From Calditrichia bacterium (GTDB taxonomy: Bacteria; Calditrichota; Calditrichia; RBG-13-44-9; J075): DNA of 64,000 nt. This document shows positions 1 through 64,000 of the stretch, piece after piece. A program made the position numbers and the translations under genes. The stretch spans positions 76,998 to 140,997 of the forward strand of contig JACKAP010000006.1 of assembly GCA_020635015.1 (NCBI GenBank), given 5' to 3'. Numbering within the stretch: the first letter of the stretch is position 1; each line of letters starts with the position of its first letter. Below the pieces are notes generated by a model that saw nothing but the letters and a program-made list of their open reading frames with translations, was not told where the DNA came from and ran no database searches.

Positions 1-1
1 G

Positions 2-940
2 GTGATGAAATCGGCCGGAGAATCGCCCCTGACCTTTGAACGGCCGGAACTGGAACTGGTTGACCGCAACCAAAAAAAGCGCCTGGTGGGCTTTTCGGTG
101 CAGGAATTCACCGATCAAATGAGCGGGGAAGAAGGCTATATCATCTCTCTGAAAGATATCACCTTCACCAAGGAGATCCAGGAAGAGATGCGCCGGGTCG
201 ACCGTCTCGCTTCCCTGGGCGTGATGGCTTCGGGGATCGCCCACGAGATCCGCAATCCCCTGGCGGGCATCAAGGCGATGGCCCAAACCTTCGAGGAAGA
301 GCTGCAGCCAGACGATCCCAAGAACGAATACGTGAAGCGGATCGTGCGCCTGGTGAACCGGTTGGACGATCTGCTGCGCACCCTTTTCTCCTATGCCAAG
401 CCGCCCAAGCCCAACCGGCAGTACTGCAATCTGGATGAAGTGCTGCGGGATGTGTTCAGCCTGATGCGCCAGAAGCTCCGGGAACACAATATCAAACTGA
501 TCAAGCTGATTCATCCGGAATTGCCCCGGGCCTTCGTGGATCCGGGACAGATCCAGCAGGTGCTGGTGAACCTGTTCCTCAACAGCGTGGAGGCGATCAA
601 TAAGAACGGCGAGATTGTCATCTCGATCCAGCCGGTCGGTGAAAAAGAAGCGGCATCCAAGCCCTTCCTTTCCCCGTATCTGATGCTGGGGAAGGCTAAA
701 TTTTTTATCGAGATCCAGATCCGCGATAACGGCTGCGGGATCTCTGAAGAAAACCTCAAGCATATATTCAACCCCTTCTTTACCACCAAGACCTTCGGCA
801 CCGGCCTGGGATTGTCGATCGTCTATCAGATCATCAAAGAAAACGAGGGGTTGATTAATTATGAAAGTGAAGTGGATCAGGGCACGACCTGCTACTTATA
901 TTTACCGGCAGAACAACCCGGTGCCATGATATTGGAATGA
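2..940 (+). CDS. Sensor histidine kinase, C-terminal HisKA/HATPase_c portion (5' end cut by window edge)
   Basis: H-box 'AHEIRNPLAGI', N-box 'LVNLFLNSVEA' and G2-box 'GTGLGLSIV' are present. The ORF runs from the window start to TGA at 938-940. Confidence 0.85.
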   Translation: MMKSAGESPLTFERPELELVDRNQKKRLVGFSVQEFTDQMSGEEGYIISLKDITFTKEIQEEMRRVDRLASLGVMASGIAHEIRNPLAGIKAMAQTFEEELQPDDPKNEYVKRIVRLVNRLDDLLRTLFSYAKPPKPNRQYCNLDEVLRDVFSLMRQKLREHNIKLIKLIHPELPRAFVDPGQIQQVLVNLFLNSVEAINKNGEIVISIQPVGEKEAASKPFLSPYLMLGKAKFFIEIQIRDNGCGISEENLKHIFNPFFTTKTFGTGLGLSIVYQIIKENEGLINYESEVDQGTTCYLYLPAEQPGAMILE

Positions 941-1011
941 TAGACAATCAGGGAGGGACTCCGCCGGATTAAATTGGTTACGAAACTGAATTTGCAGTCA
1001 AGGAATCTTCC

Positions 1012-1808
1012 ATGGTCCGTTTTGGTATTACTGAAGACCTCATTCATCAGCCGCTGCTCTATGCCCTGCAGCATTCCCTCATCGATCACCCGTTTGAATT
1101 GATTTCACAGTCGCCGGCACAAAATACGGCCGACCTGTGCCGTGGCAAGCTGGACGCCGCCCTGATTGGCCCGGTCGACTATGCCCGTAACAGCAGTGAA
1201 TTGCTGCTGGTGCCGGATGTTATCGTCTCCAGCCACGGCGCTGCCCGGCACGGCCTGCTTTATTTCCGGGAGAATCAACAGCATATCAGCCGGGTGGTTT
1301 GCCGGGATCTCGATTCCCAATACCGGGTGCTGGCCGATATGGTCATGAAGGAATTCTTCGAAATCGAGATCGAATGGATATCCCTGCCGGGCGGATTTTC
1401 CCTGGAGAAAGCCCTGGGGAATTCCCGGCCTGCCTGGCCGAAGGCCCGGAAGCGCTCCGGGCTTTTCCCCTGGCGGATAATTTTTTCGATCTCCTGGAAG
1501 CGTGGCGTGATAATGCCGAGCTGGATTATGTGCACTATCTGCTGGCCGTGCCGGAGGCCGGGGAGTGGGAAGCGCGGATGGTCGAGCCGCTGCGCCTCTC
1601 CCGGGAACTGGGATTGCGCAATATCAAAAAAATTGCTCAGGATTTTGCGGGCCCTGCCAAAACGGGATGGGATGCCTATTACGACCTGCTGAACGAGGTG
1701 TACCATTATGCGCCGGACGATGCGCTGTGGACCCATCTGCGCGATTATTTTCAATACCTGTTCTACTACGGCGAAATCGAATTCTTGCCGGAGATGCGGT
1801 TCGTTTGA
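1012..1808 (+). pseudogene. mqnA: Chorismate dehydratase MqnA-like (futalosine menaquinone pathway), split into two frames by an apparent 1-nt frameshift in the G-run near 1412-1420
   Basis: The N-terminal part (frame of 1012) 'VRFGITEDLIHQPLLYAL...LDAALIGPVDYAR...SLEKAL' and the C-terminal part (frame of 1299) 'GEFPACLAEGPEAL...YLFYYGEIEFLPEMRFV' together make about 265 aa of MqnA/DUF178-like sequence. Neither frame alone is complete. Confidence 0.5.
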
Positions 1809-1871
1809 TGAGCGAAGTCTGTGATGGTACATTGAATGCGAAGTTTCTTGTCGTTTTCAATCCGGTGTTAG

Positions 1872-1937
1872 TTGTGGGTGATTGGTTGTTGGGTAAGATA
1901 GGTCTTTGCCAATGACCAATGACCAATCACCAATCGC
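1872..1937. repeat. Inverted heptamer arrays (GGTTGTT / CCAATCA-type) flanking the core TAAGATAGGTCTTTGCCAA
   Basis: gtgattggttgttgggTAAGATAGGTCTTTGCCAAtgaccaatgaccaatcaccaatc. Related copies are at 5541-5624 and 20792-20855. Confidence 0.8.
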
Positions 1938-2020
1938 AGTTCCTTAAATCTAAAGAACTTAGTGTGCCGTGTAGCAGTGTTTAAAAAAATTTAACCCATA
2001 AAACCGAGAGGCTTGCCGGC

Positions 2021-3217
2021 GTGGATTCCAAGAAAGCGGAACAGCGTTACCTGGATGAAATATCACTTCTGACCAGCAAGGAAGTGGAAGACTATATCCT
2101 GCTCAACCTGAAAAGGATCCGGGAGCGCCGCCGCAAGTTCGATATTCCGGTGATCGGCATTGCCGGTTCAGAGGGAAAAACCACCACCAAGCGGATGCTT
2201 TCGGCCATCCTGCGCCCGGCCCACCAGGTGTTGGAGACCCCGCCCAACTGCTCGACCGCCTCCGGGGTAACCGCCACCCTGCTGGAGATGAACCAGACCC
2301 ATCAATACGCCCTGCTGGAACTGGGGATTGTCAAATCCAAACAGTTTGAACTGGCGGTGCAGGTCGCCGAACCGACCATCGCCGCGATAACCAACATCGG
2401 AGAGGCGCATCTGGCCAACCTGGGCGATAAATACCACATCGCCGATGCCAAGGTCGAGCTGATCAAGCGTCTGCCCCCGGATGGCTATGCGGTGCTGAAT
2501 ATCGATGATGACCTGGTCAGCGAGCTTGCCGCCCATTCGACCAGCCGGAGGGTGATCAAGTTCGGCTTAAATAAAAATGCCCAATTCTTTGCCAATAAGA
2601 TCGAATATCTGGGGCCGGAGGGAATCCGCTTTCACGTGAACGGCTTTTATCCCTTCCACATGCCGATTTACGGTTCTGCCTCAATCTATAATGCCCTGCT
2701 GGCGATTTCGGTGGCCCGGTTGCTGGAGATCGAATTTGAGGAGATCCAGGAAGGGCTGGAGCAGCGTTTTTCCCTGCTCGATCACACCGGCAATCTGACC
2801 CGCCGCGACAATATCAATATCCTCGATTATACCTACGATGCCTCGATCAACTCAGTCACCAAGGCCTGCGAGTCGCTGGCCCAGTTTAAACCCTTCTCGG
2901 AAAAGCTGATCCTGGTGATCGGCGATATCCGCAATCCCGGGCCGGATGTGGCCGGCACCCACCTGAAAATGGGCTACTATATCGCCGCCCAGCCGATCGA
3001 TGTGGTGTTGACCATCGGCGAGGATGCCCGCCTGATCGGCGAGGGAATCCGGCGACTCAATCACACCAAAAAGATCGTGGAATGCAGCGGCGATGCACCC
3101 ACGCTTCTGGAGCGGCTCGCTGCCCACCTGACCCCGAACAGCACCGTGCTGTTTATCGGCAGCAAGGAGCTGCACCTGGAGGATACGCTGCAGGCGCTGC
3201 TGAAGATGATTGGGTGA
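2021..3217 (+). CDS. Mur ligase family protein (MurF/FolC-like ATP-dependent amide ligase)
   Basis: Mur-ligase P-loop 'VIGIAGSEGKTTTKRML'; GTG start at 2021; 398 aa. Confidence 0.75.
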   Translation: MDSKKAEQRYLDEISLLTSKEVEDYILLNLKRIRERRRKFDIPVIGIAGSEGKTTTKRMLSAILRPAHQVLETPPNCSTASGVTATLLEMNQTHQYALLELGIVKSKQFELAVQVAEPTIAAITNIGEAHLANLGDKYHIADAKVELIKRLPPDGYAVLNIDDDLVSELAAHSTSRRVIKFGLNKNAQFFANKIEYLGPEGIRFHVNGFYPFHMPIYGSASIYNALLAISVARLLEIEFEEIQEGLEQRFSLLDHTGNLTRRDNINILDYTYDASINSVTKACESLAQFKPFSEKLILVIGDIRNPGPDVAGTHLKMGYYIAAQPIDVVLTIGEDARLIGEGIRRLNHTKKIVECSGDAPTLLERLAAHLTPNSTVLFIGSKELHLEDTLQALLKMIG

Positions 3218-3327
3218 ATGGGTTAATGGGTGGATGGGTTAATGGGTAAGAACGGATGTACGTCAACTGATTTTACACCCATTCACTCATTCACCCATTC
3301 ACTCATTCACCCATTCACCCATTCACG
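3212..3327. repeat. Mirrored heptamer tracts: G-rich (TGGGTGA/TGGGTTA)n followed by C-rich (CCATTCA)n; large hairpin and G-quadruplex potential
   Basis: gggtgaatgggttaatgggtggatgggttaatgggtaag ... cccattcactcattcacccattcactcattcacccattcacccattcacg. Confidence 0.8.
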
Positions 3328-3438
3328 TTTTTTATATTCCCCCATTGTAAATATCCCATAAAAGCTTTACCTTTAACTCTTTCGAGCCGGAAATGTCAGA
3401 ATTTATTGTGTTGATTTTTTTGAAGTTAAAGGTTTTGT

Positions 3439-4056
3439 ATGATTCACCAGGACATTCACTTTGACACGCCCCACACCCGCACCATCCATAGCGCCGTGGA
3501 AGCGCTGGAAAAGGGCGGCAGCATTATTTATCCCACGGATACGGTCTATGGGATCGGATGCAGCATTTACCGCAAAAGTGCGATCGAACGGCTCTACAAG
3601 ATCAAGGGAAAGTCGAAGTTCGATCCCATGAGCCTGATCTGCAACTCCATCCAGCAGGCGGCGGAGTATGCCCAGATTTCCAATACCGTCTTCCGGATTC
3701 TCAAGCGTTGTTTTCCAGGGCCATACACCGTGGTGCTGCCCGCCAAGCACGGCATTGCCAAGCTGATGCTGTCGCGCCAGAAGGAGATCGGTATCCGCAT
3801 TCCGGACAGCCCGGTTTGCCAGATGCTGGTAGAGGGATTGGGCCACCCGCTGCTCAATACCTCGGTGAATGTATTCTTTGACGAAGACTGGTTTGATGAG
3901 GGGGAAGACACTGAAAAATTTCTCGATTTCGCGGAAATTTTTCTCGATGCCGGCCCGCTTCCGGAAAGTCGGGAATCGACCGTGGTGAAGATCCACGATC
4001 ACGAGATCGAGATTCTCCGCGAGGGCAAAGGGGATCCGGAGGTGTTGTTTTATTGA
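3439..4056 (+). CDS. tsaC: L-threonylcarbamoyladenylate synthase (YrdC/TsaC family)
   Basis: 'IIYPTDTVYGIGCS' and the overall YrdC fold pattern; 205 aa. Confidence 0.85.
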   Translation: MIHQDIHFDTPHTRTIHSAVEALEKGGSIIYPTDTVYGIGCSIYRKSAIERLYKIKGKSKFDPMSLICNSIQQAAEYAQISNTVFRILKRCFPGPYTVVLPAKHGIAKLMLSRQKEIGIRIPDSPVCQMLVEGLGHPLLNTSVNVFFDEDWFDEGEDTEKFLDFAEIFLDAGPLPESRESTVVKIHDHEIEILREGKGDPEVLFY

Positions 4057-4099
4057 GGCCGTGCCCGTCGCGCCGGATTGCGCATGGAAGGGCACGTAT

Positions 4100-4180
4100 G
4101 TAGGGTAGGGTCGCGACCCTACCCTACGCGCGCGAATGGTGCAAACATCCAACATCCAACATCCGACATTCGAAACATCA
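4100..4180. repeat. REP-like perfect palindrome GTAGGGTAGGGTCGCGACCCTACCCTAC followed by an (ACATCCA)n tract
   Basis: Seen directly in sequence. A second copy of the palindrome is at 60768-60792, also immediately after a stop codon. Confidence 0.8.
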
Positions 4181-4192
4181 CAAGGAGTTCAC

Positions 4193-4579
4193 ATGAAAAA
4201 AATCATCCGCACCGACAAAGCGCCCCTCCCGGTGGGGCCGTACAATCAGGCGGTCGTCATCAATGGGCTGGTGTTTACCGCCGGGCAGATCGCGATCGAT
4301 CCGGCGACCAATCAACTGCTGCCCGGGGATGTGGAAGCCCAAACCCGGCTGGTGATGGAGAATCTCCGCGCTTTGCTGAATGCGGCCGGCGCCAGCCTGG
4401 AAAGGGTGATCAAAACCACCATTTTTCTCAAGGATATGAATGATTTTCCCCGGGTGAATGCGGTTTACGGCAGTTTCTTTGAAGCAGCCAGTGCCCCGGC
4501 ACGCTCCACCGTCGAGGTGAGCCGCCTGCCGAAAGACGTGCTGGTGGAGATCGAGTGTATCGCCGAAGTGAACGGATAA
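4193..4579 (+). CDS. ridA: RidA/YjgF family reactive-intermediate deaminase
   Basis: 'PVGPYNQAVVINGLVFTAGQI...' is typical of RidA. ATG at 4193 is preceded by AAGGAG; the ORF-track start at 4136 lies in the repeat. Confidence 0.85.
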   Translation: MKKIIRTDKAPLPVGPYNQAVVINGLVFTAGQIAIDPATNQLLPGDVEAQTRLVMENLRALLNAAGASLERVIKTTIFLKDMNDFPRVNAVYGSFFEAASAPARSTVEVSRLPKDVLVEIECIAEVNG

Positions 4580-4582
4580 CGC

Positions 4583-5476
4583 TTGCCGGCGGCCTATCAT
4601 CTGATCTTTAATCCTGCTGCCGGAAGGGGACGGGCGATACGGGAAACCGCTGCCGTGAGCGCCGAAGTGCGCCGGCAACTGGGAGATGTCGCCATCTACC
4701 ATACCGATCGGAAGGGACACGCCGCGGAGATCGCCGCCTCCCTCCGCGGGCAGGGGGTGACGGTGATTGCCGCCGGAGGTGACGGCACCGTTCACGAGAT
4801 CGTCAACGGGCTGGTGGGAGGCAATTGCACCCTGGGCATCATCCCGATCGGCAGCGGCAACGATTTTGTCAAAATGCTCAACCTGAAGGGCGGCGACTGG
4901 CGTAGCGCGGTGGCGGCGATTCGCCGCGGGCACACCCTGCAGGCAGACGTCGGAAAGGTCGGAGCGGTGTATTTTCCCAACGGGGTGGGGATCGGTTTCG
5001 ATGCCGAGGCGCTGATCGAAAGCCATAAGATGAAGCATTTGAAGGGATTTGCGCTCTATTTCGCTTCGGTGCTGAAAGCACTGCGCCGCTATCGCAACCG
5101 CACCGTGACCCTCACCATCGACGGCCGGCGTCAGACCCGGGAGATTTTCCTGATCGCGGTCGGGAATGGCGAGTGTGCCGGCGGCGGGTTTTACCTGACC
5201 CCCGGGGCGCGGATCGACGACGGCCGGCTGGATGTCTGCATCGCCCGGGCGCTGAAATTAAGCGAGATCCTGCTGCTGCTGCCCCGGGTGGTCAAAGGGA
5301 AGCATATCGGCATGCCGCAGGTGGAATATTTGCAGGCGGAACATCTGCGGATTGAATCCGCGCAGGGCATTCCGGCTCATGCCGACGGCGAATTGCTGGG
5401 AGCGGATCTCCGGGAACTGGAAATCGAACTTCTCCCCGCCGCCCTGAAAGTGATCCATAACCTGAATCCGGATTGA
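4583..5476 (+). CDS. Diacylglycerol kinase catalytic-domain lipid kinase (YegS/DagK family)
   Basis: 'VIAAGGDGTVHEIVNGL' and 'GIIPIGSGNDF' motifs; TTG start. Confidence 0.8.
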   Translation: MPAAYHLIFNPAAGRGRAIRETAAVSAEVRRQLGDVAIYHTDRKGHAAEIAASLRGQGVTVIAAGGDGTVHEIVNGLVGGNCTLGIIPIGSGNDFVKMLNLKGGDWRSAVAAIRRGHTLQADVGKVGAVYFPNGVGIGFDAEALIESHKMKHLKGFALYFASVLKALRRYRNRTVTLTIDGRRQTREIFLIAVGNGECAGGGFYLTPGARIDDGRLDVCIARALKLSEILLLLPRVVKGKHIGMPQVEYLQAEHLRIESAQGIPAHADGELLGADLRELEIELLPAALKVIHNLNPD

Positions 5477-5540
5477 GTTTGGGCGTATATTGAAATTGTT
5501 GATGGGGTGGTGTGCTGTGTTCAAGTTGTTTGCGGTTTTA

Positions 5541-5624
5541 GATCGTTGTTGGTTGTTGGCTTTTGGTTAAAGACCAAAGACCAACAACCAAGGACCAACA
5601 ACCAAGGACCAACAACCAACAAGG
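5541..5624. repeat. Inverted heptamer arrays (GGTTGTT)n ... (CCAACAA/CCAAGGA)n
   Basis: gttgttggttgttggcttttggttaaagaccaaagaccaacaaccaaggaccaacaaccaaggaccaacaaccaacaagg. Confidence 0.8.
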
Positions 5625-5625
5625 T

Positions 5626-6132
5626 ATGCTGTTGAAAAACCTTTGTTTATACATTTTTGTTCTGGCCCTGTGGAGCGTTGCCGGCCGGGCGCAGACAACC
5701 GCGGATAGCAGCACTGTCAATATTGTGAGCAGCGCCGGGATCGATACTCTGCGCCTGCTGTCCGACGAGCCGCTGAAATCCCCGATGGGAGCGATGCTGC
5801 GTTCGGCACTATTGCCGGGGTGGGGGCAGCTTTATAACCGCTCCTACATCAAGAGCGGGGTGGTTGTGGCTGTCCACGGATTTCTGCTCTACAAAGTGCT
5901 GGATAATAACCGGCGCTGGCTGGATCTGCGCAAGGTAAAAGACCCCGGGCGCTACAACGCCAAAGATACCCGTAATCGCTATATCTGGTATACCGGCCTG
6001 GCCTATCTGCTCAACCTGGTCGATGCCTATGTCGATGCCTATTTGTTCGGCTTTGACGATGTCATCGATCTCACCTGGCAGCCGCTGCCGGGGCAAAATA
6101 GCCAGACCCTGACCCTCCACATCAAATTATAA
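5626..6132 (+). CDS. Secreted hypothetical protein (DUF5683-like, 'LLPGWGQLYN' motif)
   Basis: ATG at 5626 gives the signal peptide MLLKNLCLYIFVLALWSVAGRAQ. The upstream part of the listed ORF translates the heptamer repeat. Confidence 0.6.
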   Translation: MLLKNLCLYIFVLALWSVAGRAQTTADSSTVNIVSSAGIDTLRLLSDEPLKSPMGAMLRSALLPGWGQLYNRSYIKSGVVVAVHGFLLYKVLDNNRRWLDLRKVKDPGRYNAKDTRNRYIWYTGLAYLLNLVDAYVDAYLFGFDDVIDLTWQPLPGQNSQTLTLHIKL

Positions 6133-6141
6133 CCGGCGTCT

Positions 6142-7098
6142 GTGAGTGAATTGATTCGAATCCTGGACTATCTCTACCTTACCCGCCCGGTGCTGTTCTT
6201 CCCGGGCTGGGCCACTCTCCTGGCGGGTTACCTGGTGGCTGCCGGTGATGCCGGCCGGATCCTGCCGCTGCCGCCGGAAATCCGGCCCCTGTTCTGGCAC
6301 GGAGGCATCGTCACCGCCATGCTCAGCTTTGCCGGGGCGATGGGGGGAAGCTTTATCCTCAATCAGCTCCAGGATGTCGATAGCGACCGCAAAAATCAAA
6401 AACTTTTCCTGCTGGGAGACGGCCTGGTGCCGCTGCGTCACGGCTATATCGAGAGCGCGCTGCTGCTCGGAGGCAGCCTCCTCGCTGCCGTTGTCTGTGG
6501 CCTTCAGTATGCGGCTTTTACAGCGGTTTTTATCCTGGTGACCGGCTATCTGTACAATTATCCGCCGTTCCGTTTCAAGGATTATCCCCTCCGCGGCCTG
6601 ATTGCCAATATGCTAATGGGCTGGCTGGCTTTCATCCTGGGCGGGCTGCTGCTGACCGCTTTCAACCATATCCTGTTGCTGCAGTCGCTGCCCTACCTGG
6701 CCTATAATACGGCCCTCTACTTCCTGACCACCATCCCGGACCGGGAAGGGGACGCGGCGGTGAAGAAAGTAACCTTCCCGGTTCGTTACGGATTTTCCGC
6801 CACCTTATGGATCAGCAGCGGCTGTTATCTCCTGGCCGCTTTGCTGGGATGCTACCTGGGAGATCAATTCCTGCTGATCATCCTGGCCGCGGTCGCCCCT
6901 TTCTGGCTCTATGCCCTGATCCGCCATACATCTGCGGCGGTGATAATTGCGCTGAAAATGGGTATTTTCTTTTTTTCGATAGGTGTATGTATTAAATTCC
7001 CCCTGTTTGGCGTATTGATCATTGCGACCTACTATGTGACGCGATTTTACTACAAAAGACGGTTCAACTTCGATTATCCCAATTTCAAAGGCCGATAA
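6142..7098 (+). CDS. UbiA-family polyprenyltransferase (integral membrane)
   Basis: Asp-rich motif 'NQLQDVDSDRKN' and multiple TM helices; GTG start. Confidence 0.7.
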   Translation: MSELIRILDYLYLTRPVLFFPGWATLLAGYLVAAGDAGRILPLPPEIRPLFWHGGIVTAMLSFAGAMGGSFILNQLQDVDSDRKNQKLFLLGDGLVPLRHGYIESALLLGGSLLAAVVCGLQYAAFTAVFILVTGYLYNYPPFRFKDYPLRGLIANMLMGWLAFILGGLLLTAFNHILLLQSLPYLAYNTALYFLTTIPDREGDAAVKKVTFPVRYGFSATLWISSGCYLLAALLGCYLGDQFLLIILAAVAPFWLYALIRHTSAAVIIALKMGIFFFSIGVCIKFPLFGVLIIATYYVTRFYYKRRFNFDYPNFKGR

Positions 7099-7194
7099 TC
7101 GGCGGTTATTGGAAAAACGCGCGAGATGAATGTGAGATTTATTATTTGCGGGTGAAATTAGTTATATATTTTAAAACGGTTCATAGCAAAAAGA

Positions 7195-8601
7195 TTGTCA
7201 ATGGATACGGTACTTAGTCAAATATTTCTCTATCTGGCCAGCATATACATGATCAATGGCATATTGATCAATATCTTTCGCCGTTTGAAGTTAGCCGATT
7301 TTATCGCTCACATATTGACCGGGATCGTCTTTAGCCTGTTGCTGATGGGGTGGGGCGAGTTTTTCGGCAGCGCGGGAACCGCCCCGTTTAACCACAACGG
7401 CCAGCTGGATCTTTTCTTTCGCCAATCCCAGTTGAACAGCGCTGCGGCGGAAGGGGATACGCTGAATCCGGTGCTGTCGCCGGACAGCGCCGCCATGCCG
7501 GTTGCCGGGGAAACAAATGCCCGGGTCGATGCGCTGCCGCCGGAAATCGCGGCGGCGGATAATCCCGACGCCCACTTCCTGCTGCTGATCAAATTCATGA
7601 TCACGGTTGGGTTGCTGCTCTTCCTGATGCAGTTGGGGCTGAACTTTGATCCCCGGTTCTTCCGGATGAAGAAGGAGGAGAACACCTGGCGCCAGGTGGG
7701 CATCTTCGCCGGCCTGACCGCGCTGATCGTCGGTCTGAGCAGCTACTTCCTGGTGCTGGAGCGCGACCTGCTGCTGTCCGGCCTGACCGTGATCGCTTTT
7801 CTCAGCATCCACATCGGTGCGGTGCTCTCCTATAATTTCCCAGTCTCCGCCCGCATGCAGCGGCCTTTCATCTTCCTGATCCAGTTGGCGATCCTGCTGG
7901 ATATTATCGTGATCGGCATCTATTCCGCCCTGGAAATTTATGTCAAATATCAAAATTATACCTTTTCTAAGCATGGTATTCACGGCATCTATTTGCTGAT
8001 CCTGCTGTTGTTCGTCATCCCGATTGTCTTCAACAAGGCCTCCGTCGCCATCTTCAAGACCTTATCCAAATGGATGGGAGAATATACCCTACTGCTCAAA
8101 CTGGGTATCCTGTTTTTCTTCTTTTATGCCGGCTTCCAGGCGGAGCTGTCGGTGCTGCTGCTGGGATTGTGGGCGGGACTGCTCTTCAATGCCCTGATGG
8201 ACATCTCCGAATTCGAATTTCGCCAGAAATTTTTTGCCGGGGCTTCGTTTCTTTATATCCTGCCGTTTGTCGAAATCGGGCGCTCATTGTTTTTTGGCGA
8301 ATTATATCAGCGCGGGTTTTGGATACACCTGGGGGTGATGATCGGTGCTCTGGTGCTGGTTTCCCTGGTGATGGGATTTCTCCAGCGGGGTGAACGGCAA
8401 TATCCGCTGGTCATTTCCGCCGGAACCTTTCCGCGGGGCGAATTGACCGTGTTGATCATCTGGCTGTTCAAGGAGATCGGCTGGATCCCGCTTTCGGTGT
8501 TTACCCTGCTGGTGGTGGTGGTGATCGTCACCAATCTGATCGGGACGGTAATGGGAAAGATCTTGTTCATCCGGCCGCTGCGGCGACAGATGCGCACCTG
8601 A
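7195..8601 (+). CDS. Polytopic membrane protein, cation/proton-antiporter-like
   Basis: At least 10 hydrophobic helices with an Ala/Pro-rich insertion; the family call is weak. Confidence 0.45.
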   Translation: MSMDTVLSQIFLYLASIYMINGILINIFRRLKLADFIAHILTGIVFSLLLMGWGEFFGSAGTAPFNHNGQLDLFFRQSQLNSAAAEGDTLNPVLSPDSAAMPVAGETNARVDALPPEIAAADNPDAHFLLLIKFMITVGLLLFLMQLGLNFDPRFFRMKKEENTWRQVGIFAGLTALIVGLSSYFLVLERDLLLSGLTVIAFLSIHIGAVLSYNFPVSARMQRPFIFLIQLAILLDIIVIGIYSALEIYVKYQNYTFSKHGIHGIYLLILLLFVIPIVFNKASVAIFKTLSKWMGEYTLLLKLGILFFFFYAGFQAELSVLLLGLWAGLLFNALMDISEFEFRQKFFAGASFLYILPFVEIGRSLFFGELYQRGFWIHLGVMIGALVLVSLVMGFLQRGERQYPLVISAGTFPRGELTVLIIWLFKEIGWIPLSVFTLLVVVVIVTNLIGTVMGKILFIRPLRRQMRT

Positions 8602-8636
8602 GCGCGGTTCATTCTAACCTGGAAGGAAAATACTTC

Positions 8637-9560
8637 ATGGCTTCGATTTTCGATAAGATCAAACAAGGATTCAGCAGAACCCGAGAGCAGGTCTTTGACC
8701 GCATCAATCACGCTATCAATGCCAAGAAAAAGATCGATGATGAGCTGCTGGAAGAAATCGAGGAAATCCTGATCTCCGGTGATGTCGGGGTGGAGACCAC
8801 CCTGGAGATCATCGAAAACGTCAAGCAGCGGGTGCGGAAAGAGAAGTATGAAGAATCGCACGAACTCTATCGGATCCTGCGCGAGGAAGTAGCGGGCATC
8901 TTTCCGGAGAAGCAATTCCGGGAAGATGGGCTGAGCAACCGGCCTTATGTGATCCTGGTGATCGGGGTGAACGGCACCGGCAAGACCACCACCATCGGCA
9001 AGCTGGCCAACCGTTTTCGCCAGCAGGGCAAGAAAGTGCTGCTGGCGGCGGGCGATACCTTCCGGGCGGCGGCCATCGAGCAGTTGGAGATCTGGGCGCA
9101 GCGGGTGAATGTCGACCTTGTCAAGCACCAATTTGGCGCCGATCCCGGGGCAGTGGCCTTCGACGCCATCCAGGCGGGGCGCTCGCGCCAGGCGGATGTG
9201 GTGATTATCGATACCGCCGGGCGGCTGCATACCAAAGTGAACTTGATGGAAGAGCTGAAAAAGGTGCAGCGGGTGATCCAGAAAGTGGACCCGGGCGCCC
9301 CCCATCTCAATCTGCTGGTTCTCGACGGCACCACCGGCCAGAATGCCCTCAACCAGGCCCGCCAGTTTATCGATGCCGTGGGGGTGGACGGCATCGTGCT
9401 GACTAAGCTCGACGGCACCGCCAAAGGCGGGGCGGTGATCGGGATCGCCCACCAGTTGAAACTGCCGGTAGAATACATCGGGGTGGGGGAGGGGATCGAT
9501 GATCTCCAGCCGTTTGATCCTCAACTCTATGCGGAAAGCCTTTTCGCAAATGCGGAATGA
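8637..9560 (+). CDS. ftsY: Signal recognition particle receptor FtsY
   Basis: '[17 protein letters not shown]', 'DTAGRLH' and '[11 protein letters not shown]' SRP-GTPase motifs. Confidence 0.95.
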
Positions 9561-9593
9561 ACCGCATCCAGCATCCAGCATCCAGCACCGAGC
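9561..9593. repeat. (GCATCCA)n heptamer tract
   Basis: accgcatccagcatccagcatccagcaccgagc. Confidence 0.8.
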
Positions 9594-9652
9594 AAATTAA
9601 CCCGTTCAGGGGATAGCATTCATAAAAACAATTTTGTATATCTCAACTGATT

Positions 9653-11005
9653 ATGGAAACAAAAGCGAAAATCGATGATAGTCCCGCCCGGGAGGGCGCT
9701 CCGAAACGGATCCACCTGACCACCCTGGGGTGTTCCAAGAATACCTACGATTCGGAGATCCTGCTCGGGCAGTTGCGCTCGCGCAATGCCCAGATTGTGG
9801 AAGCGCCGGAGAGCGCCGATGTCATCATCATCAATACCTGCGGCTTTATCGAGATGGCCAAGCAGGAATCGATCGAAGCGATCCTGGAGGCCGAACAGCT
9901 CAAAAAGGATCACCCCGGCAAGAAGGTGGTGGTGTGCGGCTGTCTTTCCCAACGCTACGCCACGGAACTGCGTGCGGAGATGCCCGGCATCGACGGGATC
10001 TTCGGCACCGAGGATTATGCCAATATCCTGAAGTTTCTCGATTATGATCCGCGCCTGTCGCCGGAATTTCTCTATGAACAGCGTATTCTGACGACTTCCA
10101 AACATTATGCCTATCTGAAAATTTCCGAGGGCTGCAATCACACTTGCGCCTTTTGCGCCATTCCCCTGATGCGCGGCCGCCACCGCAGCCGGCCGTTGGA
10201 GCAGATCATTGACGAGGCCCGGCGTCTGGCGGACCAGGGCGTCAAGGAGCTGATCATCATTTCCCAGGATACCACGTTCTACGGGTTGGATCTCTACCAG
10301 TCGCAGCGGCTGGTGGAACTGCTGGAACAGTTGGAGGCGGTGGAGGGCATCGAATGGATCCGGCTTCATTATCTGTATCCCACCACCGTGCAGGACCGGT
10401 TGATCGATTATATGGCCGGCAGCGCCAAGGTGGTGCCTTATCTCGATATGCCGGTGCAGCATATCAGCGACCGGATGCTGAAGATCATGAAGCGGGGCGG
10501 CAAGGCGCACCGTATCCGTAATATTTTCGAACAGGCCCGCGAGAAGATCCAGGACGTTACCCTGCGCACCACTTTCATCGTCGGCCATCCCGGGGAAACA
10601 GAATCAGACTTCCAGGCGTTAAAAGAGTTTGTAGAGGCTTTCCGGTTTGACCGGATGGGGGTCTTCACCTATTCCCATGAGGAAAAGACCTCTGCTTATG
10701 AACTGGAGGATCTTGATCCTGAGGTTAAACAGGCCCGGTATGATGAACTGATGCAGGTGCAGCGCCAGATATCCTTCGACAACAATCAGCAGAAGCACGG
10801 GAAAACCTGCCGGGTGATCGTAGACGAGATCGATTGGACCGCTATGAACGCGTTCGGGCGCACCGCGGGAGATTCCCCGGAAATTGACAATGAGGTGGTG
10901 ATTACCGATCTGAACCGGGCGCTGCGGGTGGGGGAATTTGTAAACGTCGAGATCTTTGATGTCTCGGAATATGAACTTTACGGTAAATTAAAGGATTCAC
11001 CATGA
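9653..11005 (+). CDS. rimO: Radical-SAM methylthiotransferase, RimO-like (ribosomal protein S12 methylthiotransferase)
   Basis: MTTase N-domain 'IHLTTLGCSKN', radical SAM 'CNHTCAFCAIP' and a C-terminal TRAM domain; 450 aa. Confidence 0.8.
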   Translation: METKAKIDDSPAREGAPKRIHLTTLGCSKNTYDSEILLGQLRSRNAQIVEAPESADVIIINTCGFIEMAKQESIEAILEAEQLKKDHPGKKVVVCGCLSQRYATELRAEMPGIDGIFGTEDYANILKFLDYDPRLSPEFLYEQRILTTSKHYAYLKISEGCNHTCAFCAIPLMRGRHRSRPLEQIIDEARRLADQGVKELIIISQDTTFYGLDLYQSQRLVELLEQLEAVEGIEWIRLHYLYPTTVQDRLIDYMAGSAKVVPYLDMPVQHISDRMLKIMKRGGKAHRIRNIFEQAREKIQDVTLRTTFIVGHPGETESDFQALKEFVEAFRFDRMGVFTYSHEEKTSAYELEDLDPEVKQARYDELMQVQRQISFDNNQQKHGKTCRVIVDEIDWTAMNAFGRTAGDSPEIDNEVVITDLNRALRVGEFVNVEIFDVSEYELYGKLKDSP

Positions 11006-12294
11006 AGCGATATGAGAAGCTGGTCTTTTGGATGACGCTAGTGCTGTTGAGCTCAACCGTATTGGCGCAAATTTCCAACCGCTTCCGCAACCGCGAAGCC
11101 GGCGTGCCATTCTTTGAGGCCAAGGTGCTGGAGACCTACTCGGAAGCAGAGGGCAAACTGCTGGCGCGGGCGTTTATTCAGATCGTCAACGACGATCTCA
11201 CCTTCGTAAAGAGCGGGGATGGCTTTCAGGCTGAAGTGCAGATCGAGATTTACCTGCGCCACAAAAGCAGCGATTTTGTGTTTAACCGTACCATTACCCA
11301 AAGCGTTTATACCGAGGATTTTGCCAGAACCAACGATCAGAATATCGTCAATACTTTTTCGACCGATATGGAAGTGGAAGAGGGTGAATATGAGGCGACC
11401 ATCACCGTGCTGGACCAGAATAATAACGAGCAATATACCCGACGCACCAGTTTCAACATCAGTGGCACCAATGCGGTCGATGCCGACCTGATGGTGGGAG
11501 ATATTCTCTTCTTCGACGAATTCCGCAGCGACGAAAACGGGGAAATTGCCGAGTTCAACCCCAAGCTGGATAATAATTTTTCCAGTGACAGCAAGCATCT
11601 TTACTGCTATTTCAACACCTTTACCCGTGATACCACCTCGGAAATGACCGTCGATTATGTGGTGCAGGATGACCGGGGACTGGTGGTACAGCAGAACCAG
11701 TATGTCATTTCCAGCCCGGAAAAGGGTTATCAGGATCATTACATCCGCCTCAACCGCTACTATTTTAGCCGCAACGATTACGCAATCAACATCAAGGTCT
11801 CCTACAATGGTAAATCGGTGCAGCGTACCGCCCGGTTCGGCTTTTACTGGCAGTTCGTTCCCGGAACGGAAAAAGATCTCGATCTGGCGATCAAGCAACT
11901 GCGTTATATCGCCAAGGAAGATTCGATCAAGTACTACCTGAAGAAAGGCAGCTATGAGGAGAAAAAGGCCTTTTTCCAGCGCTTCTGGGAGAGCAAAGAT
12001 CCCAATCCCGATACCGAGGCCAATGAGCTGATGGAGGAATACTATCGCCGGATCAACTATGCCAACGGGCAGTTTTCCTCATCCGGCCTGGGGGGCTGGA
12101 TTACCGACCGCGGGCGCATTTTCATCAAATTCGGCCAGCCGGATGATGTGGAGCGCCATCCCTTCGAGGCGAATTCCTATCCCTACGAGATCTGGCGCTA
12201 CTATTCGTTGCAGAAAAACTTCCTGTTCATCGACCGCACCGGCTTCGGCGATTATGATCTGCATCCGTCGTATTATTATGTGGAATATGAGTGA
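11002..12294 (+). CDS. GWxTD domain-containing secreted protein
   Basis: Signal peptide and a C-terminal 'GWITDRGRIFIKFGQPD...YEIWRY' GWxTD motif. Confidence 0.8.
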   Translation: MKRYEKLVFWMTLVLLSSTVLAQISNRFRNREAGVPFFEAKVLETYSEAEGKLLARAFIQIVNDDLTFVKSGDGFQAEVQIEIYLRHKSSDFVFNRTITQSVYTEDFARTNDQNIVNTFSTDMEVEEGEYEATITVLDQNNNEQYTRRTSFNISGTNAVDADLMVGDILFFDEFRSDENGEIAEFNPKLDNNFSSDSKHLYCYFNTFTRDTTSEMTVDYVVQDDRGLVVQQNQYVISSPEKGYQDHYIRLNRYYFSRNDYAINIKVSYNGKSVQRTARFGFYWQFVPGTEKDLDLAIKQLRYIAKEDSIKYYLKKGSYEEKKAFFQRFWESKDPNPDTEANELMEEYYRRINYANGQFSSSGLGGWITDRGRIFIKFGQPDDVERHPFEANSYPYEIWRYYSLQKNFLFIDRTGFGDYDLHPSYYYVEYE

Positions 12295-12295
12295 G

Positions 12296-12580
12296 GTGTT
12301 TGCTCGCTTCGCTCGCGATGTTAGTTCGCTTCGCTCACGATGTTTGCTCGCTGGCGCTCGCGATGTTTGCTCACTTCGTTCGCGATATTTGCGCTTCGCG
12401 CGATATTTGTTCGCTACGCTCACGATGTTTGCGCTTCGGGCGTCATGGAACGAAGAATACCTACTCCTCGATACTCGCAAGGTACCGCGCGAAGCGCAAA
12501 TATCGCTCACGAAGTGAGCAAACATCGCGCGAAGCGCAAATATCGTGAGCGACAGCGAGCAAACATCACTCAAATGCCAA
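12296..12580. repeat. Array of about seven degenerate 21-23-bp direct repeats (GATGTTTGCTCGCTTCGCTCGC-like) followed by three or four inverted copies
   Basis: Seen directly: units abut with no spacers, then GCGCGAAGCGCAAATATCG... in reverse-complement. It lies between convergent genes. Confidence 0.8.
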
Positions 12581-12588
12581 ACTTCCCT

Positions 12589-14190
12589 TTAATTTCCATC
12601 CTTCTTCTTCAGTCCGCTAAAATCAATCATACTTTCCGGGTCCAGTGCTTTGTCATTGTGACGTAATTCGAAGTGCAGGTGCGGGGCGGTCGATAATCCG
12701 GAGTCACCGACCAGGCCGATCAATGTGCCGGCATCAACCTGCTGGCCGTAGCTGACCAGGATGGTGTCCATTTGGCTGTAGAGTGTGGTATAATCATCTC
12801 CATGGCGGAGGATGACGGTATTCCCATAATTCTCCCTAAACTTGCTGAGAATTACCGTGCCGGCGGCTGCGGCGTAAATTTCACTGCCCCGGGGGGCGGC
12901 GACATCGATCCCCCTGTGCAGCATCTTGACTTTCTTGACGGGGTGAATCCGATTGCCATAGCCCGAGCTGACATAGCCGGTTTTTATCGGGCAGTCGAAT
13001 GCCGGACCGGCCATTGCCGGCGGATTTTCCGCTACGGGGCGGTCATCTGCCAACGATTGGTAAGAAGCCATCGGTAGTAAAAACAGGCCGATGAGCATGA
13101 GAACGGCGATGCGAACCAGCGGGTGATGCTTTTTCATAAAACTTCCTCCTTTGATATCGTGAATACGTTGTACCAGAAATTGATGATCGTTGCTAAAACC
13201 GGCATAGAGTTTCCAAGGTTCGGTTCCGCTTTGGTTTAGCCTGAGAACGGCCAGCATGCTTTCGCCATATTCGCGGGGAGAAATTTGCCGCCGGGCCAGC
13301 ACCATCCGGTCACAGATCCGTTCCCGGGCCTGGTTGAGCCGGCGGTTGGCGTACCACACCACTGGATGAAAGAAGTAGATCGCCTGCAGTAATATCTGCA
13401 GCCGGATCCACAGATCGTCATAGCGCCGTATATGGGCCATCTCATGAGCGATGATCGCCTCCAGCAGCCGGGGAGTGTGGAGCGCTGCGACCTTCTGGGG
13501 CAAAAAAATCACCGGGCGAAATATGCCGATGGTAAATGGCGTGGTGCAGTCGTCGGCGCTGCAGAGACGTACCGGCCGGGTGATGCGGAAGGCTTGCCGC
13601 CAATGGGCTGCAGTTTCCAGAATGGCCGGATCGGTAATCGCGCGGGCGCGGGCCGTCAATCGGCGGTAGCGCCGCCGTCGCTGCAGGAATAACCCGCCCA
13701 AACCGGCCGCTCCGCCCAACCAGGCCAATAGCAGCAGCATCTGCTGCACGGCAGGGTCCTCAGCCGGGGCGGCAACACCCTCCAACGTCTGATGCTCGCC
13801 CGGGAGATAGCTGTGCGCGCCGATACCCTCGTCAGTCAATCCGTTGGCGCCATCGCTCCCGCTGCTAAAGATCAGCCCTGATATCACCTCCCATGACGCC
13901 TGAAAGGGCGGCCAGGGGGCCAGCAGATTCCGGGCGCTGAGCGGGGAGGCCCATGAAGGAGGCACGACCAGGCGCAGCAGCAGCAGGGTGCACAAGCCGA
14001 GTTGAAGGTACGCGGAGCGCTTGCCGAACAGACGGAGGAGAATCCAGATTGGAATAAATAAGACGATACTGTAGAGCAGTTCTGCCTGAAGAAATGCAAT
14101 CATATAGGCGCCTGCCTGTGCGGTCTGGTTGAGAAGGTCAACGCTCATTTTAGCCCTCATTTTGATCTTCAGTGGATTGATCATCTTCAT
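12589..14190 (-). CDS. BlaR1-like M56 signal-transducer peptidase fused to a C-terminal M23 (LytM) peptidase domain
   Basis: M56 zinc motif 'AHEMAHIRRYD' after TM helices. The C-terminal 'HRGIDVAAPRGSEIYAAAAGTV...GDSGLSTAPHLHFE' is an M23 domain. The start may be further downstream (14148). Confidence 0.8.
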   Translation of the reverse strand: MKMINPLKIKMRAKMSVDLLNQTAQAGAYMIAFLQAELLYSIVLFIPIWILLRLFGKRSAYLQLGLCTLLLLRLVVPPSWASPLSARNLLAPWPPFQASWEVISGLIFSSGSDGANGLTDEGIGAHSYLPGEHQTLEGVAAPAEDPAVQQMLLLLAWLGGAAGLGGLFLQRRRRYRRLTARARAITDPAILETAAHWRQAFRITRPVRLCSADDCTTPFTIGIFRPVIFLPQKVAALHTPRLLEAIIAHEMAHIRRYDDLWIRLQILLQAIYFFHPVVWYANRRLNQARERICDRMVLARRQISPREYGESMLAVLRLNQSGTEPWKLYAGFSNDHQFLVQRIHDIKGGSFMKKHHPLVRIAVLMLIGLFLLPMASYQSLADDRPVAENPPAMAGPAFDCPIKTGYVSSGYGNRIHPVKKVKMLHRGIDVAAPRGSEIYAAAAGTVILSKFRENYGNTVILRHGDDYTTLYSQMDTILVSYGQQVDAGTLIGLVGDSGLSTAPHLHFELRHNDKALDPESMIDFSGLKKKDGN

Positions 14191-14557
14191 AGAGCAGCCG
14201 GGACAGCTCCTCTATTTCCATCTCCGAAAGGGTGTTGCTGCGGGCAAAGAGGTTGATGACAGTTCCGTAGTCTGTCTCCAACACCCGGTCGGCGAAGAAC
14301 TGTACCATCCGCACCAGACCGGCTGGCCGGGATACCCGGGGTTGATAGAGAAAGATGCCGTGGAATTTCTCTCGGGTAAGCAGGCCTTTCTTGACCATCC
14401 GGTCCATCATGGTTTTAGTGGTTGAATAGGCCCATTGCTGGGTAGGGTTGAGTTGATCGTGCACTTCCCGGATGGTCTGCCGGCCGCTGCGCCAGAGCAC
14501 TTTCATGATGCTGTATTCCGCCCGGGATAGATCGGGTATTTCTGTGGGAGCTGTCAT
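14150..14557 (-). CDS. blaI: BlaI/MecI/CopY family transcriptional repressor
   Basis: 'LSRAEYSIMKVLWRSGRQTIREV...TTKTMMDRMVKKGLLTR' winged helix. I place the start at the internal Met (MTAPTEIP) rather than the extended ORF. Confidence 0.8.
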   Translation of the reverse strand: MTAPTEIPDLSRAEYSIMKVLWRSGRQTIREVHDQLNPTQQWAYSTTKTMMDRMVKKGLLTREKFHGIFLYQPRVSRPAGLVRMVQFFADRVLETDYGTVINLFARSNTLSEMEIEELSRLLYEDDQSTEDQNEG

Positions 14558-14587
14558 ATAACACCTGAGTTTGTTTGTCGTTGTTTT

Positions 14588-14600
14588 GTTACACTGTAAC
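14588..14600. promoter_or_regulatory. Candidate BlaI operator (TTACA-n-TGTAA dyad) in the blaI upstream region
   Basis: GTTACACTGTAAC lies about 30 bp upstream of the blaI start. BlaI/MecI operators are TACA/TGTA dyads. Confidence 0.45.
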
Positions 14601-15039
14601 AGGCTTGCTAAATAAACAAAACTGCAAAACAAAAGTCAAGAAAAAAAATCCATTGGGGAATTTTATGGCCGGGCAGGTGGGGAAGCGGCTATTCTGAGAA
14701 GGCTTGGGTGACTTGCCTCCTGAAGCGATTCTCGGAATAACAGAGGGATTGTGGTATTTACCACAGGACTCATCTGAAACGGGGCTATCGGTAACTCCAA
14801 AAAAGGCAGGAATTAAAACCGGGGTATTAGTTCATAACCGTTAGACAATAAATTTCATCCCCGAAAAATAATGATCTTGCGCAAGACCGAATAAGACTAT
14901 TTTGAGTTGATTGTGAGTTTGGAAGTGCGGTGGTTGGCGTGAAACATTTTGATCAAAATGATGGCTCTGTACAAAGAAAAACTCCCTCTCCATGCCGCTG
15001 CACGAAAGGGAGTTCCTATACCGGATAAAAACACAAATA

Positions 15040-15234
15040 TCAGCTGACCGCTTTTTCGACCTTGCCAGCCTGAATGCAACTGGTGCAGACCATAATCCGC
15101 TTGGTAGCGCCATTAATTACTGCCCGGACCTTTTGAAGGTTAGGGTTAAATCGGCGTAAGGTCTTGTTATTTGCATGACTTACATTCTTGCCAGTCATCG
15201 GTTTTTTGCCACATACTTCGCACATTTTCGCCAT
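15040..15234 (-). CDS. rpmB: 50S ribosomal protein L28
   Basis: '[37 protein letters not shown]' matches L28; 64 aa. Confidence 0.9.
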
Positions 15235-15300
15235 GTTGACTCTCCTTATGCTTGTAAAAATAAAGACTCTAAATATATGATATGGAATATCTGAAAACAA

Positions 15301-15567
15301 ATCTATTTAGAAATTTTCTTAGATTTTTTGCAGTTTTTGGCTAAGTCGTTATTAAACCGAAGGAAAGCTTGCCGTGTTACGTGAAACCCTCTTTTGTGAA
15401 ACAATTCGGTAATTTTTTTGCAATTTTTTTTACGGGCGATTTGGATAATTGGGGGGACTTTTTTTATTATTAGAGGCTCATTTGGGGTAAGGTAAGCCAA
15501 AAACGATTTTCCAACAAATTCAATTGACCGGGTCAATTGGTAAGGGCCTCTCTTTGTCTGGCCAGGA
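15301..15567. promoter_or_regulatory. Candidate oriC / dnaA promoter region: AT-rich tract in a GC-rich genome, degenerate DnaA boxes and a 9-bp perfect dyad
   Basis: T-rich runs (ttttttgcaattttttttacggg), 'tTTGGATAA' (8/9 to TGTGGATAA) and the dyad CAATTGACCgGGTCAATTG at 15521-15539. It sits immediately upstream of dnaA. Confidence 0.4.
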
Positions 15568-17037
15568 ATGGATTTATTAGGGATGAGTGACGTACAGGCG
15601 GTACGCTTGAATATGCGATCTGACGATTTGGATGCTTCAAGGCCGGCAGGGAGCCACCGGGATGGTGTGAAAGACCAGTGGGAGAAATGCCTGACTGCGC
15701 TGAAGACCGCTTTGCCTTCCCAAACCATTCAGACCTGGTTCCTGCCGATCAAGCCGGTATCCCTGATCGATGAAACCCTCATTCTGACCCTGCCGTCCCG
15801 ATTCTTTCAGGAATGGATCGAATCTCATTATGGCGAGTTGTTCAAGGAAGCGATTGCTGCAGCCTTCGGGGAAACGGTGCAGGTCAAATTCCTCATTGTC
15901 AGCGAACAGGAAGAACAACAGCAAATTGCCGCCGCCGCTCCGTCGCCGGAGGAGGACGCAGGCGGCGAGCAGACCGCCATGCCCGCTCCGGAGGCTTGTG
16001 ATTTCGATCACCGTTTCCACTTTGATAATTTTTTCGGAGGGATGGAAAACCAGTTCGCCCTCAAAGCCACCCAGCATGTGGCCCGGCAGCCCGGCACCAC
16101 CGAGTATAATCCGCTGCTGATCCAGGGAGATATCGGCACCGGTAAAACCCACCTACTCCATGCGTTCGGGAATCATCTCCATGAGCACCGGACGGAAACT
16201 CGCCAAATCCTGCTCTCCGGAGAAGGGTTTCTGCATGAATACGTCAATGCTCTACAGAGCAATCGCACCAACCAGTTTATTGCGCAAATGACGGCGGCAA
16301 ACGTCTTTTATCTGGATGATATCCACTTCCTGGCCAATAAGACCAAATCCCAGGAAGGGCTGCTGTTTGTCATCTCCGAGTTACTGAAACGCAAAGCGCA
16401 GATTGTGATCACCTCCCAACTGGCCCCCAATCAGCTCATCCAGTTCAATCCCAAGCTGATTGCCTTCCTGCAGAAAGGGCTGGTGGTCAACCTCGCTGCC
16501 TGCGATTACAATACCCGCGAACAAATCATCCGCCATCATCTGGAAAAAAATGGGTTGCGGCTGGAAGAAAAGATCATTTTTTACCTGGCGGAGCATCTTC
16601 AGAATAATGTGCACCAGCTTCACTCGGTGATGGTGCGGCTGGTTGCTCAGATGTCGCTGCTTGGGAAAAGCATGACCCTGGAGGAGGTGCGCTATATCAT
16701 CTCCCGGATATGCCCCCAGGACGGTGCCGGCACGCCGGGGGTATCCCCGCACCAGGAGATTCGCATCGACAGCATTGTCACTGCCACATCGAATTTTTTC
16801 AACATCCCGGTCGACATTCTCCAGGGTGTTTCCCGCAAGCAAAAGCTGATCAATGCCCGCCAGATAGCCATCTATCTCTGCCGCGAACTCACCAGCGAGT
16901 CACTAAGCGCCATCGGGTATCATTTCTCCAACCTGAATCATGCGTCGGTGCTGTACTCCTATAATAAGGTCAAGCAAAACATGACCCAAAATCCCCGCCT
17001 GAAATCCACGGTCGACAAAATCAAATCTTTGCTCTAG
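15568..17037 (+). CDS. dnaA: Chromosomal replication initiator DnaA
   Basis: AAA+ 'LLIQGDIGTGKTHLLHAFGN' and C-terminal DNA-binding 'ARQIAIYLCRELT...GYHFSNLNHASVLYS'. The true start may be an internal Met (15613). Confidence 0.95.
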   Translation: MDLLGMSDVQAVRLNMRSDDLDASRPAGSHRDGVKDQWEKCLTALKTALPSQTIQTWFLPIKPVSLIDETLILTLPSRFFQEWIESHYGELFKEAIAAAFGETVQVKFLIVSEQEEQQQIAAAAPSPEEDAGGEQTAMPAPEACDFDHRFHFDNFFGGMENQFALKATQHVARQPGTTEYNPLLIQGDIGTGKTHLLHAFGNHLHEHRTETRQILLSGEGFLHEYVNALQSNRTNQFIAQMTAANVFYLDDIHFLANKTKSQEGLLFVISELLKRKAQIVITSQLAPNQLIQFNPKLIAFLQKGLVVNLAACDYNTREQIIRHHLEKNGLRLEEKIIFYLAEHLQNNVHQLHSVMVRLVAQMSLLGKSMTLEEVRYIISRICPQDGAGTPGVSPHQEIRIDSIVTATSNFFNIPVDILQGVSRKQKLINARQIAIYLCRELTSESLSAIGYHFSNLNHASVLYSYNKVKQNMTQNPRLKSTVDKIKSLL

Positions 17038-17175
17038 ACCGCCACGGGAACCTGAAACCCCGCTTCCGGGTAAAGGATCAATGAACGGTGGCAACAATAA
17101 TAAAAAGCAAGTGCATCGGCGTGCCGGATGCTGTATTATTCCGTTTGATATGTTGAACCAACAGGAGACCCCGGA

Positions 17176-18057
17176 TTGCTGAGGATTCTTTGCTTACTCT
17201 TTATGCTGACGCTATTACTGCCCGCTCAGGAAGATCCATCTGCCGATACCAGCGCAATTTCTACCCCAAATACACCGCCGGAAGCGCGTTTCCGCCCGCT
17301 GGAGCGGGAGGTGCCCAACCGGGCCTTCCGGGTGGGCGAGCGGCTGACCTTTACGATCCGCTACGGCTTTGTGAAGGCCGGGGAAGCGATTATGGAGGTG
17401 ACCGACTCCATGCTGGTGCGCGACAGTATCCCGGCCTATCATATTACCTCCCTGGCCCAATCGGCTTCGTTCTTTGATAATTTCTACAAAGTGCGCGATA
17501 CCGTCGAGACCTTTGTCGACGCCCGGCGAATGTTTTCCTGGAAGTTCAGTAAAAAGCTGCGCGAAGGGGGATATAAATTTGATCTGCTGGTCGATTATGA
17601 TCAGCATTACGGCGCTGCCAAGGTGAAACGGATCCGCTACCATAACAAAGAACCGCTGGAGATCAAAAACCAGAGCGAGTTCAGTCTGCAGATTCCGGCT
17701 TATGTGATGGATGTGCTGGCCGCTTTTTACTATGTGCGTACCCAGAAACTGGAACCCGGCATGCCGCTTTATATGTCAAATCACGATAACAATAAAGTCT
17801 ATGACCTGCAGGTGATCGTGCAGCGCCGGGAACGGATCAAAGTCGATGCCGGCGAATTCAATACCATCATGGTGCAACCCCGCTTGAAAGGGGAGGCCAT
17901 CTTCAAACAAAAGGGCGAATTGTGGATCTGGCTGACCGACGATCAATATAAGATTCCGGTGCAAATGAAGTCGAAAGTGGCGGTGGGTAAGATCACCACA
18001 GAACTGAAGGAAATCGAGGGCGTTCCCCTCCCCTTGCCCTCGCAAGTCAAGCGGTGA
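17176..18057 (+). CDS. Secreted hypothetical protein (DUF3108-like)
   Basis: Signal peptide MLRILCLLFMLTLLLPAQ; the family assignment is tentative. Confidence 0.55.
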   Translation: MLRILCLLFMLTLLLPAQEDPSADTSAISTPNTPPEARFRPLEREVPNRAFRVGERLTFTIRYGFVKAGEAIMEVTDSMLVRDSIPAYHITSLAQSASFFDNFYKVRDTVETFVDARRMFSWKFSKKLREGGYKFDLLVDYDQHYGAAKVKRIRYHNKEPLEIKNQSEFSLQIPAYVMDVLAAFYYVRTQKLEPGMPLYMSNHDNNKVYDLQVIVQRRERIKVDAGEFNTIMVQPRLKGEAIFKQKGELWIWLTDDQYKIPVQMKSKVAVGKITTELKEIEGVPLPLPSQVKR

Positions 18058-18428
18058 AATGCGTTGCACTTTTGGTAATTTTGCCAAAAATATGCATAAT
18101 ATTTACACTTTTTGAAAAAGATGCCGTTTGGTGGCGATTGGTAGCCGGCAATATGTTTTGCCGGCATTGCCGATGCTCATCCACAGTAAAGCGCCTGATG
18201 ATGTCAAACCGGTGAATTGACCCGACTTTTCACCCAAAAACCTTCGCGTCGCACCGTCCAGCCGGCAAATGTACCCCCTTCTCTGTGTGAAACATAAAAT
18301 TCGCCAATGTTCGATTGACGCAGCTTACAAATTCGCCGCCGGGAAATTTAATCCGGGACGATGCGCCTCCTGCTGGTAAGATTTTTGCACCGACTTGCTC
18401 TGAGGATAACAGGAGAAGGAGCATTTAT

Positions 18429-20753
18429 ATGGAAGCTATGCTAATAGGAAAGTTTGTCGAGAATTACAAGATCATCGGCGTGCTCGGAAAAGGGGGGATG
18501 AGCACGGTGTTTAAGGCGATCGATCAAACGCTCGACCGGGAGGTGGCGCTCAAGATCATGGAGTCGCAGCTTTCCCGGAGAAAGGATTTTGTTAAGCGGT
18601 TCCGCACGGAAGGGCGCTCTCAGGCCTGCCTGAAGCATCCCAATATCGTCAACATTTATGCCATGCGGGAGGCCGCAGACGGACTCTTCATTGTGATGGA
18701 GTATGTGGCCGGCGGTACGCTCAAGAAGCGCATCGCCCGCGATGGCCCTTTTGCCCCGCTGGAAGCGCTCAATATTCTCAAACAATTGCTGCTGGCGATC
18801 AAGCACGCCCACTCCCGCGGCATCATCCACCGCGATATCAAACCGGCCAACATTTTACTGGACAACAGCGATGTGGTGAAAGTCACCGACTTTGGCCTGG
18901 CCAAAATGCAGCGGGATTTCGGGGTCACCAGCACCGATATTGCCGTCGGCACCCTGGGGTATTCGCCCCCGGAACAGTTGAAGAGCCTCAAGAACACCGA
19001 CCAGCGCAGCGACCTGTATTCGATCGGGATGACGTTCTATGAGATCATTGCCGGTAAGCTGCCCTTTAACGACAACGATTCCAACTTGTCGGTGCAGTTG
19101 GCTATCCTGGAGGGCAAGCTGCCTTCCCCGGATCTGCTCAATCCGGAGATCCCAGCGGAATTTGTGAACCTGATCCGCAAGGCGACCCGGAAAGATCCGG
19201 CCGACCGCTATCAGTCGGCTGCGGAAATGCTTCAGGATGTGCTGGCGCTGGAGCAGCGTTATATCCAGGCCATGCGTAAACGCGACCAGCGGGGCGCTTT
19301 TCGCCGTCTGCCGGCCGGGGCGGCATCGACTGCCGGCAGCACCCGGCCGGGCGGAGCGCTGCCGGAGGAGCGTCCCGCCCCGGCGGCCCCCCCGCAGCGC
19401 CGTCTGCCGGATCGCGCTGCCCAACCGCTGCGCCGGGTGTTTCGTTCATTGCAAAAGCGTTTCGAGGTTAACCTGCGCGCCATGGGGATTTTGACGCTGG
19501 TAATCGTATCCTTGCTGGTGGTGGGGAGCGGGGGATCGATCTATACCCATGGCCAGCGCCCGGATGGAGCAGCAGGCCTCGCCTCACCGGTGATCCCGCT
19601 CTCGATCTTTTCCCGGCCGGAAGGTGCGTCGGTATACCTGAACGGATTTCAGATCGGCACCACGCCGTTGAAGGATTACCTGGTGAGAACCGGCGAGGCG
19701 GCCCTGAAGATCGTTAAAGACAATTATTTGGCGATCGATACCAGCATGGTCTTTTTCCCCGGGGATACGGCGGCATTTTCCCTGCGGCTCTCCTCCGGGG
19801 GCAGCGAGCTGCTTGCCCTGACCGGCAGCGGCAGGCGCTCCCGCCGGGCGGATACGCTGAATGTTCCGCAATACGGCCGCATCAAAGTGATCTCCAGCCC
19901 GCCCGGGGCTGCTATTACGCTCAACGGTACCCCGGTTACGGCGGCGCAAACCCCGCATATTTTCGAAAAAATGCCTCCCGGGAGATACCGGCTGGAGTTG
20001 GCTAAGAAGGGATACCATCCCGCCATCACTCATTTTGAGGTCGTGGCGCAGGAATCGCGGCCGCTGCGGGTCAGCCTGACACCGCAAGTGGGCAATCTGT
20101 ACATTACGTCCAATCCGCCCGGGGCCGATGTCTGGCTCAACGGAAAACGGCTGGCCGGGGTGCGCACGCCGGCGGAACTGCCGGAAATTCCGGTCGGACT
20201 GCAGCGCATCACCCTGCAGAAACCGGGCTTCGAGAAGTATACCGCCCGAGTGGAAGTGGCGCCCCGGAAAACTCGCCAGGTACGGGGGAACTTGCGGCCG
20301 GTACAAGCCCGCCTGAGCGTGGTGGTGCTGCCCTATGGGTCCACTTTCGTGGACGGTGAGTTGAAGAAACACAATACCAACATCCCTTACAATGACGTGC
20401 TGAGCGCCGGGCGATATGTCATTCAAACGGTGCATCCCAAACTGGGTACCTGGGAAAAGGAACTGGTGGTCGATCGATCGCTGCAGCATCAATATATTGT
20501 CGATTTCAACCGTCAATTTAGGCTGCCGGTGACGATCCAGGATGACCGGGGAAACCGTCTCTCCGGCGCCCGGATTTATGTGGATCAGCGGGAAGTTGCT
20601 CTGCATGCGGACGGCACCCTGGAACTGCGAACCGGCCAGCATCTTCTGGAAGTAAGGCGGGAGGGGTATGTACTGCGGGAAGGGCCGATGAAGCTCAATC
20701 TCGACGAGCATTCCGTCAGAACGCTTAATTTTGTTATGGAGCCGGCTCGTTAA
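18429..20753 (+). CDS. Hanks-type Ser/Thr protein kinase with Pro/Arg-rich linker, one TM helix and extracellular PEGA-domain repeats
   Basis: 'HRDIKPANILL', 'DFGLAK' and 'GTLGYSPPE' kinase motifs; TM 'ILTLVIVSLLVVG'; repeated 'PEGASVYLNG', 'PPGAAITLNG' and 'PPGADVWLNG'. ATG at 18429 follows AGGAGAAGGAG. Confidence 0.85.
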   Translation: MEAMLIGKFVENYKIIGVLGKGGMSTVFKAIDQTLDREVALKIMESQLSRRKDFVKRFRTEGRSQACLKHPNIVNIYAMREAADGLFIVMEYVAGGTLKKRIARDGPFAPLEALNILKQLLLAIKHAHSRGIIHRDIKPANILLDNSDVVKVTDFGLAKMQRDFGVTSTDIAVGTLGYSPPEQLKSLKNTDQRSDLYSIGMTFYEIIAGKLPFNDNDSNLSVQLAILEGKLPSPDLLNPEIPAEFVNLIRKATRKDPADRYQSAAEMLQDVLALEQRYIQAMRKRDQRGAFRRLPAGAASTAGSTRPGGALPEERPAPAAPPQRRLPDRAAQPLRRVFRSLQKRFEVNLRAMGILTLVIVSLLVVGSGGSIYTHGQRPDGAAGLASPVIPLSIFSRPEGASVYLNGFQIGTTPLKDYLVRTGEAALKIVKDNYLAIDTSMVFFPGDTAAFSLRLSSGGSELLALTGSGRRSRRADTLNVPQYGRIKVISSPPGAAITLNGTPVTAAQTPHIFEKMPPGRYRLELAKKGYHPAITHFEVVAQESRPLRVSLTPQVGNLYITSNPPGADVWLNGKRLAGVRTPAELPEIPVGLQRITLQKPGFEKYTARVEVAPRKTRQVRGNLRPVQARLSVVVLPYGSTFVDGELKKHNTNIPYNDVLSAGRYVIQTVHPKLGTWEKELVVDRSLQHQYIVDFNRQFRLPVTIQDDRGNRLSGARIYVDQREVALHADGTLELRTGQHLLEVRREGYVLREGPMKLNLDEHSVRTLNFVMEPAR

Positions 20754-20791
20754 TACACTGCGAGTCAAGTGTTTTTTACTCTCGAGCTGCC

Positions 20792-20855
20792 ATTGGTTGT
20801 TGGTTGTTGGTTAAGACAGGTCTTTGCCAAAAACCAATGCCCAACAACCAAAAGC
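20792..20855. repeat. Inverted heptamer arrays flanking the core TTAAGACAGGTCTTTGCCAA
   Basis: cattggttgttggttgttggTTAAGACAGGTCTTTGCCAAaaaccaatgcccaacaaccaaaagc. Confidence 0.8.
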
Positions 20856-20881
20856 TAATTTTAACGCTCATACTGACGCCG

Positions 20882-21583
20882 TCACTCATTGAGCAATTCG
20901 TGCAGCTCTTTATATTTCTGACGGCTCAGCGGCAGCTGCCGCCCGTCTTTCAAGGTCACCTGGTAAGTGCCTCCCCCGGTATGGCGGTAAGCGGCGATCG
21001 CCTCCAGGTCGACAAAATAGGAGCGGTGGATTCGTAGAAAGTTGGCCGGGAGGATCTGTCCCAGTCGGTCCATGGTCTTATCCAGGATCTCCCGGCGTCC
21101 GTTTTTCAGGTGTGCCTCCACGTATATCCCGGCGGCCTTGAGAAAAAAGATCTCCCGGACCGGCAGCAGGATGTTCTGATTCTCTTTGCGCACGGTCAGA
21201 TATCGGACGGCCTCTGCCGGAGGAGATTGGCGGTCGAAATAGCGCTGAAGGGCCTGGGAAAGCCGTTCTTCATCAAAGGGCTTGGGGACGAAATCCAGCA
21301 CCCCGAACCGGAATGCCTCAATCGCCTTATCGGTATTGGCGGATATGATGATGGTGTGAAAGGAACCCGACACCGCCAGCTTGAGCAGTTCATAGCCGTC
21401 TTCACCATTCAGATTCAGGTCCAGCAGGCAGAGGTCTACCGGCTGCCGGAACAAAAATGAGGCGGCATCCTCCAGGCTGTGCTGAATATCGATGGCGCGG
21501 ATTTTAGACCCCAGCAATTGCCGGCAGAGACGCTCGATGTATTTGGCGATCGGCCTTTCATCCTCAACGATCAGAATACGCAT
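20882..21583 (-). CDS. LytR/AlgR-family response regulator (REC + LytTR DNA-binding)
   Basis: 'MRILIVEDE...LCLLDLNL' receiver domain and a C-terminal LytTR domain ('LRIHRSYFVDL'). Confidence 0.85.
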   Translation of the reverse strand: MRILIVEDERPIAKYIERLCRQLLGSKIRAIDIQHSLEDAASFLFRQPVDLCLLDLNLNGEDGYELLKLAVSGSFHTIIISANTDKAIEAFRFGVLDFVPKPFDEERLSQALQRYFDRQSPPAEAVRYLTVRKENQNILLPVREIFFLKAAGIYVEAHLKNGRREILDKTMDRLGQILPANFLRIHRSYFVDLEAIAAYRHTGGGTYQVTLKDGRQLPLSRQKYKELHELLNE

Positions 21584-21611
21584 GCATCCCTCCCTTTAGC
21601 GCAGTGCCCGG

Positions 21612-23504
21612 TTAATGTTGGGCGATGATGATATTCACTTCCCAGCCATCGCTGCGCAGGCCATAATCCATCTGCCAACGGTGCGGATAACGCTCTTCCA
21701 GGCGGGCCTTGACATACTTCAATCCCATCCCTTCTTCGATCTGCTGCGCCGGCTGCCGGGAGAGCTTCTCCAACTGCGAACCGTCATTCCATAGCCGGTA
21801 GTGCACGGTGCCGTTGTTGCGCTCGCAACTGATCAAAAATTTCCCGTTTTCCCCGCTGCGGTAAGCGTGGGTCAGTCCGTTCTCGATCAGGGTATGGAAG
21901 ATCATCGGCGGTATCTTTTCCTCGCCGGGAAGATTTTGTGCTTCCAGGGCATACTGTACGTCCTGGCGGTAGCCCATCAGGGTCAGGTGGGTGCGGCAGA
22001 GCGCAACTTCGTCGCTTAGCGGGATCTCGGTTTGTGAGGAGATCTGGTTGATCATGCGGAATTCCTCCGCCAGCGATTGGATCAGTTTGATGGCGGTGGG
22101 AGGATCTTCCCGGATCCAGGAAATGATCGAGAGCAGGGTGTTCATCAAAAAATGAGGTTGGATGTGCTTTTTGAGCAATTCGGTCTCCAGCCGGGCGGAA
22201 CGCAGTTTGGCCACCTCATGCTGCTGGTTCTGCTGCTTGATCTGCCGGCTGATGGAAAGCATCACGCAAAAGATGAAAAAGACGATACCGGCGGTATAGA
22301 CGTACCAGACCACACCCCAGTAAAAGAACACCATCATTGCCAGCAGTCCAAGGATCCCGATCAGGGCAGTCAGGCTGCCGGGCACTTTTTTCCGGATGGC
22401 GTATAGCGCCATGCCGGATGCGTAGAGCAGCACCAGCACCGGATCCGACTGGTCGAATAACAGCAGCGGAACCACTGCCAGCACACTGACGATCAGCATG
22501 TGATAATACTTGCGGGGCATCTCGAAAATCAAGATAAAAAAGATCGCCAGCAGCACTCCGCTTAGCGGCGTGATGATATAAGAGAGCCAGACCAGGCTGT
22601 CGGCATAGCGGATATTGATATTCCAGAGCAGTTGATAGGCCAGGATGCCGATCCCCAGCACGCTGGCCAGGCAGTAGAGACTGAACATCAGGTAAGGCCG
22701 CTGCCGGCCGCCCCCCAGGAACAGGGCGAAGCTGAACAGGCAGGCAAAAAAGAATACCCCGATATTAAACAACTGGAGATACATAAACTCGTTCAGCTTG
22801 TCGCGGATATCGGAGAGATAACCCAGCGGTATCCGGAAATAACGGAAAGAGTCATGCACATGCAGGTTGGAGAGCCGGATGGCAATCGTATGGATACCGG
22901 GGGTGGTCCACTCCCGCCTGAGTTTGACCACCCGCAGCAGGTCGCCGGGAATCTCCGCCGCCTGCACCGCCGCCACGCCGCCGTTGCGGTGGATCAGCCG
23001 CCCATCCCAGTAAATTTCATAGGCGGAGACGATCCCGGAGAAATACATCGCCAGGATATCAAAATCGTTCTGTTCTCCTTCCAGCCGCACCCGGGTGCGG
23101 TACCAGCGGATTCCGTGATTGGTTTCCTTTTCTTTGCCGGGATGCAGCCGGCCCCAGGCCTGGTCGTCGAAATCGGACAGCGCCCAAAGCGGGTTGTCGC
23201 CAAAGCGGTATTTCCAGTCTCCCAGCCGTTCGAGCTGCCCGCTCCGGCTGAGATCGAAAACGTGCAGGGAATCGCTGCCGGTCTTTTGAGCGTGCAGCGG
23301 CAGGATGCAGAAGAGAGCGATGGCCAGAATCGTGATTTTTGAAGGAGGAAGGATAAAGGATAAAATGAGATTTGCCACAGAGACACAGAGGCTGAAAGAC
23401 ACAGCATCGTTGCCAACTCTGTGGTCTCTGTGCCTCTGTGGCATATATCCTATTCGCATTTTCCGCTTGACGCTGTTCTCCCATTCACCCATATACCGAT
23501 CCAC
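21612..23504 (-). CDS. Sensor histidine kinase, LytS/YehU-type (7TMR-DISM sensor + His_kinase internal region)
   Basis: Seven TM helices then 'HFLMNTLLSI' (PF06580-type H-box) and an ATPase domain. It sits 29 bp upstream of the LytTR regulator. The true start may be downstream of the listed one. Confidence 0.8.
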   Translation of the reverse strand: MDRYMGEWENSVKRKMRIGYMPQRHRDHRVGNDAVSFSLCVSVANLILSFILPPSKITILAIALFCILPLHAQKTGSDSLHVFDLSRSGQLERLGDWKYRFGDNPLWALSDFDDQAWGRLHPGKEKETNHGIRWYRTRVRLEGEQNDFDILAMYFSGIVSAYEIYWDGRLIHRNGGVAAVQAAEIPGDLLRVVKLRREWTTPGIHTIAIRLSNLHVHDSFRYFRIPLGYLSDIRDKLNEFMYLQLFNIGVFFFACLFSFALFLGGGRQRPYLMFSLYCLASVLGIGILAYQLLWNINIRYADSLVWLSYIITPLSGVLLAIFFILIFEMPRKYYHMLIVSVLAVVPLLLFDQSDPVLVLLYASGMALYAIRKKVPGSLTALIGILGLLAMMVFFYWGVVWYVYTAGIVFFIFCVMLSISRQIKQQNQQHEVAKLRSARLETELLKKHIQPHFLMNTLLSIISWIREDPPTAIKLIQSLAEEFRMINQISSQTEIPLSDEVALCRTHLTLMGYRQDVQYALEAQNLPGEEKIPPMIFHTLIENGLTHAYRSGENGKFLISCERNNGTVHYRLWNDGSQLEKLSRQPAQQIEEGMGLKYVKARLEERYPHRWQMDYGLRSDGWEVNIIIAQH

Positions 23505-23637
23505 GAATTTATAATCAAAACTAATAGATTATACTCCTTCCCCTTCCCATCCGCAATACCAAACATTTCATTTGCATTTCCGGCAGCAGCGGGTATATTT
23601 GTTGCCTGAGCATTTTCATCATATCGGTAGGAAACGA

Positions 23638-25440
23638 ATGAAGTTACATCTTTGGAAAATTTTATGGTTGGTGGGGTTATTGGTCGTTTGGAACAGCGCA
23701 TTAATCGGCGGAGGGGAGATGCAGATTGCTTACCAGGTTGCGTGGGCGCAGCCGAATTCGCATTATTTTGAGGTGACCGTCACGGTGACCAATCCCGGGG
23801 CGGGACCGACCGCGTTCCGCATTCCTGCCTGGCGGCCCGGGCGCTACCGGATCGAAAATTATACCCGAAATGTCATCCAATTTGCCGCCGCCGATGGCGC
23901 CGGTGCGACCTTGAATTTCCGCAAGCTGGATAAAGATACCTGGGAAGTGCCGCATGGCGCGATCGAGCGGATCGTTGTCACCTATCGCTACTACGCCAAT
24001 GTGCTCGATGCCGGGTCTTCTTATCTTGATGACCGGGAAGCCTATCTCAATCCGGTCACCATGCTGATGTACCTACCCGGCCGGGAGCATCTGCCGGTCT
24101 CGATCCGTTTCCCCAATCCCCAGGGCTGGCGGGTGGTCACTGCGCTGGACATCGACCCGGTAACCGGCGCCTATCCGGCGGCGGATTATCACGAGCTGGC
24201 TGACAGCCCGTTCCTGATCAGCCCGGATGTGGAAGTGCTGGAGTTCGAGTACCGGCATGCCCGTTTCGAGATTGCGCTTCAGAGCAAGGTCGATGCCGAT
24301 CTGCAAAAGCTGATCGGCGATATTCGTGAGATCGTGCGGGTGCAAAGCGAACTTTTCGGCGATATACCGTTCAAGCGTTACGTGTTCCTTTATCACCTGG
24401 TGCCTTTCCGCATCAGCCATGGGGTGGAGCATAAGAACTCTACCTCGATCGTGCGCGGGCCGGTGGATTTCAGCAGCCCGGAATTCTATTTTGGACTGCT
24501 TGGGTTTACCTCGCATGAGTTTTTCCATGTATGGAATGTGGAGCGCATCCGCCCGGCGGCGATTTATTACCCGGATTATTCCCGGGAGAACTATACCACC
24601 GGGATGTGGTTTTATGAGGGGGTAACCAGCTATTACGACATGTTGACGCTGTGCCGGGCGGGGTTGATTTCCCGTTACGCTTTCTATAATGATCTGCAGC
24701 GGGTCATCAACGGATTTGAGAAATCCCCCGGGCGCAAGCTCAACAGCCCGGCCATGACCAGTTGGGATAGCTGGGGGCGGGAGCAGGATCCGCCGCCCAA
24801 TACTGCGGTGTCGTTTTATCGAAGCGGGCAACTGCTCGGCCTGCTGTTGGACCTGGAGATCCGCGGTCGCACCGCCAATGCCCAATCGCTGGATGCGGTG
24901 ATGCGCTATCTCTACCGGAATTATGCTCAAAAAGACATCGGGGTGCCGGAAGATGGAATCCAGCAAGCGATCGAAGCGGTGGCCGGCAGCAGCTTCGAAG
25001 CTTTTTTCCGCGATTTTGTCTATGGCACCGAAGATATCGACTATAATGCCTTCCTGCAGCATGCCGGGCTGGAACTGGTCGAGGATGTGGATAGCGGGAC
25101 GCCGGCCGCTTACCTGGGCATCCGCCTCAGCGGTGACAGCCGGGAGAGCCTTATTACCAATGTGTTCCCGGCCTCGCCGGCTCTGGAGGCCGGGCTGGCG
25201 GTCGGTGATGTACTGCTGGCCCTCGACGGGCAGCGCGCTCACGCCGATAACCTCGACCGCCTGCTCCAACCCTATCATCCGGGAGATAAAATAACCCTGA
25301 CGGTGTTCCGGCGGGAGGAACTGCGCCGCTTTGAGGTACTGCTGGGCGGCGGGAAAAATACCGTGCTTAACCTATGGGAATCGCCGGAAGCATCCGATGC
25401 GCAAATACGATTGCGGGATGGCTGGCTGGGTGGCGAGTGA
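23638..25440 (+). CDS. M61 family glycyl aminopeptidase with C-terminal PDZ domain
   Basis: Zinc motif 'HEFFHVWNVERIRP' and a C-terminal PDZ-like 'GIRLSGD...LALDGQ'. Start is ATG 23638 (MKLHLWKILWLVGLLVV signal-like). Confidence 0.75.
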   Translation: MKLHLWKILWLVGLLVVWNSALIGGGEMQIAYQVAWAQPNSHYFEVTVTVTNPGAGPTAFRIPAWRPGRYRIENYTRNVIQFAAADGAGATLNFRKLDKDTWEVPHGAIERIVVTYRYYANVLDAGSSYLDDREAYLNPVTMLMYLPGREHLPVSIRFPNPQGWRVVTALDIDPVTGAYPAADYHELADSPFLISPDVEVLEFEYRHARFEIALQSKVDADLQKLIGDIREIVRVQSELFGDIPFKRYVFLYHLVPFRISHGVEHKNSTSIVRGPVDFSSPEFYFGLLGFTSHEFFHVWNVERIRPAAIYYPDYSRENYTTGMWFYEGVTSYYDMLTLCRAGLISRYAFYNDLQRVINGFEKSPGRKLNSPAMTSWDSWGREQDPPPNTAVSFYRSGQLLGLLLDLEIRGRTANAQSLDAVMRYLYRNYAQKDIGVPEDGIQQAIEAVAGSSFEAFFRDFVYGTEDIDYNAFLQHAGLELVEDVDSGTPAAYLGIRLSGDSRESLITNVFPASPALEAGLAVGDVLLALDGQRAHADNLDRLLQPYHPGDKITLTVFRREELRRFEVLLGGGKNTVLNLWESPEASDAQIRLRDGWLGGE

Positions 25441-25528
25441 ACGAGCGGTATTTTAGCCTATTACAACGGATTTAGGAAAATTACGCTGTGAATTAAGTTT
25501 TTAGCAGTTATAGATTTCTCACAAACTA

Positions 25529-25583
25529 CGTTCGAAATGACGACATTGTGTCATTCCGAGGCGCCAGCCGAGGAATCTGTAAT
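25529..25583. repeat. About 55-bp hairpin element copy 1 (GAAATGACGACATTGTGTCATTCCGAGGCGCCAGCCGAGGAATCTGTAATT)
   Basis: Near-identical to 57988-58045. Both lie upstream of a plus-strand gene. Confidence 0.8.
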
Positions 25584-25674
25584 TTTTAAAGACTTAATTC
25601 ACCGTGTAACAATTGCATGCCCCATGCGGGCAATTTTACAGCGGTTTCAGTCGCATATTCTGGCAGGAGATACC

Positions 25675-26550
25675 ATGCATCAAACATTGATTTTACTGGC
25701 AGCCGGGAGGGCTTCCCGGATGAAAAACGCCCCGGCCGGGGAAGGCGTCGCTCCCGAGGATGCGGCTCAGGCCAATTCGCTGCACAAAGGGCTGATTGGC
25801 GTGGGAGAGCAGGGACGCCCCCTGATGGATTACATACTGTATAATGCCTGGAAAGCCGGGCATCGGCGGGCGATTCTCGTGACCGGGGAGGACAACCGTC
25901 ATTTCCAGTCACGTTACGGGGCGCAGCGCCGGGGAAACCGCTTCCACGGTCTGGAAATATCATACGCCATCCAGGCGATCCCGCCCGGGCGGGAGAAGCC
26001 TTTCGGCACTGCCGATGCGCTCTGCCAGGCCCTGGAACAGTTCCCGGAACTTCAGCGGGAGGCCTTTTCCGTGTGTAATAGCGACAATCTCTATTCGGAA
26101 AAAGCGTTCCGCCTGCTGCGGGAGACTTCCAGTCTCCATGCCTGGATCAATTACGACCGGGATGCGCTGGAATTCACGCCGGAGCGGATTGCCGGCTTTG
26201 CGGTGGCGCAGACCGACCGCGCCGGTAAGCTATTGGCAATGATTGAAAAACCGGAGGTACAAGCCCTGGAACAGTATCGTGGTGAAGACGGGAAAATACG
26301 GGTGAGCATGAATCTGTTCAAATTCAGCGGGGACGTGTTTTATCCTTATTTGCGGGATTGCCCGGTGACCCCCGGGCGGAACGAAAAGGAATTGGTAAGT
26401 GCCATCGCCCATCTTGTCGAGGATAATCCCGGCAGCATGCGGGGCATTCCGCTGGGCGAGCATGTGCCGGATTTAACCGAAAAAAAAGATATCGCCCGGG
26501 TGCGGGCGTACCTGCAGCAGCATTACGCCCGCCTGGATTGGGAGGATTAG
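25675..26550 (+). CDS. Sugar-phosphate nucleotidyltransferase family protein
   Basis: 'LILLAAGRASRM' NTP-transferase loop; ATG 25675 after a GGAGAT RBS. Confidence 0.7.
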   Translation: MHQTLILLAAGRASRMKNAPAGEGVAPEDAAQANSLHKGLIGVGEQGRPLMDYILYNAWKAGHRRAILVTGEDNRHFQSRYGAQRRGNRFHGLEISYAIQAIPPGREKPFGTADALCQALEQFPELQREAFSVCNSDNLYSEKAFRLLRETSSLHAWINYDRDALEFTPERIAGFAVAQTDRAGKLLAMIEKPEVQALEQYRGEDGKIRVSMNLFKFSGDVFYPYLRDCPVTPGRNEKELVSAIAHLVEDNPGSMRGIPLGEHVPDLTEKKDIARVRAYLQQHYARLDWED

Positions 26551-27242
26551 AATTCGCCGAGCTGTTTCTCGGCAGCTTCCAGCCGGGTCAGGTAATCTTC
26601 GTAAATCTTCAGATTCGCGTCATTGCGCACCGGCCGGGTCTCCAGCCATTTCATCAATTGGGCTTCAGTATCTTTATACGCTTTGATCGCCTGGCGGTAG
26701 GCCTTTCCCTTTTCCGGGGAGAGCGTTTTAACCCGCTTGCTGATCTCTATTTCCCGGAAGCGCAGGAGATCTTTCAGTTGATCGATGAACATCGCCGGGG
26801 TGATTTCCTGAGCGGCGCCTAATTTCCCCAAAACGGTTTTGCCGTCGCTGTCGACGACCATATAGGTCGGAAAACCTTCCACGCCATACGCAACCCGCAG
26901 ATTCTCATTGCGCCCGACATATTTCGCCGGCACGATATTCGGGTTGCGGGGAAAGTCCAGGGTGACCAACACCATCTCCCGGCGGGCGAATTCCTGCCAT
27001 TGGGTCTGGGAGAAAACGCTGCGATCCATCAGTTTGCACCAGCCGCACCAATCAGAACCGGTAAAGTTCAGCAGCACGGGAAGCTGTTTCTCGCCGGCCA
27101 GTTTTAAGGCGGCATCATAGTCCATGGTCCACTCACCGACTTTGGCACCTTCTTTGGCAACCTGATTGGCCTGCAGCGTGCTTGCCAGTAATAAGAGCAC
27201 ATTCAAGATGATTAGCAGGGATGACACTTTCCGGATATGCAT
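26547..27242 (-). CDS. Secreted thioredoxin-fold protein (thiol:disulfide oxidoreductase-like)
   Basis: Signal peptide and a 'DWCGWCK' CxxC motif. Confidence 0.8.
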   Translation of the reverse strand: MHIRKVSSLLIILNVLLLLASTLQANQVAKEGAKVGEWTMDYDAALKLAGEKQLPVLLNFTGSDWCGWCKLMDRSVFSQTQWQEFARREMVLVTLDFPRNPNIVPAKYVGRNENLRVAYGVEGFPTYMVVDSDGKTVLGKLGAAQEITPAMFIDQLKDLLRFREIEISKRVKTLSPEKGKAYRQAIKAYKDTEAQLMKWLETRPVRNDANLKIYEDYLTRLEAAEKQLGEF

Positions 27243-27403
27243 GATGACCTTCCTTTTCTCAAACTTGTGGTTTGACCGATTATGGCGATCAGCTTAAAAA
27301 TTACGCCGGATCGGCGATTGAATCAATCGAAAAAACCCTTTTTCATCTATTGGATGAACGAGCGTGCGAAAAGTGACATCATGCTGGAAATTGGCGAGAC
27401 GGC

Positions 27404-27600
27404 ATAAAAAAAGCCCGCCGGACAGTTTGCCCGACGGGCCCCTCCTTTAAAAACCCGTTGTACGGTCCCTCTTCCGGCCAACGGCGTTTTCTAAAAATTG
27501 CCCGCCAGTGTCGCCACCTTTGGGCTTTCCCTCCTTAAGGGAACAAATCGCGAGGTAACTGGAGGATGTAAACCGTCCAGTTACCTCCTCCCTCGATGCA
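27404..27600 (-). ncRNA. Candidate structured small RNA or leader ending in a minus-strand intrinsic terminator
   Basis: Perfect 12-bp hairpin GAGGTAACTGGA/TCCAGTTACCTC (27554-27590), a CCGTTG...CAACGG hairpin, and GCCCGTCGGGCAAACTGTCCGGCGGGC followed by T7 on the minus strand (27404-27439). No coding ORF is present. Confidence 0.25.
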
Positions 27601-27767
27601 GGCAGGACCTGCAATACAATGTATTCGATAATTCCGCTTGGATAATATACCAGTTATGATTAGTATCTCCTGTCTTATCGCTAACCGTCTACTATATTGT
27701 TCTGTTGCAGCGGCTGAATATTGAATTTTTTTTGAAAAAAATAAAAATTTTGAACCAGCTTTAAAGG

Positions 27768-28316
27768 TTGCACATGACGCCGAGACAAAATCGATCCGAT
27801 CAGCCGGCAAATCCGGAGGTGGAAAAGCAAGTGGAGGCGCTGCTGGGTTTGAAGGAGCAGATAAGAGATGTGGTGAATTATCACATCTGGAATAAAGATA
27901 ACCGGGAAGATATCCTGCAAGAGATTATCGCGGCCGCTATCACCAGCATCCGCAACGGTAATTTTAATCCCGAGGCCGGGGTGAAATTTACGACCTATGT
28001 CTTTAAAATCGTTAGAAATAAGATCACCGACTATATCAAGTCTCAGACAAAAATCCGGGATAATGAGGTGCCCGGACTGGATATTGATCTATTCCCCGAC
28101 GATCCGGATACCCTATCTGAAGAGGATATGGAGGAATTGCGGGAAGCGCTAAGCGACATGTTGAAGCCATTAAAACCGAAATACCGCGAGATACTGAGGC
28201 TGCGATTTATTGAAGGGCTTTCGATCGAAGCAATCAGCAAAATTCTCGATTTACCGCCCCGGAGAGTCAGCGAACGCATTCATTATGCGATTCAAAAGAT
28301 CCGTAAAAAAAAGTAA
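27768..28316 (+). CDS. ECF-type RNA polymerase sigma-70 factor
   Basis: Region 2 'FTTYVFKIVRNKITDYI' and region 4 'REILRLRFIEGLSIEAISKIL'. Confidence 0.85.
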   Translation: MHMTPRQNRSDQPANPEVEKQVEALLGLKEQIRDVVNYHIWNKDNREDILQEIIAAAITSIRNGNFNPEAGVKFTTYVFKIVRNKITDYIKSQTKIRDNEVPGLDIDLFPDDPDTLSEEDMEELREALSDMLKPLKPKYREILRLRFIEGLSIEAISKILDLPPRRVSERIHYAIQKIRKKK

Positions 28317-28373
28317 AAAAAATCAATATAAGCCCTCATTTTTAGAATAATTATTCGGGAGGGAGTTAAATTT

Positions 28374-29270
28374 ATGCCATGCCATTTAAAAGATCGTGAT
28401 AAAATTATCAGCCGCTACCTGTTGCATGAGCTTAGCGAAGCAGAAGCGATGGAGTTCCAGGCGCACTTTTTCGAATGTGAGGAGTGTTTTCAAGAAATTA
28501 CTTTCAAGCGGAAAGCGTTGCGCTTGTTTCATGACCGCGGTGAAGAAATACTGGAATCCATCGAAACGGAGCCGGAGCCAGAGTTGGATCGAGCGACGCG
28601 TGGATTCTTTGCGCGCTACCGGCCGCATTTCGCTACAGCCGCAGCAGTGTTGATCGTGATGGCGTTGGTCATCCAGTTTACCCCATTGCTGGAAAAACCG
28701 GCTGACCAACAATGGCAGCGGGATATGAAGGTGCCTTATGAATATCGTCCGGGCGACAGTTTCCGCTCTGCCGGTACGCCTAGCGCAAAAAGTACGGCCG
28801 ATTCCCTGGCGGGTCAATTGCAGCGGGGGATAAACCGTTCGATGGGGGCCTATAATCAACCGAATTATGCGCTGATGCTCCAGAATATGGCGCAGTTGGA
28901 GGCGGCCGCAGCGCACTTGCGCGGGCAGCTATCTGCCCAGGATACCGCTGCCGCCATGATCCTGCGCGATTATGAATTCTATTACGGGGTCAGCAGGCTG
29001 GCCCGGGCGCGCACCCAAATAACCGACCTGGATCCGAAATACCGGGAACAGTTGCTCCAGGAAGCGGTCACGAACATCTCCCTGGCCTTAGATCTGGCCG
29101 TGGTTTATGGAAAAACCGATACCGATAAAGAACATTATTTCCTGGGGCTGGCGTACGGCTTTTCCGGTCAATTTTCCCGGGCCGTGGAGGCGCTGGAGAA
29201 GGTTACAGACGTTTCCAACCCGCAGTTTGACAGCCTCGCATCATTCCTCAAATTATGGAAAAACCGTTGA
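28374..29270 (+). CDS. Anti-sigma factor (zf-HC2 zinc finger, single TM, periplasmic helical domain)
   Basis: 'HFFECEECFQE' zinc finger and TM 'AAAVLIVMALVIQF'. It lies directly downstream of the ECF sigma gene. Confidence 0.7.
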   Translation: MPCHLKDRDKIISRYLLHELSEAEAMEFQAHFFECEECFQEITFKRKALRLFHDRGEEILESIETEPEPELDRATRGFFARYRPHFATAAAVLIVMALVIQFTPLLEKPADQQWQRDMKVPYEYRPGDSFRSAGTPSAKSTADSLAGQLQRGINRSMGAYNQPNYALMLQNMAQLEAAAAHLRGQLSAQDTAAAMILRDYEFYYGVSRLARARTQITDLDPKYREQLLQEAVTNISLALDLAVVYGKTDTDKEHYFLGLAYGFSGQFSRAVEALEKVTDVSNPQFDSLASFLKLWKNR

Positions 29271-29495
29271 AGCCTCGCCAACCGATCTTTCCTGGCCGGC
29301 GAGGCCGGTGAATTCGCTCCAGATAGTTGATGCGGTCTCGGGCCGCCGCAACGACTGCAACCGATGAGATTGATCCTCCGCCGTAATCCAGCGCCAAGTC
29401 GACTTAAATCCATCCCTGGATTTGAAAGGCAATATTCGTATATTTTCCGAAGTCAACAACATCTCAACTGCCGGATAGATTACTTCGGGGGCTTT

Positions 29496-32400
29496 GTGAA
29501 AACGAACCTTTTCGAAATTAAGAGAGTGCTTTATCCGTTGATGCTGGTCGCTGGAATAAGCACATTGTTTGCTCAGGAACCCGGGCAGTATGAGCCCGAC
29601 CCTGCTGATCTGTCCCGCCTTTATACCTTCATGGAAACCATCGCCCGGGATTCGGTCGAAGTGCAGATCCGCGCTTACCGCCAATTTGTCACCGATCATC
29701 CGGAGCAGGAGCGGGCCTGCTGGCATTTGCTGGATTTTATGGTGATGGGCGGCCAACTGGAGGAGGCCCGGGATTTCTTTCAGGAGCAGGCGCTCGTTCC
29801 GGCAGGACGGCGCAACAGCCTCTGGATGCTGGCCCGGATCTACGCCCTGGAGGGCAATGCCGCTGCCGCCTTGCAAACCTACCGGGAAGTCTTTCAAAAC
29901 GGAGCGGCCTCCTTTGTGCTGCTGGATGATTTTGCCCTGTTTATCGTCCAAAACAAACTCGACCTGGAAAGTGAAATCGCGCAGTTGTCGATATCATCTG
30001 CCCAGCAAGCGATGATCCGAGTGGAAGTGTTGCGCCGGCGCGGTGAGGTCGAGAGGGTCCTGACCGTGCTTCAGGAAACGCTCCCCGACTATCAAACCAA
30101 CAAGTATTTGCTCCATCTCGCCGCCTACTGTCATCTCAACTCCGGAGACGAGGCCAGCGCGCTGCGTCTTCTGGAAAAAGGTCTTGGGATTGCCCGCGCA
30201 GAGAATGACCGGTTTATGACCGCCTATTACCTGACCATGATGGCGAATGTTGCCGGGGGCAATCGCGGAAAGGCCTATTGGGAAGAGGCCCGCAAGATTT
30301 CCGAAGGTCTTGCCAACCTGCGCCTGTCTATCAATGTCTATGTTGCCAGTTCCTTCGCGCTGGAGGATAAACAAGCTGCTCTGGGCTATATGGAACGGGC
30401 GATTGAAATTGCTACCGCTATCCGAAGCACACCGGAGATCGTATCGGCCTGGCTGTTGAAGGCCCAGCTGGAATCAGATCTGGAAAATTATAACGAGGCC
30501 CTGGATGCGTTTGTGCGGACGGAACAATATCTTGCTCAAGATGGCAATGAGGTTCACCGCTACGATTTTTACCTGGCCCGGGGAAGGTTCTTTCATAAAC
30601 TGCAACTAAACCAATGGGCCCGGAAGGATTACGAAACGGCCTATGAGTGGGCCCGGCAGAATGGCATGCTTTCCTACAACTATCTCGCACTCTCGCGTCT
30701 GGCCGATATCACCCTGAAAGAAAAAGAATATGAACGTGCCATTGTCCTGTACCGGGATTTCTTGAACCTGCACGCATCGAAGGTGCGTGTGTCCAACCGG
30801 GTTTATTGGCGCTATAAATTGGCGGAAGCATACCAGGCACAACATAAATATGCCGAAGCCCAGCAGCAGTTCGCCCGGGTTTACCAAGCGGCAGATCAAA
30901 TTCCGTTTCCGGTGTATAAAGAGCGGATGAAAGCGTATGCCCTGATACAGCAGGTCGCTATTCTGGCGGATCAGGAGGATCTGAAAGGCGCAAGCCGCCT
31001 GCTTAACAACGATGATCTCCGCCAGGTGTCGAAAGACCAGCAGGATGTCAAGATTGCTTATTTGATGATGCAGGGGCGGTTGTATCAACAAAAAGAGGAG
31101 ACAGACAGCGCGATCGTATGCCTGGAGGAGGCATCGAGAATTATCGAGGCGCAGCGCGGGCAACTGAAAGCGGAGGACCTGCGGGTAGGGTTTTTCAGTG
31201 ATAAAAGCAAGGTATATGATGAGCTGGTCAGTTGTTACTGGCAGCGCTATCGGCATGAATCCCAGCCGGAGGATCTGGAGCAAATTTACACTGCGCTGGA
31301 AATGCGCCGGGCACGGGTACTGCGTGATCTCAAATTTTCCGGGAATAAAAATCTCCGGAGGCAATCCAAAGATCCCTTGTATCAAAAATATCATGCGGCC
31401 TGTAATAGACTTCAAGCGCTTCAGCGCAGGATCCGGTTGAACCCCGGGCTTTATAGTGACTTGCAGCTCCAGTTAAAAACCGCCCGCCAGCAGGTAATCA
31501 ATACCCGGCTTCATTTGCTGAATCAATACGGATCGGCGGCTGTAGAGCAGCAGAAACCGCGACTGGATGAACTGGTCAGCGCCATGCAGTTACGGCAGAT
31601 GAGTCTGCTGTTTTACTGTATCGCCGAAAACGAGGCGTTTGTGCTGGTGGTGAACCGGGGGGAGCCCCGGGTGATCGCTCTGGATGCAAAGCTGGCGACC
31701 ATCGATTCCAAGGTGGATTCCCTGCTCCGGCCGCTGCACGAAATGCCGCCGGGTGGAATGGTAGGAATCCCATTCCGTGCGAAACTGGCCAACGAGTTAT
31801 ATCAGATCCTGATCGCGCCGGTTAAAGCGCAGGTCGACCTGGAGGAACAGGTGATGATCATCCCCGACCTGGCACTGGCCGGGCTGCCCTTTGATATACT
31901 GCTGAGCCAGATGCCCTCCCGGGAAGTTTATACCCCGGCCGATCCGGATACCGATTACCGCGATTCCTTTCTGCTGCATCAGCATGCAATCCTCTATGCG
32001 CCCAGTTCCTGGGTGGTACGCTCCGCTTCCAGCGCCGCCGTTGATTCCAGCGCCATACTGCTGCTGGCCAATCCCTTCTCGAATGATTTGTCACGCCCAT
32101 CGGAAAATGCGCTGCCGGTGAACCGGCAGCTTGAATATTTTGAACCCCTGATTTATGCCGATTACGAAGCGCAGATGATCAAAAGCCGTTGCGAGCAGGT
32201 GGAGGTCTTCCAGCACCAGCAGGCCACGCTCAAGGTGATTGATTCCCTCGGCAGCCGGTATGGGGTGCATCATTATTCGACGCACAGCTTTATCGATAAC
32301 GAGTTTGGGGCGTTTTCCGGCCTGTTTTTTGCCCTGAGTGATGATTCAACCGACGATGGCCTGCTGACGGTTTATAAGATTGCCGATCTGGAACTGAATT

Positions 32401-32855
32401 GTGACCTGGTATGTCTGAGCGCCTGCGAGAGCGGGGCGGGAAAGTTGGTGCGGGGTGAAGGGGTGATGGGAATGCCCCGGCAGTTCCTGGCCGCGGGCGC
32501 CCGCCGGGTGCTGATGAGCCAGTGGCTGGTCTCCGACCGCTTTAGCTCGCTGTTGATGCCGCTGTTTTACGAAGGAGCTATTGGGGAGCGTCAGCCCAAA
32601 GCGGTGGCGCTGCAACAGGCGAAGGTCGGCCTGCTGAGCCAGGTATCCGAAGAGCAATTGCGCTATGCCCATCCGTTTTTCTGGGCCGGTTTTACCCTCT
32701 ACGGCGAGCCGGAGATTGCGCTCGGCCCGCGCTTTCCGCTCTTTTCCGGAAACTGGTGGTTTGTCCTGCTGCTGGGCGCTATTGCCGGTGGGTATTTTGT
32801 CGCCGTCTGGCGCCGAATGAACGGCACCCCCCATTCTCGCGACCGGCGCACCTAG
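29496..32855 (+). CDS. Multi-TPR protein with C-terminal CHAT (caspase-like) peptidase domain and C-terminal TM anchor
   Basis: TPR-like repeats throughout. CHAT His/Cys core 'YSTHSF...LVCLSACESGAG' and terminal TM 'WWFVLLLGAIAGGYFVAVW'. GTG 29496 gives a signal peptide (KTNLFEIKRVLYPLMLVAGISTLFAQ); alternative start is ATG 29364. Confidence 0.75.
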   Translation: MKTNLFEIKRVLYPLMLVAGISTLFAQEPGQYEPDPADLSRLYTFMETIARDSVEVQIRAYRQFVTDHPEQERACWHLLDFMVMGGQLEEARDFFQEQALVPAGRRNSLWMLARIYALEGNAAAALQTYREVFQNGAASFVLLDDFALFIVQNKLDLESEIAQLSISSAQQAMIRVEVLRRRGEVERVLTVLQETLPDYQTNKYLLHLAAYCHLNSGDEASALRLLEKGLGIARAENDRFMTAYYLTMMANVAGGNRGKAYWEEARKISEGLANLRLSINVYVASSFALEDKQAALGYMERAIEIATAIRSTPEIVSAWLLKAQLESDLENYNEALDAFVRTEQYLAQDGNEVHRYDFYLARGRFFHKLQLNQWARKDYETAYEWARQNGMLSYNYLALSRLADITLKEKEYERAIVLYRDFLNLHASKVRVSNRVYWRYKLAEAYQAQHKYAEAQQQFARVYQAADQIPFPVYKERMKAYALIQQVAILADQEDLKGASRLLNNDDLRQVSKDQQDVKIAYLMMQGRLYQQKEETDSAIVCLEEASRIIEAQRGQLKAEDLRVGFFSDKSKVYDELVSCYWQRYRHESQPEDLEQIYTALEMRRARVLRDLKFSGNKNLRRQSKDPLYQKYHAACNRLQALQRRIRLNPGLYSDLQLQLKTARQQVINTRLHLLNQYGSAAVEQQKPRLDELVSAMQLRQMSLLFYCIAENEAFVLVVNRGEPRVIALDAKLATIDSKVDSLLRPLHEMPPGGMVGIPFRAKLANELYQILIAPVKAQVDLEEQVMIIPDLALAGLPFDILLSQMPSREVYTPADPDTDYRDSFLLHQHAILYAPSSWVVRSASSAAVDSSAILLLANPFSNDLSRPSENALPVNRQLEYFEPLIYADYEAQMIKSRCEQVEVFQHQQATLKVIDSLGSRYGVHHYSTHSFIDNEFGAFSGLFFALSDDSTDDGLLTVYKIADLELNCDLVCLSACESGAGKLVRGEGVMGMPRQFLAAGARRVLMSQWLVSDRFSSLLMPLFYEGAIGERQPKAVALQQAKVGLLSQVSEEQLRYAHPFFWAGFTLYGEPEIALGPRFPLFSGNWWFVLLLGAIAGGYFVAVWRRMNGTPHSRDRRT

Positions 32856-32905
32856 AGGCCTTTTTAAATTCTCGCCAGAGAGGCGAATATTGACAAAAGA
32901 TTATT

Positions 32906-33892
32906 TTATTCGGTAGGATATCGCAGGTTCCACTGGCGGCGCAGGGTATCCATGATGCGCATCAGCGCCAGCGACTCATCCAGGGGCATCGTTTCACTCT
33001 CGGTTTTACCGGCGGCCAGGCAGTGCATTACTTCCCGGGCTTCGTAAAGGTAGCCGTGTCCGCGATAAGGGGTGGGAAATATTTGCGGTTCCCGCCCTTC
33101 CGGGATAACGGTCAGGCTTTCCGGACGGTAGAGCGGGCCATGAATTTCAATCCGGCCCTCGCTTCCCAGCAGCACCGCGCCGCCCGGGGCAGCGGTACGC
33201 ACTGCGGCGAACAGGGAGGCCAGCTGTCCCTCCGGGTATTGCAGCATGAAGGCGCATTGCTCATCGACCCCGGTGGCGCCGATGTGGGCAACCCCCCGGA
33301 TGTCTGCCGGAGCTGCGCCGAAGATCATCGCCGCCAGGGCGAGGGGGTAGATGCCTAAATCCAGCAGCGCCCCGCCTCCCAGCGCCGGATCGAATAGCCG
33401 GCCGGAGGGATCGAAGGGGGCCCGGAAGGCCAACTCCCCGCGCAGCATTCGCTGCTCGCCGATCGTTCCCGCCGCCAGCAACTCCCGCAGCTTGATCAAA
33501 GCCGGTTGAAAACGGGTCCACATCGCTTCCATCAGGAAAAGCTTTTCCCGGCGGGCGAAAGCGATCAACTGTTCCGCCTCCCGGGCGTTGATGGTAAAGG
33601 CTTTCTCGCACAGCACCGCCTTGCCGTGCTGCAAGCAGAGCAGGCTGTCGCGATAGTGGAAAATATGCGGGGTGGCGACGTAGATAATCTCCACTTCCGG
33701 ATCGGCGGCCAGGGCTTCGTAACTGGCATGGCGGCGGGGGATATGATATTGCGCTCCGAAAGCCTCGGCATTTTCCCGGCTGCGCGACCCTACCGCTACC
33801 AGTTCCGCCTCGGGCAGCAATTGAAGGTCGGCGGCAAACTGATGGGCGATCCGCCCCGGCCCCAGGATGCCCCAGCGGTATTTACGGCTCAT
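32906..33892 (-). CDS. Gfo/Idh/MocA family NAD(P)-dependent oxidoreductase
   Basis: 'WGILGPGRIAHQFAADL' Rossmann start and 'EKAFTINAREAEQL'. Confidence 0.85.
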   Translation of the reverse strand: MSRKYRWGILGPGRIAHQFAADLQLLPEAELVAVGSRSRENAEAFGAQYHIPRRHASYEALAADPEVEIIYVATPHIFHYRDSLLCLQHGKAVLCEKAFTINAREAEQLIAFARREKLFLMEAMWTRFQPALIKLRELLAAGTIGEQRMLRGELAFRAPFDPSGRLFDPALGGGALLDLGIYPLALAAMIFGAAPADIRGVAHIGATGVDEQCAFMLQYPEGQLASLFAAVRTAAPGGAVLLGSEGRIEIHGPLYRPESLTVIPEGREPQIFPTPYRGHGYLYEAREVMHCLAAGKTESETMPLDESLALMRIMDTLRRQWNLRYPTE

Positions 33893-34979
33893 CGGATACC
33901 TCGGGACTCGGGATGCTGATCTTCAGGCGGGCGATGCGTCCTTCGGAGCCGGCGGCCCAACAGTCGCCGAAAGGCCCCACCGCCAGGGTGTAATAGCCTT
34001 CCGCACTAAATGGCGCCCAGCTTTCTCCTTCATCAAAAGAATAACTGCAGCCGGATGCGCCTGATGCCACTAGGGCGGTGCGTTCACCCACCTGGAGATA
34101 GATGACGCAGGAGCGGTAAGTCATGGCGGCGGAGTCGGCCAGCGGCTGCCAGGTGCGTCCGCCGTCGTTGGTGCGGGCGGCATTGTGGTTGGCTGAATCC
34201 GGCTGCCGGAAATCGCCTCCGACCGCAATGCCGTTAAGTGCATCACGGAAGGCGAGGGAGAAGATGCCGGAAGATGGGGTGCCGCTCATGACCGGGGTGT
34301 CACTGACCTCCCAGTTGCGGCCGCTGTCGGCGCTAAAGAACACCCGGGCGGCGGTGCCGCCGCTGGCAATCCATGCCCGCCCCTCCGCGCCGGCGATCAG
34401 GCAGCTTCCGCTGGCGGCGAAAGCATATTCGCCTTCTTGCGCCGGTGGGATCTGGATCCGGGGCACTTCCAGCCAGGTTTGTCCGGCATCAGAAGTGCGG
34501 TAAATGACAAATTTGCCATCGACCGGATCGCTGAAGACGATGCCGTTCCGGGCATCCCAAAAGTCCATGCTGCTGAAGAAGCCCTCCGGATGGGGGCAGG
34601 TTAGCTGCAAGGCCCAGTTCTCGCCCCGGTCGGTGCTTTGGTAGATGCGCGACAGCTCGCCGTTGCCGGCGCTCATCAGGTACACCGTATCGCCGAAGGC
34701 ATGCACATCGCGAAAATCAAGGCTGCCGCCGTCCGGCATCCGCCCCGACCGCCAACTGGTGCCGCTGTCGCTGCTGACGGCATACTGCCCGCTGGCCCCG
34801 CTGACCCAGATGTCCCCATTGGCTGCCAGGGAGATGCCGCGCAGGGGCACCACCAGGCCGGCGTCAACCGGGATCCATTGCATCAGCACCGGTGCCGGGC
34901 CCATCAATTGCTGCGCCTGGAGGGAGACGGTCAGCCCGGCAAGCAGAATGCCCCAAAAGAAAAAATGATGTTTACCCAC
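33882..34979 (-). CDS. Secreted BNR/Asp-box repeat protein (Ycf48-like / sialidase-like beta-propeller)
   Basis: Five Asp-boxes 'STDRGENW', 'TSDAGQTW', 'SADSGRNW', 'TNDGGRTW' and 'SFDEGESW', plus a signal peptide. Confidence 0.8.
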   Translation of the reverse strand: MGKHHFFFWGILLAGLTVSLQAQQLMGPAPVLMQWIPVDAGLVVPLRGISLAANGDIWVSGASGQYAVSSDSGTSWRSGRMPDGGSLDFRDVHAFGDTVYLMSAGNGELSRIYQSTDRGENWALQLTCPHPEGFFSSMDFWDARNGIVFSDPVDGKFVIYRTSDAGQTWLEVPRIQIPPAQEGEYAFAASGSCLIAGAEGRAWIASGGTAARVFFSADSGRNWEVSDTPVMSGTPSSGIFSLAFRDALNGIAVGGDFRQPDSANHNAARTNDGGRTWQPLADSAAMTYRSCVIYLQVGERTALVASGASGCSYSFDEGESWAPFSAEGYYTLAVGPFGDCWAAGSEGRIARLKISIPSPEVSDEP

Positions 34980-34999
34980 GATTCGATCCTGCCGTATTG

Positions 35000-36214
35000 T
35001 TAATTCTGAACGTTTAACAACAGCAACTGAGAGATACTGCTATTGCCGGCCGCATCGTAAGCCCGGGCCAGCAGACTGTGCAGACCGTTGGGCACGGTGC
35101 CGGTATCCCAGTTCCAGGTAAAGGGCGCGGTATTTTCTGTGCCGGCCAGGAGCCCGTCGACAAAATATTCTACCTGGACCACCTCCTCATTGTCGCTGGC
35201 CTGGACCAGGACTGCGATGGTGCCCGATACATCGGAGAGGTTGATCGGCGCTGTAATGACCACCACCGGCGCAATCTCGTCCCCGGTTTCCGAATATACG
35301 CTAATTAGCTGGGAATAGCCAATATTTCCCTGGGCGTCGCGGGCGGTGGCGTAAATGGAATAGCTTTCTCCGCCGGCCGGCGACCAGCTCGCTTCATAGG
35401 GGGGCGTTGCGACCGAGGTCAGGGAATCGCCGTCGATGTAGAAGGTCACCGCTTCTACCGCCACATTATCCGATGCCTCGGCGCGGATGGTCACCGCTTC
35501 TCCGACAAGACTGTACGCGGCTGGGTGGGTGAGAAAGACGATTGGCGCGGTCATATCCGCCGATTCCGGATAGACCGTCACCAACTGGGAGTAGCCGATA
35601 TTGCCCTGGCGGTCACGGGCGGTGGCGTAGATAGAATAACTCGCTCCGCCGGACGGTGACCAGGTGACTTCGTAGGGGGGGGCGCTTGCCGACGCCAGAG
35701 AATCGCCGTCGATGTAAAAGGTTATTGTTTCCACCGCGATATTATCCATCGCCTCAGCACGGATGATGACCTCCTCTCCGACGATGCTGTAGGCGGCAGG
35801 CTGGGTGATAAATAGGACCGGCGCCTGCAGATCCGGGACGGTGTAGACCGTCACCAGTTGTGAAATACCCAGATTGCCGGACCCGTCGCGCGCTTTGGCC
35901 AGCAAGGTGTGGCTGGTTTCCGGACCGTCGAAAATGATCTGGAACTCGAAAGGAAGCTGGTTGTCGCCTGCCAGGGAATCGCCGTCGATCAGGATGTAGA
36001 CCTCGCGAATCTCACCGCTGTCCTGGGCATCCACCTTGACATCTACCGTGTCGCCGGTATAAGCATACTGGGCCGGTGCCGTGATGGTAACCACCGGCGC
36101 GTAGATATCCTCCGGCGTCGGCGCGACCGTTTCCACCGGATCGGCTTCGTTGCATGCGGTGAAAAAGAGCAGACTGAACAGCAAAATAGAAATCGGTTTT
36201 ACTATTTTCATCAT
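35000..36214 (-). CDS. Lipoprotein with three tandem Ig-like (about 85 aa) repeats
   Basis: Lipobox 'LLFFTAC' and a repeated module 'AP(V/I)V.IT.PAAYS.VGE.V.IRAEA.DN.AVE..TFYIDGDSL...SYSIYATARD.QGNIGYSQL'. Confidence 0.7.
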   Translation of the reverse strand: MMKIVKPISILLFSLLFFTACNEADPVETVAPTPEDIYAPVVTITAPAQYAYTGDTVDVKVDAQDSGEIREVYILIDGDSLAGDNQLPFEFQIIFDGPETSHTLLAKARDGSGNLGISQLVTVYTVPDLQAPVLFITQPAAYSIVGEEVIIRAEAMDNIAVETITFYIDGDSLASASAPPYEVTWSPSGGASYSIYATARDRQGNIGYSQLVTVYPESADMTAPIVFLTHPAAYSLVGEAVTIRAEASDNVAVEAVTFYIDGDSLTSVATPPYEASWSPAGGESYSIYATARDAQGNIGYSQLISVYSETGDEIAPVVVITAPINLSDVSGTIAVLVQASDNEEVVQVEYFVDGLLAGTENTAPFTWNWDTGTVPNGLHSLLARAYDAAGNSSISQLLLLNVQN

Positions 36215-36235
36215 CCCAAACTCCTGCTTTTTTTG

Positions 36236-36470
36236 TCCACGGATTACACGGATGAGACAGATGTTATGCACTCACGGCTGAAAACATGATTTATGCTGTC
36301 ATTGCGAGGCGTTTTTTCCGAAGCAATCTCCCGCAAGGTGCAACCATCTGCAGTTAAATTGTAAGCGATCCGCATGAGATTGCCGCGCCGCACGCTACGC
36401 GGCTCGCAATGACAGCACCCGATGACGACCTGAGTTTCATTTAATCCGTGAAAATCCGTGTAATCCGTGG
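36236..36470. repeat. Nested long-range palindromes: outer 17-bp arms CCACGGATTACACGGAT / ATCCGTGTAATCCGTGG, inner 15-bp arms TGCTGTCATTGCGAG / CTCGCAATGACAGCA
   Basis: Seen directly. The inner arm resembles the TGTCATTCCGAGG hairpin family (25529, 57988). Confidence 0.75.
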
Positions 36471-36526
36471 ACCGATTTTCTTCTATCGTTTAAATACTCC
36501 CGCCCTCCGCACTCCGCACTCCACCC

Positions 36527-37903
36527 TCAGCCCTTCGCGCTTCGCCCTTTGCCATCTTTTTCCAGCCAGGGCGGCAGCGCTTCCAACTGCTGCACGTATT
36601 CGGTGTTTTCCGCCTGGCGGATGACGGCAATGCTTTTATCCTCACCGATCATCACCACATTGGGACGGAGGTGGATGAACTGCATCCATTGGGTGTTGTT
36701 GTAGGCCCCGACCGGAGAGATCACCACCTGGTCGCCTTTCTCCAGGTAGGGCATCTGGATGGTGTTGCAGATCTCATCGATCTGCATGCACAGCGGTCCG
36801 TAGATGTGATGAGCCTCCTGATTCAACTGGGCTTTATTCTCCGCCGGCAGGATGGTATGGTCGTACCAAAAGGAGGTGAACAGCAGATTGACCCCGGCGT
36901 CCAACACCAGCATGCGCATGCCGCTGTTCATGCGCTTGGTGGCGACCACCTGGGCGATCAGGAAGGCCGACTCATCCACCAGCCCCCGCCCGGTCTCCAG
37001 GAAGAGGGTGGGCAACTGCGCTGCCGGGAAGGCGTTGAGCAGCTCCGCGGTGATCGCCTCGGCATACTGGTCGAAGGAGGGGATGGTCTGGTAGGCCGCC
37101 GGGTAGATCGACGCCTTGAGCTTGTTGTGCGAGGCGAAGCCGCCTCCGATATCGATATAGCGGATCTTGATGCTCTCTGCCTGCTGGATCTGCTGAACAA
37201 AGCCGATCAGCTTGCGCACCTGTTCGCGGTAAACCTCGGCGTTGAGCACAAAGGTGCCGATATGGGAATGGATCCCCACCAGGCGCAGCCACTTGCTGGC
37301 GGCGATCCTCCGTGCCGCCTCGAAGGCCTGCCCGCTCTCCATGTTGAGGCCAAATCGATCCCACGACTGCAAAGTAGAGAGGTTCATATTGACCCGCATG
37401 CCGATCTCGACTTCCCGGCCGAGGTCCTCGGCAATCTGTTCGATCTCGTAAATTTCATCGAAGCTGTCGATGTTGATCATCGCTCCATCCTGAACCGCGA
37501 TTTGCAGTCCGCGAGGCGACTTGTACGGTCCGTTGAAGATGATCCGGTTGCCGGGATTGCCCATCTTGCGGGCCAGTTCATATTCCCATTCCGAGACCAC
37601 CTCCGCCCAGGCGCCGAGCTGGTGATAGCTCCGGCATACCGCCTGCAGATAGTTGGTCTTGTAGCTCCAGGCGAAATGTACTTTGGGATATCGTTTAGAG
37701 AAAGCCCGGTAGGCATTCTGGAAGATCTCCTTCAGCCGCGGGTAGGAATAGACAAAGAGCGGGGAGCCGTAGGCGGCGGTCAACTCGCTGACCGGGATGC
37801 CTTCGATATTGTCCTGAAAGCCGCTGGTCTGCGGTGTGCCGAATTTGCTGGTAATGCCCATTTGCCGCCGCGATATCGCCGGTTTTTGATAGGTCTTTTT
37901 CAT
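36527..37903 (-). CDS. Fold-type III PLP-dependent decarboxylase (Orn/DAP/Arg decarboxylase family 2; LysA/BtrK-like)
   Basis: PLP-Lys context 'FAWSYKTNY', 'IDIGGGFAS' and C-terminal 'GPLCMQIDEI'. Its start overlaps the ATP-grasp stop by 4 nt. Confidence 0.8.
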   Translation of the reverse strand: MKKTYQKPAISRRQMGITSKFGTPQTSGFQDNIEGIPVSELTAAYGSPLFVYSYPRLKEIFQNAYRAFSKRYPKVHFAWSYKTNYLQAVCRSYHQLGAWAEVVSEWEYELARKMGNPGNRIIFNGPYKSPRGLQIAVQDGAMINIDSFDEIYEIEQIAEDLGREVEIGMRVNMNLSTLQSWDRFGLNMESGQAFEAARRIAASKWLRLVGIHSHIGTFVLNAEVYREQVRKLIGFVQQIQQAESIKIRYIDIGGGFASHNKLKASIYPAAYQTIPSFDQYAEAITAELLNAFPAAQLPTLFLETGRGLVDESAFLIAQVVATKRMNSGMRMLVLDAGVNLLFTSFWYDHTILPAENKAQLNQEAHHIYGPLCMQIDEICNTIQMPYLEKGDQVVISPVGAYNNTQWMQFIHLRPNVVMIGEDKSIAVIRQAENTEYVQQLEALPPWLEKDGKGRSAKG

Positions 37904-38994
37904 GATGTCGGTCCTTCATCGGTTGAATGTTGCACAGGATTCGTCTCCGGATAATGGATCTCACCCCGGGAGAGCAGGCTGTCCAGCTGGCTGATTTCGC
38001 CAATCAGATCGATGGTGTAATGGGTGAAGAGTTTGCCCACCTGGTAATCGTTGACCGGTTCCAATTTCCGCCCCCGGGCCAGATCAACGTAATGGGCGGG
38101 CAGGTTGATCTCTGCCGCCACTCCGAGGTAGATCCAGGCGGGAAAGCGCGGGTTGATCTCCAGGATATAGAGTTTCTGGTCGCGCCGGGCCAGCAGGGTC
38201 TCCATCTCCAGCGCGCCCCGCCAGCGAGTGGCGCTAATGAAGCGGCGGGTGAGGTCGAGTAGCTGCTCGTTGCGGATACTCACCCCCGCCCAGCCCTTGC
38301 CCTTGTCGGTGAGCAGGATCTTCTTCATGCACAGGGCGGACACAATGCCGCCGTCGCCCCCGCCCAGCGCCGCTGCATTGAATTCCTCGCCCTGGATATA
38401 TTCCTGCACCAGCAGCGGGTAGCCCCACTTGTTGGCCAGCAGGCGGGCGTAAGAGAGCGCCTGAGGCTGGTCGTGGCAAATGTAAGCGTCGTAATAGATC
38501 CCTTTGACCAGCAGCGGGAAGCCGACCTCCCGCAGCGCTGCCTCCAGATCGGCCAGATGGTGCACCGTCACAGTGCGTGGTACCGCAAAATCAAATTTAC
38601 GGCCCAGTTCCGCCAGGTTGGCTTTGGAGCGGGCCTCGATCTGCGCAGTGGTGGGGATGAACATCCGGGTCCCGCTCTCCCGCAATTCAGCTTCCAGCCC
38701 GGCAAAGTGGGCGATCTCCGAATCCAGGGTGGGGATGATGATGTCGATGGGCGTTCTCTGCCGGATCTCATCCAGGCGCTGCTGCAGCGCCTCCCGCCCT
38801 TCCCGGGGGTAGGGCAGCAGATAGCCGGCACGGAACAGCTCGCGGTCGAACAGCCCGGGATCGATGGCGTCATAGCCGAGGGCGATCAGGCGATAATCCT
38901 GCCCGCCCTGGGCCATCAGACTGCGCGCCACCGCCACACCCGGACCGGGACTCTCCACGGCGTTGACCCCGGTAATGGCTATGGTCAGACTCAT
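37900..38994 (-). CDS. ATP-grasp family carboxylate-amine/peptide ligase
   Basis: Pre-ATP-grasp N-domain and 'LYILEINPRFPAW' ATP-grasp core. Its start overlaps the PqqD-like stop by 4 nt. Confidence 0.8.
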   Translation of the reverse strand: MSLTIAITGVNAVESPGPGVAVARSLMAQGGQDYRLIALGYDAIDPGLFDRELFRAGYLLPYPREGREALQQRLDEIRQRTPIDIIIPTLDSEIAHFAGLEAELRESGTRMFIPTTAQIEARSKANLAELGRKFDFAVPRTVTVHHLADLEAALREVGFPLLVKGIYYDAYICHDQPQALSYARLLANKWGYPLLVQEYIQGEEFNAAALGGGDGGIVSALCMKKILLTDKGKGWAGVSIRNEQLLDLTRRFISATRWRGALEMETLLARRDQKLYILEINPRFPAWIYLGVAAEINLPAHYVDLARGRKLEPVNDYQVGKLFTHYTIDLIGEISQLDSLLSRGEIHYPETNPVQHSTDEGPTS

Positions 38995-39269
38995 ATGCTG
39001 TTCTCCTGTGTGTCAAAACTGACCAGGCCGAGGTTGATCAGCATTGGGATGAATTCGCGGATATCCTTGTCGAGTACCCGTTCGTCCACTTCGTAAACTT
39101 CCAGCAGGCGGGTTTTGATCGCCTCGGTATCGGTGATGCCTTCTTTGAGGCACTGGATGATGTCTCGGGCAACCTCATTGGTGCTGAGGATTTCCCCGGT
39201 GCCGGGATCGAATACGAACCCGGTATCGCTGATGATGAATTGCTGTAATCTTTCCACATTGTAGCGCAT
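38991..39269 (-). CDS. PqqD-family protein (RiPP-recognition-element-like peptide chaperone)
   Basis: 92 aa; 'FVFDPGTGEILSTNEVARDIIQCLKEGITDTEAI...VDERVLDKDIREFIPMLINLGLV' matches the PqqD pattern. Confidence 0.7.
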   Translation of the reverse strand: MRYNVERLQQFIISDTGFVFDPGTGEILSTNEVARDIIQCLKEGITDTEAIKTRLLEVYEVDERVLDKDIREFIPMLINLGLVSFDTQENSI

Positions 39270-39287
39270 GGCGAATTCTCCTGAAGA

Positions 39288-39719
39288 TTAGGGGGATACC
39301 AGGTAAGCCCAGATATAGGCGGTCATGCCGTCGAGCTTATAGCCGAGTTTATTGCATACCGCGTCGTCTTCGGCACAGTCTTTTTTTTCCAGCTTGCGCA
39401 GCCAAACCGCGGCCTCGAAGGTGCCGTTGAGGTATTCCGGATCGACCACGATCTCCTTCACCGTCACCCCCTGTTTGATCGAAAAAGAGAGATGCTTGCC
39501 CTCTTCCAGGGTATTGGTCACATTGGGCGGGTAAAGCGAGACCCCCAGCCACATGTCCTTGCCGCTGACGTGGGCAGTGAGGGTTAGTTTGAGGGTGTTG
39601 CCGCCGTTTTTGGTGATCTCGTAGGAGAACCCGATCTGGTCGGTCTGGGCGGCCGCCCCATTTCCAAAGGCGCTGATTAACGCCAGCAGGATGATAAAAA
39701 TTAATGTGTTACGCTTCAT
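39288..39719 (-). CDS. Small secreted hypothetical protein (signal peptide; C-terminal Cys pair)
   Basis: MKRNTLIFIILLALISAFGNGAAAQ signal and '...KDCAEDDAVC...'. No recognisable family. Confidence 0.6.
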   Translation of the reverse strand: MKRNTLIFIILLALISAFGNGAAAQTDQIGFSYEITKNGGNTLKLTLTAHVSGKDMWLGVSLYPPNVTNTLEEGKHLSFSIKQGVTVKEIVVDPEYLNGTFEAAVWLRKLEKKDCAEDDAVCNKLGYKLDGMTAYIWAYLVSP

Positions 39720-39731
39720 AGTGATGACTCC

Positions 39732-40604
39732 TTAGAATTTATAGAACAAACCAAATGTATAGTACACAGCACTGAACTGAAATCCCTGGTCGTCATAGCG
39801 CTCATATTGGACATCCGCATAAGGCTTGAGGTGCTTGCCGAGCTGGTAGTAGGCGGTGAGCCCCAGGTTGGTGGTCAGCATCACGTCGGTGGTGTAGAGC
39901 ACCAGCGTCGAGGGGTTATAAGAAAGTACCTGTTCCCCGAAAATTCCGTAAGCAGTAAGGGTGAGTTTGCGGGGCACGGGGTACCAGGTTAGCTCCGGAT
40001 GCACGCTCCAGCCCCATTTGATATTCTGCACCGGCTGTTCATAAAACGAAAAATGCCCGGAAGCCTGCGCCCAGACATAATAGTTGAACAGGGCCATGCC
40101 CCAGGTGGCGGAGACTTCGGCTTTATCGGCCAGGTCGTTAGGAAAATAGTGCAGATTAAGATCCGCATAATAGCGCCCCGCCGGAGAAAACCAGGAAAGG
40201 GAGAGGTAGCCGGGAAAGGTCTGATCGACCGCCGGAAAAGGCGCCCACAGCGCGCTGCCCTCCAGGGCCAGGGTAAAGCTGCCGCGATGGCGAGTATAGA
40301 AGGTGCGGGCCAGGCTGACCCGCAGGTGGTCGCTGCGGGCCGGCTCGCCGTCGGTTTTGTCGACCGTGATGTCGGTATGGCGCCAGCCCAAGGCCAGCCA
40401 CCAGGTCTTGGCTCGATTGTTATAATAGATGTCGCCCCTTCCGGAGCGAAATACGTCGACCAGGCTGTTTTCGTAGATTCCGTAGACGCCTTTCGCCGCG
40501 ACCGTGAGCGAGGACTGGGCAGATGCCTTGCCGCTCAGGAACAGCGCCAGGCAGATCAGTTGTAAAACCGTAAATTGCAGTAAGCGGGTCGATAAGCGTT
40601 TCAA
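39732..40604 (-). CDS. Putative outer-membrane beta-barrel protein
   Basis: Signal peptide, alternating amphipathic strands rich in Y/W/G, and a C-terminal aromatic residue (...FGLFYKF). Confidence 0.6.
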   Translation of the reverse strand: MKRLSTRLLQFTVLQLICLALFLSGKASAQSSLTVAAKGVYGIYENSLVDVFRSGRGDIYYNNRAKTWWLALGWRHTDITVDKTDGEPARSDHLRVSLARTFYTRHRGSFTLALEGSALWAPFPAVDQTFPGYLSLSWFSPAGRYYADLNLHYFPNDLADKAEVSATWGMALFNYYVWAQASGHFSFYEQPVQNIKWGWSVHPELTWYPVPRKLTLTAYGIFGEQVLSYNPSTLVLYTTDVMLTTNLGLTAYYQLGKHLKPYADVQYERYDDQGFQFSAVYYTFGLFYKF

Positions 40605-40611
40605 ACCGTAT

Positions 40612-42765
40612 TCACTCCCCGGGTGTCTGTTCGTAATACTCTATTTTATCTAACTTTAATTCGACGCCATTCTCCTGGAGATAATTGAATCCTTCCCCTT
40701 TGCGGAACACCAGTTGGCGGGTGCCAGCCTTGCGCTTGAACGTAAAATGCCATCTGATAAATCCGCCTCGGATCTGCTGGGCCTGCTTGAGCAGAATGGT
40801 TTCGTCGGGCAGTTTTTCCAGGGAATTGTCGATCTCCAGGAAGCAGCGCAGGCCGAAAATGGTAAACAGGTCCAGGAAGTGCACCAGGTAACGGGGCAGG
40901 GTGTAATCCAGGGAGGTCTGGCTGGTCCAATGAAGTTTGCCCGGCGCTTCCGGAAACACCACATCGGTGAGGGTCTGGGCCAGCAGAAACAGGGCGCTGT
41001 TGCGCTTTCCCTGATACTTTTTCAGCGAGAGCACTCCTTCAGACAGGTCGAAATAGAGCCGGTCGCCGTCCTGGTTTTCCAGGCAGAGATTGTTGTAAAA
41101 ATCATTGTGCAGATGCCAGGATTCCTCAGAGCTCAACTTGCCGCTGTTCAGGATCAACTGCCATTTTTTGTAAATTTCATCGAAGAAATATTTGCTGTAG
41201 TCGGCATCATAGCGCAGGTTCTCCACCCGGTCATCTTTGTTGAGGATGCCCTTGGGAAGCAGGCGGTCGGCGGCGTTATCCTGTTTGATCAGCAGATTGG
41301 AAAATTCAAAATAAAGTGCCGGGGCGCCGATGTAATCCTGAGCCTGAAACTGCAGGTGGATATGCGGGTAGGGAGAACGGCCGGAATTGCCGCAGTGCCC
41401 GATTTTATCACCTTTACTGACGGTATCCCCTGCTTTGACGCTGATCGAATCCTTCTGCAGGTGAGCGATGCAGCTGTAGAAATAGGGGGCATGCTCGATG
41501 ATCACGCAGTTGCCCCAGTTGTCGCGGGGATTGGCCTGCCCGGGGCGGTTGTCATAGATGTCATTTTTGACCCGAACGACCGTGCCGTCGGCCGGGGCGA
41601 GCACCAGGGCGTTGTAGCAATAGTAATCGCTCAGCTTCTCCCCGCTGCCGCTGTAAATGCTGCCGCCGGTGTCGCGGATCATGAAGTCGATCCCATAAGC
41701 CCATTCGTCTTTATGGGTATATTCGCCTTTGAATGCCTGGCTCACCACCCAGTCGCTGTAAAAGGGCAGGGAGATCGCCACCCCGTAGCGCCGCCACATC
41801 TTCAGGTTTTCCCGGTAGCTGCTCAGGTTCTCCTCAGGTGATAGCGGGTGGGAACTCAATTCCAGCCCCAGCGAGGGATGGAGGCGCATCTTTAAGGCAA
41901 ATACCACCAGTAGCACCGAGAGGTTGAAAGACAGCGCAAGAGAAGAGAGATAAAACGGCATGGCGATCTCCAGCGCGATCAGGTTCATGTAAACGATAAA
42001 GATGCCGAAGATCGCCAGCAGGAGGCTGGATAGATTCGGGATCAGGAACACCCCGCCCAGCGCCAGGGCGGTGAGCATATAGTTGAAGCCAAGATATTGG
42101 CTGTGAATGAACGCTTCGCTCACCCCGAAAAATTCGTGGATGTAATACCCGCCCAGCCAGCCGATCCCGATCAGCAACAGCGAGAGGCGGGAATAAATCA
42201 GCAGCCCGGCGGCGATCAGGATGCCTGAGATCGGGTTGATGGTGAAAAAGATCGCCCCGAGGTTCTTGAAAAACAGGTTGAGGCTAAGGGGCAAGGCATG
42301 CAGGGAGACGTCAAACACCTGCCAGCGCACCTCCGAAGGGGTCAGGTAGCCGCTGCCAAAGCTGGCGATGATGGCGGTGTAGATGATCAGATTGAAGGGG
42401 AGGCTCATGTAGGGCAGCCCGTAGGCGCTCAAGAAGGTTTTGATCCACATGGTGAAGACGGTCATCAGGATCACCGCAATGATGACCAGGATGACCAGGT
42501 GGAGGGAGACATCGTAATAAAGGCTCAGGCCTAACGCCACCAGAATACCGTTGAAGCCCCATAAGCCTTGCCGTATCTCCTGGCGGCTGAATCCCAGCAG
42601 GTAGGCGACCAGGTTGGCAATCAGCGCCCCTCCCAGGCCGAAGATGCCGTGGGAGGGAATGACCAGGGTTGCCAGCAGGATAATCAATCCCAATGCCTGA
42701 TGTTGTGAAAAGAATATGAGCGAATAGCTTTTTAAGGTACTCTCTGTCCAGAATTTCGCATTCAT
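40612..42765 (-). CDS. Polytopic membrane protein with N-terminal urea-transporter (UT)-like domain fused to M23 metallopeptidase and C-terminal domain of unknown function
   Basis: N-terminal 'ALGLIILLATLV...GLWGFNGILVALG' resembles the UT-family LSGLLILVGL...GLYGYN. M23 core 'HAPYFYSCIAHL...GHCGNSGRSPYPHIHLQF'. This is the first gene of a six-gene operon. Confidence 0.7.
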   Translation of the reverse strand: MNAKFWTESTLKSYSLIFFSQHQALGLIILLATLVIPSHGIFGLGGALIANLVAYLLGFSRQEIRQGLWGFNGILVALGLSLYYDVSLHLVILVIIAVILMTVFTMWIKTFLSAYGLPYMSLPFNLIIYTAIIASFGSGYLTPSEVRWQVFDVSLHALPLSLNLFFKNLGAIFFTINPISGILIAAGLLIYSRLSLLLIGIGWLGGYYIHEFFGVSEAFIHSQYLGFNYMLTALALGGVFLIPNLSSLLLAIFGIFIVYMNLIALEIAMPFYLSSLALSFNLSVLLVVFALKMRLHPSLGLELSSHPLSPEENLSSYRENLKMWRRYGVAISLPFYSDWVVSQAFKGEYTHKDEWAYGIDFMIRDTGGSIYSGSGEKLSDYYCYNALVLAPADGTVVRVKNDIYDNRPGQANPRDNWGNCVIIEHAPYFYSCIAHLQKDSISVKAGDTVSKGDKIGHCGNSGRSPYPHIHLQFQAQDYIGAPALYFEFSNLLIKQDNAADRLLPKGILNKDDRVENLRYDADYSKYFFDEIYKKWQLILNSGKLSSEESWHLHNDFYNNLCLENQDGDRLYFDLSEGVLSLKKYQGKRNSALFLLAQTLTDVVFPEAPGKLHWTSQTSLDYTLPRYLVHFLDLFTIFGLRCFLEIDNSLEKLPDETILLKQAQQIRGGFIRWHFTFKRKAGTRQLVFRKGEGFNYLQENGVELKLDKIEYYEQTPGE

Positions 42766-42964
42766 CTCCGGCTCTCAGCTTGTGCGATCGAATAGTGAAT
42801 TGCAAACTGGCATTAATCCAACTTTATTATGATGCTGGATACTGGATGCTGGATACAAGATTGGGTCGAGCATCCAGCGTCTTCGGATGTATAGATCGTT
42901 ACCATTCGCATTGTAATATACCGGATTTAATCGCGGTACTCCATCATTGATACATTTTGTTCGC

Positions 42965-43369
42965 GGTTGATGGGTTAATGGGGAAAAGGATAAAGGATAA
43001 AGGATAAAGGATAAAGGATAAAGGTTGAAGATACTGGATACTGGATACTGGATAAAATAAAAATGCTTGTTCAGGTGTGAAAATCGGGTTCATTTAAGCA
43101 TCCAGCATCCAGCATCCAGCATCCAGCATCCAGCATCCAGCATCCAGCATCCAGCATCCAGCATCCAGCATCCAACATCCAACATCCAGCATCCAACATA
43201 TACTCATCAGACAAAGCCATCCGCAAAAACTTGCAAATTTCCTATTGACCTGACCCGATCCCTTCAACATATTTCCGCCGCAATGAAAAATCAACCCATC
43301 AACCCATCAACCCATCAACCCATCAACCCATCAACCGATCAACCCATTAACCCATCAACCCATCAACCC
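42965..43369. repeat. IR-L: composite heptamer block (GGATAAA)5-(ATACTGG)3-unique core-(GCATCCA)12-(ACATCCA)-(CCATCAA)9 running up to the S9 peptidase start codon
   Basis: Seen directly. Its first 200 bp or so are the reverse complement of 45296-45545. Confidence 0.9.
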
Positions 43370-45295
43370 ATGAAAACATTACCCTATGGCACCTGGCCAT
43401 CACCGATTACCGCCGATCTCATCGCTGCCGCCGGGCGGCGGCTGGGCGATATCGCCGTCGATGGAGATTCGGTTTACTGGATCGAAAGTCGCCCGGAGCA
43501 GGAGGGGCGCAATACCATCATGATGTGGAACCCCGGCGGGGAGTTTCGGGAAGTTACCCCGCCGCCTTTTAATGTGCGCTCCCGGGCCCATGAATACGGC
43601 GGCGGCGCTATGGCGGTGTATGGCGGCCGGGTGTTCTTTGTGAACGATGCAGATCGCCAGATCTATCACATTCCTCCCGGCGGATCCCCGCAGGCGCTGA
43701 CCAGCGAATCCGATACCGCCTATGCCGATATGATCCTCGATCCGGCGCGCCAGCGGCTGATCCTGGTGCAGGAGCATTATTTTGATGACAGCCGCCCGCC
43801 CCGCGACATGCTGGCCGTGCTTTCCCTGCGCGGCCGCCCGGGATATTGTGAGCCGCTGGTGAGCGGGAACGATTTCTATGCCAGTCCCGCCCTGAGCCGC
43901 GACGGCCGGCAGCTTTGCTGGCTGAGCTGGGACCATCCGGCAATGCCCTGGAACGGTACTGAATTATGGGTGGCGGAGGTAGGGGATGACGGTCAACTGC
44001 GCCGCCGGCGCCGGATTGCCGGAGGCGCGCAGGAGTCGGTGTTCCAGCCGCAATGGGGTACAGACGGCACCCTGTATTTTGCTTCCGACCGCAGGGAGGG
44101 CTGGTGGAACCTCCATGCCTGGGATGGGCACACCATCCGGCCGGTGCTGGAGATGGCTGCGGAGTTCGCCTTGCCCCAGTGGGTTTTCGGAATGTCGACC
44201 TATTGTATTTTGAATGAGCGTTGTATCGCCGCTGCGTACACCCGGGAGGGGCGCTGGGAGATGGGGCTGATCGATCCGCAGCGCGGTGATCTGGAGGCCC
44301 TGGCGCTGCCCTTTAGCTATATTACCCAGGTTCGCGGCGCCGGGGAGCGGATCGCTTTTGTCGGCGCTGCGCCGGATGCAGCGGAGGCGGTTTATACCCT
44401 GGAACTGCCGTCGCAGCACCTGCAGATGTTGCGGAAATCCAGCGATCTGGAGGTGGATGCCGGCTATATTTCCACCCCGCAGGCAGTGAGTTTTGAAAGT
44501 GATGGCGAGGAGGTGCACGGCTTTTTCTATCCTCCCAGCAATCGCGATTTCAGCGCTCCGGAGGACGAAAAACCTCCGCTGATCGTATTCATTCACGGCG
44601 GTCCCACGGCGGCGGCGAACAGCGGATTGGATCTTCGCAAACAATTTTGGACCAGCCGCGGCTTTGCGGTGCTCGACGTCAACTACCGGGGCAGCACCGG
44701 CTATGGGCGGGCGTACCGGGAAAGCCTCAACGGCCGTTGGGGGGTGGCCGATGTGCAGGATTGCGTCAACGGCGCCCGGCGTCTGGCGGCGCAGCAGCAG
44801 GCGGATCCGGAAAGGCTGCTGATCCGCGGCGGCAGCGCCGGGGGATTCACCGCCCTGGCGGCGCTGACTTTTCACGATTGTTTCCGGGCCGGGGCGAGCT
44901 ATTATGGCATCAGCGATCTGGAAGCGCTGGAGCAGGAGACCCACAAGTTTGAATCGCGCTACAATCATCAATTGATCGCCCCCTATCCCGCCGGTAAGCC
45001 AGTCTACCGCGAACGCTCGCCGCTGCACCATGCCGGGGATCTGAACCGCCCGGTGATCTTCCTGCAGGGCCTGGAGGATCGGGTGGTGCCCCCCGGTCAG
45101 GCGGAAAGAATGGCCCACGCCCTGCGTAAACGCGGCGTGCCGGTGGCTTATCTTACCTTTGAGGGCGAAGGGCACGGCTTCCGCAAGCCGGAAACCATCC
45201 GCCGCGCCCTGGAAGCGGAGTTGTTCTTTTATGGAAGGGTGCTGGGATTCGAGCCCGGGGAGAAGCTTGATCCGGTGCAGATAGATAATTTGTGA
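43370..45295 (+). CDS. S9 family serine peptidase (acylaminoacyl-peptidase / dipeptidyl-aminopeptidase-like beta-propeller + alpha/beta-hydrolase)
   Basis: Nucleophile elbow 'GGSAGG' and a C-terminal 'HGF' His. The true start is ATG 43370 (MKTLPYGTWPSP); the upstream 100 codons of the listed ORF translate heptamer repeats (SIQHPAS..., QPINPST...). Confidence 0.85.
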   Translation: MKTLPYGTWPSPITADLIAAAGRRLGDIAVDGDSVYWIESRPEQEGRNTIMMWNPGGEFREVTPPPFNVRSRAHEYGGGAMAVYGGRVFFVNDADRQIYHIPPGGSPQALTSESDTAYADMILDPARQRLILVQEHYFDDSRPPRDMLAVLSLRGRPGYCEPLVSGNDFYASPALSRDGRQLCWLSWDHPAMPWNGTELWVAEVGDDGQLRRRRRIAGGAQESVFQPQWGTDGTLYFASDRREGWWNLHAWDGHTIRPVLEMAAEFALPQWVFGMSTYCILNERCIAAAYTREGRWEMGLIDPQRGDLEALALPFSYITQVRGAGERIAFVGAAPDAAEAVYTLELPSQHLQMLRKSSDLEVDAGYISTPQAVSFESDGEEVHGFFYPPSNRDFSAPEDEKPPLIVFIHGGPTAAANSGLDLRKQFWTSRGFAVLDVNYRGSTGYGRAYRESLNGRWGVADVQDCVNGARRLAAQQQADPERLLIRGGSAGGFTALAALTFHDCFRAGASYYGISDLEALEQETHKFESRYNHQLIAPYPAGKPVYRERSPLHHAGDLNRPVIFLQGLEDRVVPPGQAERMAHALRKRGVPVAYLTFEGEGHGFRKPETIRRALEAELFFYGRVLGFEPGEKLDPVQIDNL

Positions 45296-45545
45296 GTGGA
45301 TGGGTGGATGGGTTGATGAGTGGATGGGTGGATGGGTTAATGGGTTGAGATGCTGGATGCTGGATGCTGGATGCTGGATGCTGGATGCTGAAATGAACCC
45401 GATTTTCGCACCCGAACAAGCATTTTTATTTTACCCAGTATCCAGCACCTTCAACCTTTATCCTTTATCCTTTATCCTTTACCCTTTATCCTTTATCCTT
45501 TATCCTTTTCCCCATTCACCCATCAACAAGCAATCGCAAAACCAC
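45296..45545. repeat. IR-R: inverted copy of the IR-L composite heptamer block
   Basis: Its reverse complement reads ttgatgggtgaatggggaaaaggataaagg...ggttgaaggtgctggatactgggtaaaataaaaatgcttgttcgggtgcgaaaatcgggttcatttcagcatccagcatccagc..., over 90% identical to 42969-43160. Confidence 0.9.
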
Positions 45546-45562
45546 GAAAGGTAACCGACTTA

Positions 45563-46798
45563 ATGATCTACCAATCCGTCCACAAAACCATTCTCCCCAA
45601 CGGCCTGACCATCGTTTCCGAGCACATCCCTTACGTGCGTTCGATTTCCCTGGGTGTATGGGTGAAGTCCGGCAGCCGCAGTGAAACCCCGGAGAATAAT
45701 GGGGTTGCCCACTTCCTGGAACATCTGCTGTTCAAGGATACCGAGCGGCGCAGCGCTCGCGACGTGGTGCGCAATATCGAGTCTTTGGGCGGAATGATCA
45801 ACGCTTACACCAGCAAAGAGCAGACCTGCTTTCACGTGGAGATTCTTGATGAACACCTTCCCCAGGCGGTGGACGTGCTGGCGGATATCCTGTTCCGCAA
45901 GGGTTTTCCGGAAAATGAGATCGAAAAAGAACGGGAGGTGATCCTGGATGAGATTCAGTCGCTGGAAGACACTCCGGATGAACTGGTGCAGGATATCCTG
46001 ATGGAAAAACTCTACCCCGGCCACAGTCTGGGATTTTCGATCCTGGGTACGGAGCAGTCTATTGCTGCCCTGACCCTGCGCGAGTTGATGAATTTTTACC
46101 ATGCCCATTATTGCCCCGGCAATATCATCATCGCCGCCGCCGGAAATCTGGAACATGCCCGCCTGGTGGATTTGGCACAGGGCAGCTTTTCCTTTTCCGA
46201 TCAGCCTTGCGATTCCAGCGTGGAGGCCCCCCGGCAGTACGGAAAGGGCGAAGTGCGGATCACCCGCCCGATCAACCAGGCGCATGTCTGCCTGGGGATG
46301 CCCGCCTTCTCCTACAGTGATCCCCGTAAATACGATCTACTGGTGCTGAATACGGTTCTGGGCGCCGGGATGGGCTCGCGCCTGTTCCAGAATATCCGGG
46401 AAACATACGGCATCGCCTATGGGATCTACTCGTTTTTTGATTTCTTCAGCGACAACGGCATGTTTGGGGTCTATCTCGGCACCGATCCGAAAAAAGTGCC
46501 CCGGGCGCTGGAACTGGTGGAGAAAGAACTGGCGGTGCTTTGTAAGCGGCAGATACCCCGGCAGGAACTGCAGGAGGCCCAATCTCAACTGAAGGGCAAC
46601 ATCGTACTGGGACTGGAAAGCACCGCCGCGCGCATGAACCGGCTGGCCATGTTGGAAATCTATTTCGATGGTTTCAAGACGATCGATTACATCGTAGAAG
46701 CGATCGACCGCACCACCCGGAGGTCGGTGTGGGAAACCTCCTGCGAGCTTTTCCGGCCGGAGAACTTTCTGCGGGTGGTGTTCTCGCCGGAGGGTTAG
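45563..46798 (+). CDS. M16 family (pitrilysin-like) zinc peptidase
   Basis: Inverted zinc motif 'HFLEHLLFKDTE' (HxxEH). Confidence 0.85.
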   Translation: MIYQSVHKTILPNGLTIVSEHIPYVRSISLGVWVKSGSRSETPENNGVAHFLEHLLFKDTERRSARDVVRNIESLGGMINAYTSKEQTCFHVEILDEHLPQAVDVLADILFRKGFPENEIEKEREVILDEIQSLEDTPDELVQDILMEKLYPGHSLGFSILGTEQSIAALTLRELMNFYHAHYCPGNIIIAAAGNLEHARLVDLAQGSFSFSDQPCDSSVEAPRQYGKGEVRITRPINQAHVCLGMPAFSYSDPRKYDLLVLNTVLGAGMGSRLFQNIRETYGIAYGIYSFFDFFSDNGMFGVYLGTDPKKVPRALELVEKELAVLCKRQIPRQELQEAQSQLKGNIVLGLESTAARMNRLAMLEIYFDGFKTIDYIVEAIDRTTRRSVWETSCELFRPENFLRVVFSPEG

Positions 46799-46826
46799 TG
46801 CATAAGTCATCATCCTGTAAATACCG

Positions 46827-46924
46827 TTGCATGGGGCATGGGGCATGGTGTATTACAGTGCGAGTGTCGACGTATACGCTAGCACATGACGGCGCCATGC
46901 GCTTTGCCCTTTGCCCCATGCAAA
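46827..46924. repeat. MITE-like palindromic element copy 1 (TTGCATGGGGCATGGGG ... CCCCATGCAA)
   Basis: Terminal inverted repeats GCATGGGGCATGGGG / CCCCATGC with an internal TATTACAGTGCG core. Copies are at 52773-52856 and 58702-58798. Confidence 0.85.
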
Positions 46925-47074
46925 AGCCGTCCCCAATATCCAGTCCCCGGCACGAACGAAAATAAGTATGCTAGATATACACATTTTTTTTGTATGTTGC
47001 TGATGAGACGGGGCGATCTGCGGGTCGCCTTTGTTTTTTGGCAGCATGATGTTGATTGATGAAGAGGAGTCAGG

Positions 47075-48190
47075 ATGATATTTGGCGTTCCGCTCGAAAT
47101 TCGCACCCATGAGCACCGGGTGGGCGCGGTGCCGTCGGTGGTGCATGAATTGGTCGGTCTGGGCCATCAGGTGCTGGTGGAGGCCAAAGCCGGAGAAAGA
47201 AGCGGGCACAGTGATGCCGATTACGCTGCGGCCGGTGCCACCATCGTGCCCTCGCCGGAGAAACTCTACTCTCAGGCGGAAGCGATCCTGAAGGTGCGTG
47301 GCCCGATTCCGGTTGAGTACGACTTGATCCGCCCCGACCACATCCTCTTCGGCTTCTTCCGGTTTTTTAACCGCCCGGAGAAAACCCTGGCCCTGCTGGG
47401 GCGGGGATGCACCTGTTACGCCTACGAAATGTTCAAAACCCGAGACAATCGCCGCCCGCTGCTGGATATCGACTGCCGGATTTCCGGACAGGTGGCGGTG
47501 CAGCAGGGAAGCACCTATCTGATGACCCCGCACGGGGGCCGGGGCGTGCTGCTGGGACGAATTCCGTTTGGCGACCCGCTGAATGTGACCATCCTTGGCC
47601 TGAGTGTCGCCGGGATCAGCGCAGCGGAGTTCGCCGCCCAAAACGGCGCCCGCATCAACATCATCGATCATGATGAAACCCGCTTTGAAGAAGCGGCTTC
47701 CCACCTTCCGGAGGATGTGCGTTTGCTGAAATTCTCACCGGAAACCCTGCAGGAGATGCTGCCGCGCACCGATCTGCTGATCAGCACCCTGCAGGAGGTG
47801 GAGGATCTCTCGCCGGTCGTGCTGAGCAAGGCGGAGGTTGGGCTGATGCCTCCCGGATCGGTGTTGGTGGATCTGGCGGCGGACTTTGGCGGCAGTGTCG
47901 AAACCAGCAATCCCACCTCCCCGGATAATCCCACCTTTGTGGTTGAGAATGTGATCCATTACTGCGTGCGCAGCCTGCCCAGCATGGTAGCGGCGACCGC
48001 TTCGGAAGCGCTCAGCAATGCGCTGTTGCCCTACCTGATTCGTTTCTGTGAAGCGGGATTTGTGGAAACCCTCAGAGCTAACGAGGAACTGGCCACCGGG
48101 CTGGTCTTTTTTGAAGGCTGGGTCACCCACGAAAAGCTGGCGGAGACCCTGGGTGTCAAGTATGTCGATTTCCGGGAGAGCGGTGAGTAA
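47075..48190 (+). CDS. Alanine dehydrogenase/PNT family protein (Ald-like) with divergent dinucleotide-binding loop
   Basis: N-terminus 'MIFGVPLEIRTHEHRVGAVP...HQVLVEAKAG' is collinear with AlaDH. The glycine loop reads 'ILGLSVAGISAA' (GxSxxG) instead of GxGxxG. Confidence 0.7.
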   Translation: MIFGVPLEIRTHEHRVGAVPSVVHELVGLGHQVLVEAKAGERSGHSDADYAAAGATIVPSPEKLYSQAEAILKVRGPIPVEYDLIRPDHILFGFFRFFNRPEKTLALLGRGCTCYAYEMFKTRDNRRPLLDIDCRISGQVAVQQGSTYLMTPHGGRGVLLGRIPFGDPLNVTILGLSVAGISAAEFAAQNGARINIIDHDETRFEEAASHLPEDVRLLKFSPETLQEMLPRTDLLISTLQEVEDLSPVVLSKAEVGLMPPGSVLVDLAADFGGSVETSNPTSPDNPTFVVENVIHYCVRSLPSMVAATASEALSNALLPYLIRFCEAGFVETLRANEELATGLVFFEGWVTHEKLAETLGVKYVDFRESGE

Positions 48191-49049
48191 GCGGCGCCAC
48201 CGGGATTCCATCCGTGCCCTGCTGGCAAAGATCCCCATCCTGACCTATCACAAGATCGAAAACCGCCGGGAAGTGGGCATTAACGCCCTCCCCCCGGAAC
48301 ATTTCCAGGCGCAGCTGGCCTGCCTGCAGGAACTGGGATATACCACCATCACGTTTCACGACCTCCTCGATTCCCCGGAACTGCCAGAGAAGGCGGTCAT
48401 CCTTACCTTTGATGATGGGTATGCGTCGGTCTACGAGCATGCCCTGCCGCTGATGCAGCCCTACGGATTCCGCGGAGTGGTTTATGCGGTTGGCCGCTTT
48501 ATCGGCCGCTGGAATGATTGGGATGCCAATCTGGGCGGCATCCGCTTCCGCCACATGGACCGGCGGCAGCTGCGTGAGCTGGCGGATGCCGGCTGGGAGG
48601 TCGGCGCTCATTCCCTGACCCACCGGGCGCTCTCCTGGCTTGATGAAACAAGCCTTCACCGGGAAATTTTCGGATCACGTGATCTACTGGCTGATGTCGC
48701 CGGTCGCATGCCAGCGAGCTTTGCCTATCCGTTCGGCATGCATCATCTCCGGGTGCGGGAGATGGCCAAAGCTGCCGGATTTGCTTTCGCCTGCGGCGGG
48801 ATTAACAGCGCTGCAGAAGCCGTCGATCCCCTGCAGTTGCGCCGTGTCCCGGTCTACCAGTTCGAAGGGCTCAGCGCTTACCGGAAAAAGCTGCGGATCG
48901 CGGGTTTGCCCCGATTGGAATATCTAAAACTCCGTATCCTGAGCTGGCCGGCGGTACTCACGCCGCTCTATCAAAAGCGCTTCCGTCGGGAATTATTCCT
49001 TGAAATGGAGGGCATGCCGGGGGTATATTCTAATAATTCAAACGATTGA
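48183..49049 (+). CDS. Polysaccharide deacetylase (NodB-homology) family protein
   Basis: 'VILTFDDGYASV' NodB motif 1 and 'HSLTH'. A GTG start at 48183 overlaps the upstream stop by 8 nt; the ORF-track N-terminal extension is antisense to the Ald-like 3' end. Confidence 0.75.
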   Translation: MSKRRHRDSIRALLAKIPILTYHKIENRREVGINALPPEHFQAQLACLQELGYTTITFHDLLDSPELPEKAVILTFDDGYASVYEHALPLMQPYGFRGVVYAVGRFIGRWNDWDANLGGIRFRHMDRRQLRELADAGWEVGAHSLTHRALSWLDETSLHREIFGSRDLLADVAGRMPASFAYPFGMHHLRVREMAKAAGFAFACGGINSAAEAVDPLQLRRVPVYQFEGLSAYRKKLRIAGLPRLEYLKLRILSWPAVLTPLYQKRFRRELFLEMEGMPGVYSNNSND

Positions 49050-49127
49050 GCCGATTATTACCAGCACCTGAGATTGGATTGACGATGCTCAGGTTGCATT
49101 CGCGGCAATCAAAGACGGTCTGTTGAG

Positions 49128-49478
49128 ATGAGCATTCAGAAACCGCCGAAAAAACTCTATTATTCGCTGCGTCAAACCGCCTCCATGACCGGTTTGAGTG
49201 TCGCCGTGCTTAAAAATTGGGAGAAAGAATTTCCCGAAGTTCAGCCCGCCCGCAATCGCGCCGGCAACCGCCATTATACCGATAGCGACTTGACCCTCCT
49301 CTTCCGCATCAAGGAATTACTTTTGGAAAAAAAGTTGTCTCCGGAGGAAATTCACACCCGCCTGCGCAGCCATCCGGCCCAGCCCGCTCCGGAAGTGGCC
49401 GACGTGGTGCGCCTGAAAAAAGTGCTGGCGGAGATCAAGCTGGAGATCGAGGAAATATTGCTGCTGTTGCGGGAGTAG
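49128..49478 (+). CDS. MerR-family transcriptional regulator
   Basis: HTH 'YYSLRQTASMTGLSVAVLKNWEKEF' and a C-terminal coiled-coil. Confidence 0.75.
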   Translation: MSIQKPPKKLYYSLRQTASMTGLSVAVLKNWEKEFPEVQPARNRAGNRHYTDSDLTLLFRIKELLLEKKLSPEEIHTRLRSHPAQPAPEVADVVRLKKVLAEIKLEIEEILLLLRE

Positions 49479-49604
49479 GGGGGACGAAGGGTGAAGGATG
49501 AAGGATGAAGGATGAAGGATGAAGGATGAAGGATGAAGGATGAAGGATGAAGGATAAAGGATAAAGGATGAAGGATAAAGGATGAAGGATGAAGGATGAA
49601 GGAT
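49479..49604. repeat. (GGATGAA/GGATAAA)n heptamer tract, about 17 units
   Basis: gggggacgaagggtgaaggatgaaggatgaagg...ggataaaggatgaaggataaaggatgaagg. Confidence 0.9.
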
Positions 49605-49970
49605 ATGTCGGAACGTAAATCGCCACGACTCAGTGGAGGCATCCAAAAATTTTGGGAAGAGCGGGAGCAGTTGAATGAAACCGTGCTGAAAAATGCCGGC
49701 CTCACCACCCGGCGTTTTTTCAGTCTGGATCATCAGGCCTACCAGGAAGGCGCTCTGCCGGTCAAGACCAAGGAACTGCTGGGCCTGGTCGCCTCGCTGG
49801 TGCTGCGCTGCGACGATTGCATCTCCTATCATCTGGTGCGCTGCCGGGAAGAAGGGGTGAGCGCGGCAGAATTGGAAGAGGCGCTGTCGATCGGGCTGGT
49901 CGTGGGAGGCTCTATCACCATTCCCCATCTCCGCCGGGCCTTCCGCGCCTGGGAGGAGATGGAAGGCTAG
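49605..49970 (+). CDS. Carboxymuconolactone decarboxylase/AhpD-like family protein
   Basis: 'LVLRCDDCISYH' AhpD-core CxxC..H motif. Confidence 0.7.
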   Translation: MSERKSPRLSGGIQKFWEEREQLNETVLKNAGLTTRRFFSLDHQAYQEGALPVKTKELLGLVASLVLRCDDCISYHLVRCREEGVSAAELEEALSIGLVVGGSITIPHLRRAFRAWEEMEG

Positions 49971-49991
49971 CGCCGCACGCACCCTAGGGCT

Positions 49992-51149
49992 TTATCCGAA
50001 CAAGCGGGAGTCTGACACCTCCGGCTCCTGGCTGGAGACGGTTTCCATGTAGGTCTTAATGAATGAAGGGCGGAAGATCTTGCGGTCGAAACCGATATTG
50101 CCCTCATCAGCCAGATTGCGGATCAATTGTTTATAGGATTTGAAGGCCCGGACTTTCACATAAAACGGAATCCAGCGCAGGGGAAACTTCAGCGGTCCCA
50201 GCACCAGCCGCTGCCGCCCGAGATGCTTTTCCAGGTTACCGGGGTTGAGGTAGTTCAGCAGATGGGCCGCCCCCTGATCGACCAGCGCCCGGTATCCTTT
50301 CAGCATCGCCCGTTCGTGAAGGAGATGCTCTTCGATTTGCTGGTGAATATAGTTCAAGCGCCGGTCGGCTTCTTCCGGGGTGATGTCGGCATCATACAGA
50401 TAAGCCTGAAGCTCTTCCGGGGTGGATAAATGCAGGGGCTGGTCGCTGATGACCGTGGCGATTTCCATAAATTGCCGGCGGAATTTGGCCGCTTCTTTAG
50501 CCAGTTCGATCAGGGCGTTAAATAAAATCTCTTCGGTCTTGCGGGGGTTGTAGGGGGGACCCGCTCTTTCCGCAGGTGGTGCCGGCTGCGCCGGGGCCGG
50601 GGGAGCTTCCGGGAAAATGGCCGCGAGCATGGCGCGGATCTCCTCTCGGCTGACCGCGCGGCGGGTGAGGGCGTCATCCAGCGCACCGCGCATCTCGCTT
50701 TCCCGAAGTTCACGCTTTTCGCTGTGGAATTTTTCAGCCAGCTGCTGCAGCAGATGCACCAATTGGCGAATATCTTCCTGGAAGGGATTGAGGTAAGGAG
50801 CCGTTTCATCCGCCCTTCCATTGCGGTGAGGCGCTTCCGGGCGAAATTGATATTCCAGCAAAAATTCCCCGATTTGAATCTTGTCTCCGTTCTGCAATTG
50901 ATAGGGCTGCTCGGCAGCCAGCTTGATCTGGTTGAGATATGTCGCATTGGCGCTTTTGCAATCCACCAGATAATATACCGCGCCCTTCTGCCGAATCATG
51001 GCGTGGCGCCGGGAAACCACTTTCTCCCGGTCTTGCAGTTGCAGGGTGTTGGATGAATGGCGGCCGATCGAGATCAATGCCTGTTCGAACTCCGCCTCCT
51101 GCTGCCAATTTATATCGGATGCCTTCCGGATGTTAAATCTCGCGGGCAT
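49992..51149 (-). CDS. FHA-domain protein with large C-terminal domain of unknown function
   Basis: N-terminal FHA 'ISIGRHSSNTLQL...VSRRHAMIRQKGAVYYLVDCKSANATYLNQ'. Confidence 0.75.
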   Translation of the reverse strand: MPARFNIRKASDINWQQEAEFEQALISIGRHSSNTLQLQDREKVVSRRHAMIRQKGAVYYLVDCKSANATYLNQIKLAAEQPYQLQNGDKIQIGEFLLEYQFRPEAPHRNGRADETAPYLNPFQEDIRQLVHLLQQLAEKFHSEKRELRESEMRGALDDALTRRAVSREEIRAMLAAIFPEAPPAPAQPAPPAERAGPPYNPRKTEEILFNALIELAKEAAKFRRQFMEIATVISDQPLHLSTPEELQAYLYDADITPEEADRRLNYIHQQIEEHLLHERAMLKGYRALVDQGAAHLLNYLNPGNLEKHLGRQRLVLGPLKFPLRWIPFYVKVRAFKSYKQLIRNLADEGNIGFDRKIFRPSFIKTYMETVSSQEPEVSDSRLFG

Positions 51150-51201
51150 GCTTACGCTCCTTTCCCAAAAGTGTGCAAACTATGAACATTCCCCGCCGGT
51201 T

Positions 51202-52692
51202 TTACCGATCGCTTTTTTTAGCATAATCGGGATACCAGGCCTTCATACAGTCGTCGCAGATGCCATGACTGAACTCTGCTTCTGAATGTTCTTGCAAATA
51301 CAGTTCCAATTGATTCCAATATCCCTTATCATCACGTATTTTTTTACATGAGGAGCAGATTGGAATCAATCCCCGGAGCGTTTTGATTTTGGTCAGGGCG
51401 TCACGCAGTTCGCGGATCAACTGTTCTTTGGCAGCTTCCGCCTCTACTCGGTCAGTGACGTCTCGGATGATCGACAGCACCGCTTCTGACCCGCAGGCCA
51501 TGATGCGGTTTTCATAGAATCGTTTTTTGCCATGCACCTGCAGGTCGAATTCGAACACCTGCACCGTGCCGGAATACAGCGCTTTGGAAATATAGCCGAG
51601 GGTTCGCTGGTTGATTTCGCCGGGCAGCAGGTCGTGCAGTCTTTTCCCCGGCAGGTCATCGCCGAACAACGGAATGGTGTTCTTGGGCATCTTGCAGGCC
51701 AGCACTGTGCCGTCCTGGTTTAGCTGCATCATCAGATCCGGTATGGCGTTGAGCAGGGCGCGGTTGGTGACTTCGCTTTGCTGGAGGGATTTCAGGAAGT
51801 TCTCCAGGTTTTCCCGGGAGTTTTTTTCTTTGTGCACGCGCTCGTTCAATATCAGGCGTTCCAGCCCTCCGGCGGTTTGCCGGGCGATGTCGGTCAGCAG
51901 GCGCAGATCGCTGTTGCCGAACTTCTTGGCGGATTTATCCTCGATATACAATACCCCCATCAGGGAATCCTTGCTGCGCAGGGGAACGCAGATGGCGGAG
52001 TGCATTTCCTCCGCCAGGAGCGTATCGGCCGGGTCGGTGCCCGGGTTATATATTGCCGCCTCCCCGTTGCCTAGCACTTGCGCCACCAGCGGCCGGCGGT
52101 AGGAGTCGGAGGCCCCATAGTAAATCTGGCAGTAGGGCATCGGGTCCTGGTCGAACAGCAGGATGGCGCCTCCATCGGCGCCGGTCGATTGACAGGACAG
52201 CTTAATCACCCACTCACAAATGGTATCGATATCATTGGTCTGGTTGAATTTCTGGCTGATCTTGTTGATGATCAGATAGTGCAGATCTACCGTGTTGCTG
52301 GGATCCACGCTGTCGGCCTTCGCTGCGGTTTCGCCGGTGGGCTGATCCTGCGGGATGTCGGCAGCAAAGGTCAGGATGGTAAACCCGACCCGGATCTGGT
52401 CCTGATCGGCCAGGCGGATGCGTTTGATCCGCTCGTCGTTGACATAGGTGTGATTCCGGCTTCCGAGATCTTCAATGTAGTAATGGCCTTTCTCGCGGAA
52501 GATCCGGGCATGACGGCGGGAAACCGTCTCGTCATCGATCGCCAGATCATTTTCGATCTGCTGGGAAAGATCATCTTTCCCGATATATATCTCCTCCTCG
52601 GAGAAGGTGTACGCTTCTTCGCTACCGTTTGGCAGGCGTACCTTTAACTTGGCCATGGGCATCCCTTTGCTGATTCGATCATAATATATCAA
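51202..52692 (-). CDS. FHA-GAF-PAS multidomain signalling protein with C-terminal Cys4 zinc-ribbon-like motif
   Basis: FHA 'IYIGKDD...VSRRHARIFREKGHYYIEDLGSRNHTYVND', a central GAF-like region, a PAS-like region and a C-terminal 'PICSSCKKIRDDKGYW...HGICDDCMKAWYP'. Confidence 0.7.
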   Translation of the reverse strand: MIYYDRISKGMPMAKLKVRLPNGSEEAYTFSEEEIYIGKDDLSQQIENDLAIDDETVSRRHARIFREKGHYYIEDLGSRNHTYVNDERIKRIRLADQDQIRVGFTILTFAADIPQDQPTGETAAKADSVDPSNTVDLHYLIINKISQKFNQTNDIDTICEWVIKLSCQSTGADGGAILLFDQDPMPYCQIYYGASDSYRRPLVAQVLGNGEAAIYNPGTDPADTLLAEEMHSAICVPLRSKDSLMGVLYIEDKSAKKFGNSDLRLLTDIARQTAGGLERLILNERVHKEKNSRENLENFLKSLQQSEVTNRALLNAIPDLMMQLNQDGTVLACKMPKNTIPLFGDDLPGKRLHDLLPGEINQRTLGYISKALYSGTVQVFEFDLQVHGKKRFYENRIMACGSEAVLSIIRDVTDRVEAEAAKEQLIRELRDALTKIKTLRGLIPICSSCKKIRDDKGYWNQLELYLQEHSEAEFSHGICDDCMKAWYPDYAKKSDR

Positions 52693-52772
52693 AATTTACC
52701 ACACCGCCAAAGAGAATGCAAAAAGGCTTGATTTTTCTTGAATGATCAATCTGAGAGCAGTGTAGGTCTTTT

Positions 52773-52856
52773 TTGCATGGGGCATGGGGTATTACAGTGC
52801 GGGTCTCGGAATATGCGCTTGCGCATTACGGCGCCATGCCCTATGCCCCATGCAAA
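52773..52856. repeat. MITE-like palindromic element copy 2
   Basis: ttgcatggggcatggggtattacagtgcgggtctcggaatatgcgcttgcgcattacggcgccatgccctatgccccatgcaa. Confidence 0.85.
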
Positions 52857-52972
52857 AGTTTTCCACATTTTACAGTTCTCAAAATGCTTGTTTGCAAAAA
52901 AAAATAAAAAATGTGTTGCAACATTAAATGTCTATACATATATTTTTGGCGAATAAAATAACCGAGTATTAT

Positions 52973-53422
52973 ATGGAACTGGAAAAAGAGATTAATCAAA
53001 GCAAGTTTCGCAACGAATATCAGAAGATGATCATCAACATCCTCTTCACCGCCGGGTGGTTGAATCATCACAATTCGCTGAAGTTAAAGCCCCATGGCAT
53101 ATCGCCTCAGCAGTTTAACGTACTGCGGATTCTGCGCGGCCAGCATCCCAATCCGGTCACGATCAACCTGCTGCAGGAGCGGATGCTTGACCGCATGTCG
53201 AATGCCTCCCGGTTGGTGGAGAAGCTGCGCCAGAAAAACCTGGTGGAACGGCGTGTCTGCGAACGCGATCGCCGGGCGGTTGACGTCATCATCACTGATC
53301 AAGGGTTGGCAATATTGGCAGAACTGGATAAAGTGATGATCGAATGGGAAAACGAATGCAAAGTGTTGAGTGAAAGCGAAGCAGATACCCTGAACCGGCT
53401 CCTAAATAAACTGCGCGGCTAG
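52973..53422 (+). CDS. MarR-family transcriptional regulator
   Basis: 'ISPQQFNVLRILRGQHPNPVTINLLQERMLDRMSNASRLVEKLRQKNLVER' winged HTH. Confidence 0.8.
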   Translation: MELEKEINQSKFRNEYQKMIINILFTAGWLNHHNSLKLKPHGISPQQFNVLRILRGQHPNPVTINLLQERMLDRMSNASRLVEKLRQKNLVERRVCERDRRAVDVIITDQGLAILAELDKVMIEWENECKVLSESEADTLNRLLNKLRG

Positions 53423-53425
53423 GGG

Positions 53426-53478
53426 GGTTATAGATTGCGGTTATTGGCAACAACACCCAATAACCGCAATCTATAACC
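53426..53478. terminator. Perfect palindrome with 22-bp arms (GGTTATAGATTGCGGTTATTGG / CCAATAACCGCAATCTATAACC) immediately after marR
   Basis: Seen directly; no clear U-tract, so this may be a bidirectional terminator or a protein-binding dyad. Confidence 0.45.
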
Positions 53479-53576
53479 AAATGCCAAAGACTAAAGACCA
53501 AGAGCTAAATGTTTGAAAGACATATTTTATAGTAACCAAACAAATATCACCATAAATCAATCTAAGGAGTTGTATC

Positions 53577-54185
53577 ATGAAAAAGTATTTTGCAGTGTTG
53601 TTGGTTTTCGCCTTGACCGGGTTGGGAGGCAGCTTGTTGGCCCAGACTTACACCGTTGATGTAGAGAATAGCAAACTGGCCTGGGAAGGTGAAAAAGTGA
53701 CCGGTAAGCATCATGGAATTATCAATATTCAATCCGGGCAACTTTCCCGTGACGGTGAAAGCCTGAGCGGCGAATTCACGATTGACATGAATTCGATCGT
53801 TGACTTCGACCTGGAAGACCCGCAGTGGAACCAGAAACTGGTCGGTCATCTGAAGTCGGATGATTTCTTCTCGGTGGACAAGCATCCGGTCTCCACTTTC
53901 AAGATTACCAATGTCGCCGAATATGAAGCCAAAGAAGGGGAGAAGGCAACCCACACCATTACTGGCGATCTGACCATCAAAGGGATCACCCATCAGATTT
54001 CCTTCCCGGCCTATGTCAATTTCAACGGGGAAACCGTGGTGGCCGAAGCGAACTTCGCGATCGATCGCACCAAGTGGGATATCCGCTTCCGTTCCGGCAG
54101 CTTCTTCGAGAACCTGGGCGACAAGCTGATCTACGACGACATCAAATTCGAACTGAATCTGACCGGTGCTAAGGCCGAAAGCTAA
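53577..54185 (+). CDS. YceI-family periplasmic protein
   Basis: Signal peptide; 'KVTGKHHGI' and 'ITGDLTIKGITHQISFPAYVNF' match YceI-like. Confidence 0.8.
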   Translation: MKKYFAVLLVFALTGLGGSLLAQTYTVDVENSKLAWEGEKVTGKHHGIINIQSGQLSRDGESLSGEFTIDMNSIVDFDLEDPQWNQKLVGHLKSDDFFSVDKHPVSTFKITNVAEYEAKEGEKATHTITGDLTIKGITHQISFPAYVNFNGETVVAEANFAIDRTKWDIRFRSGSFFENLGDKLIYDDIKFELNLTGAKAES

Positions 54186-54202
54186 GGATCACCGGTTCAA
54201 GT

Positions 54203-54241
54203 AAGGCGGCCAGTATTTTGTTTTATAAGTCTGGCCGCCTT
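54203..54241 (+). terminator. Stem-loop AAGGCGGCCAG(n17)CTGGCCGCCTT downstream of the yceI-like gene
   Basis: 11-bp perfect stem with a U-rich loop. Confidence 0.4.
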
Positions 54242-54315
54242 ATGAATTATGACGGCTATAAGCTAATAAATCAGTTTTTCTTTACAATTATATTTAGCAT
54301 TTTTTTGGCAATATT

Positions 54316-55023
54316 ATGAAAATACTATACATATATCCCCATCCCGATGATGAATCCTTTGGCCCCGGCCATGTGATGGCGAAACAGGTGCGCGATGGCC
54401 ACGAGGTATACTTGCTGACCCTCACCAAAGGAGGCGCCACCCGGCAGCGGTTTAAATACAATCATACGATCGCTGAGATGGGGGAGGTGCGTTACCGGGA
54501 AATGCTGAATGTCGCCAGGACGTTAAATCTCACCGGCATGACCGTGCTGGACCTGCCCGACAGCGGATTGAAGGAGATGGATCCCCGGGAGATCGAAAAA
54601 GTGGTTGCTGCCGAGATCGAGCGGCTGCAGCCGGCAGTGGTGGTGACCTATGCGGTTCACGGTATCAGCGGCTTTCACGATCATCTGGTGACCCATGCAG
54701 TAGTAAAAAGAGTTTTTGTGGATTTAAAGGAAAGAACAAATTATCTTAGACGGTTGGCAATGGTAACACTCACCGAAGCTGATGCGAGTATGGGAACGAT
54801 GTTTAAGCTGAATCATTCCAAGCCTGAGGAAATCGACTGCATCGTGACGGTGGAAGATGCCGACATCAAAAGCTGCCATGCAGCCCTGGATTGCTATACG
54901 ACATTTCAGGAAACGATCGAGAAATCCGGCATCAAATCATTCATTAAGCACCAGGCGGTGTTTGAAATTTTTCAGGAAGATCACAAGCCGCCGCTGACCG
55001 ATCTCTTTGATCATTTGTCCTGA
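54316..55023 (+). CDS. PIG-L/LmbE family N-acetylglucosaminyl deacetylase
   Basis: 'ILYIYPHPDDESFG' and 'HGISGFHDHLVTH' motifs. Confidence 0.8.
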   Translation: MKILYIYPHPDDESFGPGHVMAKQVRDGHEVYLLTLTKGGATRQRFKYNHTIAEMGEVRYREMLNVARTLNLTGMTVLDLPDSGLKEMDPREIEKVVAAEIERLQPAVVVTYAVHGISGFHDHLVTHAVVKRVFVDLKERTNYLRRLAMVTLTEADASMGTMFKLNHSKPEEIDCIVTVEDADIKSCHAALDCYTTFQETIEKSGIKSFIKHQAVFEIFQEDHKPPLTDLFDHLS

Positions 55024-55140
55024 GCATGATCACGCTGCTGCGGTTCGCTAAATCATTGAACCGGGCTGCTGGTAGGCGTGATGTCTTTACATGCATCCGG
55101 GGGAAGTGGCATTTTCTTTAAATCCAGGAGGGTTGCAGCA

Positions 55141-55707
55141 ATGAAATCGTGCACAAGCGTCCGGGCGATGATGAGTGGGGTATTCATTTCGTTGGTGACC
55201 ATGTGCGCCTGCGCGCCATTAAACTCGGAACGGGAGGACGGTCGAAGTTATACCCCGCCTCCGAAGCCGAAGCAAACGACGACGGTTAAAGCTGATACTT
55301 CCGGTCAGAACGGGCCGGTAATCGGGCCGCCGCTGCCGCCGTCTTATAAAAAACCGGAAAACCCCAAGCCCAAAGCCGTAACACCCGCGCCGAAAGCGGA
55401 GAAGGTCTATTATGGGAAGGCGGTTTATATCGACAATCAGCTGCACGGCCGGCCGACGGCCAGTGGCGAGCGTTACGACCGCACCAAATTTACTGCCGCC
55501 CATATTTTTTTGCCGTTTGGCACCATCTGCCGGGTAACCAACCTGGCCAACGGAAGGACCGTCAATGTGCGGATCAATGACCGCTGCAAGAATGTCGACA
55601 ATCGGGTGATCGACCTCTCTTACGCCGCAGCGGAGGAATTGGACGCGATTCTGGCGGGGGTCATCAATGTAAAAATTGAAGTGGTTAAAGAAGTGGAGTA
55701 TCCGTGA
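55141..55707 (+). CDS. RlpA-like (DPBB) lipoprotein
   Basis: Lipobox 'LVTMCAC', a Pro-rich linker and DPBB 'GKAVYID...TASGERYD...FGTICRVTNLANGRTVNVRINDR'. Confidence 0.7.
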   Translation: MKSCTSVRAMMSGVFISLVTMCACAPLNSEREDGRSYTPPPKPKQTTTVKADTSGQNGPVIGPPLPPSYKKPENPKPKAVTPAPKAEKVYYGKAVYIDNQLHGRPTASGERYDRTKFTAAHIFLPFGTICRVTNLANGRTVNVRINDRCKNVDNRVIDLSYAAAEELDAILAGVINVKIEVVKEVEYP

Positions 55708-55708
55708 G

Positions 55709-57028
55709 GTGAAAACCGCCTGTATCATCGGCGCCGGCGCCTCCGGTATTACCGCCGCGAAAACCTTCCGGGAGCAGGGAATTGATTTTGACTGCTTTGA
55801 GAAAGGTTCCGGTATCGGCGGCAACTGGCGCTACGGAAACGACAACGGGATGTCTTCCGCCTACCGCTCCCTGCATATCATCTCCAGCAAGTGGAACATG
55901 CAGTATTCCGATTATCCCATGCCGGAAGATTTTCCCGACTACGGCCATCACAGCGATGTACTGCGTTATTTCGAGAATTATGTCGATCACTTTGGCATTC
56001 GCGAGACCATCCGCTTTCATTGCGAAGTGAAAGAGGTGACGCCGCACTCCCGGGATGGCTGGGAGGTGACCCTCGCAGGGGGCGAGCGCCGGAACTATCG
56101 TGCGGTGGTGGTGGCCAACGGCCATCACTGGAATCCCCGCTGGCCGGAATTTCCCGGAAGCTTTCACGGAGAAGCAATCCATTCTCATCATTATAAAACG
56201 CCCGAGGCCTTTGAAGACAAAAATGTGCTGATCGTCGGGATCGGAAATTCCGCCTGCGATATTGCGGTCGACCTCTCCCGCCTGGCCCGCACGGTGCATC
56301 TTTCTACCCGGCGCAGCGCCTATGTGCTTCCGAAATATGTGCTGGGAATTCCCAATGATCAATGGCTTCATCCGCTGTTCGATTATTTCCCGCTGGCCCT
56401 GCGTCGCACCGCCTTCCGGATATTGGCCTACATGACCGTTGGTAACCAGGAGCGCTACGGCCTGCCCCGGCCCCGCCACAAATTGTTGCAGGAGCATCCC
56501 ACTCTGAATCAGGAATTTTTGTCCTACGTGGGACACGGGCGGATCAAGATCAAACCGGATATCCGCGAACTGCAGGGGGAACGGGTGGGGTTCGTCGACG
56601 GCAGCAGTGAACCGTTCGATACGATCATTTATGCCACCGGCTATAACATCACCTTTCCGTTTCTGAAGCCGGAAGTGTTTACGGTGCAGGACAACCGGGT
56701 ACACCTTTACCGGCGGGTGATCGATCCGGAATTGCCCAACTTGTTCTTCCTGGGGCTGATCCAGCCCCTCGGGGCGATCATGCCCCTGGCGGAGTTGCAG
56801 GCCCGCTGGATCGCCGGGCTGCTGAACGGCGAGATGGCCCTGCCGGACGAAGGGCGGATGCGCCGCGATATCGAGGCCGATCGTTCCCTCCTGCGCCGCC
56901 GCTACACCGACTCCGCCCGCCATACCATCCAGGTGGATTTTTGGGATTATGTGCACCAACTGAAGCGGGAAATGCGGAAAGGGAAGAAGCTTGCTGATAG
57001 GAAAAGGAGGATGAAGGGTGAAGGATAA
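55709..57028 (+). CDS. Flavin-containing monooxygenase (FMO family)
   Basis: 'KTACIIGAGASGITAAK' FAD site and 'VLIVGIGNSACDIAVDL' NADPH site. GTG 55709 is preferred, after GGAG and 2 nt past the upstream stop. Confidence 0.8.
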   Translation: MKTACIIGAGASGITAAKTFREQGIDFDCFEKGSGIGGNWRYGNDNGMSSAYRSLHIISSKWNMQYSDYPMPEDFPDYGHHSDVLRYFENYVDHFGIRETIRFHCEVKEVTPHSRDGWEVTLAGGERRNYRAVVVANGHHWNPRWPEFPGSFHGEAIHSHHYKTPEAFEDKNVLIVGIGNSACDIAVDLSRLARTVHLSTRRSAYVLPKYVLGIPNDQWLHPLFDYFPLALRRTAFRILAYMTVGNQERYGLPRPRHKLLQEHPTLNQEFLSYVGHGRIKIKPDIRELQGERVGFVDGSSEPFDTIIYATGYNITFPFLKPEVFTVQDNRVHLYRRVIDPELPNLFFLGLIQPLGAIMPLAELQARWIAGLLNGEMALPDEGRMRRDIEADRSLLRRRYTDSARHTIQVDFWDYVHQLKREMRKGKKLADRKRRMKGEG

Positions 57029-57175
57029 AGGGCAAAGGATAAAGGGCAAAGGATAAAGGAATAACCTTGATTGACATTGGGACTGGATTTTGTTCTGTTT
57101 CAGCATCCAGCATCCAGCATCCAGTACAACCCATCAACCCATTTACAAAAGAAAAACATCCACCATATCATACAC
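57008..57175. repeat. Composite heptamer block (GGATAAA/GGGCAAA)n-spacer with TTGACA-(GCATCCA)3-(CCATCAA)2 upstream of the SDR gene
   Basis: Same modular order as the IR-L block upstream of the S9 peptidase. Confidence 0.85.
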
Positions 57176-57946
57176 ATGCAACCAAAAACCATCTTCATCA
57201 CCGGCGCCGCTTCCGGGATCGGAGCGGCTACTGCCCGCAAGTTTCACGCGCAGGGCTGGTTTGTAGGTTTATATGATCTGAATCCCGCTCCGCTGGCTGA
57301 GTTGCAGCGCTCCCTGGGCACGGAAAACAGCTGCTTCATGGCCTTGGATGTACGCGACCGGGAGGCGGTGGCAGCGGCGATGGACCACTTCGGGGCGCAC
57401 AGCGGGGGGAGGATGAACCTGCTGTTCAACTGTGCCGGGATCATCGGCATCGGCCCCTTCGAGGACCTCCGGCTGGAAGATCACCTGCGTACGGCGGAGG
57501 TGAATTTTCAGGGGGTGCTCAACTGCACGTTTCTGGCTTTTCCGTTGCTGAAAGCAACTCCCGGCGCGCGGGTGGTCAGCATGTCCTCCGCCTCGGCCCG
57601 CTACGGCACGCCGGACTTTGCCAGCTACTCGGCCAGCAAATTCGCGGTGCGCGGCCTAACCGAAGCGCTGAATATCGAATGGCGCCGGCATGGCATCGTG
57701 GTCAGCGACATCATGCCTCCATTCGTTAATACCCCGATGATCCAGAGCGGGCCGGCCAGCAAGAGTTTCGAGCGGATGGGCATCCGTCTCAGGCCGGAGC
57801 AGGTGGCTGAGGTGGTCTGGAAAGCCGCCCGGGGAAACAAGGTGCACTATCCGGTCGGTTTGCAGTTCAAACTGCTCAACGCCCTCTCGGCCGTTTCGCC
57901 TGACTGGCTGACCCGCCGGGTGATGCGCTGGATTGGGGGATATTAG
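57176..57946 (+). CDS. Short-chain dehydrogenase/reductase (SDR)
   Basis: 'IFITGAASGIGAATA' and 'YSASKFAVRGL' (YxxxK). ATG 57176; upstream codons of the listed ORF translate repeats. Confidence 0.85.
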   Translation: MQPKTIFITGAASGIGAATARKFHAQGWFVGLYDLNPAPLAELQRSLGTENSCFMALDVRDREAVAAAMDHFGAHSGGRMNLLFNCAGIIGIGPFEDLRLEDHLRTAEVNFQGVLNCTFLAFPLLKATPGARVVSMSSASARYGTPDFASYSASKFAVRGLTEALNIEWRRHGIVVSDIMPPFVNTPMIQSGPASKSFERMGIRLRPEQVAEVVWKAARGNKVHYPVGLQFKLLNALSAVSPDWLTRRVMRWIGGY

Positions 57947-57976
57947 TGTGCGCTACCCGGGCTTTCGCAAGAACAG

Positions 57977-58045
57977 ATTCCTCACTTCGTTCGGAATGAC
58001 AGCACAAATGTCATTCCGAAGGCGCCAGCCGAGGAATCTGTAATT
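57977..58045. repeat. About 55-bp hairpin element copy 2, with outer arms CAGATTCCTC / GAGGAATCTG and inner arms GGAATGACA / TGTCATTCC
   Basis: aacagattcctcacttcgttcggaatgacagcacaaatgtcattccgaaggcgccagccgaggaatctgtaatt, 37 bp upstream of the kefG start. Confidence 0.85.
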
Positions 58046-58081
58046 CTACAAGATGTGACCATCTATGCCAAAAGGAGCGAC

Positions 58082-58678
58082 GTGAAAAAAATTCTGATTA
58101 TCTTCGCCCACCCCGCGTTTCAGAAATCGCGGGTGAATGCCCGGCTGATCGAAGGGCTGGCTCAGATGGAAGGGATTACCTTCCACGATCTTTATCAGGC
58201 CTACCCGGAGTTCGACATCGATATCGCCGCCGAGCAGCAGCTGCTGACCGGGCATGACGTGATCGTGTTTCACCATCCCTTCTTCTGGTACAGCACCCCG
58301 GCGCTGCTCAAGGAGTGGCAGGATCTGGTGCTGGAGCATGGCTGGGCCTATGGCAGCCAGGGGAATCAGCTTAATGACAAGTGGTTTTTTAACATCATCA
58401 CCACCGGTGGCGGTGCGGCTGCCTACAGCCAGCAGGGCTATAATTTTTACACCATCCGCCAGTTGCTGGCGCCGATCGAACAGACTGCCAGGCTATGCAA
58501 GATGGTGTTTCTGCCGCCCTATGTGGTGCACGGCACCCACGCCATCACCCCAGAGGAAATCGAAGCATACCGGGAGAAAGGCCAACGGCTGCTGACGATG
58601 ATCCGCGATGGGGATTTTGACCTGGCGGCTGCCATGCAACTGCAATATTTAAATGATTATATGAAACGCTCAGACTGA
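58082..58678 (+). CDS. kefG: Glutathione-regulated K+-efflux system ancillary oxidoreductase KefG/KefF (flavodoxin-like NAD(P)H:quinone oxidoreductase)
   Basis: 'ILIIFAHPAFQKSRVNARL...DVIVFHHPFFWYSTPALLKEWQD' is collinear with E. coli KefG. GTG start after AAGGAG. Confidence 0.85.
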   Translation: MKKILIIFAHPAFQKSRVNARLIEGLAQMEGITFHDLYQAYPEFDIDIAAEQQLLTGHDVIVFHHPFFWYSTPALLKEWQDLVLEHGWAYGSQGNQLNDKWFFNIITTGGGAAAYSQQGYNFYTIRQLLAPIEQTARLCKMVFLPPYVVHGTHAITPEEIEAYREKGQRLLTMIRDGDFDLAAAMQLQYLNDYMKRSD

Positions 58679-58701
58679 TGACGATGTAATGCGGCGCACT
58701 T

Positions 58702-58798
58702 TTGCATGGGGCATGGGGCATGGCGCCGTAATATGCAAGCGCATGGTCCGACACCCGCACTGTAATACACCATGCCCCATGCTCCTGGCCCCATGCAA
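58702..58798. repeat. MITE-like palindromic element copy 3 (central core inverted relative to copies 1 and 2)
   Basis: ttgcatggggcatggggcatggcgccgtaatatgcaagcgcatggtccgacacccgcactgtaatacaccatgccccatgctcctggccccatgcaa. Confidence 0.85.
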
Positions 58799-58875
58799 TA
58801 TAACTTGACACTATACTCAGTCTGAGCAGACTCATTCTGAGCGATCCGAAAAACTCAAAAACAGGAAATAGATCC

Positions 58876-60771
58876 ATGCACGAAGGCGGATTTTTTTATC
58901 AGGCATTTGTTTATCTCAGCGCAGCCGTTGTCTCGGTGCCGGTGGCCAAGCGGCTCGGCCTGGGCTCGGTGCTGGGATATTTGATCGCCGGCATCATCAT
59001 CGGACCTTTTGCCCTGGGCCTGGTGGGGGAGGAAGGGCAGGACGTGATGCATTTTGCCGAATTCGGGGTGGTGATGATGCTGTTTCTGATCGGCCTGGAA
59101 CTGCAGCCGGCCCTGCTCTGGAAGCTGCGCGTGCCGATCCTTGGCCTGGGTGGGCTGCAGGTTGGTTTGACCAGTGCGCTGATCCTCGGTGCGGGAATTG
59201 CTTTCGGACTGGCCTGGCAAACCGCTCTGGCGCTTGGGCTGACCCTGGCGCTCTCCTCTACGGCGATTGTGTTGCAGACCCTGAACGAAAAAGGGTTGAT
59301 GAAAACCGCCGGAGGCCAGAATGCTTTCTCGGTGCTGCTGTTCCAGGATATCGCAGTGATCCCGATCCTGGCGGTGATGCCGCTCCTGGCAAGCGGACAT
59401 GTTGCTGCGGGGTCCGGAGACGGGCATCATGCCGTCACCTGGGTGGAAGGGCTGCCGATCTGGGCCCAGACCGGGGTGGTGCTGGGGGTGGTGGTGATGA
59501 TCGTGCTGGCCGGCCAGTACCTGATCAGCCCCCTGTTCCGCATTATCGCCCGCACCCGCCTGCGGGAAATTTTTACCGCCGCCGCCCTGTTGCTGGTGAT
59601 CGGCATTGCCCTGCTGATGACCCAGGTGGGGCTCAGTCCGGCATTAGGCACCTTCCTGGCCGGGGTGGTGCTGGCCCAGAGCGAATACCGCCATGAGTTG
59701 GAAACCGATATCGAACCGTTCAAAGGACTGCTGCTGGGCCTGTTTTTCATTGCGGTGGGGGCTTCGATCGACTTCAACCTGATCGCCGCCGATCCCCTGT
59801 TGATCACCCAACTGGTGATCGCCCTGATCCTGCTGAAGTTCGTGGTGCTCTTCGTCACCGGTAAGTTTTTCCGCATGAGCCTGGATAATAACCTGCTTTT
59901 CGCCTTTGCCCTGGCCCAGGGCGGGGAGTTTGCCTTTGTGCTCTTCTCCTTTGCGGTGCAGAATCAGGTGATCCCCCCGGCGGTGGCCAATCCGCTGATC
60001 GCGGTGGTGGCAGTCTCCATGGCCCTGACCCCGCTGCTGATGCTGATCAACGAGAAGCTGATCCAGCCGCGCTTCGGCACCACCGAGAAGGCTGCCCGGG
60101 CCGCCGATGAAATCGATGAACAGAGCAAGGTGATCATCGCCGGCTTCGGCCGGGTGGGCAGCACCGTCGGCCGCTTTCTGCAGGCCAACGGGGTGCAGGC
60201 CACCTACCTGGATATCGATCCGGACAATGTCGACCTCCTGCGCAAGATGGGGCTGAAGGTATTTTACGGCGACGCCTCGCGCCATGACCTGCTCCATGCC
60301 GCCGGGGCCGGGGAAGCGGAACTGCTCATTGTGGCGGTGGACGATCCCGTCAAAACCCTGGCGATCGTGGAAACCGCCCGCAAGCACTATCCCAATCTGA
60401 AGATCATGGCGCGCAGCGTGGGCTGGACCGATTCCTACGATCTACTCGATGCCGGCATTGGCGATGTCTACCGCGAGACGCTCGACTCCGCCCTGCGTAT
60501 GGCGGCAGATGCCCTGCACCGGCTGGGATTCCGCCGCCATCAGGCCATGCGGGCGGTCAAAACTTTCCGCCGGCATGACGAGCGCTACCTGCGCGAGCTG
60601 GCCGCGATGCGCCACGACAGCAAAGCGCTGATCCGGGGCGCGCGACAGCGAATCGAAGACCTGGAGAAACTCATGCAGGAAGAGAGTGAGAATGTCGGCA
60701 AGCACAAAGACCTCGGATGGGATGCGACGACATTGATTGAAGAGTATGGAAAAATGCAATCGGATTCGTAG
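58876..60771 (+). CDS. kefB: Glutathione-regulated potassium-efflux antiporter KefB/KefC (CPA2 + KTN/TrkA-N)
   Basis: CPA2 membrane domain and 'VIIAGFGRVGSTVGRFL' KTN NAD-binding domain; 631 aa. Confidence 0.9.
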   Translation: MHEGGFFYQAFVYLSAAVVSVPVAKRLGLGSVLGYLIAGIIIGPFALGLVGEEGQDVMHFAEFGVVMMLFLIGLELQPALLWKLRVPILGLGGLQVGLTSALILGAGIAFGLAWQTALALGLTLALSSTAIVLQTLNEKGLMKTAGGQNAFSVLLFQDIAVIPILAVMPLLASGHVAAGSGDGHHAVTWVEGLPIWAQTGVVLGVVVMIVLAGQYLISPLFRIIARTRLREIFTAAALLLVIGIALLMTQVGLSPALGTFLAGVVLAQSEYRHELETDIEPFKGLLLGLFFIAVGASIDFNLIAADPLLITQLVIALILLKFVVLFVTGKFFRMSLDNNLLFAFALAQGGEFAFVLFSFAVQNQVIPPAVANPLIAVVAVSMALTPLLMLINEKLIQPRFGTTEKAARAADEIDEQSKVIIAGFGRVGSTVGRFLQANGVQATYLDIDPDNVDLLRKMGLKVFYGDASRHDLLHAAGAGEAELLIVAVDDPVKTLAIVETARKHYPNLKIMARSVGWTDSYDLLDAGIGDVYRETLDSALRMAADALHRLGFRRHQAMRAVKTFRRHDERYLRELAAMRHDSKALIRGARQRIEDLEKLMQEESENVGKHKDLGWDATTLIEEYGKMQSDS

Positions 60772-60823
60772 GGTAGGGTCGCGACCCTACCCACACCCCT
60801 CAACCCCTCAACCCATCAACCAT
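60768..60823. repeat. REP-like palindrome GTAGGGTAGGGTCGCGACCCTACCC (copy 2) followed by a (CCCTCAA/CCATCAA)n tract
   Basis: It overlaps the kefB stop codon (TAG), the same arrangement as 4100-4180. Confidence 0.85.
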
Positions 60824-60842
60824 AACACGGAGCACATACATC

Positions 60843-61790
60843 ATGTCCCCCAAAGTCCACGGCATCCATCACGTTACTGCCATGGCCGGCGATCCCCAGC
60901 AGAATGTCGATTTTTATGCCGGCATTCTCGGGCTGCGCATGGTCAAAAAGACCGTCAATTTTGACGATCCGTTCACCTATCATTTTTACTATGGCGATGA
61001 TGCCGGCAATCCCGGCACGATCATGACCTTTTTCCCCTGGAGCTCTGCCGGGATGCGCGGCCGGATCGGCAATGGTCAGTTGAGCGTCACCTCCTTTGCC
61101 GTACCCGAAGGTTCACTGACCTTCTGGGAGGCGCGCCTGAAAGCGCATCGGGTAAAGATCCGGGGTATTTCCGAACGGTTTTCGGAAACGGTGCTCTCGT
61201 TTGACGATCCGGACGGGCTGTTGCTGGAACTGGTGAGTTCGCCGGCCGAGCGCCGTCCGGGATGGGAGAACGGCAGCATTCCTGCCGATCATGCCATCCG
61301 TGGGTTTTACAGCGTCACCCTTTCCCTGGCGGCCTACGAGCGAACCGCCGGTCTGATGACCTCCACCCTGGGTTACCAGGCGGTGGAGGACGCAGACAGC
61401 CGCTTTCGCTATGAATCCGGGACCGGGGGCCCTGGTACCTATGTCGACCTGTTTTGCCAGCCTTCCGCGCCCCGCGGCACGATGGGCGTGGGCGCGGTGC
61501 ACCACGTGGCCTGGCGGATCAACGACGACGAGTCCCAGCTGCAGCTTCGCCGGGAATTGCTCGCCTCCGGATACCAGGTCTCGCCGGTGATGGACCGGAA
61601 CTATTTCCATTCGATCTACTTTCGGGAGCCCGGCGGGGTGCTGTTCGAGGTGGCGACCGATCCCCCGGGTTTTGCAGTTGATGAACCGGCCGAGAGCCTG
61701 GGCCAGTCGCTGAAGCTGCCCCCCTGGCTGGAGAAGGAGCGGGCGTTGATCGAACAGAACCTGACGCCGGTAACGGTGCGGAAACCCTGA
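60843..61790 (+). CDS. VOC-family two-domain ring-cleaving dioxygenase/glyoxalase-like protein (MhqO-like)
   Basis: 'IHHVTAMAGDPQQNVDFYAGILGLRMV' and the second VOC module 'VHHVAWRINDD'. Confidence 0.8.
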   Translation: MSPKVHGIHHVTAMAGDPQQNVDFYAGILGLRMVKKTVNFDDPFTYHFYYGDDAGNPGTIMTFFPWSSAGMRGRIGNGQLSVTSFAVPEGSLTFWEARLKAHRVKIRGISERFSETVLSFDDPDGLLLELVSSPAERRPGWENGSIPADHAIRGFYSVTLSLAAYERTAGLMTSTLGYQAVEDADSRFRYESGTGGPGTYVDLFCQPSAPRGTMGVGAVHHVAWRINDDESQLQLRRELLASGYQVSPVMDRNYFHSIYFREPGGVLFEVATDPPGFAVDEPAESLGQSLKLPPWLEKERALIEQNLTPVTVRKP

Positions 61791-61794
61791 TGAA

Positions 61795-61855
61795 GGGAAA
61801 AGGATGAAGGATAAAGGATGAAGGATAAAGGGAAGAAGAATAGCCCCATTGTTCA
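61795..61855. repeat. (GGATGAA/GGATAAA)n tract
   Basis: gaagggaaaaggatgaaggataaaggatgaaggataaagggaagaag. Confidence 0.85.
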
Positions 61856-61877
61856 CGATGGGGAGGAGGAGTAGCCC

Positions 61878-62516
61878 ATGCAAGGACCTCATCAGGGGCA
61901 GCCGGTGATGCATGCCGGGGCTCCGCTCGATAAAGCCCGGGCGGCAATGATCATGATCCATGGCCGCGGTGCCGATGCCCGGGATATTCTCTCGCTGCTG
62001 CCGGAACTGAACTGTACGGATGTCGCCTGCCTGGCGCCCAATGCCGCCGGCAACACCTGGTATCCCTACAGCTTCCTGGCGCCGCTGGAACGCAACGAGC
62101 CGGGAATTTCCTCCGGCCTGCAGGTGATCGATGATCTGCTGGCCGATCTTGCCGCGCAGGGCTTTCCCCCGGAAAAAATTCTGCTGCTTGGATTTTCCCA
62201 GGGCGCCTGCCTGACTCTAGAATATGTTGCCCGCCATGCCCGCCGCTACGGCGGGGTGGCCGGACTTAGCGGGGGCCTGATCGGCGCGGAAGGTACCCCG
62301 CGCGACTATCCCGGCAATCTGGCCGGCACCCCGGTCTTCCTGGGATGCAGTGATATCGATTTTCATATCCCCAAAGAGCGGGTGTTGGAAACCGCCGCGA
62401 TTATGCGTGACCTGGGTGGAGAAGTGACCGACCGTCTCTACCCCGGGATGGGGCATACCATCAACGCCGATGAGATCCGGGTCGTGCGGGAGATGATCGC
62501 GCAGATCACTAAATAG
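61878..62516 (+). CDS. Phospholipase/carboxylesterase family alpha/beta hydrolase (MhqD-like)
   Basis: 'LLGFSQGACL' nucleophile elbow and C-terminal 'GMGHTI'. Confidence 0.8.
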   Translation: MQGPHQGQPVMHAGAPLDKARAAMIMIHGRGADARDILSLLPELNCTDVACLAPNAAGNTWYPYSFLAPLERNEPGISSGLQVIDDLLADLAAQGFPPEKILLLGFSQGACLTLEYVARHARRYGGVAGLSGGLIGAEGTPRDYPGNLAGTPVFLGCSDIDFHIPKERVLETAAIMRDLGGEVTDRLYPGMGHTINADEIRVVREMIAQITK

Positions 62517-62571
62517 TGTGCCGAAAGTGTATGTTTCGAGAGTGGAATAGAGCAGAGATTGTTGCCTGGAA

Positions 62572-62655
62572 AGCATTTCGCCACCGAGGCACAGAGCGCA
62601 CCAAGTGTTGTCAGGAAACAACGCATTTTATATCTGTGCATCGGTGGCGAAATGC
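62572..62655. terminator. Long inverted repeat (23-bp arms GCATTTCGCCACCGAGGCACAGA / TCTGTGCATCGGTGGCGAAATGC) with an inner hairpin, between convergent genes
   Basis: Seen directly between the esterase (+) and glgC (-) genes. Confidence 0.5.
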
Positions 62656-62668
62656 TAAACGCTTGGCA

Positions 62669-63952
62669 CTAAATTACCAGATCATCCTGGATCACCGCAT
62701 TCTTCGGAATCACTACGATGCCGTCCTGGATGATGTAGTTTTTGCCCTCTTCGTAATTGACCCGGCGGTGATTGGTGATGCGCACATTGTTGCCGATGCG
62801 GGCATTCTTGTCGATAATCGTCCGTTCGATCACCGCATTTTCGCCCACCCCGATCAGGGGAATGCCTTTCTCCCGGTTTTCTTTTTTCTCCGCGGCAGTT
62901 TCGAAAAAGTCCGATCCCATCATCACCACTTCTTTAAAATTACAGTTGTTGCCGACGATTGAGCGTGCCCCGATAATCGAGTCGCGGATCACCGAAGGGT
63001 TGATGATGCTGCCGTCGCCCAGGATAGAATGTTCGATATCGGATTTGAGCACCTTGGCGCCGGGCAGAAAACGCGGATGGGTGTAGATCGGCCGGTCTTC
63101 GTCATAAAAATTGAACTTCGGGAGGGGCCGGGTTAGATCAATGTGAGCGTCGAAAAATGAGCCAATGGTTCCGATATCTTCCCAGTAACCGTCAAAGAAA
63201 TAGGCAAATACGTTCTTGTTAGAAATGGCAAAAGGGATCACTTCCTTGCCGAAATCGGAATAGGAGGTGCCGTCCAACAGATCGCGCAATACCTGGTGAT
63301 TGAATACGTAGATCCCCATGGAGGCCAGGTGAGTGCGGCCGTTGGCAGGCACACCCTGCTTTTCGAAGACTGCTTCCGGCACTTTCAGATTTTCGAGCAA
63401 TTCCGCCTGCTTGGGTTTTTCATGAAAGGTGGTGATGCGCGAATCCCCGTCTACCTTCATCACCCCGAACTGAGTAGCGCGCTCCTGGGGTACCGGGATG
63501 ACCCCGATGGTGATATCGGCCTTCTTTTCGATATGGTAATTGACAAATTTGCTGTAGTCCATGCGGTAGAGATGGTCGCCGGACAGGATCAGCACATGGT
63601 CGCCATGTTCCTGAATAAACCGCAGGTTCTGCCGCACCGCGTCGGCTGTGCCCTGGTACCAGTCGCGATTCTCCATGGTTTGCTGGGCCGAGAGGATGGT
63701 GATGAAGTCTTTCGAAAAGATGCTAAAGCGGTAGGTCAGAAAAATATGCCGGTGCAGCGACTCTGCGCTGAACTGGGTACAGATATAAATCCGCCGGTAC
63801 CCGGAATGCAGGCAATTGGAGATCGGGATATCGATCAGGCGGAATTTTCCGGCGATAGGGACCGCCGGTTTGGAGCGGTATTTGGTTAAGGGGTACAGCC
63901 GGCTGCCCTGACCGCCGGCTAAAATCATGGTAACGACCTTGGAAGATGCCAT
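62669..63952 (-). CDS. glgC: Glucose-1-phosphate adenylyltransferase
   Basis: 'ILAGGQGSRLYPLTKYRSKPAVPIAGKFRLIDIPISNC' and C-terminal LbH repeats; 427 aa. Confidence 0.9.
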   Translation of the reverse strand: MASSKVVTMILAGGQGSRLYPLTKYRSKPAVPIAGKFRLIDIPISNCLHSGYRRIYICTQFSAESLHRHIFLTYRFSIFSKDFITILSAQQTMENRDWYQGTADAVRQNLRFIQEHGDHVLILSGDHLYRMDYSKFVNYHIEKKADITIGVIPVPQERATQFGVMKVDGDSRITTFHEKPKQAELLENLKVPEAVFEKQGVPANGRTHLASMGIYVFNHQVLRDLLDGTSYSDFGKEVIPFAISNKNVFAYFFDGYWEDIGTIGSFFDAHIDLTRPLPKFNFYDEDRPIYTHPRFLPGAKVLKSDIEHSILGDGSIINPSVIRDSIIGARSIVGNNCNFKEVVMMGSDFFETAAEKKENREKGIPLIGVGENAVIERTIIDKNARIGNNVRITNHRRVNYEEGKNYIIQDGIVVIPKNAVIQDDLVI

Positions 63953-64000
63953 TCGATTCCTCTCCGCTTTTTTCCGTCTCAGTGAAATTCAATTTACAGA

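Follow-up and report, generated by a model that had tools for sequence, protein, structure and literature searches.

A six-gene Calditrichota operon uniting PqqD-like, ATP-grasp, fold-type III PLP decarboxylase and UT-M23 proteins: a possible ligate-then-decarboxylate biosynthesis and export system

Closest described systems

In the biosynthesis of rhizoferrin (FslA/FslC, FigA/FigC) and of staphyloferrin B (SbnE/F/H), a ligase forms a side-chain amide and a PLP decarboxylase of the alanine-racemase fold then removes the alpha-carboxylate. FigC and SbnH belong to one clade with AcsE, MccE and BtrK, whose members act as decarboxylases on amino acids conjugated beforehand (PMC7857480). Both termini of UT-fold membrane proteins are intracellular (PMC11589576).

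Organization of the operon

Six minus-strand ORFs at 36527-42765 in a Calditrichota bacterium. The window is the whole analysed stretch of 64,000 nt. Features are as follows.

36527..37903, minus strand: PLP decarboxylase, 458 aa (Pfam Orn_Arg_deC_N and Orn_DAP_Arg_deC)
37900..38994, minus strand: ATP-grasp ligase, 364 aa (Pfam ATPgrasp_Ter)
38991..39269, minus strand: PqqD-family (RRE-type) protein, 92 aa (PF05402)
39288..39719, minus strand: secreted protein, 143 aa, with signal peptide and Cys pair
39732..40604, minus strand: outer-membrane beta-barrel, 290 aa, TTG start, with signal peptide and C-terminal ...FYKF
40612..42765, minus strand: UT-M23 inner-membrane fusion, 717 aa (Pfam UT and Peptidase_M23)
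41326..41769, minus strand: M23 domain of the fusion, predicted on the cytoplasmic side
42766..43066, no strand: intergenic region upstream of the operon, presumed location of the promoter

ATGA overlaps of 4 nt each are seen in the sequence at 37900-37903 and 38991-38994, the latter translationally coupling the pqqD-like gene to the ligase gene. The remaining gaps are 18, 12 and 7 nt. The six genes do form an operon, as the preliminary description had proposed from these ORF coordinates, overlaps and 7-18-nt gaps; the coordinates stand, and the length of the UT-M23 protein is corrected from 715 to 717 aa. Its domain calls (PqqD, ATP-grasp, PLP decarboxylase, UT-M23) are each matched in Pfam. 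The upstream region carries tandem heptamer repeats that belong to a larger composite inverted repeat. Promoter and terminator scans gave no more sites than shuffled sequence. Flanking genes are of the GFO/IDH/MocA, BNR, Big_7, S9 and M16 types. Radical-SAM, lanthionine, lasso and HprK-like enzymes are absent from the flanks, as described earlier.

Distribution

The order PqqD, ATP-grasp, fold-type III PLP decarboxylase, UT-M23 is kept at 83 loci of other genomes, from Bacteroidota, Ignavibacteriota, Nitrospirota, Nitrospinota and Myxococcota. Counted over those loci whose contig is long enough to judge each gene, PqqD is present in 82/82, the decarboxylase is adjacent in 69/71, UT-M23 is present in 58/60, an outer-membrane barrel lies downstream in 52/57 and a periplasmic TPR protein is found in 51/57. 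Exceptions are two loci without a UT-M23 gene on contigs running well beyond the decarboxylase (L052, L074) and a Nitrospinota locus with no downstream barrel or TPR gene (L086). An IF-2B-family gene is inserted in four loci (L031, L051, L079, L087). The ligase has more than 1,800 homologues and is encoded in at least 578 species genomes. Cultured bacteria that carry the cluster include Hymenobacter gummosus, Mucilaginibacter psychrotolerans and Pendulispora rubella. In reverse look-ups, all three UT-M23 homologues adjoin ATP-grasp and decarboxylase genes, and PqqD is visible on both contigs (2 of the 3) that reach far enough.

The four core genes are co-conserved across at least five phyla, including the PqqD, ATP-grasp and decarboxylase triad. 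The preliminary description could assign the triad to no described pathway, and this holds: it matches no curated family above cutoff, and no description of the system was found in curated HMMs, defence models, Rfam or the literature. Since the core is conserved together, in hundreds of bacterial species, and no description of it was found, the system probably makes and exports an amine-bearing compound.

Decarboxylase

Alanine-racemase-fold (fold-type III) PLP enzyme, FslC/FigC-like. Scores 122 bits with Orn_Arg_deC_N and 49 bits with Orn_DAP_Arg_deC. The nearest solved relative is FigC/FslC (PDB 7kh2, 3.1e-55), ahead of DAPDC (1.4e-44). NCBIfam scores are below cutoff for both FslC (NF041039, 225.7 bits against 500) and lysA (223.6 against 297.9), and the LysA motif is absent from the window enzyme. 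The family is marked by a C-loop GPLCM(N/Q)ID and by a conserved extension of about 25 aa at the N-terminus. In the window enzyme, as in 69 family members, the PLP lysine, the GR loop and the catalytic Cys are conserved, and so are the FigC residues that serve the N-acylated side chain. A Met stands beside the catalytic Cys, where ODC and DAPDC bind a free amine with an Asp/Glu. The window enzyme retains the FigC residues in contact with the aliphatic chain and with the amide bond, and Y383, T327 and Y331 are among the positions kept; in FigC the amide oxygen receives hydrogen bonds from R290 and Y331. The citrate binders H357 and R387 of FigC are replaced by Ile and Gln.

A ligase-then-decarboxylase logic, proposed earlier by analogy with butirosin, is strengthened by this kinship, by the conjugated substrates of the clade (PMC7857480) and by the retained contact residues. 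The same kinship and residues would suit a metallophore or polyamine-conjugate pathway with an ATP-grasp enzyme in place of the NIS synthetase, in which a small carboxylic acid is joined to Orn, Lys or Dab, decarboxylated in the FslC manner as in rhizoferrin and staphyloferrin B, and exported by the envelope proteins. Several Bacteroidales clusters do adjoin an AraC regulator with an N-terminal CxxC domain, a CzcB-like adaptor and DUF2202, but these metal-related neighbours are not conserved between lineages. The loss of the citrate-binding residues, the lack of a conserved TonB-dependent receptor or uptake genes at the loci, and a PqqD partner for which known NIS pathways have no role make a metallophore unlikely.

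UT-M23 fusion

Fusion of a UT fold (about residues 8-321; 178 bits), an M23 peptidase (about 333-480; 59 bits) and a family-specific all-beta C-terminal domain (about 490-717). The UT fold is complete: the alignment spans the whole of UT-B, including the cytoplasmic PEEN loop. In homologues it is always fused to M23 and the C-terminal domain. Conserved M23 residues are T-H351, D360, H435 and P-H467-x-H469 (60 and 26 homologues); the canonical histidine of HxxxD is missing, its place being taken by an invariant His nine residues ahead of the Asp.

The M23 and C-terminal beta-sheet domains are predicted to lie in the cytoplasm and not at the peptidoglycan, because of the homology to UT-B, the intracellular C-terminus of UT proteins, the lack of any hydrophobic segment after residue 291 and a positive-inside count that averages, over 60 homologues, 10.1 K+R on the inner and 2.8 on the outer side. 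What counts against this placement is that M23 and LolA-like folds generally occur in the periplasm.

The urea ladder Q-T-T-Q corresponds to Q/S/S/A-or-S across the family and to L/S/A/A in the window copy, in which L16, A171 and A277 make three of the four polar positions non-polar and a hydroxyl is kept only at S121. A Gln near the ladder, present in 57 of 60 family members, is Thr175 in the window. The UT pore is narrow, and the UT domain may serve as an anchor or as a scaffold for trimerisation instead of a conduit.

Action of the product or peptidase on peptidoglycan, suggested earlier, is disfavoured by this topology. A cell-envelope remodelling unit would need a periplasmic M23 that cuts or binds peptidoglycan, a UT domain moving urea or a related solute, and cytoplasmic enzymes that modify a precursor of peptidoglycan, for instance by joining a diamine to a carboxylate of the stem peptide. 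Other bacteria have peptidoglycan modified with polyamines, and the usual location of M23 and LolA-like folds and the next genes, which encode periplasmic and outer-membrane proteins, would fit. Against it stand, besides the predicted cytoplasmic M23 and the altered ladder, a urea-transporter equivalog score of 109 bits (TIGR03441, cutoff 274.6), peptidoglycan-peptidase equivalogs (NCBIfam) that all score far under their cutoffs, and the absence of linked Mur or Fem genes. Such a unit is quite improbable.

Outer-membrane and periplasmic partners

The 290-aa and 143-aa proteins match no Pfam family, and the 143-aa protein has no NCBIfam match. The 290-aa family shares homology with the C-terminal barrel portion of an outer-membrane protein of about 466 aa in related clusters (hhalign of families A3 and A4: 95%, E 2.9e-8). 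By this homology it is matched to the TPR-plus-barrel protein of Bacteroidota and Myxococcota clusters, of which it has the barrel only. Together with the signal peptide and the ...FYKF terminus, this bears out the outer-membrane barrel ending in F of the preliminary description.

Just 4 of 84 loci encode the 143-aa protein (window, L003, L005, L006). A word-indexed search of 5.8 billion proteins gave 8 at E <= 0.001, one of them partial. The Cys pair (DCAEDDAVC) is kept in three homologues from the fetched loci. Barrel-only clusters with this protein lack the TPR protein of about 207 aa, which takes its place in two other barrel-only clusters (L016, L049). Its confinement to four loci and its secretory signal peptide indicate a lineage-specific periplasmic accessory and not the substrate, as which it had been considered.

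The TPR-plus-barrel partner of most lineages, the BtrJ/BtrK precedent (PMC7857480) and the fixed fusion of a peptidase to an amide channel would also agree with a secreted linear polyamide. Glu or Asp would be ligated repeatedly through the side chain, with decarboxylation after each step as by BtrJ/BtrK, to grow an unbranched poly-GABA or poly-beta-alanine on a primer, and no precursor gene would be required. M23, with relatives that favour Gly-Gly bonds free of side chains, would cut the chain, which would thread the amide-selective UT slot and leave through the barrel and TPR partner in the manner of synthase-dependent exopolymer systems. This scheme is entirely inferential and very unlikely: homology of the barrel to PgaA, BcsC or AlgE was not detected, the decarboxylase is nearer to FslC than to BtrK, and passage of a polymer through a UT pore is without precedent.

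Ligase, PqqD-like protein and precursor search

ATP-grasp ligase with 31 bits to ATPgrasp_Ter. Profile matches in the PDB are CPS (1.7e-19) and 2pn1 (6e-13). The AF2 model (pLDDT 86.9) finds 2pn1 in Foldseek at TM 0.80, and also PylC, BL00235, BacD and RizA. On these matches, the enzyme is placed in the CPS-like / PylC / L-amino-acid-ligase structural group, which includes the amide-forming PylC and L-amino-acid ligases. E279-x-N281-x-R283 and K164 are invariant; the Mg/ATP motifs are intact.

The 92-aa protein scores 45 bits with PF05402; the motif conserved over the loci is N-x-A-x-S-E/D-x-G-F-x-F-N-P-x-T-G-E-S-F. It is PqqD-like, as first read, and not a phosphopantetheinylated ACP. It does not reach the NCBIfam cutoffs of the PqqD subfamilies for lasso, HPr-rel-A and GeoRSP, the top match being the lasso PqqD (B1) chaperone at 25.6 bits (cutoff 70).

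This match and the RRE-type domain are what a classical RiPP system would have: PqqD presenting a ribosomal precursor to the ATP-grasp enzyme, which attaches an amino acid or cross-links, the decarboxylase modifying the attached residue, and M23 cutting the leader before export. An M23 domain predicted on the enzymes' side of the membrane would fit, as would the parallel with lasso systems in having an RRE, a protease, an ATP-dependent amide-forming enzyme and an exporter. However, neither a conserved small ORF (12-75 aa) nor a precursor is present within the 83 clusters or close to them, and the AraC-PqqD spacers hold stop codons in every frame. The precursor proposed earlier, the 143-aa protein, is Sec-secreted and restricted as above, and a folded peptide cannot pass a UT pore. 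A classical RiPP pathway, which would need a precursor encoded elsewhere in the genome, is therefore improbable.

Proposed mechanism

The preferred reading, to which a probability of about 45% is given, is one conserved envelope-spanning biosynthesis-and-export system with the chemistry 'ligate, then decarboxylate'. The data establish the content, order and co-conservation of the genes, the folds, the conserved catalytic residues and the pattern of conservation at the specificity residues; the reaction order, the acceptor and product, the cytoplasmic M23 and the direction of transport are inferred. In the cytoplasm, the ATP-grasp enzyme with its PqqD-like adaptor would form an ATP-driven amide (isopeptide-type) bond, tethering an amino acid by its side chain to an acceptor. 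Orn, Lys or Dab may be joined to a carboxylate through the delta/epsilon-amine; alternatively, Glu or Asp may be joined to an amine through the side-chain carboxyl. The FslC-like decarboxylase would then strip the alpha-carboxylate from the tethered residue, leaving a terminal primary amine in an amide of the putrescine/cadaverine or GABA/beta-alanine type. At the cytoplasmic mouth of the UT-type pore, the M23 and beta-sheet domains of the fusion would be held in place, the fusion would trim the product or free it from the acceptor, and the small amide-bearing molecule would cross the inner membrane outwards. Passage of the outer membrane may be through the dedicated barrel with its periplasmic partner, for which most lineages would use the TPR protein and the lineage of the window the 143-aa protein.

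Comparison with known systems

Rhizoferrin and staphyloferrin B pathways are the nearest in chemistry. The window decarboxylase has the Met by the catalytic Cys, Y383, T327 and Y331 in common with FigC, and differs at the H357/R387 positions and in its sub-cutoff NF041039 score. The ligase is ATP-grasp instead of an NIS synthetase and has a PqqD partner; siderophore uptake genes are lacking from the cluster.

Butirosin BtrI/BtrJ/BtrK may be analogous in having an ATP-grasp ligase, an alanine-racemase-fold decarboxylase and a partner protein of about 90 aa that tethers the amino acid, and a repeated ligate/decarboxylate/ligate logic could be common to both. The small protein of the window is PqqD/RRE-like and not a phosphopantetheinylated ACP, the BtrK match (about 1e-25) is far weaker than that to FslC or DAPDC, and butirosin biosynthesis has nothing that corresponds to the envelope genes.

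Lasso B1/B2/C/D systems match in their list of roles, with a leader protease among them, but have a transglutaminase-type B2, an Asn-synthetase-type cyclase, an ABC exporter and a precursor gene, none of which occurs here. In microcin C, MccD/MccE includes a decarboxylase of the same clade whose target is an amino-carboxy group that a peptide-derived molecule already bears (PMC7857480). The window cluster differs in lacking a SAM-dependent transferase, an MccB-type enzyme and a precursor gene; the inserted IF-2B-family gene of four loci is the sole, very weak hint of a connection with SAM/MTA metabolism.

Urea transporters (SLC14, dvUT, Yut) have the complete UT fold in common with the fusion, which differs in its constant M23 partner, altered ladder and sub-cutoff TIGR03441 score. 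Glutathionylspermidine synthetase/amidase, though a single soluble protein with CHAP instead of M23 and with no decarboxylase or membrane parts, may be a further analogue, joining a cytoplasmic ATP-grasp-type amide synthetase to a hydrolase domain of a cell-wall-hydrolase family.

Organization of the operon

Six minus-strand ORFs, assigned to one coupled operon in the preliminary description, were recovered from the ORF listing at the positions below.

Genes of the operon, from the ORF listing (window positions, strand, product)
40612-42765, minus strand, UT-M23 fusion protein, 717 aa (urea-transporter fold joined to an M23 metallopeptidase domain)
39732-40604, minus strand, barrel protein, 290 aa
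39288-39719, minus strand, secreted protein, 143 aa
38991-39269, minus strand, PqqD-like protein, 92 aa
37900-38994, minus strand, ATP-grasp ligase, 364 aa
36527-37903, minus strand, decarboxylase, 458 aa

Both ATGA overlaps are readable: on the coding strand the two 4-nt junctions are ...cATGAaa... and ...atATGAgt..., so that the upstream stop codon shares bases with the following start codon. The remaining gaps are 18, 12 and 7 nt. Each domain assignment made earlier is matched by Pfam: Orn_Arg_deC_N and Orn_DAP_Arg_deC (decarboxylase), ATPgrasp_Ter (ligase), PqqD (92-aa protein), UT and Peptidase_M23 (fusion protein). The 143-aa and 290-aa proteins have no Pfam match. None of the six proteins reaches the cutoff of any NCBIfam model, and none matches a PADLOC anti-phage defence model. 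HprK-like or other kinases, radical-SAM, lanthionine and lasso enzymes are absent from the operon and its flanks, as had been noted. Promoter and terminator sites are not more frequent than in shuffled sequence.

Consecutive tandem-repeat blocks, AAAGGAT (×10), AGCATCC (×15) and ATCAACCC (×10), lie just upstream of the operon; the repeat regions occupy 42831-43371 and 45293-45529. Reverse complements of the three blocks recur in mirrored order past an S9-peptidase gene; the composite inverted repeat formed in this way (181 nt, 86%) flanks the gene on both sides. An ORF of 742 aa, listed from 43067, runs through the repeats; translation probably begins about 100 codons further on, at the Met of 'MKTLPYGTWPSP'.

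Distribution and conservation

The ligase is 100% identical to a protein from a Calditrichaeota MAG, which assigns the window to a Calditrichota bacterium. Relatives of the ligase are detectable across phyla (more than 1,800, 40-50% identity), and a species scan with one genome per species gave at least 578 stretches encoding it. The comparison set comprised 83 non-redundant loci from other genomes. The six proteins of the window served as tblastn queries against these loci, and ORFs were clustered all against all.

Gene neighbourhood of the ligase in the comparison set (loci with the feature out of loci whose contig reaches far enough)
PqqD directly upstream of the ligase, 82/82
Decarboxylase directly downstream of the ligase, 69/71, with two more beyond an inserted gene
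UT-M23 fusion as the following gene, 58/60
Outer-membrane protein, 52/57
Secreted TPR protein of about 207 aa, 51/57

Chance adjacency is excluded by these counts, and the PqqD, ATP-grasp and decarboxylase triad is co-conserved in loci from other genomes. Three look-ups seeded with UT-M23 homologues all adjoin ATP-grasp and decarboxylase genes; PqqD is also visible in the two whose contigs extend far enough. Clusters P0137 and P0179 among these seeded loci are labelled Nitrospinae and 'Chlorobi', respectively. The window cluster differs from its relatives in order alone, UT-M23 and barrel coming first; its barrel is without the TPR part.

Depending on the lineage, the regulators upstream are ECF sigma factors, an AraC protein carrying a CxxC domain, or a LytS-type kinase paired with a LytTR regulator. 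Some clusters contain inserted genes (among them sigma factor, DUF302, IF-2B family, aminotransferase and DUF2202), which vary between loci and give no consistent clue. The IF-2B family includes methylthioribose-1-phosphate and ribose-1,5-bisphosphate isomerases. Its members are placed between decarboxylase and UT-M23 in four loci (L031, 12511-13458; L051, 12420-13337; L079, 12452-13360; L087, 6171-7001). At the same site L070 carries genes for a membrane protein, a class I/II aminotransferase-like protein and a secreted protein. Loci L052 and L074 contain the PqqD-ligase-decarboxylase trio without a following UT-M23, on contigs that extend over 8 kb further; L044 and L060, both short contigs, are grouped with them. 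The trio of L052 and L074 may have other partners, or UT-M23 may be encoded elsewhere in the genome.

Full-text literature searches on combinations of the components yielded no description, and no NCBIfam model scores above its cutoff, in agreement with the earlier view that the triad is undescribed. The gene system is real, widespread and undescribed; its enzyme families are known, their arrangement is new. Its occurrence in hundreds of species from five or more phyla, with neither a name nor a curated HMM or paper that we could find, is probably a sign of biology still missing from the record. Environmental Bacteroidota, Myxococcota, Ignavibacteriota, Nitrospirota and Calditrichota could use it to make a compound that is secreted or stays at the surface. 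Cultured carriers are Hymenobacter gummosus, Mucilaginibacter psychrotolerans and Pendulispora rubella, which makes the question directly testable.

Ligase, PqqD-like protein and precursor search

K164 and the Mg/ATP motif of the ligase (E279-x-N281-x-R283) are invariant. By profile and fold searches the enzyme falls in the CPS-like group. Its closest structure is the uncharacterised 2pn1 (TM 0.80); fold neighbours include PylC, which forms amides, as well as BL00235, BacD and RizA, which are L-amino-acid ligases. The 92-aa protein is a typical RRE-type (RiPP recognition element) sequence (PF05402, 45.2 bits vs cutoff 23.4) with a conserved extra N-terminal strand. It has no PP-binding match in Pfam or NCBIfam and is thus PqqD-like and not an ACP, as first read. 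A carrier role like that of LysW, based on a conserved acidic C-terminus, was considered and rejected as unlikely, since the C-terminus is not conserved. Scores for HPr-rel-A/GAK (TIGR04353, 25.0 bits vs 35; no kinase in operon or flanks) and lasso systems (B1 chaperone NF033530, 25.6 bits vs 70; B2 protease and Asn-synthetase-like cyclase absent) lie below the cutoffs.

ATG-started ORFs of 12-75 aa around the 83 clusters, grouped by blastp-short, include no conserved ORF; clustering yielded solely antisense shadows of PqqD and decarboxylase. A 49-aa ORF in L087, considered as a precursor, is of low complexity and unique. The RRE match speaks for a RiPP pathway, the lack of a precursor gene in or adjoining the cluster against it; a true RiPP pathway with its precursor encoded elsewhere is regarded as unlikely. 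We could find no precedent for an RRE in a cluster without a nearby precursor gene, a situation that bears on the range of RRE recognition.

A conserved non-coding motif occupies the AraC-PqqD spacer of Bacteroidales loci (L007, 9588-9747; equivalents in L011, L018, L024, L034, L041, L042 and L071). The adjacent AraC-type regulator has an N-terminal CxxC domain. Three-frame translation of the spacers gives stops in all frames; one frame of the motif reads 'KILYI..KI', with stops inside and around it in most loci. The motif is probably a promoter or operator. No riboswitch or leader RNA was found in the operon with Rfam at E <= 1. Among 14 loci searched at gathering score the single match is a Flavo-1 RNA (RF01705, 49.8 bits vs gathering 42) in L008, a Chitinophagales MAG, at 9516-9590 on the plus strand, about 160 nt upstream of the PqqD gene; the other 13 are without it.

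Decarboxylase

The nearest solved structure is the N-citrylornithine decarboxylase FigC/FslC (7kh2, 3.1e-55), ahead of diaminopimelate decarboxylases (DAPDC, 1.4e-44). BtrK is homologous (7ru7, 1.6e-25; 2j66, 4.5e-25), the window enzyme being far nearer to FslC and DAPDC. The FigC clade (FigC, SbnH, AcsE, MccE, BtrK, DAPDC) acts mostly on already-conjugated amino acids; FigC residues suited to an N-acylated side chain have been identified, citrate is bound by H357 and R387, and the residue beside the catalytic Cys is Asp or Glu in enzymes binding a free amine (PMC7857480). These residues were mapped through a HMMER alignment and a 69-member family alignment (PDB chain numbering is that of the paper plus 19).

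Retained are the PLP lysine, the GR phosphate loop, the catalytic Cys and FigC positions M355 (beside the catalytic Cys), Y383, T327, Y331 and R290. Conservation of these five positions argues for FslC-like working, though not for FslC membership: NF041039 gives 225.7 bits vs cutoff 500, and the citrate-binding residues are replaced (H357 by Ile, R387 by Gln). The DAPDC loop CE(S/T)GD, which binds the distal amino group, is replaced by GPLCMQID in the window and GPLCMNID in the family, and TIGR01048 (LysA) gives 223.6 bits vs 297.9. By its retained and altered residues, the enzyme is thus neither LysA nor FslC. Judged by these residues, the predicted pocket is of a type that accommodates an aliphatic side chain with a terminal amide, the attached group being less anionic than citrate. 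Nearness to FigC/FslC speaks for a metallophore or polyamine-conjugate pathway with ATP-grasp in place of an NIS synthetase, and loss of the citrate-binding pair against it; such a pathway is regarded as unlikely.

Residues 1-26 (window 37826-37903) belong to a conserved N-terminal extension, some 25 aa long, that precedes the canonical fold in all homologues and has the consensus x-Y-E-R-P-x-I-K-K-L-...-K-F-G. This peptide-tail-like extension could be a ligand of the PqqD protein.

Membrane and envelope components

The UT fold of the fusion protein is complete (PF03253, 177.9 bits, profile positions 2-291 of 292); residues 9-321 align to the entire bovine UT-B, the cytoplasmic PEEN loop included. 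In UT proteins both termini lie inside the cell (PMC11589576), and the window protein has no hydrophobic segment beyond residue 291. Predicted cytoplasmic loops carry 10.1 Lys+Arg in 66 residues and predicted periplasmic loops 2.8 in 78 (60 homologues). Topology was predicted from UT-B homology and loop charges, crude hydropathy helix counting being uninformative. The intracellular UT C-terminus, the absence of a later helix and the loop charges together place the M23 and C-terminal domains most probably on the cytoplasmic side, beside the three enzymes. The M23 fold retains its zinc-binding and catalytic residues. A peptidoglycan-directed unit with a periplasmic M23 is improbable given the predicted cytoplasmic location, away from peptidoglycan; the suggestion of peptidoglycan as target is not supported. 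The C-terminal domain is a confidently predicted all-beta curved sheet (pLDDT about 90) with generic structural matches to lipid-carrier-type sheets; it was not found outside the UT-M23 family.

All 120 fusion homologues listed (about 700-745 aa) carry both UT and M23. The urea-transporter equivalog TIGR03441 gives 109.4 bits vs 274.6. The hydrogen-bond ladder of true urea channels, Q(Pa)-T(5a)-T(5b)-Q(Pb), is altered in the window copy (L16, S121, A277, A171) and in the family (Q 39/60, S 51/60, S 46/60, A or S fourth). The window protein has Thr175 where 57/60 family members have a nearby Gln. Pore function may be changed or lost in the window lineage. To our knowledge, this is the first case of a UT fold invariably joined to a peptidase, which apparently faces the cytoplasm, and we could find no precedent for the fixed UT-M23 fusion. 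It suggests that UT pores can carry non-urea cargo.

By hhalign, the 290-aa family is homologous to the C-terminal barrel part of a 466-aa family (95%, E 2.9e-8). A TPR-plus-barrel architecture of the synthase-dependent exopolymer type occurs in relatives, with weak TPR_Slam matches; no barrel homology to PgaA, BcsC or AlgE was detected, and the window copy is barrel-only. The 143-aa protein, once proposed as the substrate, is present only in the window and in three loci of the set (two Ignavibacteria, one Nitrospirota); a word-indexed protein search gave eight matches at E <= 0.001, one partial. Among barrel-only clusters its carriers are without the TPR protein, which L016 and L049 have instead. 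This restricted, TPR-complementary spread points to a lineage-specific periplasmic accessory and away from a substrate.

A further reading is an iterative polyamide polymer, unbranched and of the poly-GABA or poly-beta-alanine type. Rounds of side-chain ligation and decarboxylation, on a primer held by PqqD, would build the chain; cytoplasmic M23 would cut it, the repurposed amide-selective urea-channel pore would thread it, and a dedicated TPR/barrel porin would release it from the cell. This reading is very unlikely; if true, it would describe a previously unrecognised kind of polyamide-making machine.

Proposed mechanism

The analysis shows which genes make up the set, how they are conserved, and what folds and residue patterns their products have. 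The mechanism most consistent with these findings is ligation followed by decarboxylation, cytoplasmic processing and export through UT pore and barrel, to which a probability of about 0.45 is given. The ATP-grasp enzyme with its PqqD adaptor would form an amide bond to the side chain of an amino acid and thereby tether it. From the tethered residue the FslC-like enzyme would strip the alpha-carboxylate, leaving a terminal amine. Where the UT pore opens to the cytoplasm, the M23/beta-sheet module would trim or release the product, which would traverse the inner membrane via this pore and the outer membrane via the barrel and a periplasmic partner. Order of steps, acceptor, product, topology and transport direction we infer. 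Weak points are the narrowness of a UT pore, the degraded ladder of the window copy and a few loci without envelope genes. Of the preliminary interpretation, the undescribed triad, the PqqD assignment in place of an ACP and a reasonable butirosin-like logic stand; the 143-aa substrate and peptidoglycan action do not.

Comparison with known systems

The UT domain shares its fold with Yut-type urea transporters, differing in equivalog score and ladder. Lasso machinery has a similar list of roles; a B1 chaperone above cutoff, a B2 protease and an Asn-synthetase-like cyclase are absent here. Butirosin BtrI/J/K differs in its substrate-carrying ACP, the 92-aa protein being PqqD with no PP-binding match; the ligase shows the general ATP-grasp fold. 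The modules FslA/FslC, SbnH, BtrJ/BtrK and MccE share the logic of 'ligate then decarboxylate', so that the enzyme logic itself is not new. The present cluster would extend this chemistry, known from rhizoferrin, staphyloferrin B, butirosin and microcin C, to an ATP-grasp enzyme with an RRE-type partner.

Follow-up and report, generated by a model that had tools for sequence, protein, structure and literature searches.

Xanthomonas and Nostoc genomes contain tandem repeats of 7-nt units with G runs, GGGAATC and GGGGA(C/T)T, that occur genome-wide and only in non-coding DNA (Rehm et al. 2015, PMC4692102). For these repeats (GGGNATC and GGGGAYT), the C-rich strand is found just 5′ of start codons, and both length and sequence differ widely among close relatives, down to strain level (PMC4692102). 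Inverted arrangements can form stem-loops, no tie to mobile elements or gene classes was found, and the function is unknown (PMC4692102). Direct heptamers of the unit TAACTGA form abundant intergenic arrays in marine Beggiatoaceae and in some Cyanobacteria and Bacteroidetes (MacGregor 2015, PMC4679880). Many of these arrays stop a few nucleotides before a start codon without a canonical ribosome-binding site, and a role in translation was proposed (PMC4679880).

Here, we describe a Calditrichota locus at which an S9 family serine peptidase gene lies between inverted repeats. The window, meaning the whole stretch of DNA analysed, is 64 kb. The two arms are probably copies, in opposite orientation, of a single member of a set of non-coding, hairpin-forming repeat elements that populate intergenic regions across the genome. 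Among known repeats, those closest in kind are the G-rich heptamers that abound between genes in Xanthomonas and Nostoc.

Repeat elements in the window

Exact tandem arrays of at least three copies with a period of 7 or 8 nt numbered 19 in the window and 0 in 100 Markov simulations. All 19 are confined to non-coding DNA (11% of the window), so that head-to-tail arrays are far above chance and non-coding only, as in Xanthomonas and Nostoc. Array units include GGATGCT, GGATAAA, GCATGGG, and TGGATGGG. Unlike the Xanthomonas and Nostoc repeats, those found here, in a different phylum (Calditrichota), belong to several 7- and 8-nt unit families and not to one, and the tracts are regularly paired, making nested hairpins around unique loops that form dispersed families.

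Each element runs from G-rich octamers (TKRATGGG) and G-rich heptamers (GGATRCT) through a unique loop to C-rich heptamers (AGYATCC) and C-rich octamers (CCCATYMA). Its tracts thus form a palindrome nested within a palindrome, and one side also has a GGATAAA tract that stays unpaired. At least 12 hairpins with tandem-repeat arms are present in the 64-kb window, all with the G arm first and including three dispersed families other than that of the S9 arms, and they occupy most intergenic gaps and nearly all gaps longer than ~70 nt. Loop core1 has two copies in the 64 kb, core2 has one (at 3247, besides the S allele at the S9 locus described below), and the GCATGGG family has three. Element counts cover the 64-kb window, and strain comparisons cover the S9 locus only.

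Since the G-rich arm is 5′ and the C-rich arm 3′ in all hairpins, genes end beside a G-tract and start beside a C-tract. G-tracts overlap the TGA at 3207, 45293, and 61789 and sit after the stop codon at 49482 and 57008. Start codons with a C-tract ahead of them are those at 43370 (0 nt), 5626, 4193, 60843, and 57186. This positional rule is shared with the Xanthomonas and Nostoc repeats and has two exceptions, a C-tract after a stop codon at 9564 and a purine tract abutting the ATG at 49605. Like TAACTGA arrays, the tracts run up to start codons, with (CCCATCAA)10 at the S9 gene and (GGATGAA)17 preceding the gene at 49605. TAACTGA, however, is a single unit in 169 direct sets and one indirect set (PMC4679880), whereas many units, mostly in inverted pairs, are found here.

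Canonical G-quadruplex (G4) motifs (G3N1-7 x4) occur only in the octamer family, at 3212–3238 (+), 43303–43369 (−), and 60790–60814 (−); the heptamer units GGATGCT and GGATAAA have GG only. The restriction of the motif to octamers may set these arrays apart from the Xanthomonas and Nostoc repeats, as may the lack of a four-unit preference in the small sample of window arrays. The octamer hairpin at 3207–3326 is followed by TTTTTT.

The window had no Rfam match at gathering thresholds, and a permissive Rfam scan of 42760–45570 yielded only families that resemble any hairpin, with scores well under threshold (a Wolbachia sRNA and miRNA precursors of plants). JGI metagenomes, a collection without this lineage, gave 0 matches each for core1 (GCTTGTTCNGGTGNGAAAATCGGG) and the GCATGGG-family loop. 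The left arm had no match in a plasmid collection. An E. coli-type DnaA-box cluster was looked for near dnaA and not found.

REP, BIME, and REPIN sequences of enterobacteria and pseudomonads are short, mosaic intergenic palindromes that occur in either orientation and vary between strains, and REP/BIME transcripts contain stem-loops able to stabilise upstream mRNA. REPs are imperfect palindromes of 20–40 nt with a fixed sequence and are spread by RAYT, an IS200/IS605-like transposase. Unlike REPs, the stems described here are arrays of 7- to 8-nt units that expand and contract, with no fixed palindrome. No Y1-transposase/RAYT domain was found by Pfam within the 64-kb window. Mazel et al. reportedly described STRR tandem heptamers in heterocystous cyanobacteria in 1990. 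In Nostoc, heptamer repeats have been reported close to promoters and start codons (bioRxiv 10.1101/2022.06.06.494920). The cyanobacterial repeats resemble ours in having several intergenic unit types per genome, some overlapping start codons, with suspected effects on expression; they differ in phylum and unit sequences, and are not known to form nested hairpins with loop families.

Structure of the S9 locus

The S9 gene has a divergently transcribed urea-transporter/M23-peptidase fusion gene (UT-M23) upstream and an M16 peptidase gene downstream. Features of the locus are as follows, with the evidence for each in parentheses.

40612–42765, minus strand: UT-M23 fusion, 717 aa (Pfam UT 3.4e-52, Peptidase_M23 4.5e-16)
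42829–42885, no strand: small hairpin, (GATGCTG/GATACTG)4, short loop, AGCATCCAGC (sequence; RNA MFE −24.5 kcal/mol)
42966–42984, plus strand: outer arm of the left element, G-rich octamers, TTGATGGG/TTAATGGG x2 (sequence, arm alignment, strain comparison)
42985–43024, plus strand: heptamer tract (AAAGGAT = GGATAAA)5.7, then GTTGAAG (TRF)
43030–43054, plus strand: inner G-rich heptamer arm (GATACTG)3.5 (sequence)
43055–43096, plus strand: unique loop core1, left copy (two window copies, 0 expected)
43097–43199, plus strand: inner C-rich heptamer arm (AGCATCC)14.7 (TRF, 96% matches)
43200–43289, plus strand: unique spacer, 90 nt, with sigma-70-like TTGACC-17-CATATT at 43245–43273 (9/12 consensus match only)
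43290–43371, plus strand: octamer tract (ATCAACCC = CCCATCAA)10.2 running into the S9 ATG (TRF)
43370–45295, plus strand: S9 family serine peptidase, 641 aa (Pfam Peptidase_S9 4.6e-51)
45293–45348, plus strand: outer arm of the right element, G-rich octamers, TGGATGGG/TTGATGAG/TTAATGGG x7 (TRF, repeat search)
45349–45390, plus strand: inner G-rich heptamer arm (GATGCTG)6 (TRF, 100% matches)
45391–45433, minus strand: right copy of the unique loop core1, in the opposite orientation to the left one (strain comparison, repeat count)
45434–45449, plus strand: inner C-rich heptamer arm CCAGTAT CCAGCAC (sequence; pairs with 45349–45390 in the predicted fold)
45455–45508, plus strand: (CCTTTAT)7.7 tract, reverse complement of the left GGATAAA tract (TRF)
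45509–45529, plus strand: closing outer arm of the right element, C-rich octamers CCCATTCA CCCATCAA (sequence)
45563–46798, plus strand: M16 (insulinase-type) peptidase, 411 aa (Pfam Peptidase_M16 1.7e-44, M16_C 1.7e-40)

A repeat search placed the inverted arms at 42957–43137 and 45349–45529 (181 nt, 86% complementary, ungapped). When 42960–43140 is aligned with gaps to the reverse complement of 45349–45535, 163 bases match, 11 do not, and 20 columns contain a gap. Identity is 163/174 aligned bases or 93.7%, in agreement with an initial annotation that had described the flanks as >90% identical reverse complements. That annotation had also put the arms at 250 bp or more; paralogy extends over only ~175 nt per arm, and past that, tract composition alone agrees. 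The core1 sequence AATGCTTGTTCAGGTGTGAAAATCGGGTTCATTT, 42 nt, is found at exactly two places in the window, once on each strand, with 0 expected from 100 shuffles. Both arms have the tract junctions AATGGGGAAAAGGATAAAGG, AAAGGTTGAAG, CTGGrTAAAATAAAAATG, and CATTTmAGCATCC and are therefore true paralogues, more than look-alike simple repeats. The inverted repeat is present at these coordinates, far above chance.

A second, inner inverted pair is formed by the octamers at 43290–43371 and (TGGATGGG/TTGATGGG)7 at 45293–45348 (56 nt, 86% complementary). One tract abuts the S9 ATG, and the other starts inside the TGA stop codon. The 43290–43371 tract, earlier read as the heptamer array (CCATCAA)9, is an octamer array, (CCCATCAA)10. 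It is the C-rich partner of 45293–45348, has a canonical G4 motif on the opposite strand and a single G ahead of the start codon, at 43337, and is probably the S9 5′ leader. The TTGACC hexamer does lie in the unique spacer, as first annotated, with its position corrected from 43235 to 43245–43250. The sigma-70-like match is not above chance (three found vs 2.1 expected). A weak promoter-like sequence, TTCACA-16-TATTTT, is found on the minus strand at 43081–43054, within the region of the left core1 copy.

The right element, 45290–45565, is predicted to fold as one nested hairpin (RNA MFE −101.4 kcal/mol, z = −6.1). An intrinsic terminator was not found there; 45530–45562 has no T-run, and a consensus scan was negative for this region.

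ORFs that cross the tracts (43067–45295 from a TTG, 45300–45554, and a 90-aa ORF called in assembly L081) were rejected as repeat artefacts. The S9 N-terminus, MKTLPYGTWPSPI, which bears on these ORFs, aligns with homologues from residues 1–5. S9 is 100% identical to MCB0289371.1 and MCB9088848.1 from Calditrichota MAGs.

Variation between strains

The left intergenic region is dimorphic among 15 independent strain assemblies. Seven have the allele of the window, W (the window, L095, L097, L098, L099, L101, and L103), and eight have allele S (L081, L085, L086, L087, L094, L096, L100, and L102). In S, a different loop, core2, lies between the same tracts, and the left core1 arm is absent; the S9 gene is otherwise unchanged. 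The W/S junctions fall inside (TTGATGGG)n and (AGCATCC)n arrays. The outer junction is the octamer arm at 42966–42984, with two copies in W and five in S, and the inner junction is the arm at 43097–43199. The left core1 copy is found only in W-allele strains, and the right copy is seen in every strain. The two copies differ at three positions, constant in all contigs except in the right arm of L091, which is a mosaic. Both loop alleles apparently occur within the single sample ERZ27309268, which yielded L097 (W) and L082 (S-type tract end). Outgroup polarity for W and S was not obtained, with 86 nt upstream in L093 (92% identical) and 28 nt in L088. The octamer tract before S9 is also present in L088, an 89%-identical relative.

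S9 identity is 98.3–99.7% between strains with S9 sequence, yet tract numbers vary. The octamer leader ranges from 6 to at least 15 copies, the GCATCCA (AGCATCC) tract from 3 to at least 20, the right GATGCTG tract from 4 to 8, and CCTTTAT from 2 to 8; W-allele strains have four or five copies of GGATAAA. The right intergenic region is 256, 270, 277, or 284 nt long, in steps of 7. Such copy-number heterogeneity had been anticipated in the initial annotation. Both arms of the hairpin at 46829 also differ between strains, and strong variation in array length between close relatives at the same sites is another likeness to the Xanthomonas and Nostoc repeats. The small hairpin at 42829–42885 is identical in all strain contigs, and no difference among strains was seen in the spacer at 43200–43289. 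The tracts fragment short-read assemblies of such genomes.

Divergence is ~6% between the arms and 0.3–1.7% between strains, so the left arm is not a recent duplicate of the right one at this locus.

The order S9-M16-AlaDH-deacetylase-MerR is kept in a distant relative (L089/L090) in which S9 is only 58% identical and different repeat-armed hairpins occupy matching intergenic sites; the M16 peptidase gene also adjoins S9 in L089. Because gene order is kept in a relative with unrelated repeats, S9 is an old resident of the locus. It is an ordinary chromosomal gene.

Interpretation

The arms are thus best read as two copies of a widespread intergenic element. With the same unit family in both neighbouring gaps, a gene would appear bracketed by inverted repeats, which would explain the inner octamer pair. 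The outer core1 pair exists because one of the two left-region alleles has the core1 loop and the other has core2. Tract length would change by slipped-strand mispairing. Loops may be swapped by recombination or gene conversion, with the flanking tracts as homology, as suggested by allele junctions that lie within shared tracts. Once transcribed, the right element would fold into a stable stem-loop 3′ of the S9 stop codon, without a U-run, and may protect or insulate the message as REP/BIME transcripts do. The (CCCAUCAA)n tract, with only one G ahead of the AUG, would be an unstructured leader downstream of the probable promoter in the spacer, and its length may tune expression. A G-quadruplex in the octamer tracts is a possible alternative structure. 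Folding energies of sense and antisense strands for 18 hairpins had no consistent strand preference (sense was favoured at 7/11 co-directional sites), and with this mixed comparison we do not claim selection at the RNA level.

A regulatory effect of tract length may exist and would not be specific to S9. A contingency locus, in which tract slippage or the choice between W and S toggles S9 or UT-M23 expression as adaptive phase variation, is unlikely. It would fit the wide copy-number variation between near-identical strains, the coexistence of two loop alleles, apparently even in one sample, and the precedent of Moraxella UspA2, in which repeats between promoter and start codon tune expression (reviewed in PMC4679880). 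The tracts, however, lie neither between −35 and −10 hexamers nor within a reading frame, similar tracts flank housekeeping genes across the window (for example, Mur ligase, FtsY-like, and short-chain dehydrogenase), and Rehm et al. were equally negative for the Xanthomonas and Nostoc repeats (PMC4692102).

A more speculative extension, to which we give little credence, is that the tracts act as addresses for loop-cassette exchange, guiding gene conversion between intergenic hairpins. Stable dimorphisms such as W and S would result, and loops with outward promoter-like or regulator-binding sequences would rewire the expression of UT-M23 on the left and M16 on the right. If so, and with the strict G-arm-first polarity, these would be lineage-wide intergenic insulators with exchangeable control modules, the process being conserved across Calditrichota while unit sequences turn over.

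The initial annotation had offered three readings of the locus: a cassette that inverts or is excised, gene capture by a pair of MITEs, or a repeat-encoded regulatory switch. That the arms are copies of a small repeat element is upheld, with heptamer and octamer tracts as its building blocks; the cassette and the capture are not. It had also held that the same repeats at unrelated positions would speak against its proposal, and the tract types do occur at many unrelated intergenic sites in the window.

Capture and movement of S9 by a MITE pair or composite transposon is very improbable. Like a MITE, the element of which both arms are copies is small, non-coding, and probably dispersed, shows internal inverted symmetry, and can occur in one strain and be missing from another, and S9 matches outside its own species reach at best 58% identity, scattered across many phyla (at most 53% among GTDB-representative contigs, all from other phyla). 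Unlike MITEs, the element has no defined terminal inverted repeats, its ends dissolving into tandem tracts, and the alternative allele has another loop between the same tracts in place of an empty site, with no target-site duplication. The conserved gene order in the 58%-identity relative also argues against capture, as does the GC3 of S9 (0.69), which is close to that of its neighbours (0.72–0.74).

Also very improbable is flipping or deletion of the 2.3-kb S9 segment by recombination between the arms, as a phase-variation switch. In W strains, ~175 nt at 94% identity, inverted around a single gene, is sufficient homology for RecA-mediated inversion. The absence of a recombinase or transposase between the arms, noted at the outset, holds for the whole 64-kb window, where Pfam found no recombinase, transposase, or invertase domain in ~57 ORFs. 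The left arm is missing from 8/15 strain assemblies, and the synteny is old. S9 orientation is constant in all junction-crossing contigs (at least 20 assemblies, which as short-read data are weak for minority forms), namely on the left the window, L081, L085, L094, L095, L096, and L097, and on the right L081–L084, L091, and L092. Inversion would also leave S9 coupled to its promoter-like site and leader, both of which are located inside the arms.

It is scarcely credible that misassembly produced the left arm, by a jump along shared tracts to the right arm or to some other locus. Short-read contigs do end within tracts and L081 has an N run in the octamer tract, but six further independent assemblies (NCBI, ENA, Logan) have the W allele, its core differing from that of the right arm at the same three positions. 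One of the six, L095, spans UT-M23 into S9, and L091 and L092 show the W-type tract end.

Significance

For S9 itself, the repeats have very little consequence. The W and S alleles provide a natural two-allele contrast usable for tests of function, and the tracts could serve as high-resolution strain markers. The wider pattern is of moderate interest: the hairpin stems are expandable 7- to 8-nt arrays, the G arm strictly comes first, the loops form families, and the hairpins are hypervariable between strains next to genes that are 99% identical. G-rich heptamer repeats as known from Xanthomonas, Nostoc, and Beggiatoaceae are thereby extended to the little-studied phylum Calditrichota, in a richer and more structured form.

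Inverted repeats around the S9 peptidase gene

The S9 family serine peptidase gene (S9) is bracketed by inverted repeats in its left and right intergenic regions. The features are as follows.

40612–42765, minus strand: urea-transporter/M23-peptidase fusion gene (UT-M23)
42957–43137: left arm of the outer inverted repeat
43290–43371: octamer tract, (CCCATCAA)10.2
43370–45295, plus strand: S9
45293–45348: octamer tract, (TGGATGGG/TTGATGGG)7
45349–45529: right arm of the outer inverted repeat
45563–46798, plus strand: M16 peptidase gene

The outer arms are 181 nt long and 86% complementary in an ungapped inverted-repeat search. Gapped alignment of 42960–43140 with the reverse complement of 45349–45535 gave 163 matches, 11 mismatches and 20 gap columns, or 93.7% over aligned bases. 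The 64-kb window holds two copies of a 34-nt unique core (core1), one on each strand, against an expectation of 0. The bracketing repeats of the initial annotation are therefore confirmed, and their sequence is as first described; the arms are shorter than its 250 bp or more, with true paralogy covering ~175 nt per arm. Short inter-tract junction sequences are common to both arms, which makes the arms paralogues, more than look-alike simple repeats. The proposed tract running into the S9 ATG is present, but TRF resolves it as an octamer array rather than a heptamer array. Its inverted partner (56 nt, 86%) begins within the S9 TGA stop codon. With this inner octamer pair touching the start and stop codons and the core1 pair outside it, the S9 reading frame is bracketed twice.

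Order of units in the intergenic regions flanking S9
Left (window): octamers x2 / (GGATAAA)5.7 / GTTGAAG / (GATACTG)3.5 / core1 / (AGCATCC)14.7
Right: G-rich octamers x7 / (GATGCTG)6 / core1 (inverted) / CCAGTATCCAGCACC / TTCAA / (CCTTTAT)7.7 / CCCATTCACCCATCAA

The right element is a nested palindrome with outer octamer arms, inner heptamer arms, a unique loop and one unpaired tract. The right intergenic region is predicted to fold into a single long hairpin (RNA MFE −101.4 kcal/mol, z = −6.1 versus shuffles). The left element is the right element reversed, plus a 90-nt unique spacer preceding the closing (CCCATCAA)10. TTGACC-17-CATATT (43245–43273) in this spacer is the sole sigma-70-like match pointing to S9; it scores 9/12, and matches of this grade are no more frequent in the region than chance predicts. 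Octamer arrays match the G-quadruplex motif on their G-rich strand at 3212–3238, 43303–43369 (minus) and 60790–60814 (minus). Sense and antisense folding energies showed no consistent bias, and so no claim of selection at the RNA level is made. The co-directional block adjoining UT-M23 (37900–42765) resembles a small RiPP-type cluster: it includes an ATP-grasp gene, encodes PqqD, and has two products of 143 and 290 aa that lack a Pfam match. Fusions of the UT-M23 type occur widely in the FCB group.

Repeat hairpins across the window

The window is ordinary chromosome. Its genes include dnaA, an SRP54-type GTPase (FtsY-like), a Mur ligase, two-component systems and several peptidases, and the S9 protein matches entries of Calditrichota/Calditrichia MAGs at 100% identity. 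The ~57 ORFs of the window yielded no transposase, integrase, invertase or Y1-transposase domain, so the reported lack of a transposase or recombinase between the repeats holds for the whole window. Tandem intergenic tracts of 7- or 8-nt units pervade the window; TRF located them at 3207, 3276, 4144, 5569, 9564, 20793, 42985–43371, 45293–45508, 46829, 49482, 57008, 57101, 58704, 60795 and 61789. Exact 7-/8-nt arrays of at least 3 copies number 19, versus 0 in 100 Markov simulations, and all fall within the non-coding 11% of the window. The majority of tracts are paired as hairpins, each enclosing a unique loop; these loops fall into small dispersed families.

46829–46925, 52773–52865, 58700–58795: (GCATGGG)n-loop-(ATGCCCC)n, ~95 nt, 3 copies; conserved loop GTATTACAGTGCGGGTGTCG...CATTACGGCGCC, inverted in the third
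1880–1935, 20793–20860: (TTGGTTG)n-TAAGAYAGGTCTTTGCC-(CCAAT.., ACCAACA)n; relative at 5540–5622
4100–4128, 60768–60792: palindrome (TAGGG)2TCGCGA(CCCTA)2, GTAGGGTAGGGTCGCGACCCTACCC(T/A)AC, two copies, each leading into a C-rich 7/8-nt tract, then a GGAG ribosome-binding site, then a start codon
3207–3326: octamer hairpin; loop 76% identical to core2, the alternative loop of some sister strains

In every hairpin with tandem-repeat arms, of which there are 12 in the window and 3–4 in the distant relative L089, the 5′ arm is G-rich and the 3′ arm C-rich. Such an order reads alike on both strands, placing G-tracts directly behind stop codons and C-tracts directly ahead of starts for either gene orientation. 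The inner bracket of S9 results from this rule and from the presence of the octamer family in both neighboring intergenic regions. Being strand-symmetric, the polarity cannot be caused by transcription or replication direction. One idea is that it avoids exposed C-rich Rho-loading sites.

Other repeats were also seen. A ~270-nt palindrome between convergent genes (12297–12567) is built of 22- and 40-nt units (TGTTTGCTCGCTTCGCTCGCGA and relatives), with arms of 67 nt (82%) and 47 nt (94% complementary) and an RNA MFE of ~−158 kcal/mol; it is of another repeat class than the heptamer hairpins. Hairpins at 23355–23461 and 62572–62656 share a CACAGAG/CTCTGTG-type stem motif, have neither tandem-tract arms nor G-first polarity, and may be another small family. 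Upstream of dnaA (15568–17037; block 15114–17037), a 454-nt AT-rich region, a possible oriC, is unusual for the window in having no tandem tracts, and no E. coli-type DnaA-box cluster was found in it.

Sister strains and relatives

At least 20 contigs of the same species were retrieved from NCBI, ENA and Logan assemblies by exact-protein look-up. Their S9 coding sequences are 98.3–99.7% identical to that of the window. The right element is found in all, with varying tract numbers; the right intergenic region measures 256, 270, 277 or 284 nt, lengths that differ by multiples of 7. The (GCATGGG)n hairpin at 46829 has fewer units in both arms in L082 and L083. In L091, the right element (contig 2240–2525) is a rearranged mosaic with GATACTG among GATGCTG units, one left-arm-type core1 base, only 2 CCTTTAT units and 5 C-rich octamers, which suggests recombination between elements.

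The left intergenic region is dimorphic among 15 assemblies.

W allele (core1), 7 assemblies: window, L095 (reaching from UT-M23 into S9), L097, L098, L099, L101, L103
S allele (core2), 8 assemblies: L081, L085, L086, L087, L094, L096, L100, L102

In the S allele, the 34-nt loop TAAAAACGGACGTACGATAAGCGATTTTATATCA (core2) replaces (GGATAAA)n-GTTGAAG-(GATACTG)3-core1; octamer and heptamer tract counts differ too. Both swap junctions lie inside arrays common to W and S, (TTGATGGG)n outside and (AGCATCC)n inside. This distribution shows that the left arm is neither an assembly artefact nor fixed at the locus. Three left/right core differences are constant in all contigs, the L091 right arm excepted; the right arm is thus not a template that keeps regenerating the W allele. 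Short-read contigs (L081–L103) often stop within heptamer/octamer tracts, and a run of N interrupts them upstream of S9 in the L081 scaffold. These repeats fragment assemblies of the species and may lead to small ORFs being called wrongly, the 90-aa ORF in L081 being an example.

In L088 (Logan contig, 89% nucleotide identity), (AACCCATC)n ahead of the ATG is kept, and GTGGGTGGAT...(TGCTGGA)n lies behind the stop. In L089/L090 (S9 58% identical), the gene order S9-M16-AlaDH-polysaccharide deacetylase-MerR is kept, and other repeat-armed hairpins occupy matching intergenic places.

Upstream of S9: GGATTRW / TCCATTAA
S9-M16 and M16-AlaDH gaps: ACGGAAT / ACGTAAT units
After MerR: GGCAGGG / CTGCCTA

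Conserved gene order with different hairpins indicates that S9 was not brought in by the repeats. The lineage-wide constant is the filling of intergenic regions with such hairpins; their sequences are not conserved. In the window, (GGATGAA/GGATAAA)17.6 (49482–49604) spans the whole gap from the MerR-family stop to the carboxymuconolactone-decarboxylase-family ATG. Each unit holds AAGGA and ATG, and the array has no inverted partner. L089 has the GGCAGGG/CTGCCTA hairpin at this site.

Nature of the elements

The invertible or excisable cassette and captured gene first proposed were rejected: the left arm is not fixed (W/S dimorphism), none of the sister-strain contigs carries S9 in reverse orientation, and synteny is kept with other repeats in L089/L090. 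In membership tests the elements did not classify as MITEs, REP/REPINs or invertible segments. They are a non-coding, hairpin-forming mosaic family whose stems are short tandem arrays. Unit number changes fast, whole loops are exchanged between alleles, and there is no link to mobile-element genes. Array length would change by replication slippage, and loops may be exchanged by recombination or gene conversion through flanking arrays. On the S9 transcript, the right element would form a stable 3′ stem-loop; with no U-run, it would behave less like an intrinsic terminator than like REP/BIME stabilisers. A putative unstructured leader is the (CCCAUCAA)n tract, which contains a single G before the AUG; S9 has no Shine-Dalgarno sequence.

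A literature search turned up no paper describing repeats of this kind in Calditrichota. The closest described case is that of Xanthomonas and Nostoc, with their GGGAATC and GGGGA(C/T)T repeats (PMC4692102). These are abundant and non-coding, with the G-strand ≤50 bp past or overlapping stop codons and the C-strand ahead of starts. Some copies are inverted and can form stem-loops. The repeats vary strongly among close relatives, are linked neither to mobile elements nor to particular classes of gene, and have no known function (PMC4692102). Also close are the TAACTGA arrays of Beggiatoaceae, Cyanobacteria and Bacteroidetes, which end at start codons (PMC4679880), and Nostoc heptamer repeats adjoining promoters and start codons (bioRxiv 10.1101/2022.06.06.494920). 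Unlike these, the Calditrichota case has several unit families including octamers, a regularly paired, nested organization, loops in dispersed families, and loop dimorphism inside one species. The S9 brackets show locally a repeat system that extends over the genome and belongs, as a variant, to a known but unexplained kind.

Follow-up and report, generated by a model that had tools for sequence, protein, structure and literature searches.

The 64,000-nt stretch of DNA analysed here (hereafter the window) contains three copies of a short palindromic repeat. The first inner unit (46827-46924, + strand) follows an M16 peptidase gene, the second (52773-52856, + strand) lies between divergent genes for an FHA-domain and a MarR-family protein, and the third (58702-58798, - strand) separates a kefG/kefF-like gene from a kefB/kefC-like gene. 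A first-pass annotation had placed the copies at these positions, all in intergenic DNA, and both points are borne out. Gene calls at each site confirm the intergenic setting. An nhmmer profile built from the copies scored 93-100 bits per site, with E-values between 1e-27 and 1e-29 (about 1e-27 each), far above chance. There are exactly three occurrences of TATTACAGTGCG in the window, all of them inside the three units. The motif GCATGGGGCATGG gave 13 matches with up to two mismatches against 4.9 expected, a number reached in none of 100 shuffles, and its exact matches are restricted to the same units. The open reading frames crossing the element are short and lack Pfam domains, and genuine genes overlap them. 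All three repeats are genuine copies of one small, non-coding mobile element, whose host is an uncultured bacterium probably related to Calditrichia.

The unit of about 95 bp is merely the inner part of a nested palindrome, which measures 120-177 bp in the window copies and about 150-180 bp when complete. The heptamers GCATGGG and CCCATGC had been taken for terminal inverted repeats (TIRs) at the ends of the element. Instead, they form tandem arrays within a longer palindrome, and homology runs some 30-45 nt beyond them on both sides. The true ends, seen with the help of additional family members, consist of outer TIRs of 24-33 nt (CGCTCATACTGAGGACNGTGTAATGCGGAGAAC ... TTTACACGGTGCTCAGTATGAGCG) that are asymmetric because a linker of about 10 nt (ATGCGGAGAA) is present on one side only. 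Inside the arm, the order is TTTT, then (GCATGGG)2-5, then a conserved 46-nt core possessing its own 10-bp G.U-rich stem-loop; after the core come (CCCATGC)2-6 and a short linker rich in A (consensus AATAAAAC), and an 8-bp target duplication flanks the whole element. The arms CGCTCATACTGAGGAC.GTGTAATGCGGAGAAC and TTTACACGGTGCTCAGTATGAGCG adjoin every reasonably intact copy and are found nowhere else in the approximately 130 kb searched. At eight loci they carry no more than seven mismatches, and at one of these loci, L083, they are perfectly complementary across 23 nt.

In the window, the arms are complete in the third copy, weaker in the second and degenerate in the first. The third and most complete window copy spans 58667-58843 on the - strand and is covered completely by the full-length profile (positions 2-155, matched at 58667-58827). 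Its linker-bearing arm (58667-58699) shows five mismatches to the consensus, and its right terminus, CTCATTCTGAGCG, where two tandem termini are present, ends at 58843; a variant of this site (L101) has a single terminus followed by ATCCGAAA. The second copy (52743-52890, + strand) is covered nearly completely (positions 4-150 at 52746-52885), and its arms could be read. The first is detectable from 46821 to 46940 on the + strand, where positions 30-144 of the 155 in the profile are matched. The conserved cores lie at 46849-46894 (+ strand, TGTATTACAGTGCG...ACGGCG), 52788-52833 (+ strand) and 58724-58769 (- strand). The core of the third copy had been described as inverted relative to the others. 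However, the - strand of this copy aligns end to end with the first two, including the asymmetric right end CCCCATGCAAAAG and a conserved extension, and scores 100 bits as opposed to 24 bits for the + strand. The whole element is reversed.

Searching protein databases with the translated element and then fetching contigs from public metagenomes yielded a family of about 23 members, comprising the three in the window, nine more independent sequenced loci and about 11 members known solely as ORF translations. Twenty members lie beyond the window. The core is carried by 21 spurious ORFs (ITVRVSE[HP]ALAHYGAMPHAPC). Together, the fetched contigs and the window provide 13 sequenced copies at 12 independent loci, dispersed over non-homologous sites; as the copies come from metagenome assemblies, their assignment to the same genome rests on binning and shared samples.

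Close strains offered no empty site, the element being present in all ten contigs covering the third window site and in both contigs covering each of the other two. In distant relatives with 70-80% KefB identity, kefG and kefB are adjacent with no element between them, and none of 80 kefB loci from other taxa contains it. The two genes abut or overlap in seven of the eight related genomes for which upstream sequence was available, and in the eighth they are about 100 nt apart; the corresponding gap in the window is 197 nt. According to the gene calls, the last codons of kefG and its stop (CGC TCA GAC TGA, 58667-58678) are supplied by the left arm of the third copy. No autonomous element with matching TIRs (CGCTCATACTGAG...) was found in the sequence searched, and the scanned genes of the 64-kb window encode no transposase, RAYT or invertase domain.

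We placed the element boundaries by aligning the copies to a consensus. At the true outer ends placed in this way, L083 is bordered on both sides by a perfect 8-bp duplication, AAGTCGCA. Among the eight copies with both ends, the 8-bp flanks match at 8, 6, 6, 6, 4, 3, 2 and 0 of 8 positions, relative to a null mean of 2.1 (permutation p ~0.0009), a statistic that is somewhat optimistic because the outer of the two tandem termini of the third window copy was picked with hindsight. In this copy, a candidate left duplication, ATATGAAA (58659-58666), matches the candidate right duplication ATCCGAAA (58844-58851) at six of eight positions directly outside the termini. The flanks of the second copy match at two of eight positions, and for the first copy the duplication is undefined.

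Tandem Repeats Finder detected arrays of period 7 with 2.1-3.9 copies. GCATGGG arrays occupy 46829-46848 (2.9 units), 52775-52789 (2.1 units) and 58704-58723 (2.9 units), all on the + strand, and their inverted partners lie at 46895-46921 (CCATGCG/CTTTGCC/CCATGC), 52834-52853 (2.9 units) and 58770-58796 (3.9 units), respectively. Between strains, the arrays differ by gains and losses of complete 7-nt units. In the ortholog of the first copy (L085), the two arrays are shorter by 14 and 7 nt, and the ortholog of the second (L097) is identical save for one additional unit (7 nt) in one array and two substitutions. L100 and L103, two among the seven assemblies whose sequence is unbroken at the third site, have two units (14 nt) fewer in the partner array. 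The flanks of all these variants are identical or nearly so. Orthologous loci differ by 7 or 14 nt, a tandem heptamer variation resembling that of STRR sequences but confined to the arrays, and slipped-strand mispairing would be its probable cause. The window as a whole holds 26 tandem arrays of the intergenic type with 7- or 8-nt units.

Core orientation was scored against the asymmetric outer arms (the O+ frame), a reverse core being called configuration A and a forward core configuration B. Across the family the core occurs in either orientation: five loci display configuration A (the three window copies, L084 and L096) and seven display configuration B (L083, L086, L088, L089, L090, L093a and L093b). 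The first two window copies have their core forward on the + strand with O+ on the - strand, and the third has its core forward on the - strand with O+ on the + strand. Orientation is not tied to similarity of the core sequence. Cores of configuration A share a mean identity of 0.82 and those of B one of 0.87, compared with 0.85 across the two groups, with no clustering by orientation, and the cores of the third window copy (A) and L083 (B) are 94% identical. Both configurations are present in a single MAG, GCA_020434165.1. Judged from consensus sequences rather than reads, no locus showed an inversion, since orientation was constant across the assemblies of each of six loci: seven unbroken assemblies for the third window site, three each for L093b and L090, and two each for L086 and the second and first window sites. 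Three further assemblies of the third site contain N runs and stand outside this count.

When folded as RNA, each of the three window copies forms a long hairpin with a minimum free energy of -49 to -60 kcal/mol (z -5.0 to -6.4), as the first-pass annotation had expected. Its suggestion that a hairpin of about 40 bp might serve as a terminator fared less well. A U-tract is absent at all three copies, where the hairpin is followed by AAAAG or mixed sequence and no T-tract terminator pattern lies within or abutting the element; the sole terminator-like site near the first copy is situated downstream, at 47010-47031. The element thus differs from an intrinsic (Rho-independent) terminator. We found no promoter consensus inside it and no orientation bias. 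Mean pairwise identity is 88% in the core as compared with 78% in the arms, and the stem pairs of the core include 71 G.T versus 3 A.C. The greater conservation of the core and the excess of G.T hint at a constraint beyond a purely selfish-DNA model.

The element, then, is multi-copy and intergenic, ends in TIRs, is bounded by a target-site duplication of fixed length and is small and devoid of coding capacity. We think it likely that it defines a new family of MITEs, unusual in its architecture of nested hairpins. Of the original proposal of a small non-autonomous mobile or REP/BIME-like family, the mobile part holds, given some 23 members, the TIRs and the 8-bp duplication, and the REP/BIME-like part looks unlikely.

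Alternatively, the core stem-loop could be the active part of a functional RNA structure or of a hairpin regulating in cis, for instance one that stabilises mRNA, serves as an RNase III site or yields a small RNA, and selection would maintain it locus by locus. In each of the 13 copies the core folds better on its forward strand, by 4-13 kcal/mol over the reverse; pairing is seen in 94% of stem cells and is kept through one-sided changes, with G-C becoming G-U 10 times and A.C 3 times. The superior conservation of the core and the low z-scores of the hairpins agree with such a function. On the other hand, the forward strand is sense to the neighbouring genes in five loci and antisense in four, and the strand asymmetry merely travels with the core on flipping. 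Nor does the window match any Rfam 15 family at the gathering score; for L083 only chance matches resembling miRNA precursors appeared (E 0.18-0.36), far below gathering. As the element also contains neither promoter nor terminator consensus, and the covariation shuffle control was not significant (127-259 of 500), we regard this explanation as unlikely. Similarly tentative is the idea of a flip-flop hairpin element, in which the recurrent core inversion and the one-strand G.U stem, rather than being products of chance decay, reflect a single-stranded or cruciform intermediate, or else a selected strand-specific RNA or ssDNA function, during movement. Such an intermediate might undergo hairpin-primed copying or be resolved in the manner of rolling-hairpin replicons; if true, the family would propagate or function in a way so far undescribed for bacterial MITEs.

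We further doubt that the family consists of REP/BIME or REPIN elements, that is, single-stranded hairpins spread by a domesticated Y1 transposase (RAYT, IS200/IS605-like) in the absence of target-site duplication. The long imperfect palindrome in intergenic DNA, the occurrence of copies in both orientations, the strand asymmetry of the core, with better folding of one strand in every one of the 13 copies, and the ratio of G.T to A.C, as expected with one DNA strand as the substrate, would all suit such elements. Yet the present copies are flanked by an 8-bp direct repeat, and at 150-180 nt with distinct outer TIRs they contrast with REP units of 20-40 nt. Moreover, the first two window copies are oriented opposite to the third within 12 kb of one replichore, which means that there is no strand bias, and the 64-kb window contains neither a Y1_Tnp domain among its scanned genes nor a RAYT gene flanked by the repeats.

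Quite improbable, in our view, is an origin from two nested elements, in which an inner GCATGGG-ended MITE would have landed, either way round, in the loop of an older outer palindrome before the composite spread. The inner unit does have its own inverted ends (TTTTGCATGGGG / CCCCATGCAA(A)) and, in the consensus, a possible 3-bp AAC repeat beside it, and the two core orientations relative to the arms would fit. However, in about 130 kb the outer arms never occurred without an inner unit, and every inner unit had at least remnants of the arms. The junctions of the arrays with TTTT and with the A-rich linker are the same in both configurations, only the 46-nt core being different, so that insertion of the whole inner unit in two orientations does not predict the pattern unless the arrays were perfectly symmetric. 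Least credible is an inverton, with the core as a phase-variable segment that a site-specific recombinase would invert at the flanking arrays, thereby switching a neighbouring gene: both core states do occur between inverted repeats, independently of core phylogeny and within one MAG, but orientation is fixed in the assembled consensus sequences of every locus sampled more than once, 46 bp leaves very little length for recombinase synapsis, the core lacks a promoter consensus and no recombinase gene lies nearby.

Under the favoured MITE interpretation, the element would be moved in trans by a transposase making 8-bp staggered cuts. The core may have flipped repeatedly through intramolecular recombination or template switching between the inverted heptamer arrays (hairpin-loop inversion). 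When co-transcribed, for example inside the kefG-kefB operon, the element would place a very stable hairpin in the mRNA, and its insertion in that operon may also have rewritten the last codons of kefG. Any effect on expression would be a by-product rather than an established function, the element having neither a canonical terminator tail nor a promoter.

In Neisseria, Correia elements (CREE, also NEMIS) generate TA dinucleotide duplications and contain promoter as well as IHF elements. The present family, in contrast, shows an 8-bp duplication, no promoter consensus, internal tandem heptamer arrays, a second nested level of palindrome and inversion of the core. It resembles CREE in being small and non-coding, in combining inverted repeats with a core, in its potential to form a long hairpin and in that insertion can remodel gene ends. 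CREE are non-coding elements of 69-151 bp with inverted repeats of about 26 bp and a characteristic core; they are mostly intergenic, often co-transcribed and present in hundreds of copies (PMC5039591). REPINs, which are imperfect palindromic doublets in intergenic DNA that spread within genomes and form hairpins (PMC3116915), share these properties, as do REP-BIME sequences, with our family. Unlike it, REPINs have no target-site duplication or distinct outer TIRs and need a REP-flanked RAYT gene, of which the window has none. Heptamer arrays are known across Cyanobacteria and Bacteroidetes (PMC4679880), and the GGGAATC arrays of Xanthomonas include 70-75 cases in which convergent inverted pairs could fold into stem-loops (PMC4692102). 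Our arrays are like these, like the STRR of heterocystous cyanobacteria and like the TAACTGA arrays of Beggiatoaceae in having intergenic 7-nt units that vary in number between close relatives, but none of those arrays has been reported inside a transposable unit that combines a conserved core with outer TIRs and a flanking target-site duplication. Parvovirus terminal hairpins exist as flip and flop isomers. Here too, a short segment bounded by inverted repeats occurs either way round, as it does in the small hairpin-associated inversions of plastid trnH-psbA and similar cases, where a short loop inverts recurrently and independently of phylogeny (PMC2903610). Those plastid and parvovirus cases concern single loci or replicon termini, whereas here the segment resides inside a dispersed bacterial element, the putative MITE.

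The three repeat units that the first-pass annotation had placed at 46827-46924, 52773-52856 and 58702-58798 of the window (w1, w2 and w3) are present there. Each unit has one occurrence of the 12-mer TATTACAGTGCG, which is found nowhere else in the 64 kb, and exact matches to GCATGGGGCATGG lie inside the three units only. A profile built from the three copies gave each of them 93-100 bits, with E-values of 1e-27 to 1e-29, and had no further match in the window. Their gene neighborhoods are likewise as described: w1 follows an M16-family peptidase gene, w2 has a divergent FHA-domain gene on one side and a MarR-family gene on the other, and w3 is flanked by kefG/F-like and kefB/C-like genes. 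Each unit also forms the stable hairpin attributed to it (-49 to -60 kcal/mol, z -5.0 to -6.4). The suggestion that this hairpin serves as an intrinsic terminator was rejected, the terminator consensus being absent.

Two structural claims were overturned. Copy 3 had been said to carry its core inverted relative to copies 1 and 2. In fact, its minus strand aligns with them end to end, an alignment that takes in both the asymmetric end, CCCCATGCAAAAG, and conserved sequence extending past it, and the three-copy profile scored 100 bits on that strand versus 24 bits on the plus strand. A wholly reversed copy resembles one with a reversed core because the ends are near-palindromic. The inverted repeats that had been quoted as termini are tandem heptamers, GCATGGG repeated two to three times and inverted CCCATGC three to four times. 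Since the window holds 26 arrays of period 7 or 8 (at least 2.8 units), many of them in inverted pairs, such arrays are doubtful as transposon ends.

Direct searches yielded few leads. The core pattern TATTACAGTGCG-N20-32-ACGGCGCCATG had no match in viral contigs, nor in genome contigs or JGI metagenome contigs, both of which lack the window's genome. When the full element was compared by blastn with plasmids and phages, the one match was to a Providencia plasmid and spanned 34 nt of heptamer array. Rfam gave no meaningful match for the window at the gathering score or for the database contig L083 at an E-value threshold, and no literature mention of the MAG and sample accessions was found. 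The nearest KefB relatives belong to Calditrichia/Calditrichales MAGs (73-78% identity) and an unclassified MAG (80%); the same kefB sequence is also present in an ENA assembly. As the element is open in three forward frames, we searched its translations against protein databases and fetched the contigs of the matches. Twenty-one spurious database "proteins" carrying ITVRVSE[HP]ALAHYGAMPHAPC proved to be translations of the element. The fetched contigs brought the sequenced copies to 13 at 12 independent loci: w1 (with its ortholog on L085), w2, w3, L083, L084, L086, L088, L089, L090, L093a, L093b and L096. L089 comes from NCBI MAG GCA_020434165.1, in which the kefG-kefB locus of the window is present too, encoding an identical KefG.

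When the copies were anchored on the core, the 46-nt conserved segment between the inverted arrays, nearly all of them extended outward into a second, outer palindrome. The consensus reads CGCTCATACTGAGGACNGTGTA-ATGCGGAGAAC-TTTT-(GCATGGG)n-[46-nt core]-(CCCATGC)n-AATAAAAC-TTTACACGGTGCTCAGTATGAGCG. The outer arms were found exclusively beside the element in the ~130 kb of sequence searched. On a full-length profile of 155 positions, w1 (46821-46940) covers positions 30-144, w2 (52746-52885) positions 4-150 and w3 (58667-58827) positions 2-155, and the extended hairpins reach down to -62 to -117 kcal/mol. On one side only, about 10 nt (ATGCGGAGAA) separate the arm from TTTT, and this one-sided linker defines an outer-arm frame. 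The element is thus larger than had been seen at first, and the heptamer "TIRs" are internal to it.

Immediately outside the arms, L083 displays a perfect 8-bp direct repeat, AAGTCGCA. The flanking 8-mers agree at six of eight positions in L088 and L093a, and also in w3 (ATATGAAA at 58659-58666 versus ATCCGAAA at 58844-58851), whose end we took to be the outer of two tandem termini, a choice backed by strain L101 with its single terminus. Matches per eight in eight copies were 8, 6, 6, 6, 4, 3, 2 and 0, compared with a mean of 2.1 for mismatched flank pairs (permutation p ~0.0009). Because the boundaries were set by alignment, this flanking-sequence evidence that the 8-bp target-site duplication is real is good but not airtight. 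Duplications of 8 bp are a trait of IS families such as ISL3, IS256, IS6, IS66 and IS1595. No transposase, Y1 enzyme or invertase was detected among the window genes scanned, a few of which were covered solely via Pfam tables of orthologous contigs. With its duplication, terminal inverted repeats, dispersed multiple copies and absence of coding capacity, the element falls within the working definition of a MITE, and the earlier view of a small mobile element family is upheld.

The kefG-kefB locus illustrates an insertion inside an operon. In seven of the eight related genomes with upstream sequence the two genes abut or overlap, and in the eighth (L002) they lie ~100 nt apart; the spacing in the window is 197 nt, 177 of them element. 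The 3' end of kefG (last codons and stop, CGC TCA GAC TGA) sits within the w3 arm and would thus have been rewritten by the insertion. None of 80 kefB loci from other taxa contained the element. The check for empty sites in close strains found none: all ten contigs that encode an identical KefG were filled, as were both contigs with the same MarR and the ortholog of w1. Several assemblies have contig breaks or runs of N exactly at the element, as expected of a repeated palindrome.

Orthologous copies differ in length by whole heptamers. With flanks identical or nearly so, the arrays of w3 orthologs are 14 nt shorter in L100 and L103, that of the w2 ortholog is 7 nt longer in L097, and those of the w1 ortholog are 14 and 7 nt shorter in L085; other window arrays vary likewise (two +7-nt changes in L085). 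One arm carries 3 to 5 units and the other ~1.5 to 6, and the two counts do not always agree. Slipped-strand mispairing would be the obvious cause of these changes. Formation of G-quadruplexes by the GGGG-CAT arrays was rejected, since most of them fall short of four intact G-tracts. In two copies known from ORF translations, back-translated by eye, new arrays arise elsewhere in the element: P0010 has its arm-adjacent linker expanded into (CCGCATT)n, and in P0020 one core flank has GATGCTG-type units, not GCATGGG.

The core, TGTATTACAGTGCGGGTGTCGGAACATGCGCTTGCACATTACGGCG, occurs in both orientations relative to the outer-arm frame. It is forward (configuration B) in L083, L086, L088, L089, L090, L093a and L093b, and reverse (configuration A) in w1/L085, w2, w3, L084 and L096. 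The arm/TTTT/array and array/A-rich linker/arm junctions are alike in A and B; the inter-array segment alone is turned. Among ORF matches known by translation, about 16 are B and 6 are A, judged from flank translations, a ratio biased because an ATG in the linker favors ORF calling in B. Cores share a mean identity of 0.82 in A and 0.87 in B, against 0.85 for A-B pairs, with no clustering by configuration; the core of w3 (A) is 94% identical to those of L083 and L090 (B). As one MAG, moreover, holds both configurations, the core must have flipped more than once.

An alternative is that an older outer element received insertions of an inner one in either orientation, but no solo inner or outer parts were seen in the ~130 kb. 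We argue against an inverton, in which the core would be a phase-variable invertible segment, since at any given locus its orientation is the same in every assembly; flipping is therefore rare on population time scales. The recurrent flip probably arises from recombination, or else template switching, between the inverted arrays, as in the hairpin-associated small inversions of plastid DNA (PMC2903610).

Strand-specific constraint on the core, as RNA or single-stranded DNA, is a minority possibility. The core folds into a 10-bp stem, four of whose pairs are G.U, and a further outer stem. In 13/13 copies the fold of its forward strand is more stable than that of the reverse by 4-13 kcal/mol, and the core is more conserved than the arms (88% vs 78%). 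Paired cells across copies comprise 186 Watson-Crick, 71 G.T, 3 A.C and 13 other, and departures from Watson-Crick pairs lead ten times to G.T and three times to A.C. However, the copies compared are non-independent and a covariation shuffle control was non-significant. Rfam held no match to the core (window, L083), and no promoter or terminator consensus was found in the element. Relative to neighboring genes, the forward core strand is sense at five loci and antisense at four, so that an orientation bias was rejected, as was one for the outer-arm frame (7 sense, 2 antisense, not significant). Most likely, the element is selfish DNA.

The window is rich in other repeats. The 64 kb hold 26 tandem arrays with units of 7 or 8 nt, a density among the highest of 82 loci compared, and nearly all of them are intergenic (examples at 3207-3326, 9564-9587, 49482-49604, 57008-57142, 60795-60821 and 61789-61831). 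They frequently begin at a stop codon or finish at a start codon, draw on a few recurring unit families (AAGGATG/A, CAGCATC, ATCAACCC/CACCCATT and TTGGTTG), and have identical units on both strands. An S9-peptidase/esterase gene (43370-45295) has nested inverted arrays on both sides (42957-45540). Upstream lie (AAAGGAT)10, (GATACTG)3, a unique 40-nt stretch, (AGCATCC)15 and (ATCAACCC)10, the last ending at the ATG. Directly after the stop codon the series is mirrored by its reverse complements, (GTGGATGG)6, (GATGCTG)6, the unique stretch again and (CCTTTAT)8. The arms (42957-43137 and 45349-45529, 181 nt) are 86% complementary; the 5' and 3' ends of a transcript would pair across hundreds of bases. 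In ortholog L085 the arrays differ in length by 7 nt.

A second small hairpin family, built like the GCATGGG element, has inverted TTGGTTG/CAACCAA heptamer arrays around a short conserved core, GTTAAGACAGGTCTTTGCC. Its two window copies (1877-1933 and 20795-20851) are 84% identical, and a third (L088, ~2250-2310) directly adjoins a GCATGGG element. Between two convergent genes, a large palindrome (12297-12567) consists of ~20-22-nt tandem units (TGTTTGCTCGCTTCGCTCGCGA six times) and, after ~43-77 nt, their reverse complements; arms 12359-12405 and 12483-12529 are 94% complementary. Hairpins made of inverted units at 36300-36420 (GCTGTCATTGCGAGGCG...CGAAGCAATCTC) and 57970-58050 (GTCATTCCGAAGG...GAGGAATC) resemble a widespread type of intergenic repeat that often yields spurious ORFs. 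The gene at 35000-36271 contains a 276-nt tandem duplication (35268-35819, 74% identity) of bacterial Ig (Big_7) domains. A mostly non-coding region of 935 nt precedes dnaA (15568-17037; both within 14633-17037), with a small minus-strand ORF that by eye is rpmB-like (L28), and cumulative GC skew climbs across the entire window; the chromosomal origin is probably close by, with + as the probable leading strand.

Outside this lineage, the sole TIR-style match in metagenome contigs, L082 (JGI contig Ga0172371_10317994, region 140-720), was rejected as an unrelated heptamer palindrome (GCATGGG/GCAGGGA) from an unrelated low-GC organism. The palindrome adjoins a short minus-strand gene (262-621) with GCATGGG-type arrays, apparently inverted, on both sides, whose product by eye looks like a four-helix bundle (23S rRNA IVS/Avd-like). 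Array-bracketed genes may thus extend beyond the window's lineage.

In conclusion, the repeat is a real, multi-copy, lineage-restricted MITE family of unusual architecture, with a nested palindrome, slippage-prone arrays and a recurrently flipped core. If our reading holds, this is an undescribed family from an uncultured, probably Calditrichia-related lineage, and it combines three usually separate phenomena: transposon-type ends with a duplication, hypervariable arrays in a hairpin stem, and recurrent inversion of the loop. The stakes are moderate. The element offers a test case for how inverted heptamer arrays, which are frequent in Xanthomonas, cyanobacteria and this genome but have no explanation, originate and stay paired, and for whether they cause small inversions in bacterial DNA in the way that palindromes do in plastids. 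In practice, its copies break short-read assemblies (N runs, contig ends) and give rise to spurious ORF calls.

Correia/CREE elements duplicate TA; with its 8-bp duplication and its own sequence and architecture, the element described here is not a member of that family. It nevertheless behaves as Correia/CREE-type bacterial MITEs do (PMC5039591). It differs from REP/REPIN sequences in having a duplication and in the lack of a RAYT domain in the window (PMC3116915). Its arrays are similar to inverted pairs of GGGAATC heptamers in Xanthomonas and to the heptamer arrays of cyanobacteria and Beggiatoaceae, which are not described as belonging to transposable units (PMC4692102, PMC4679880).
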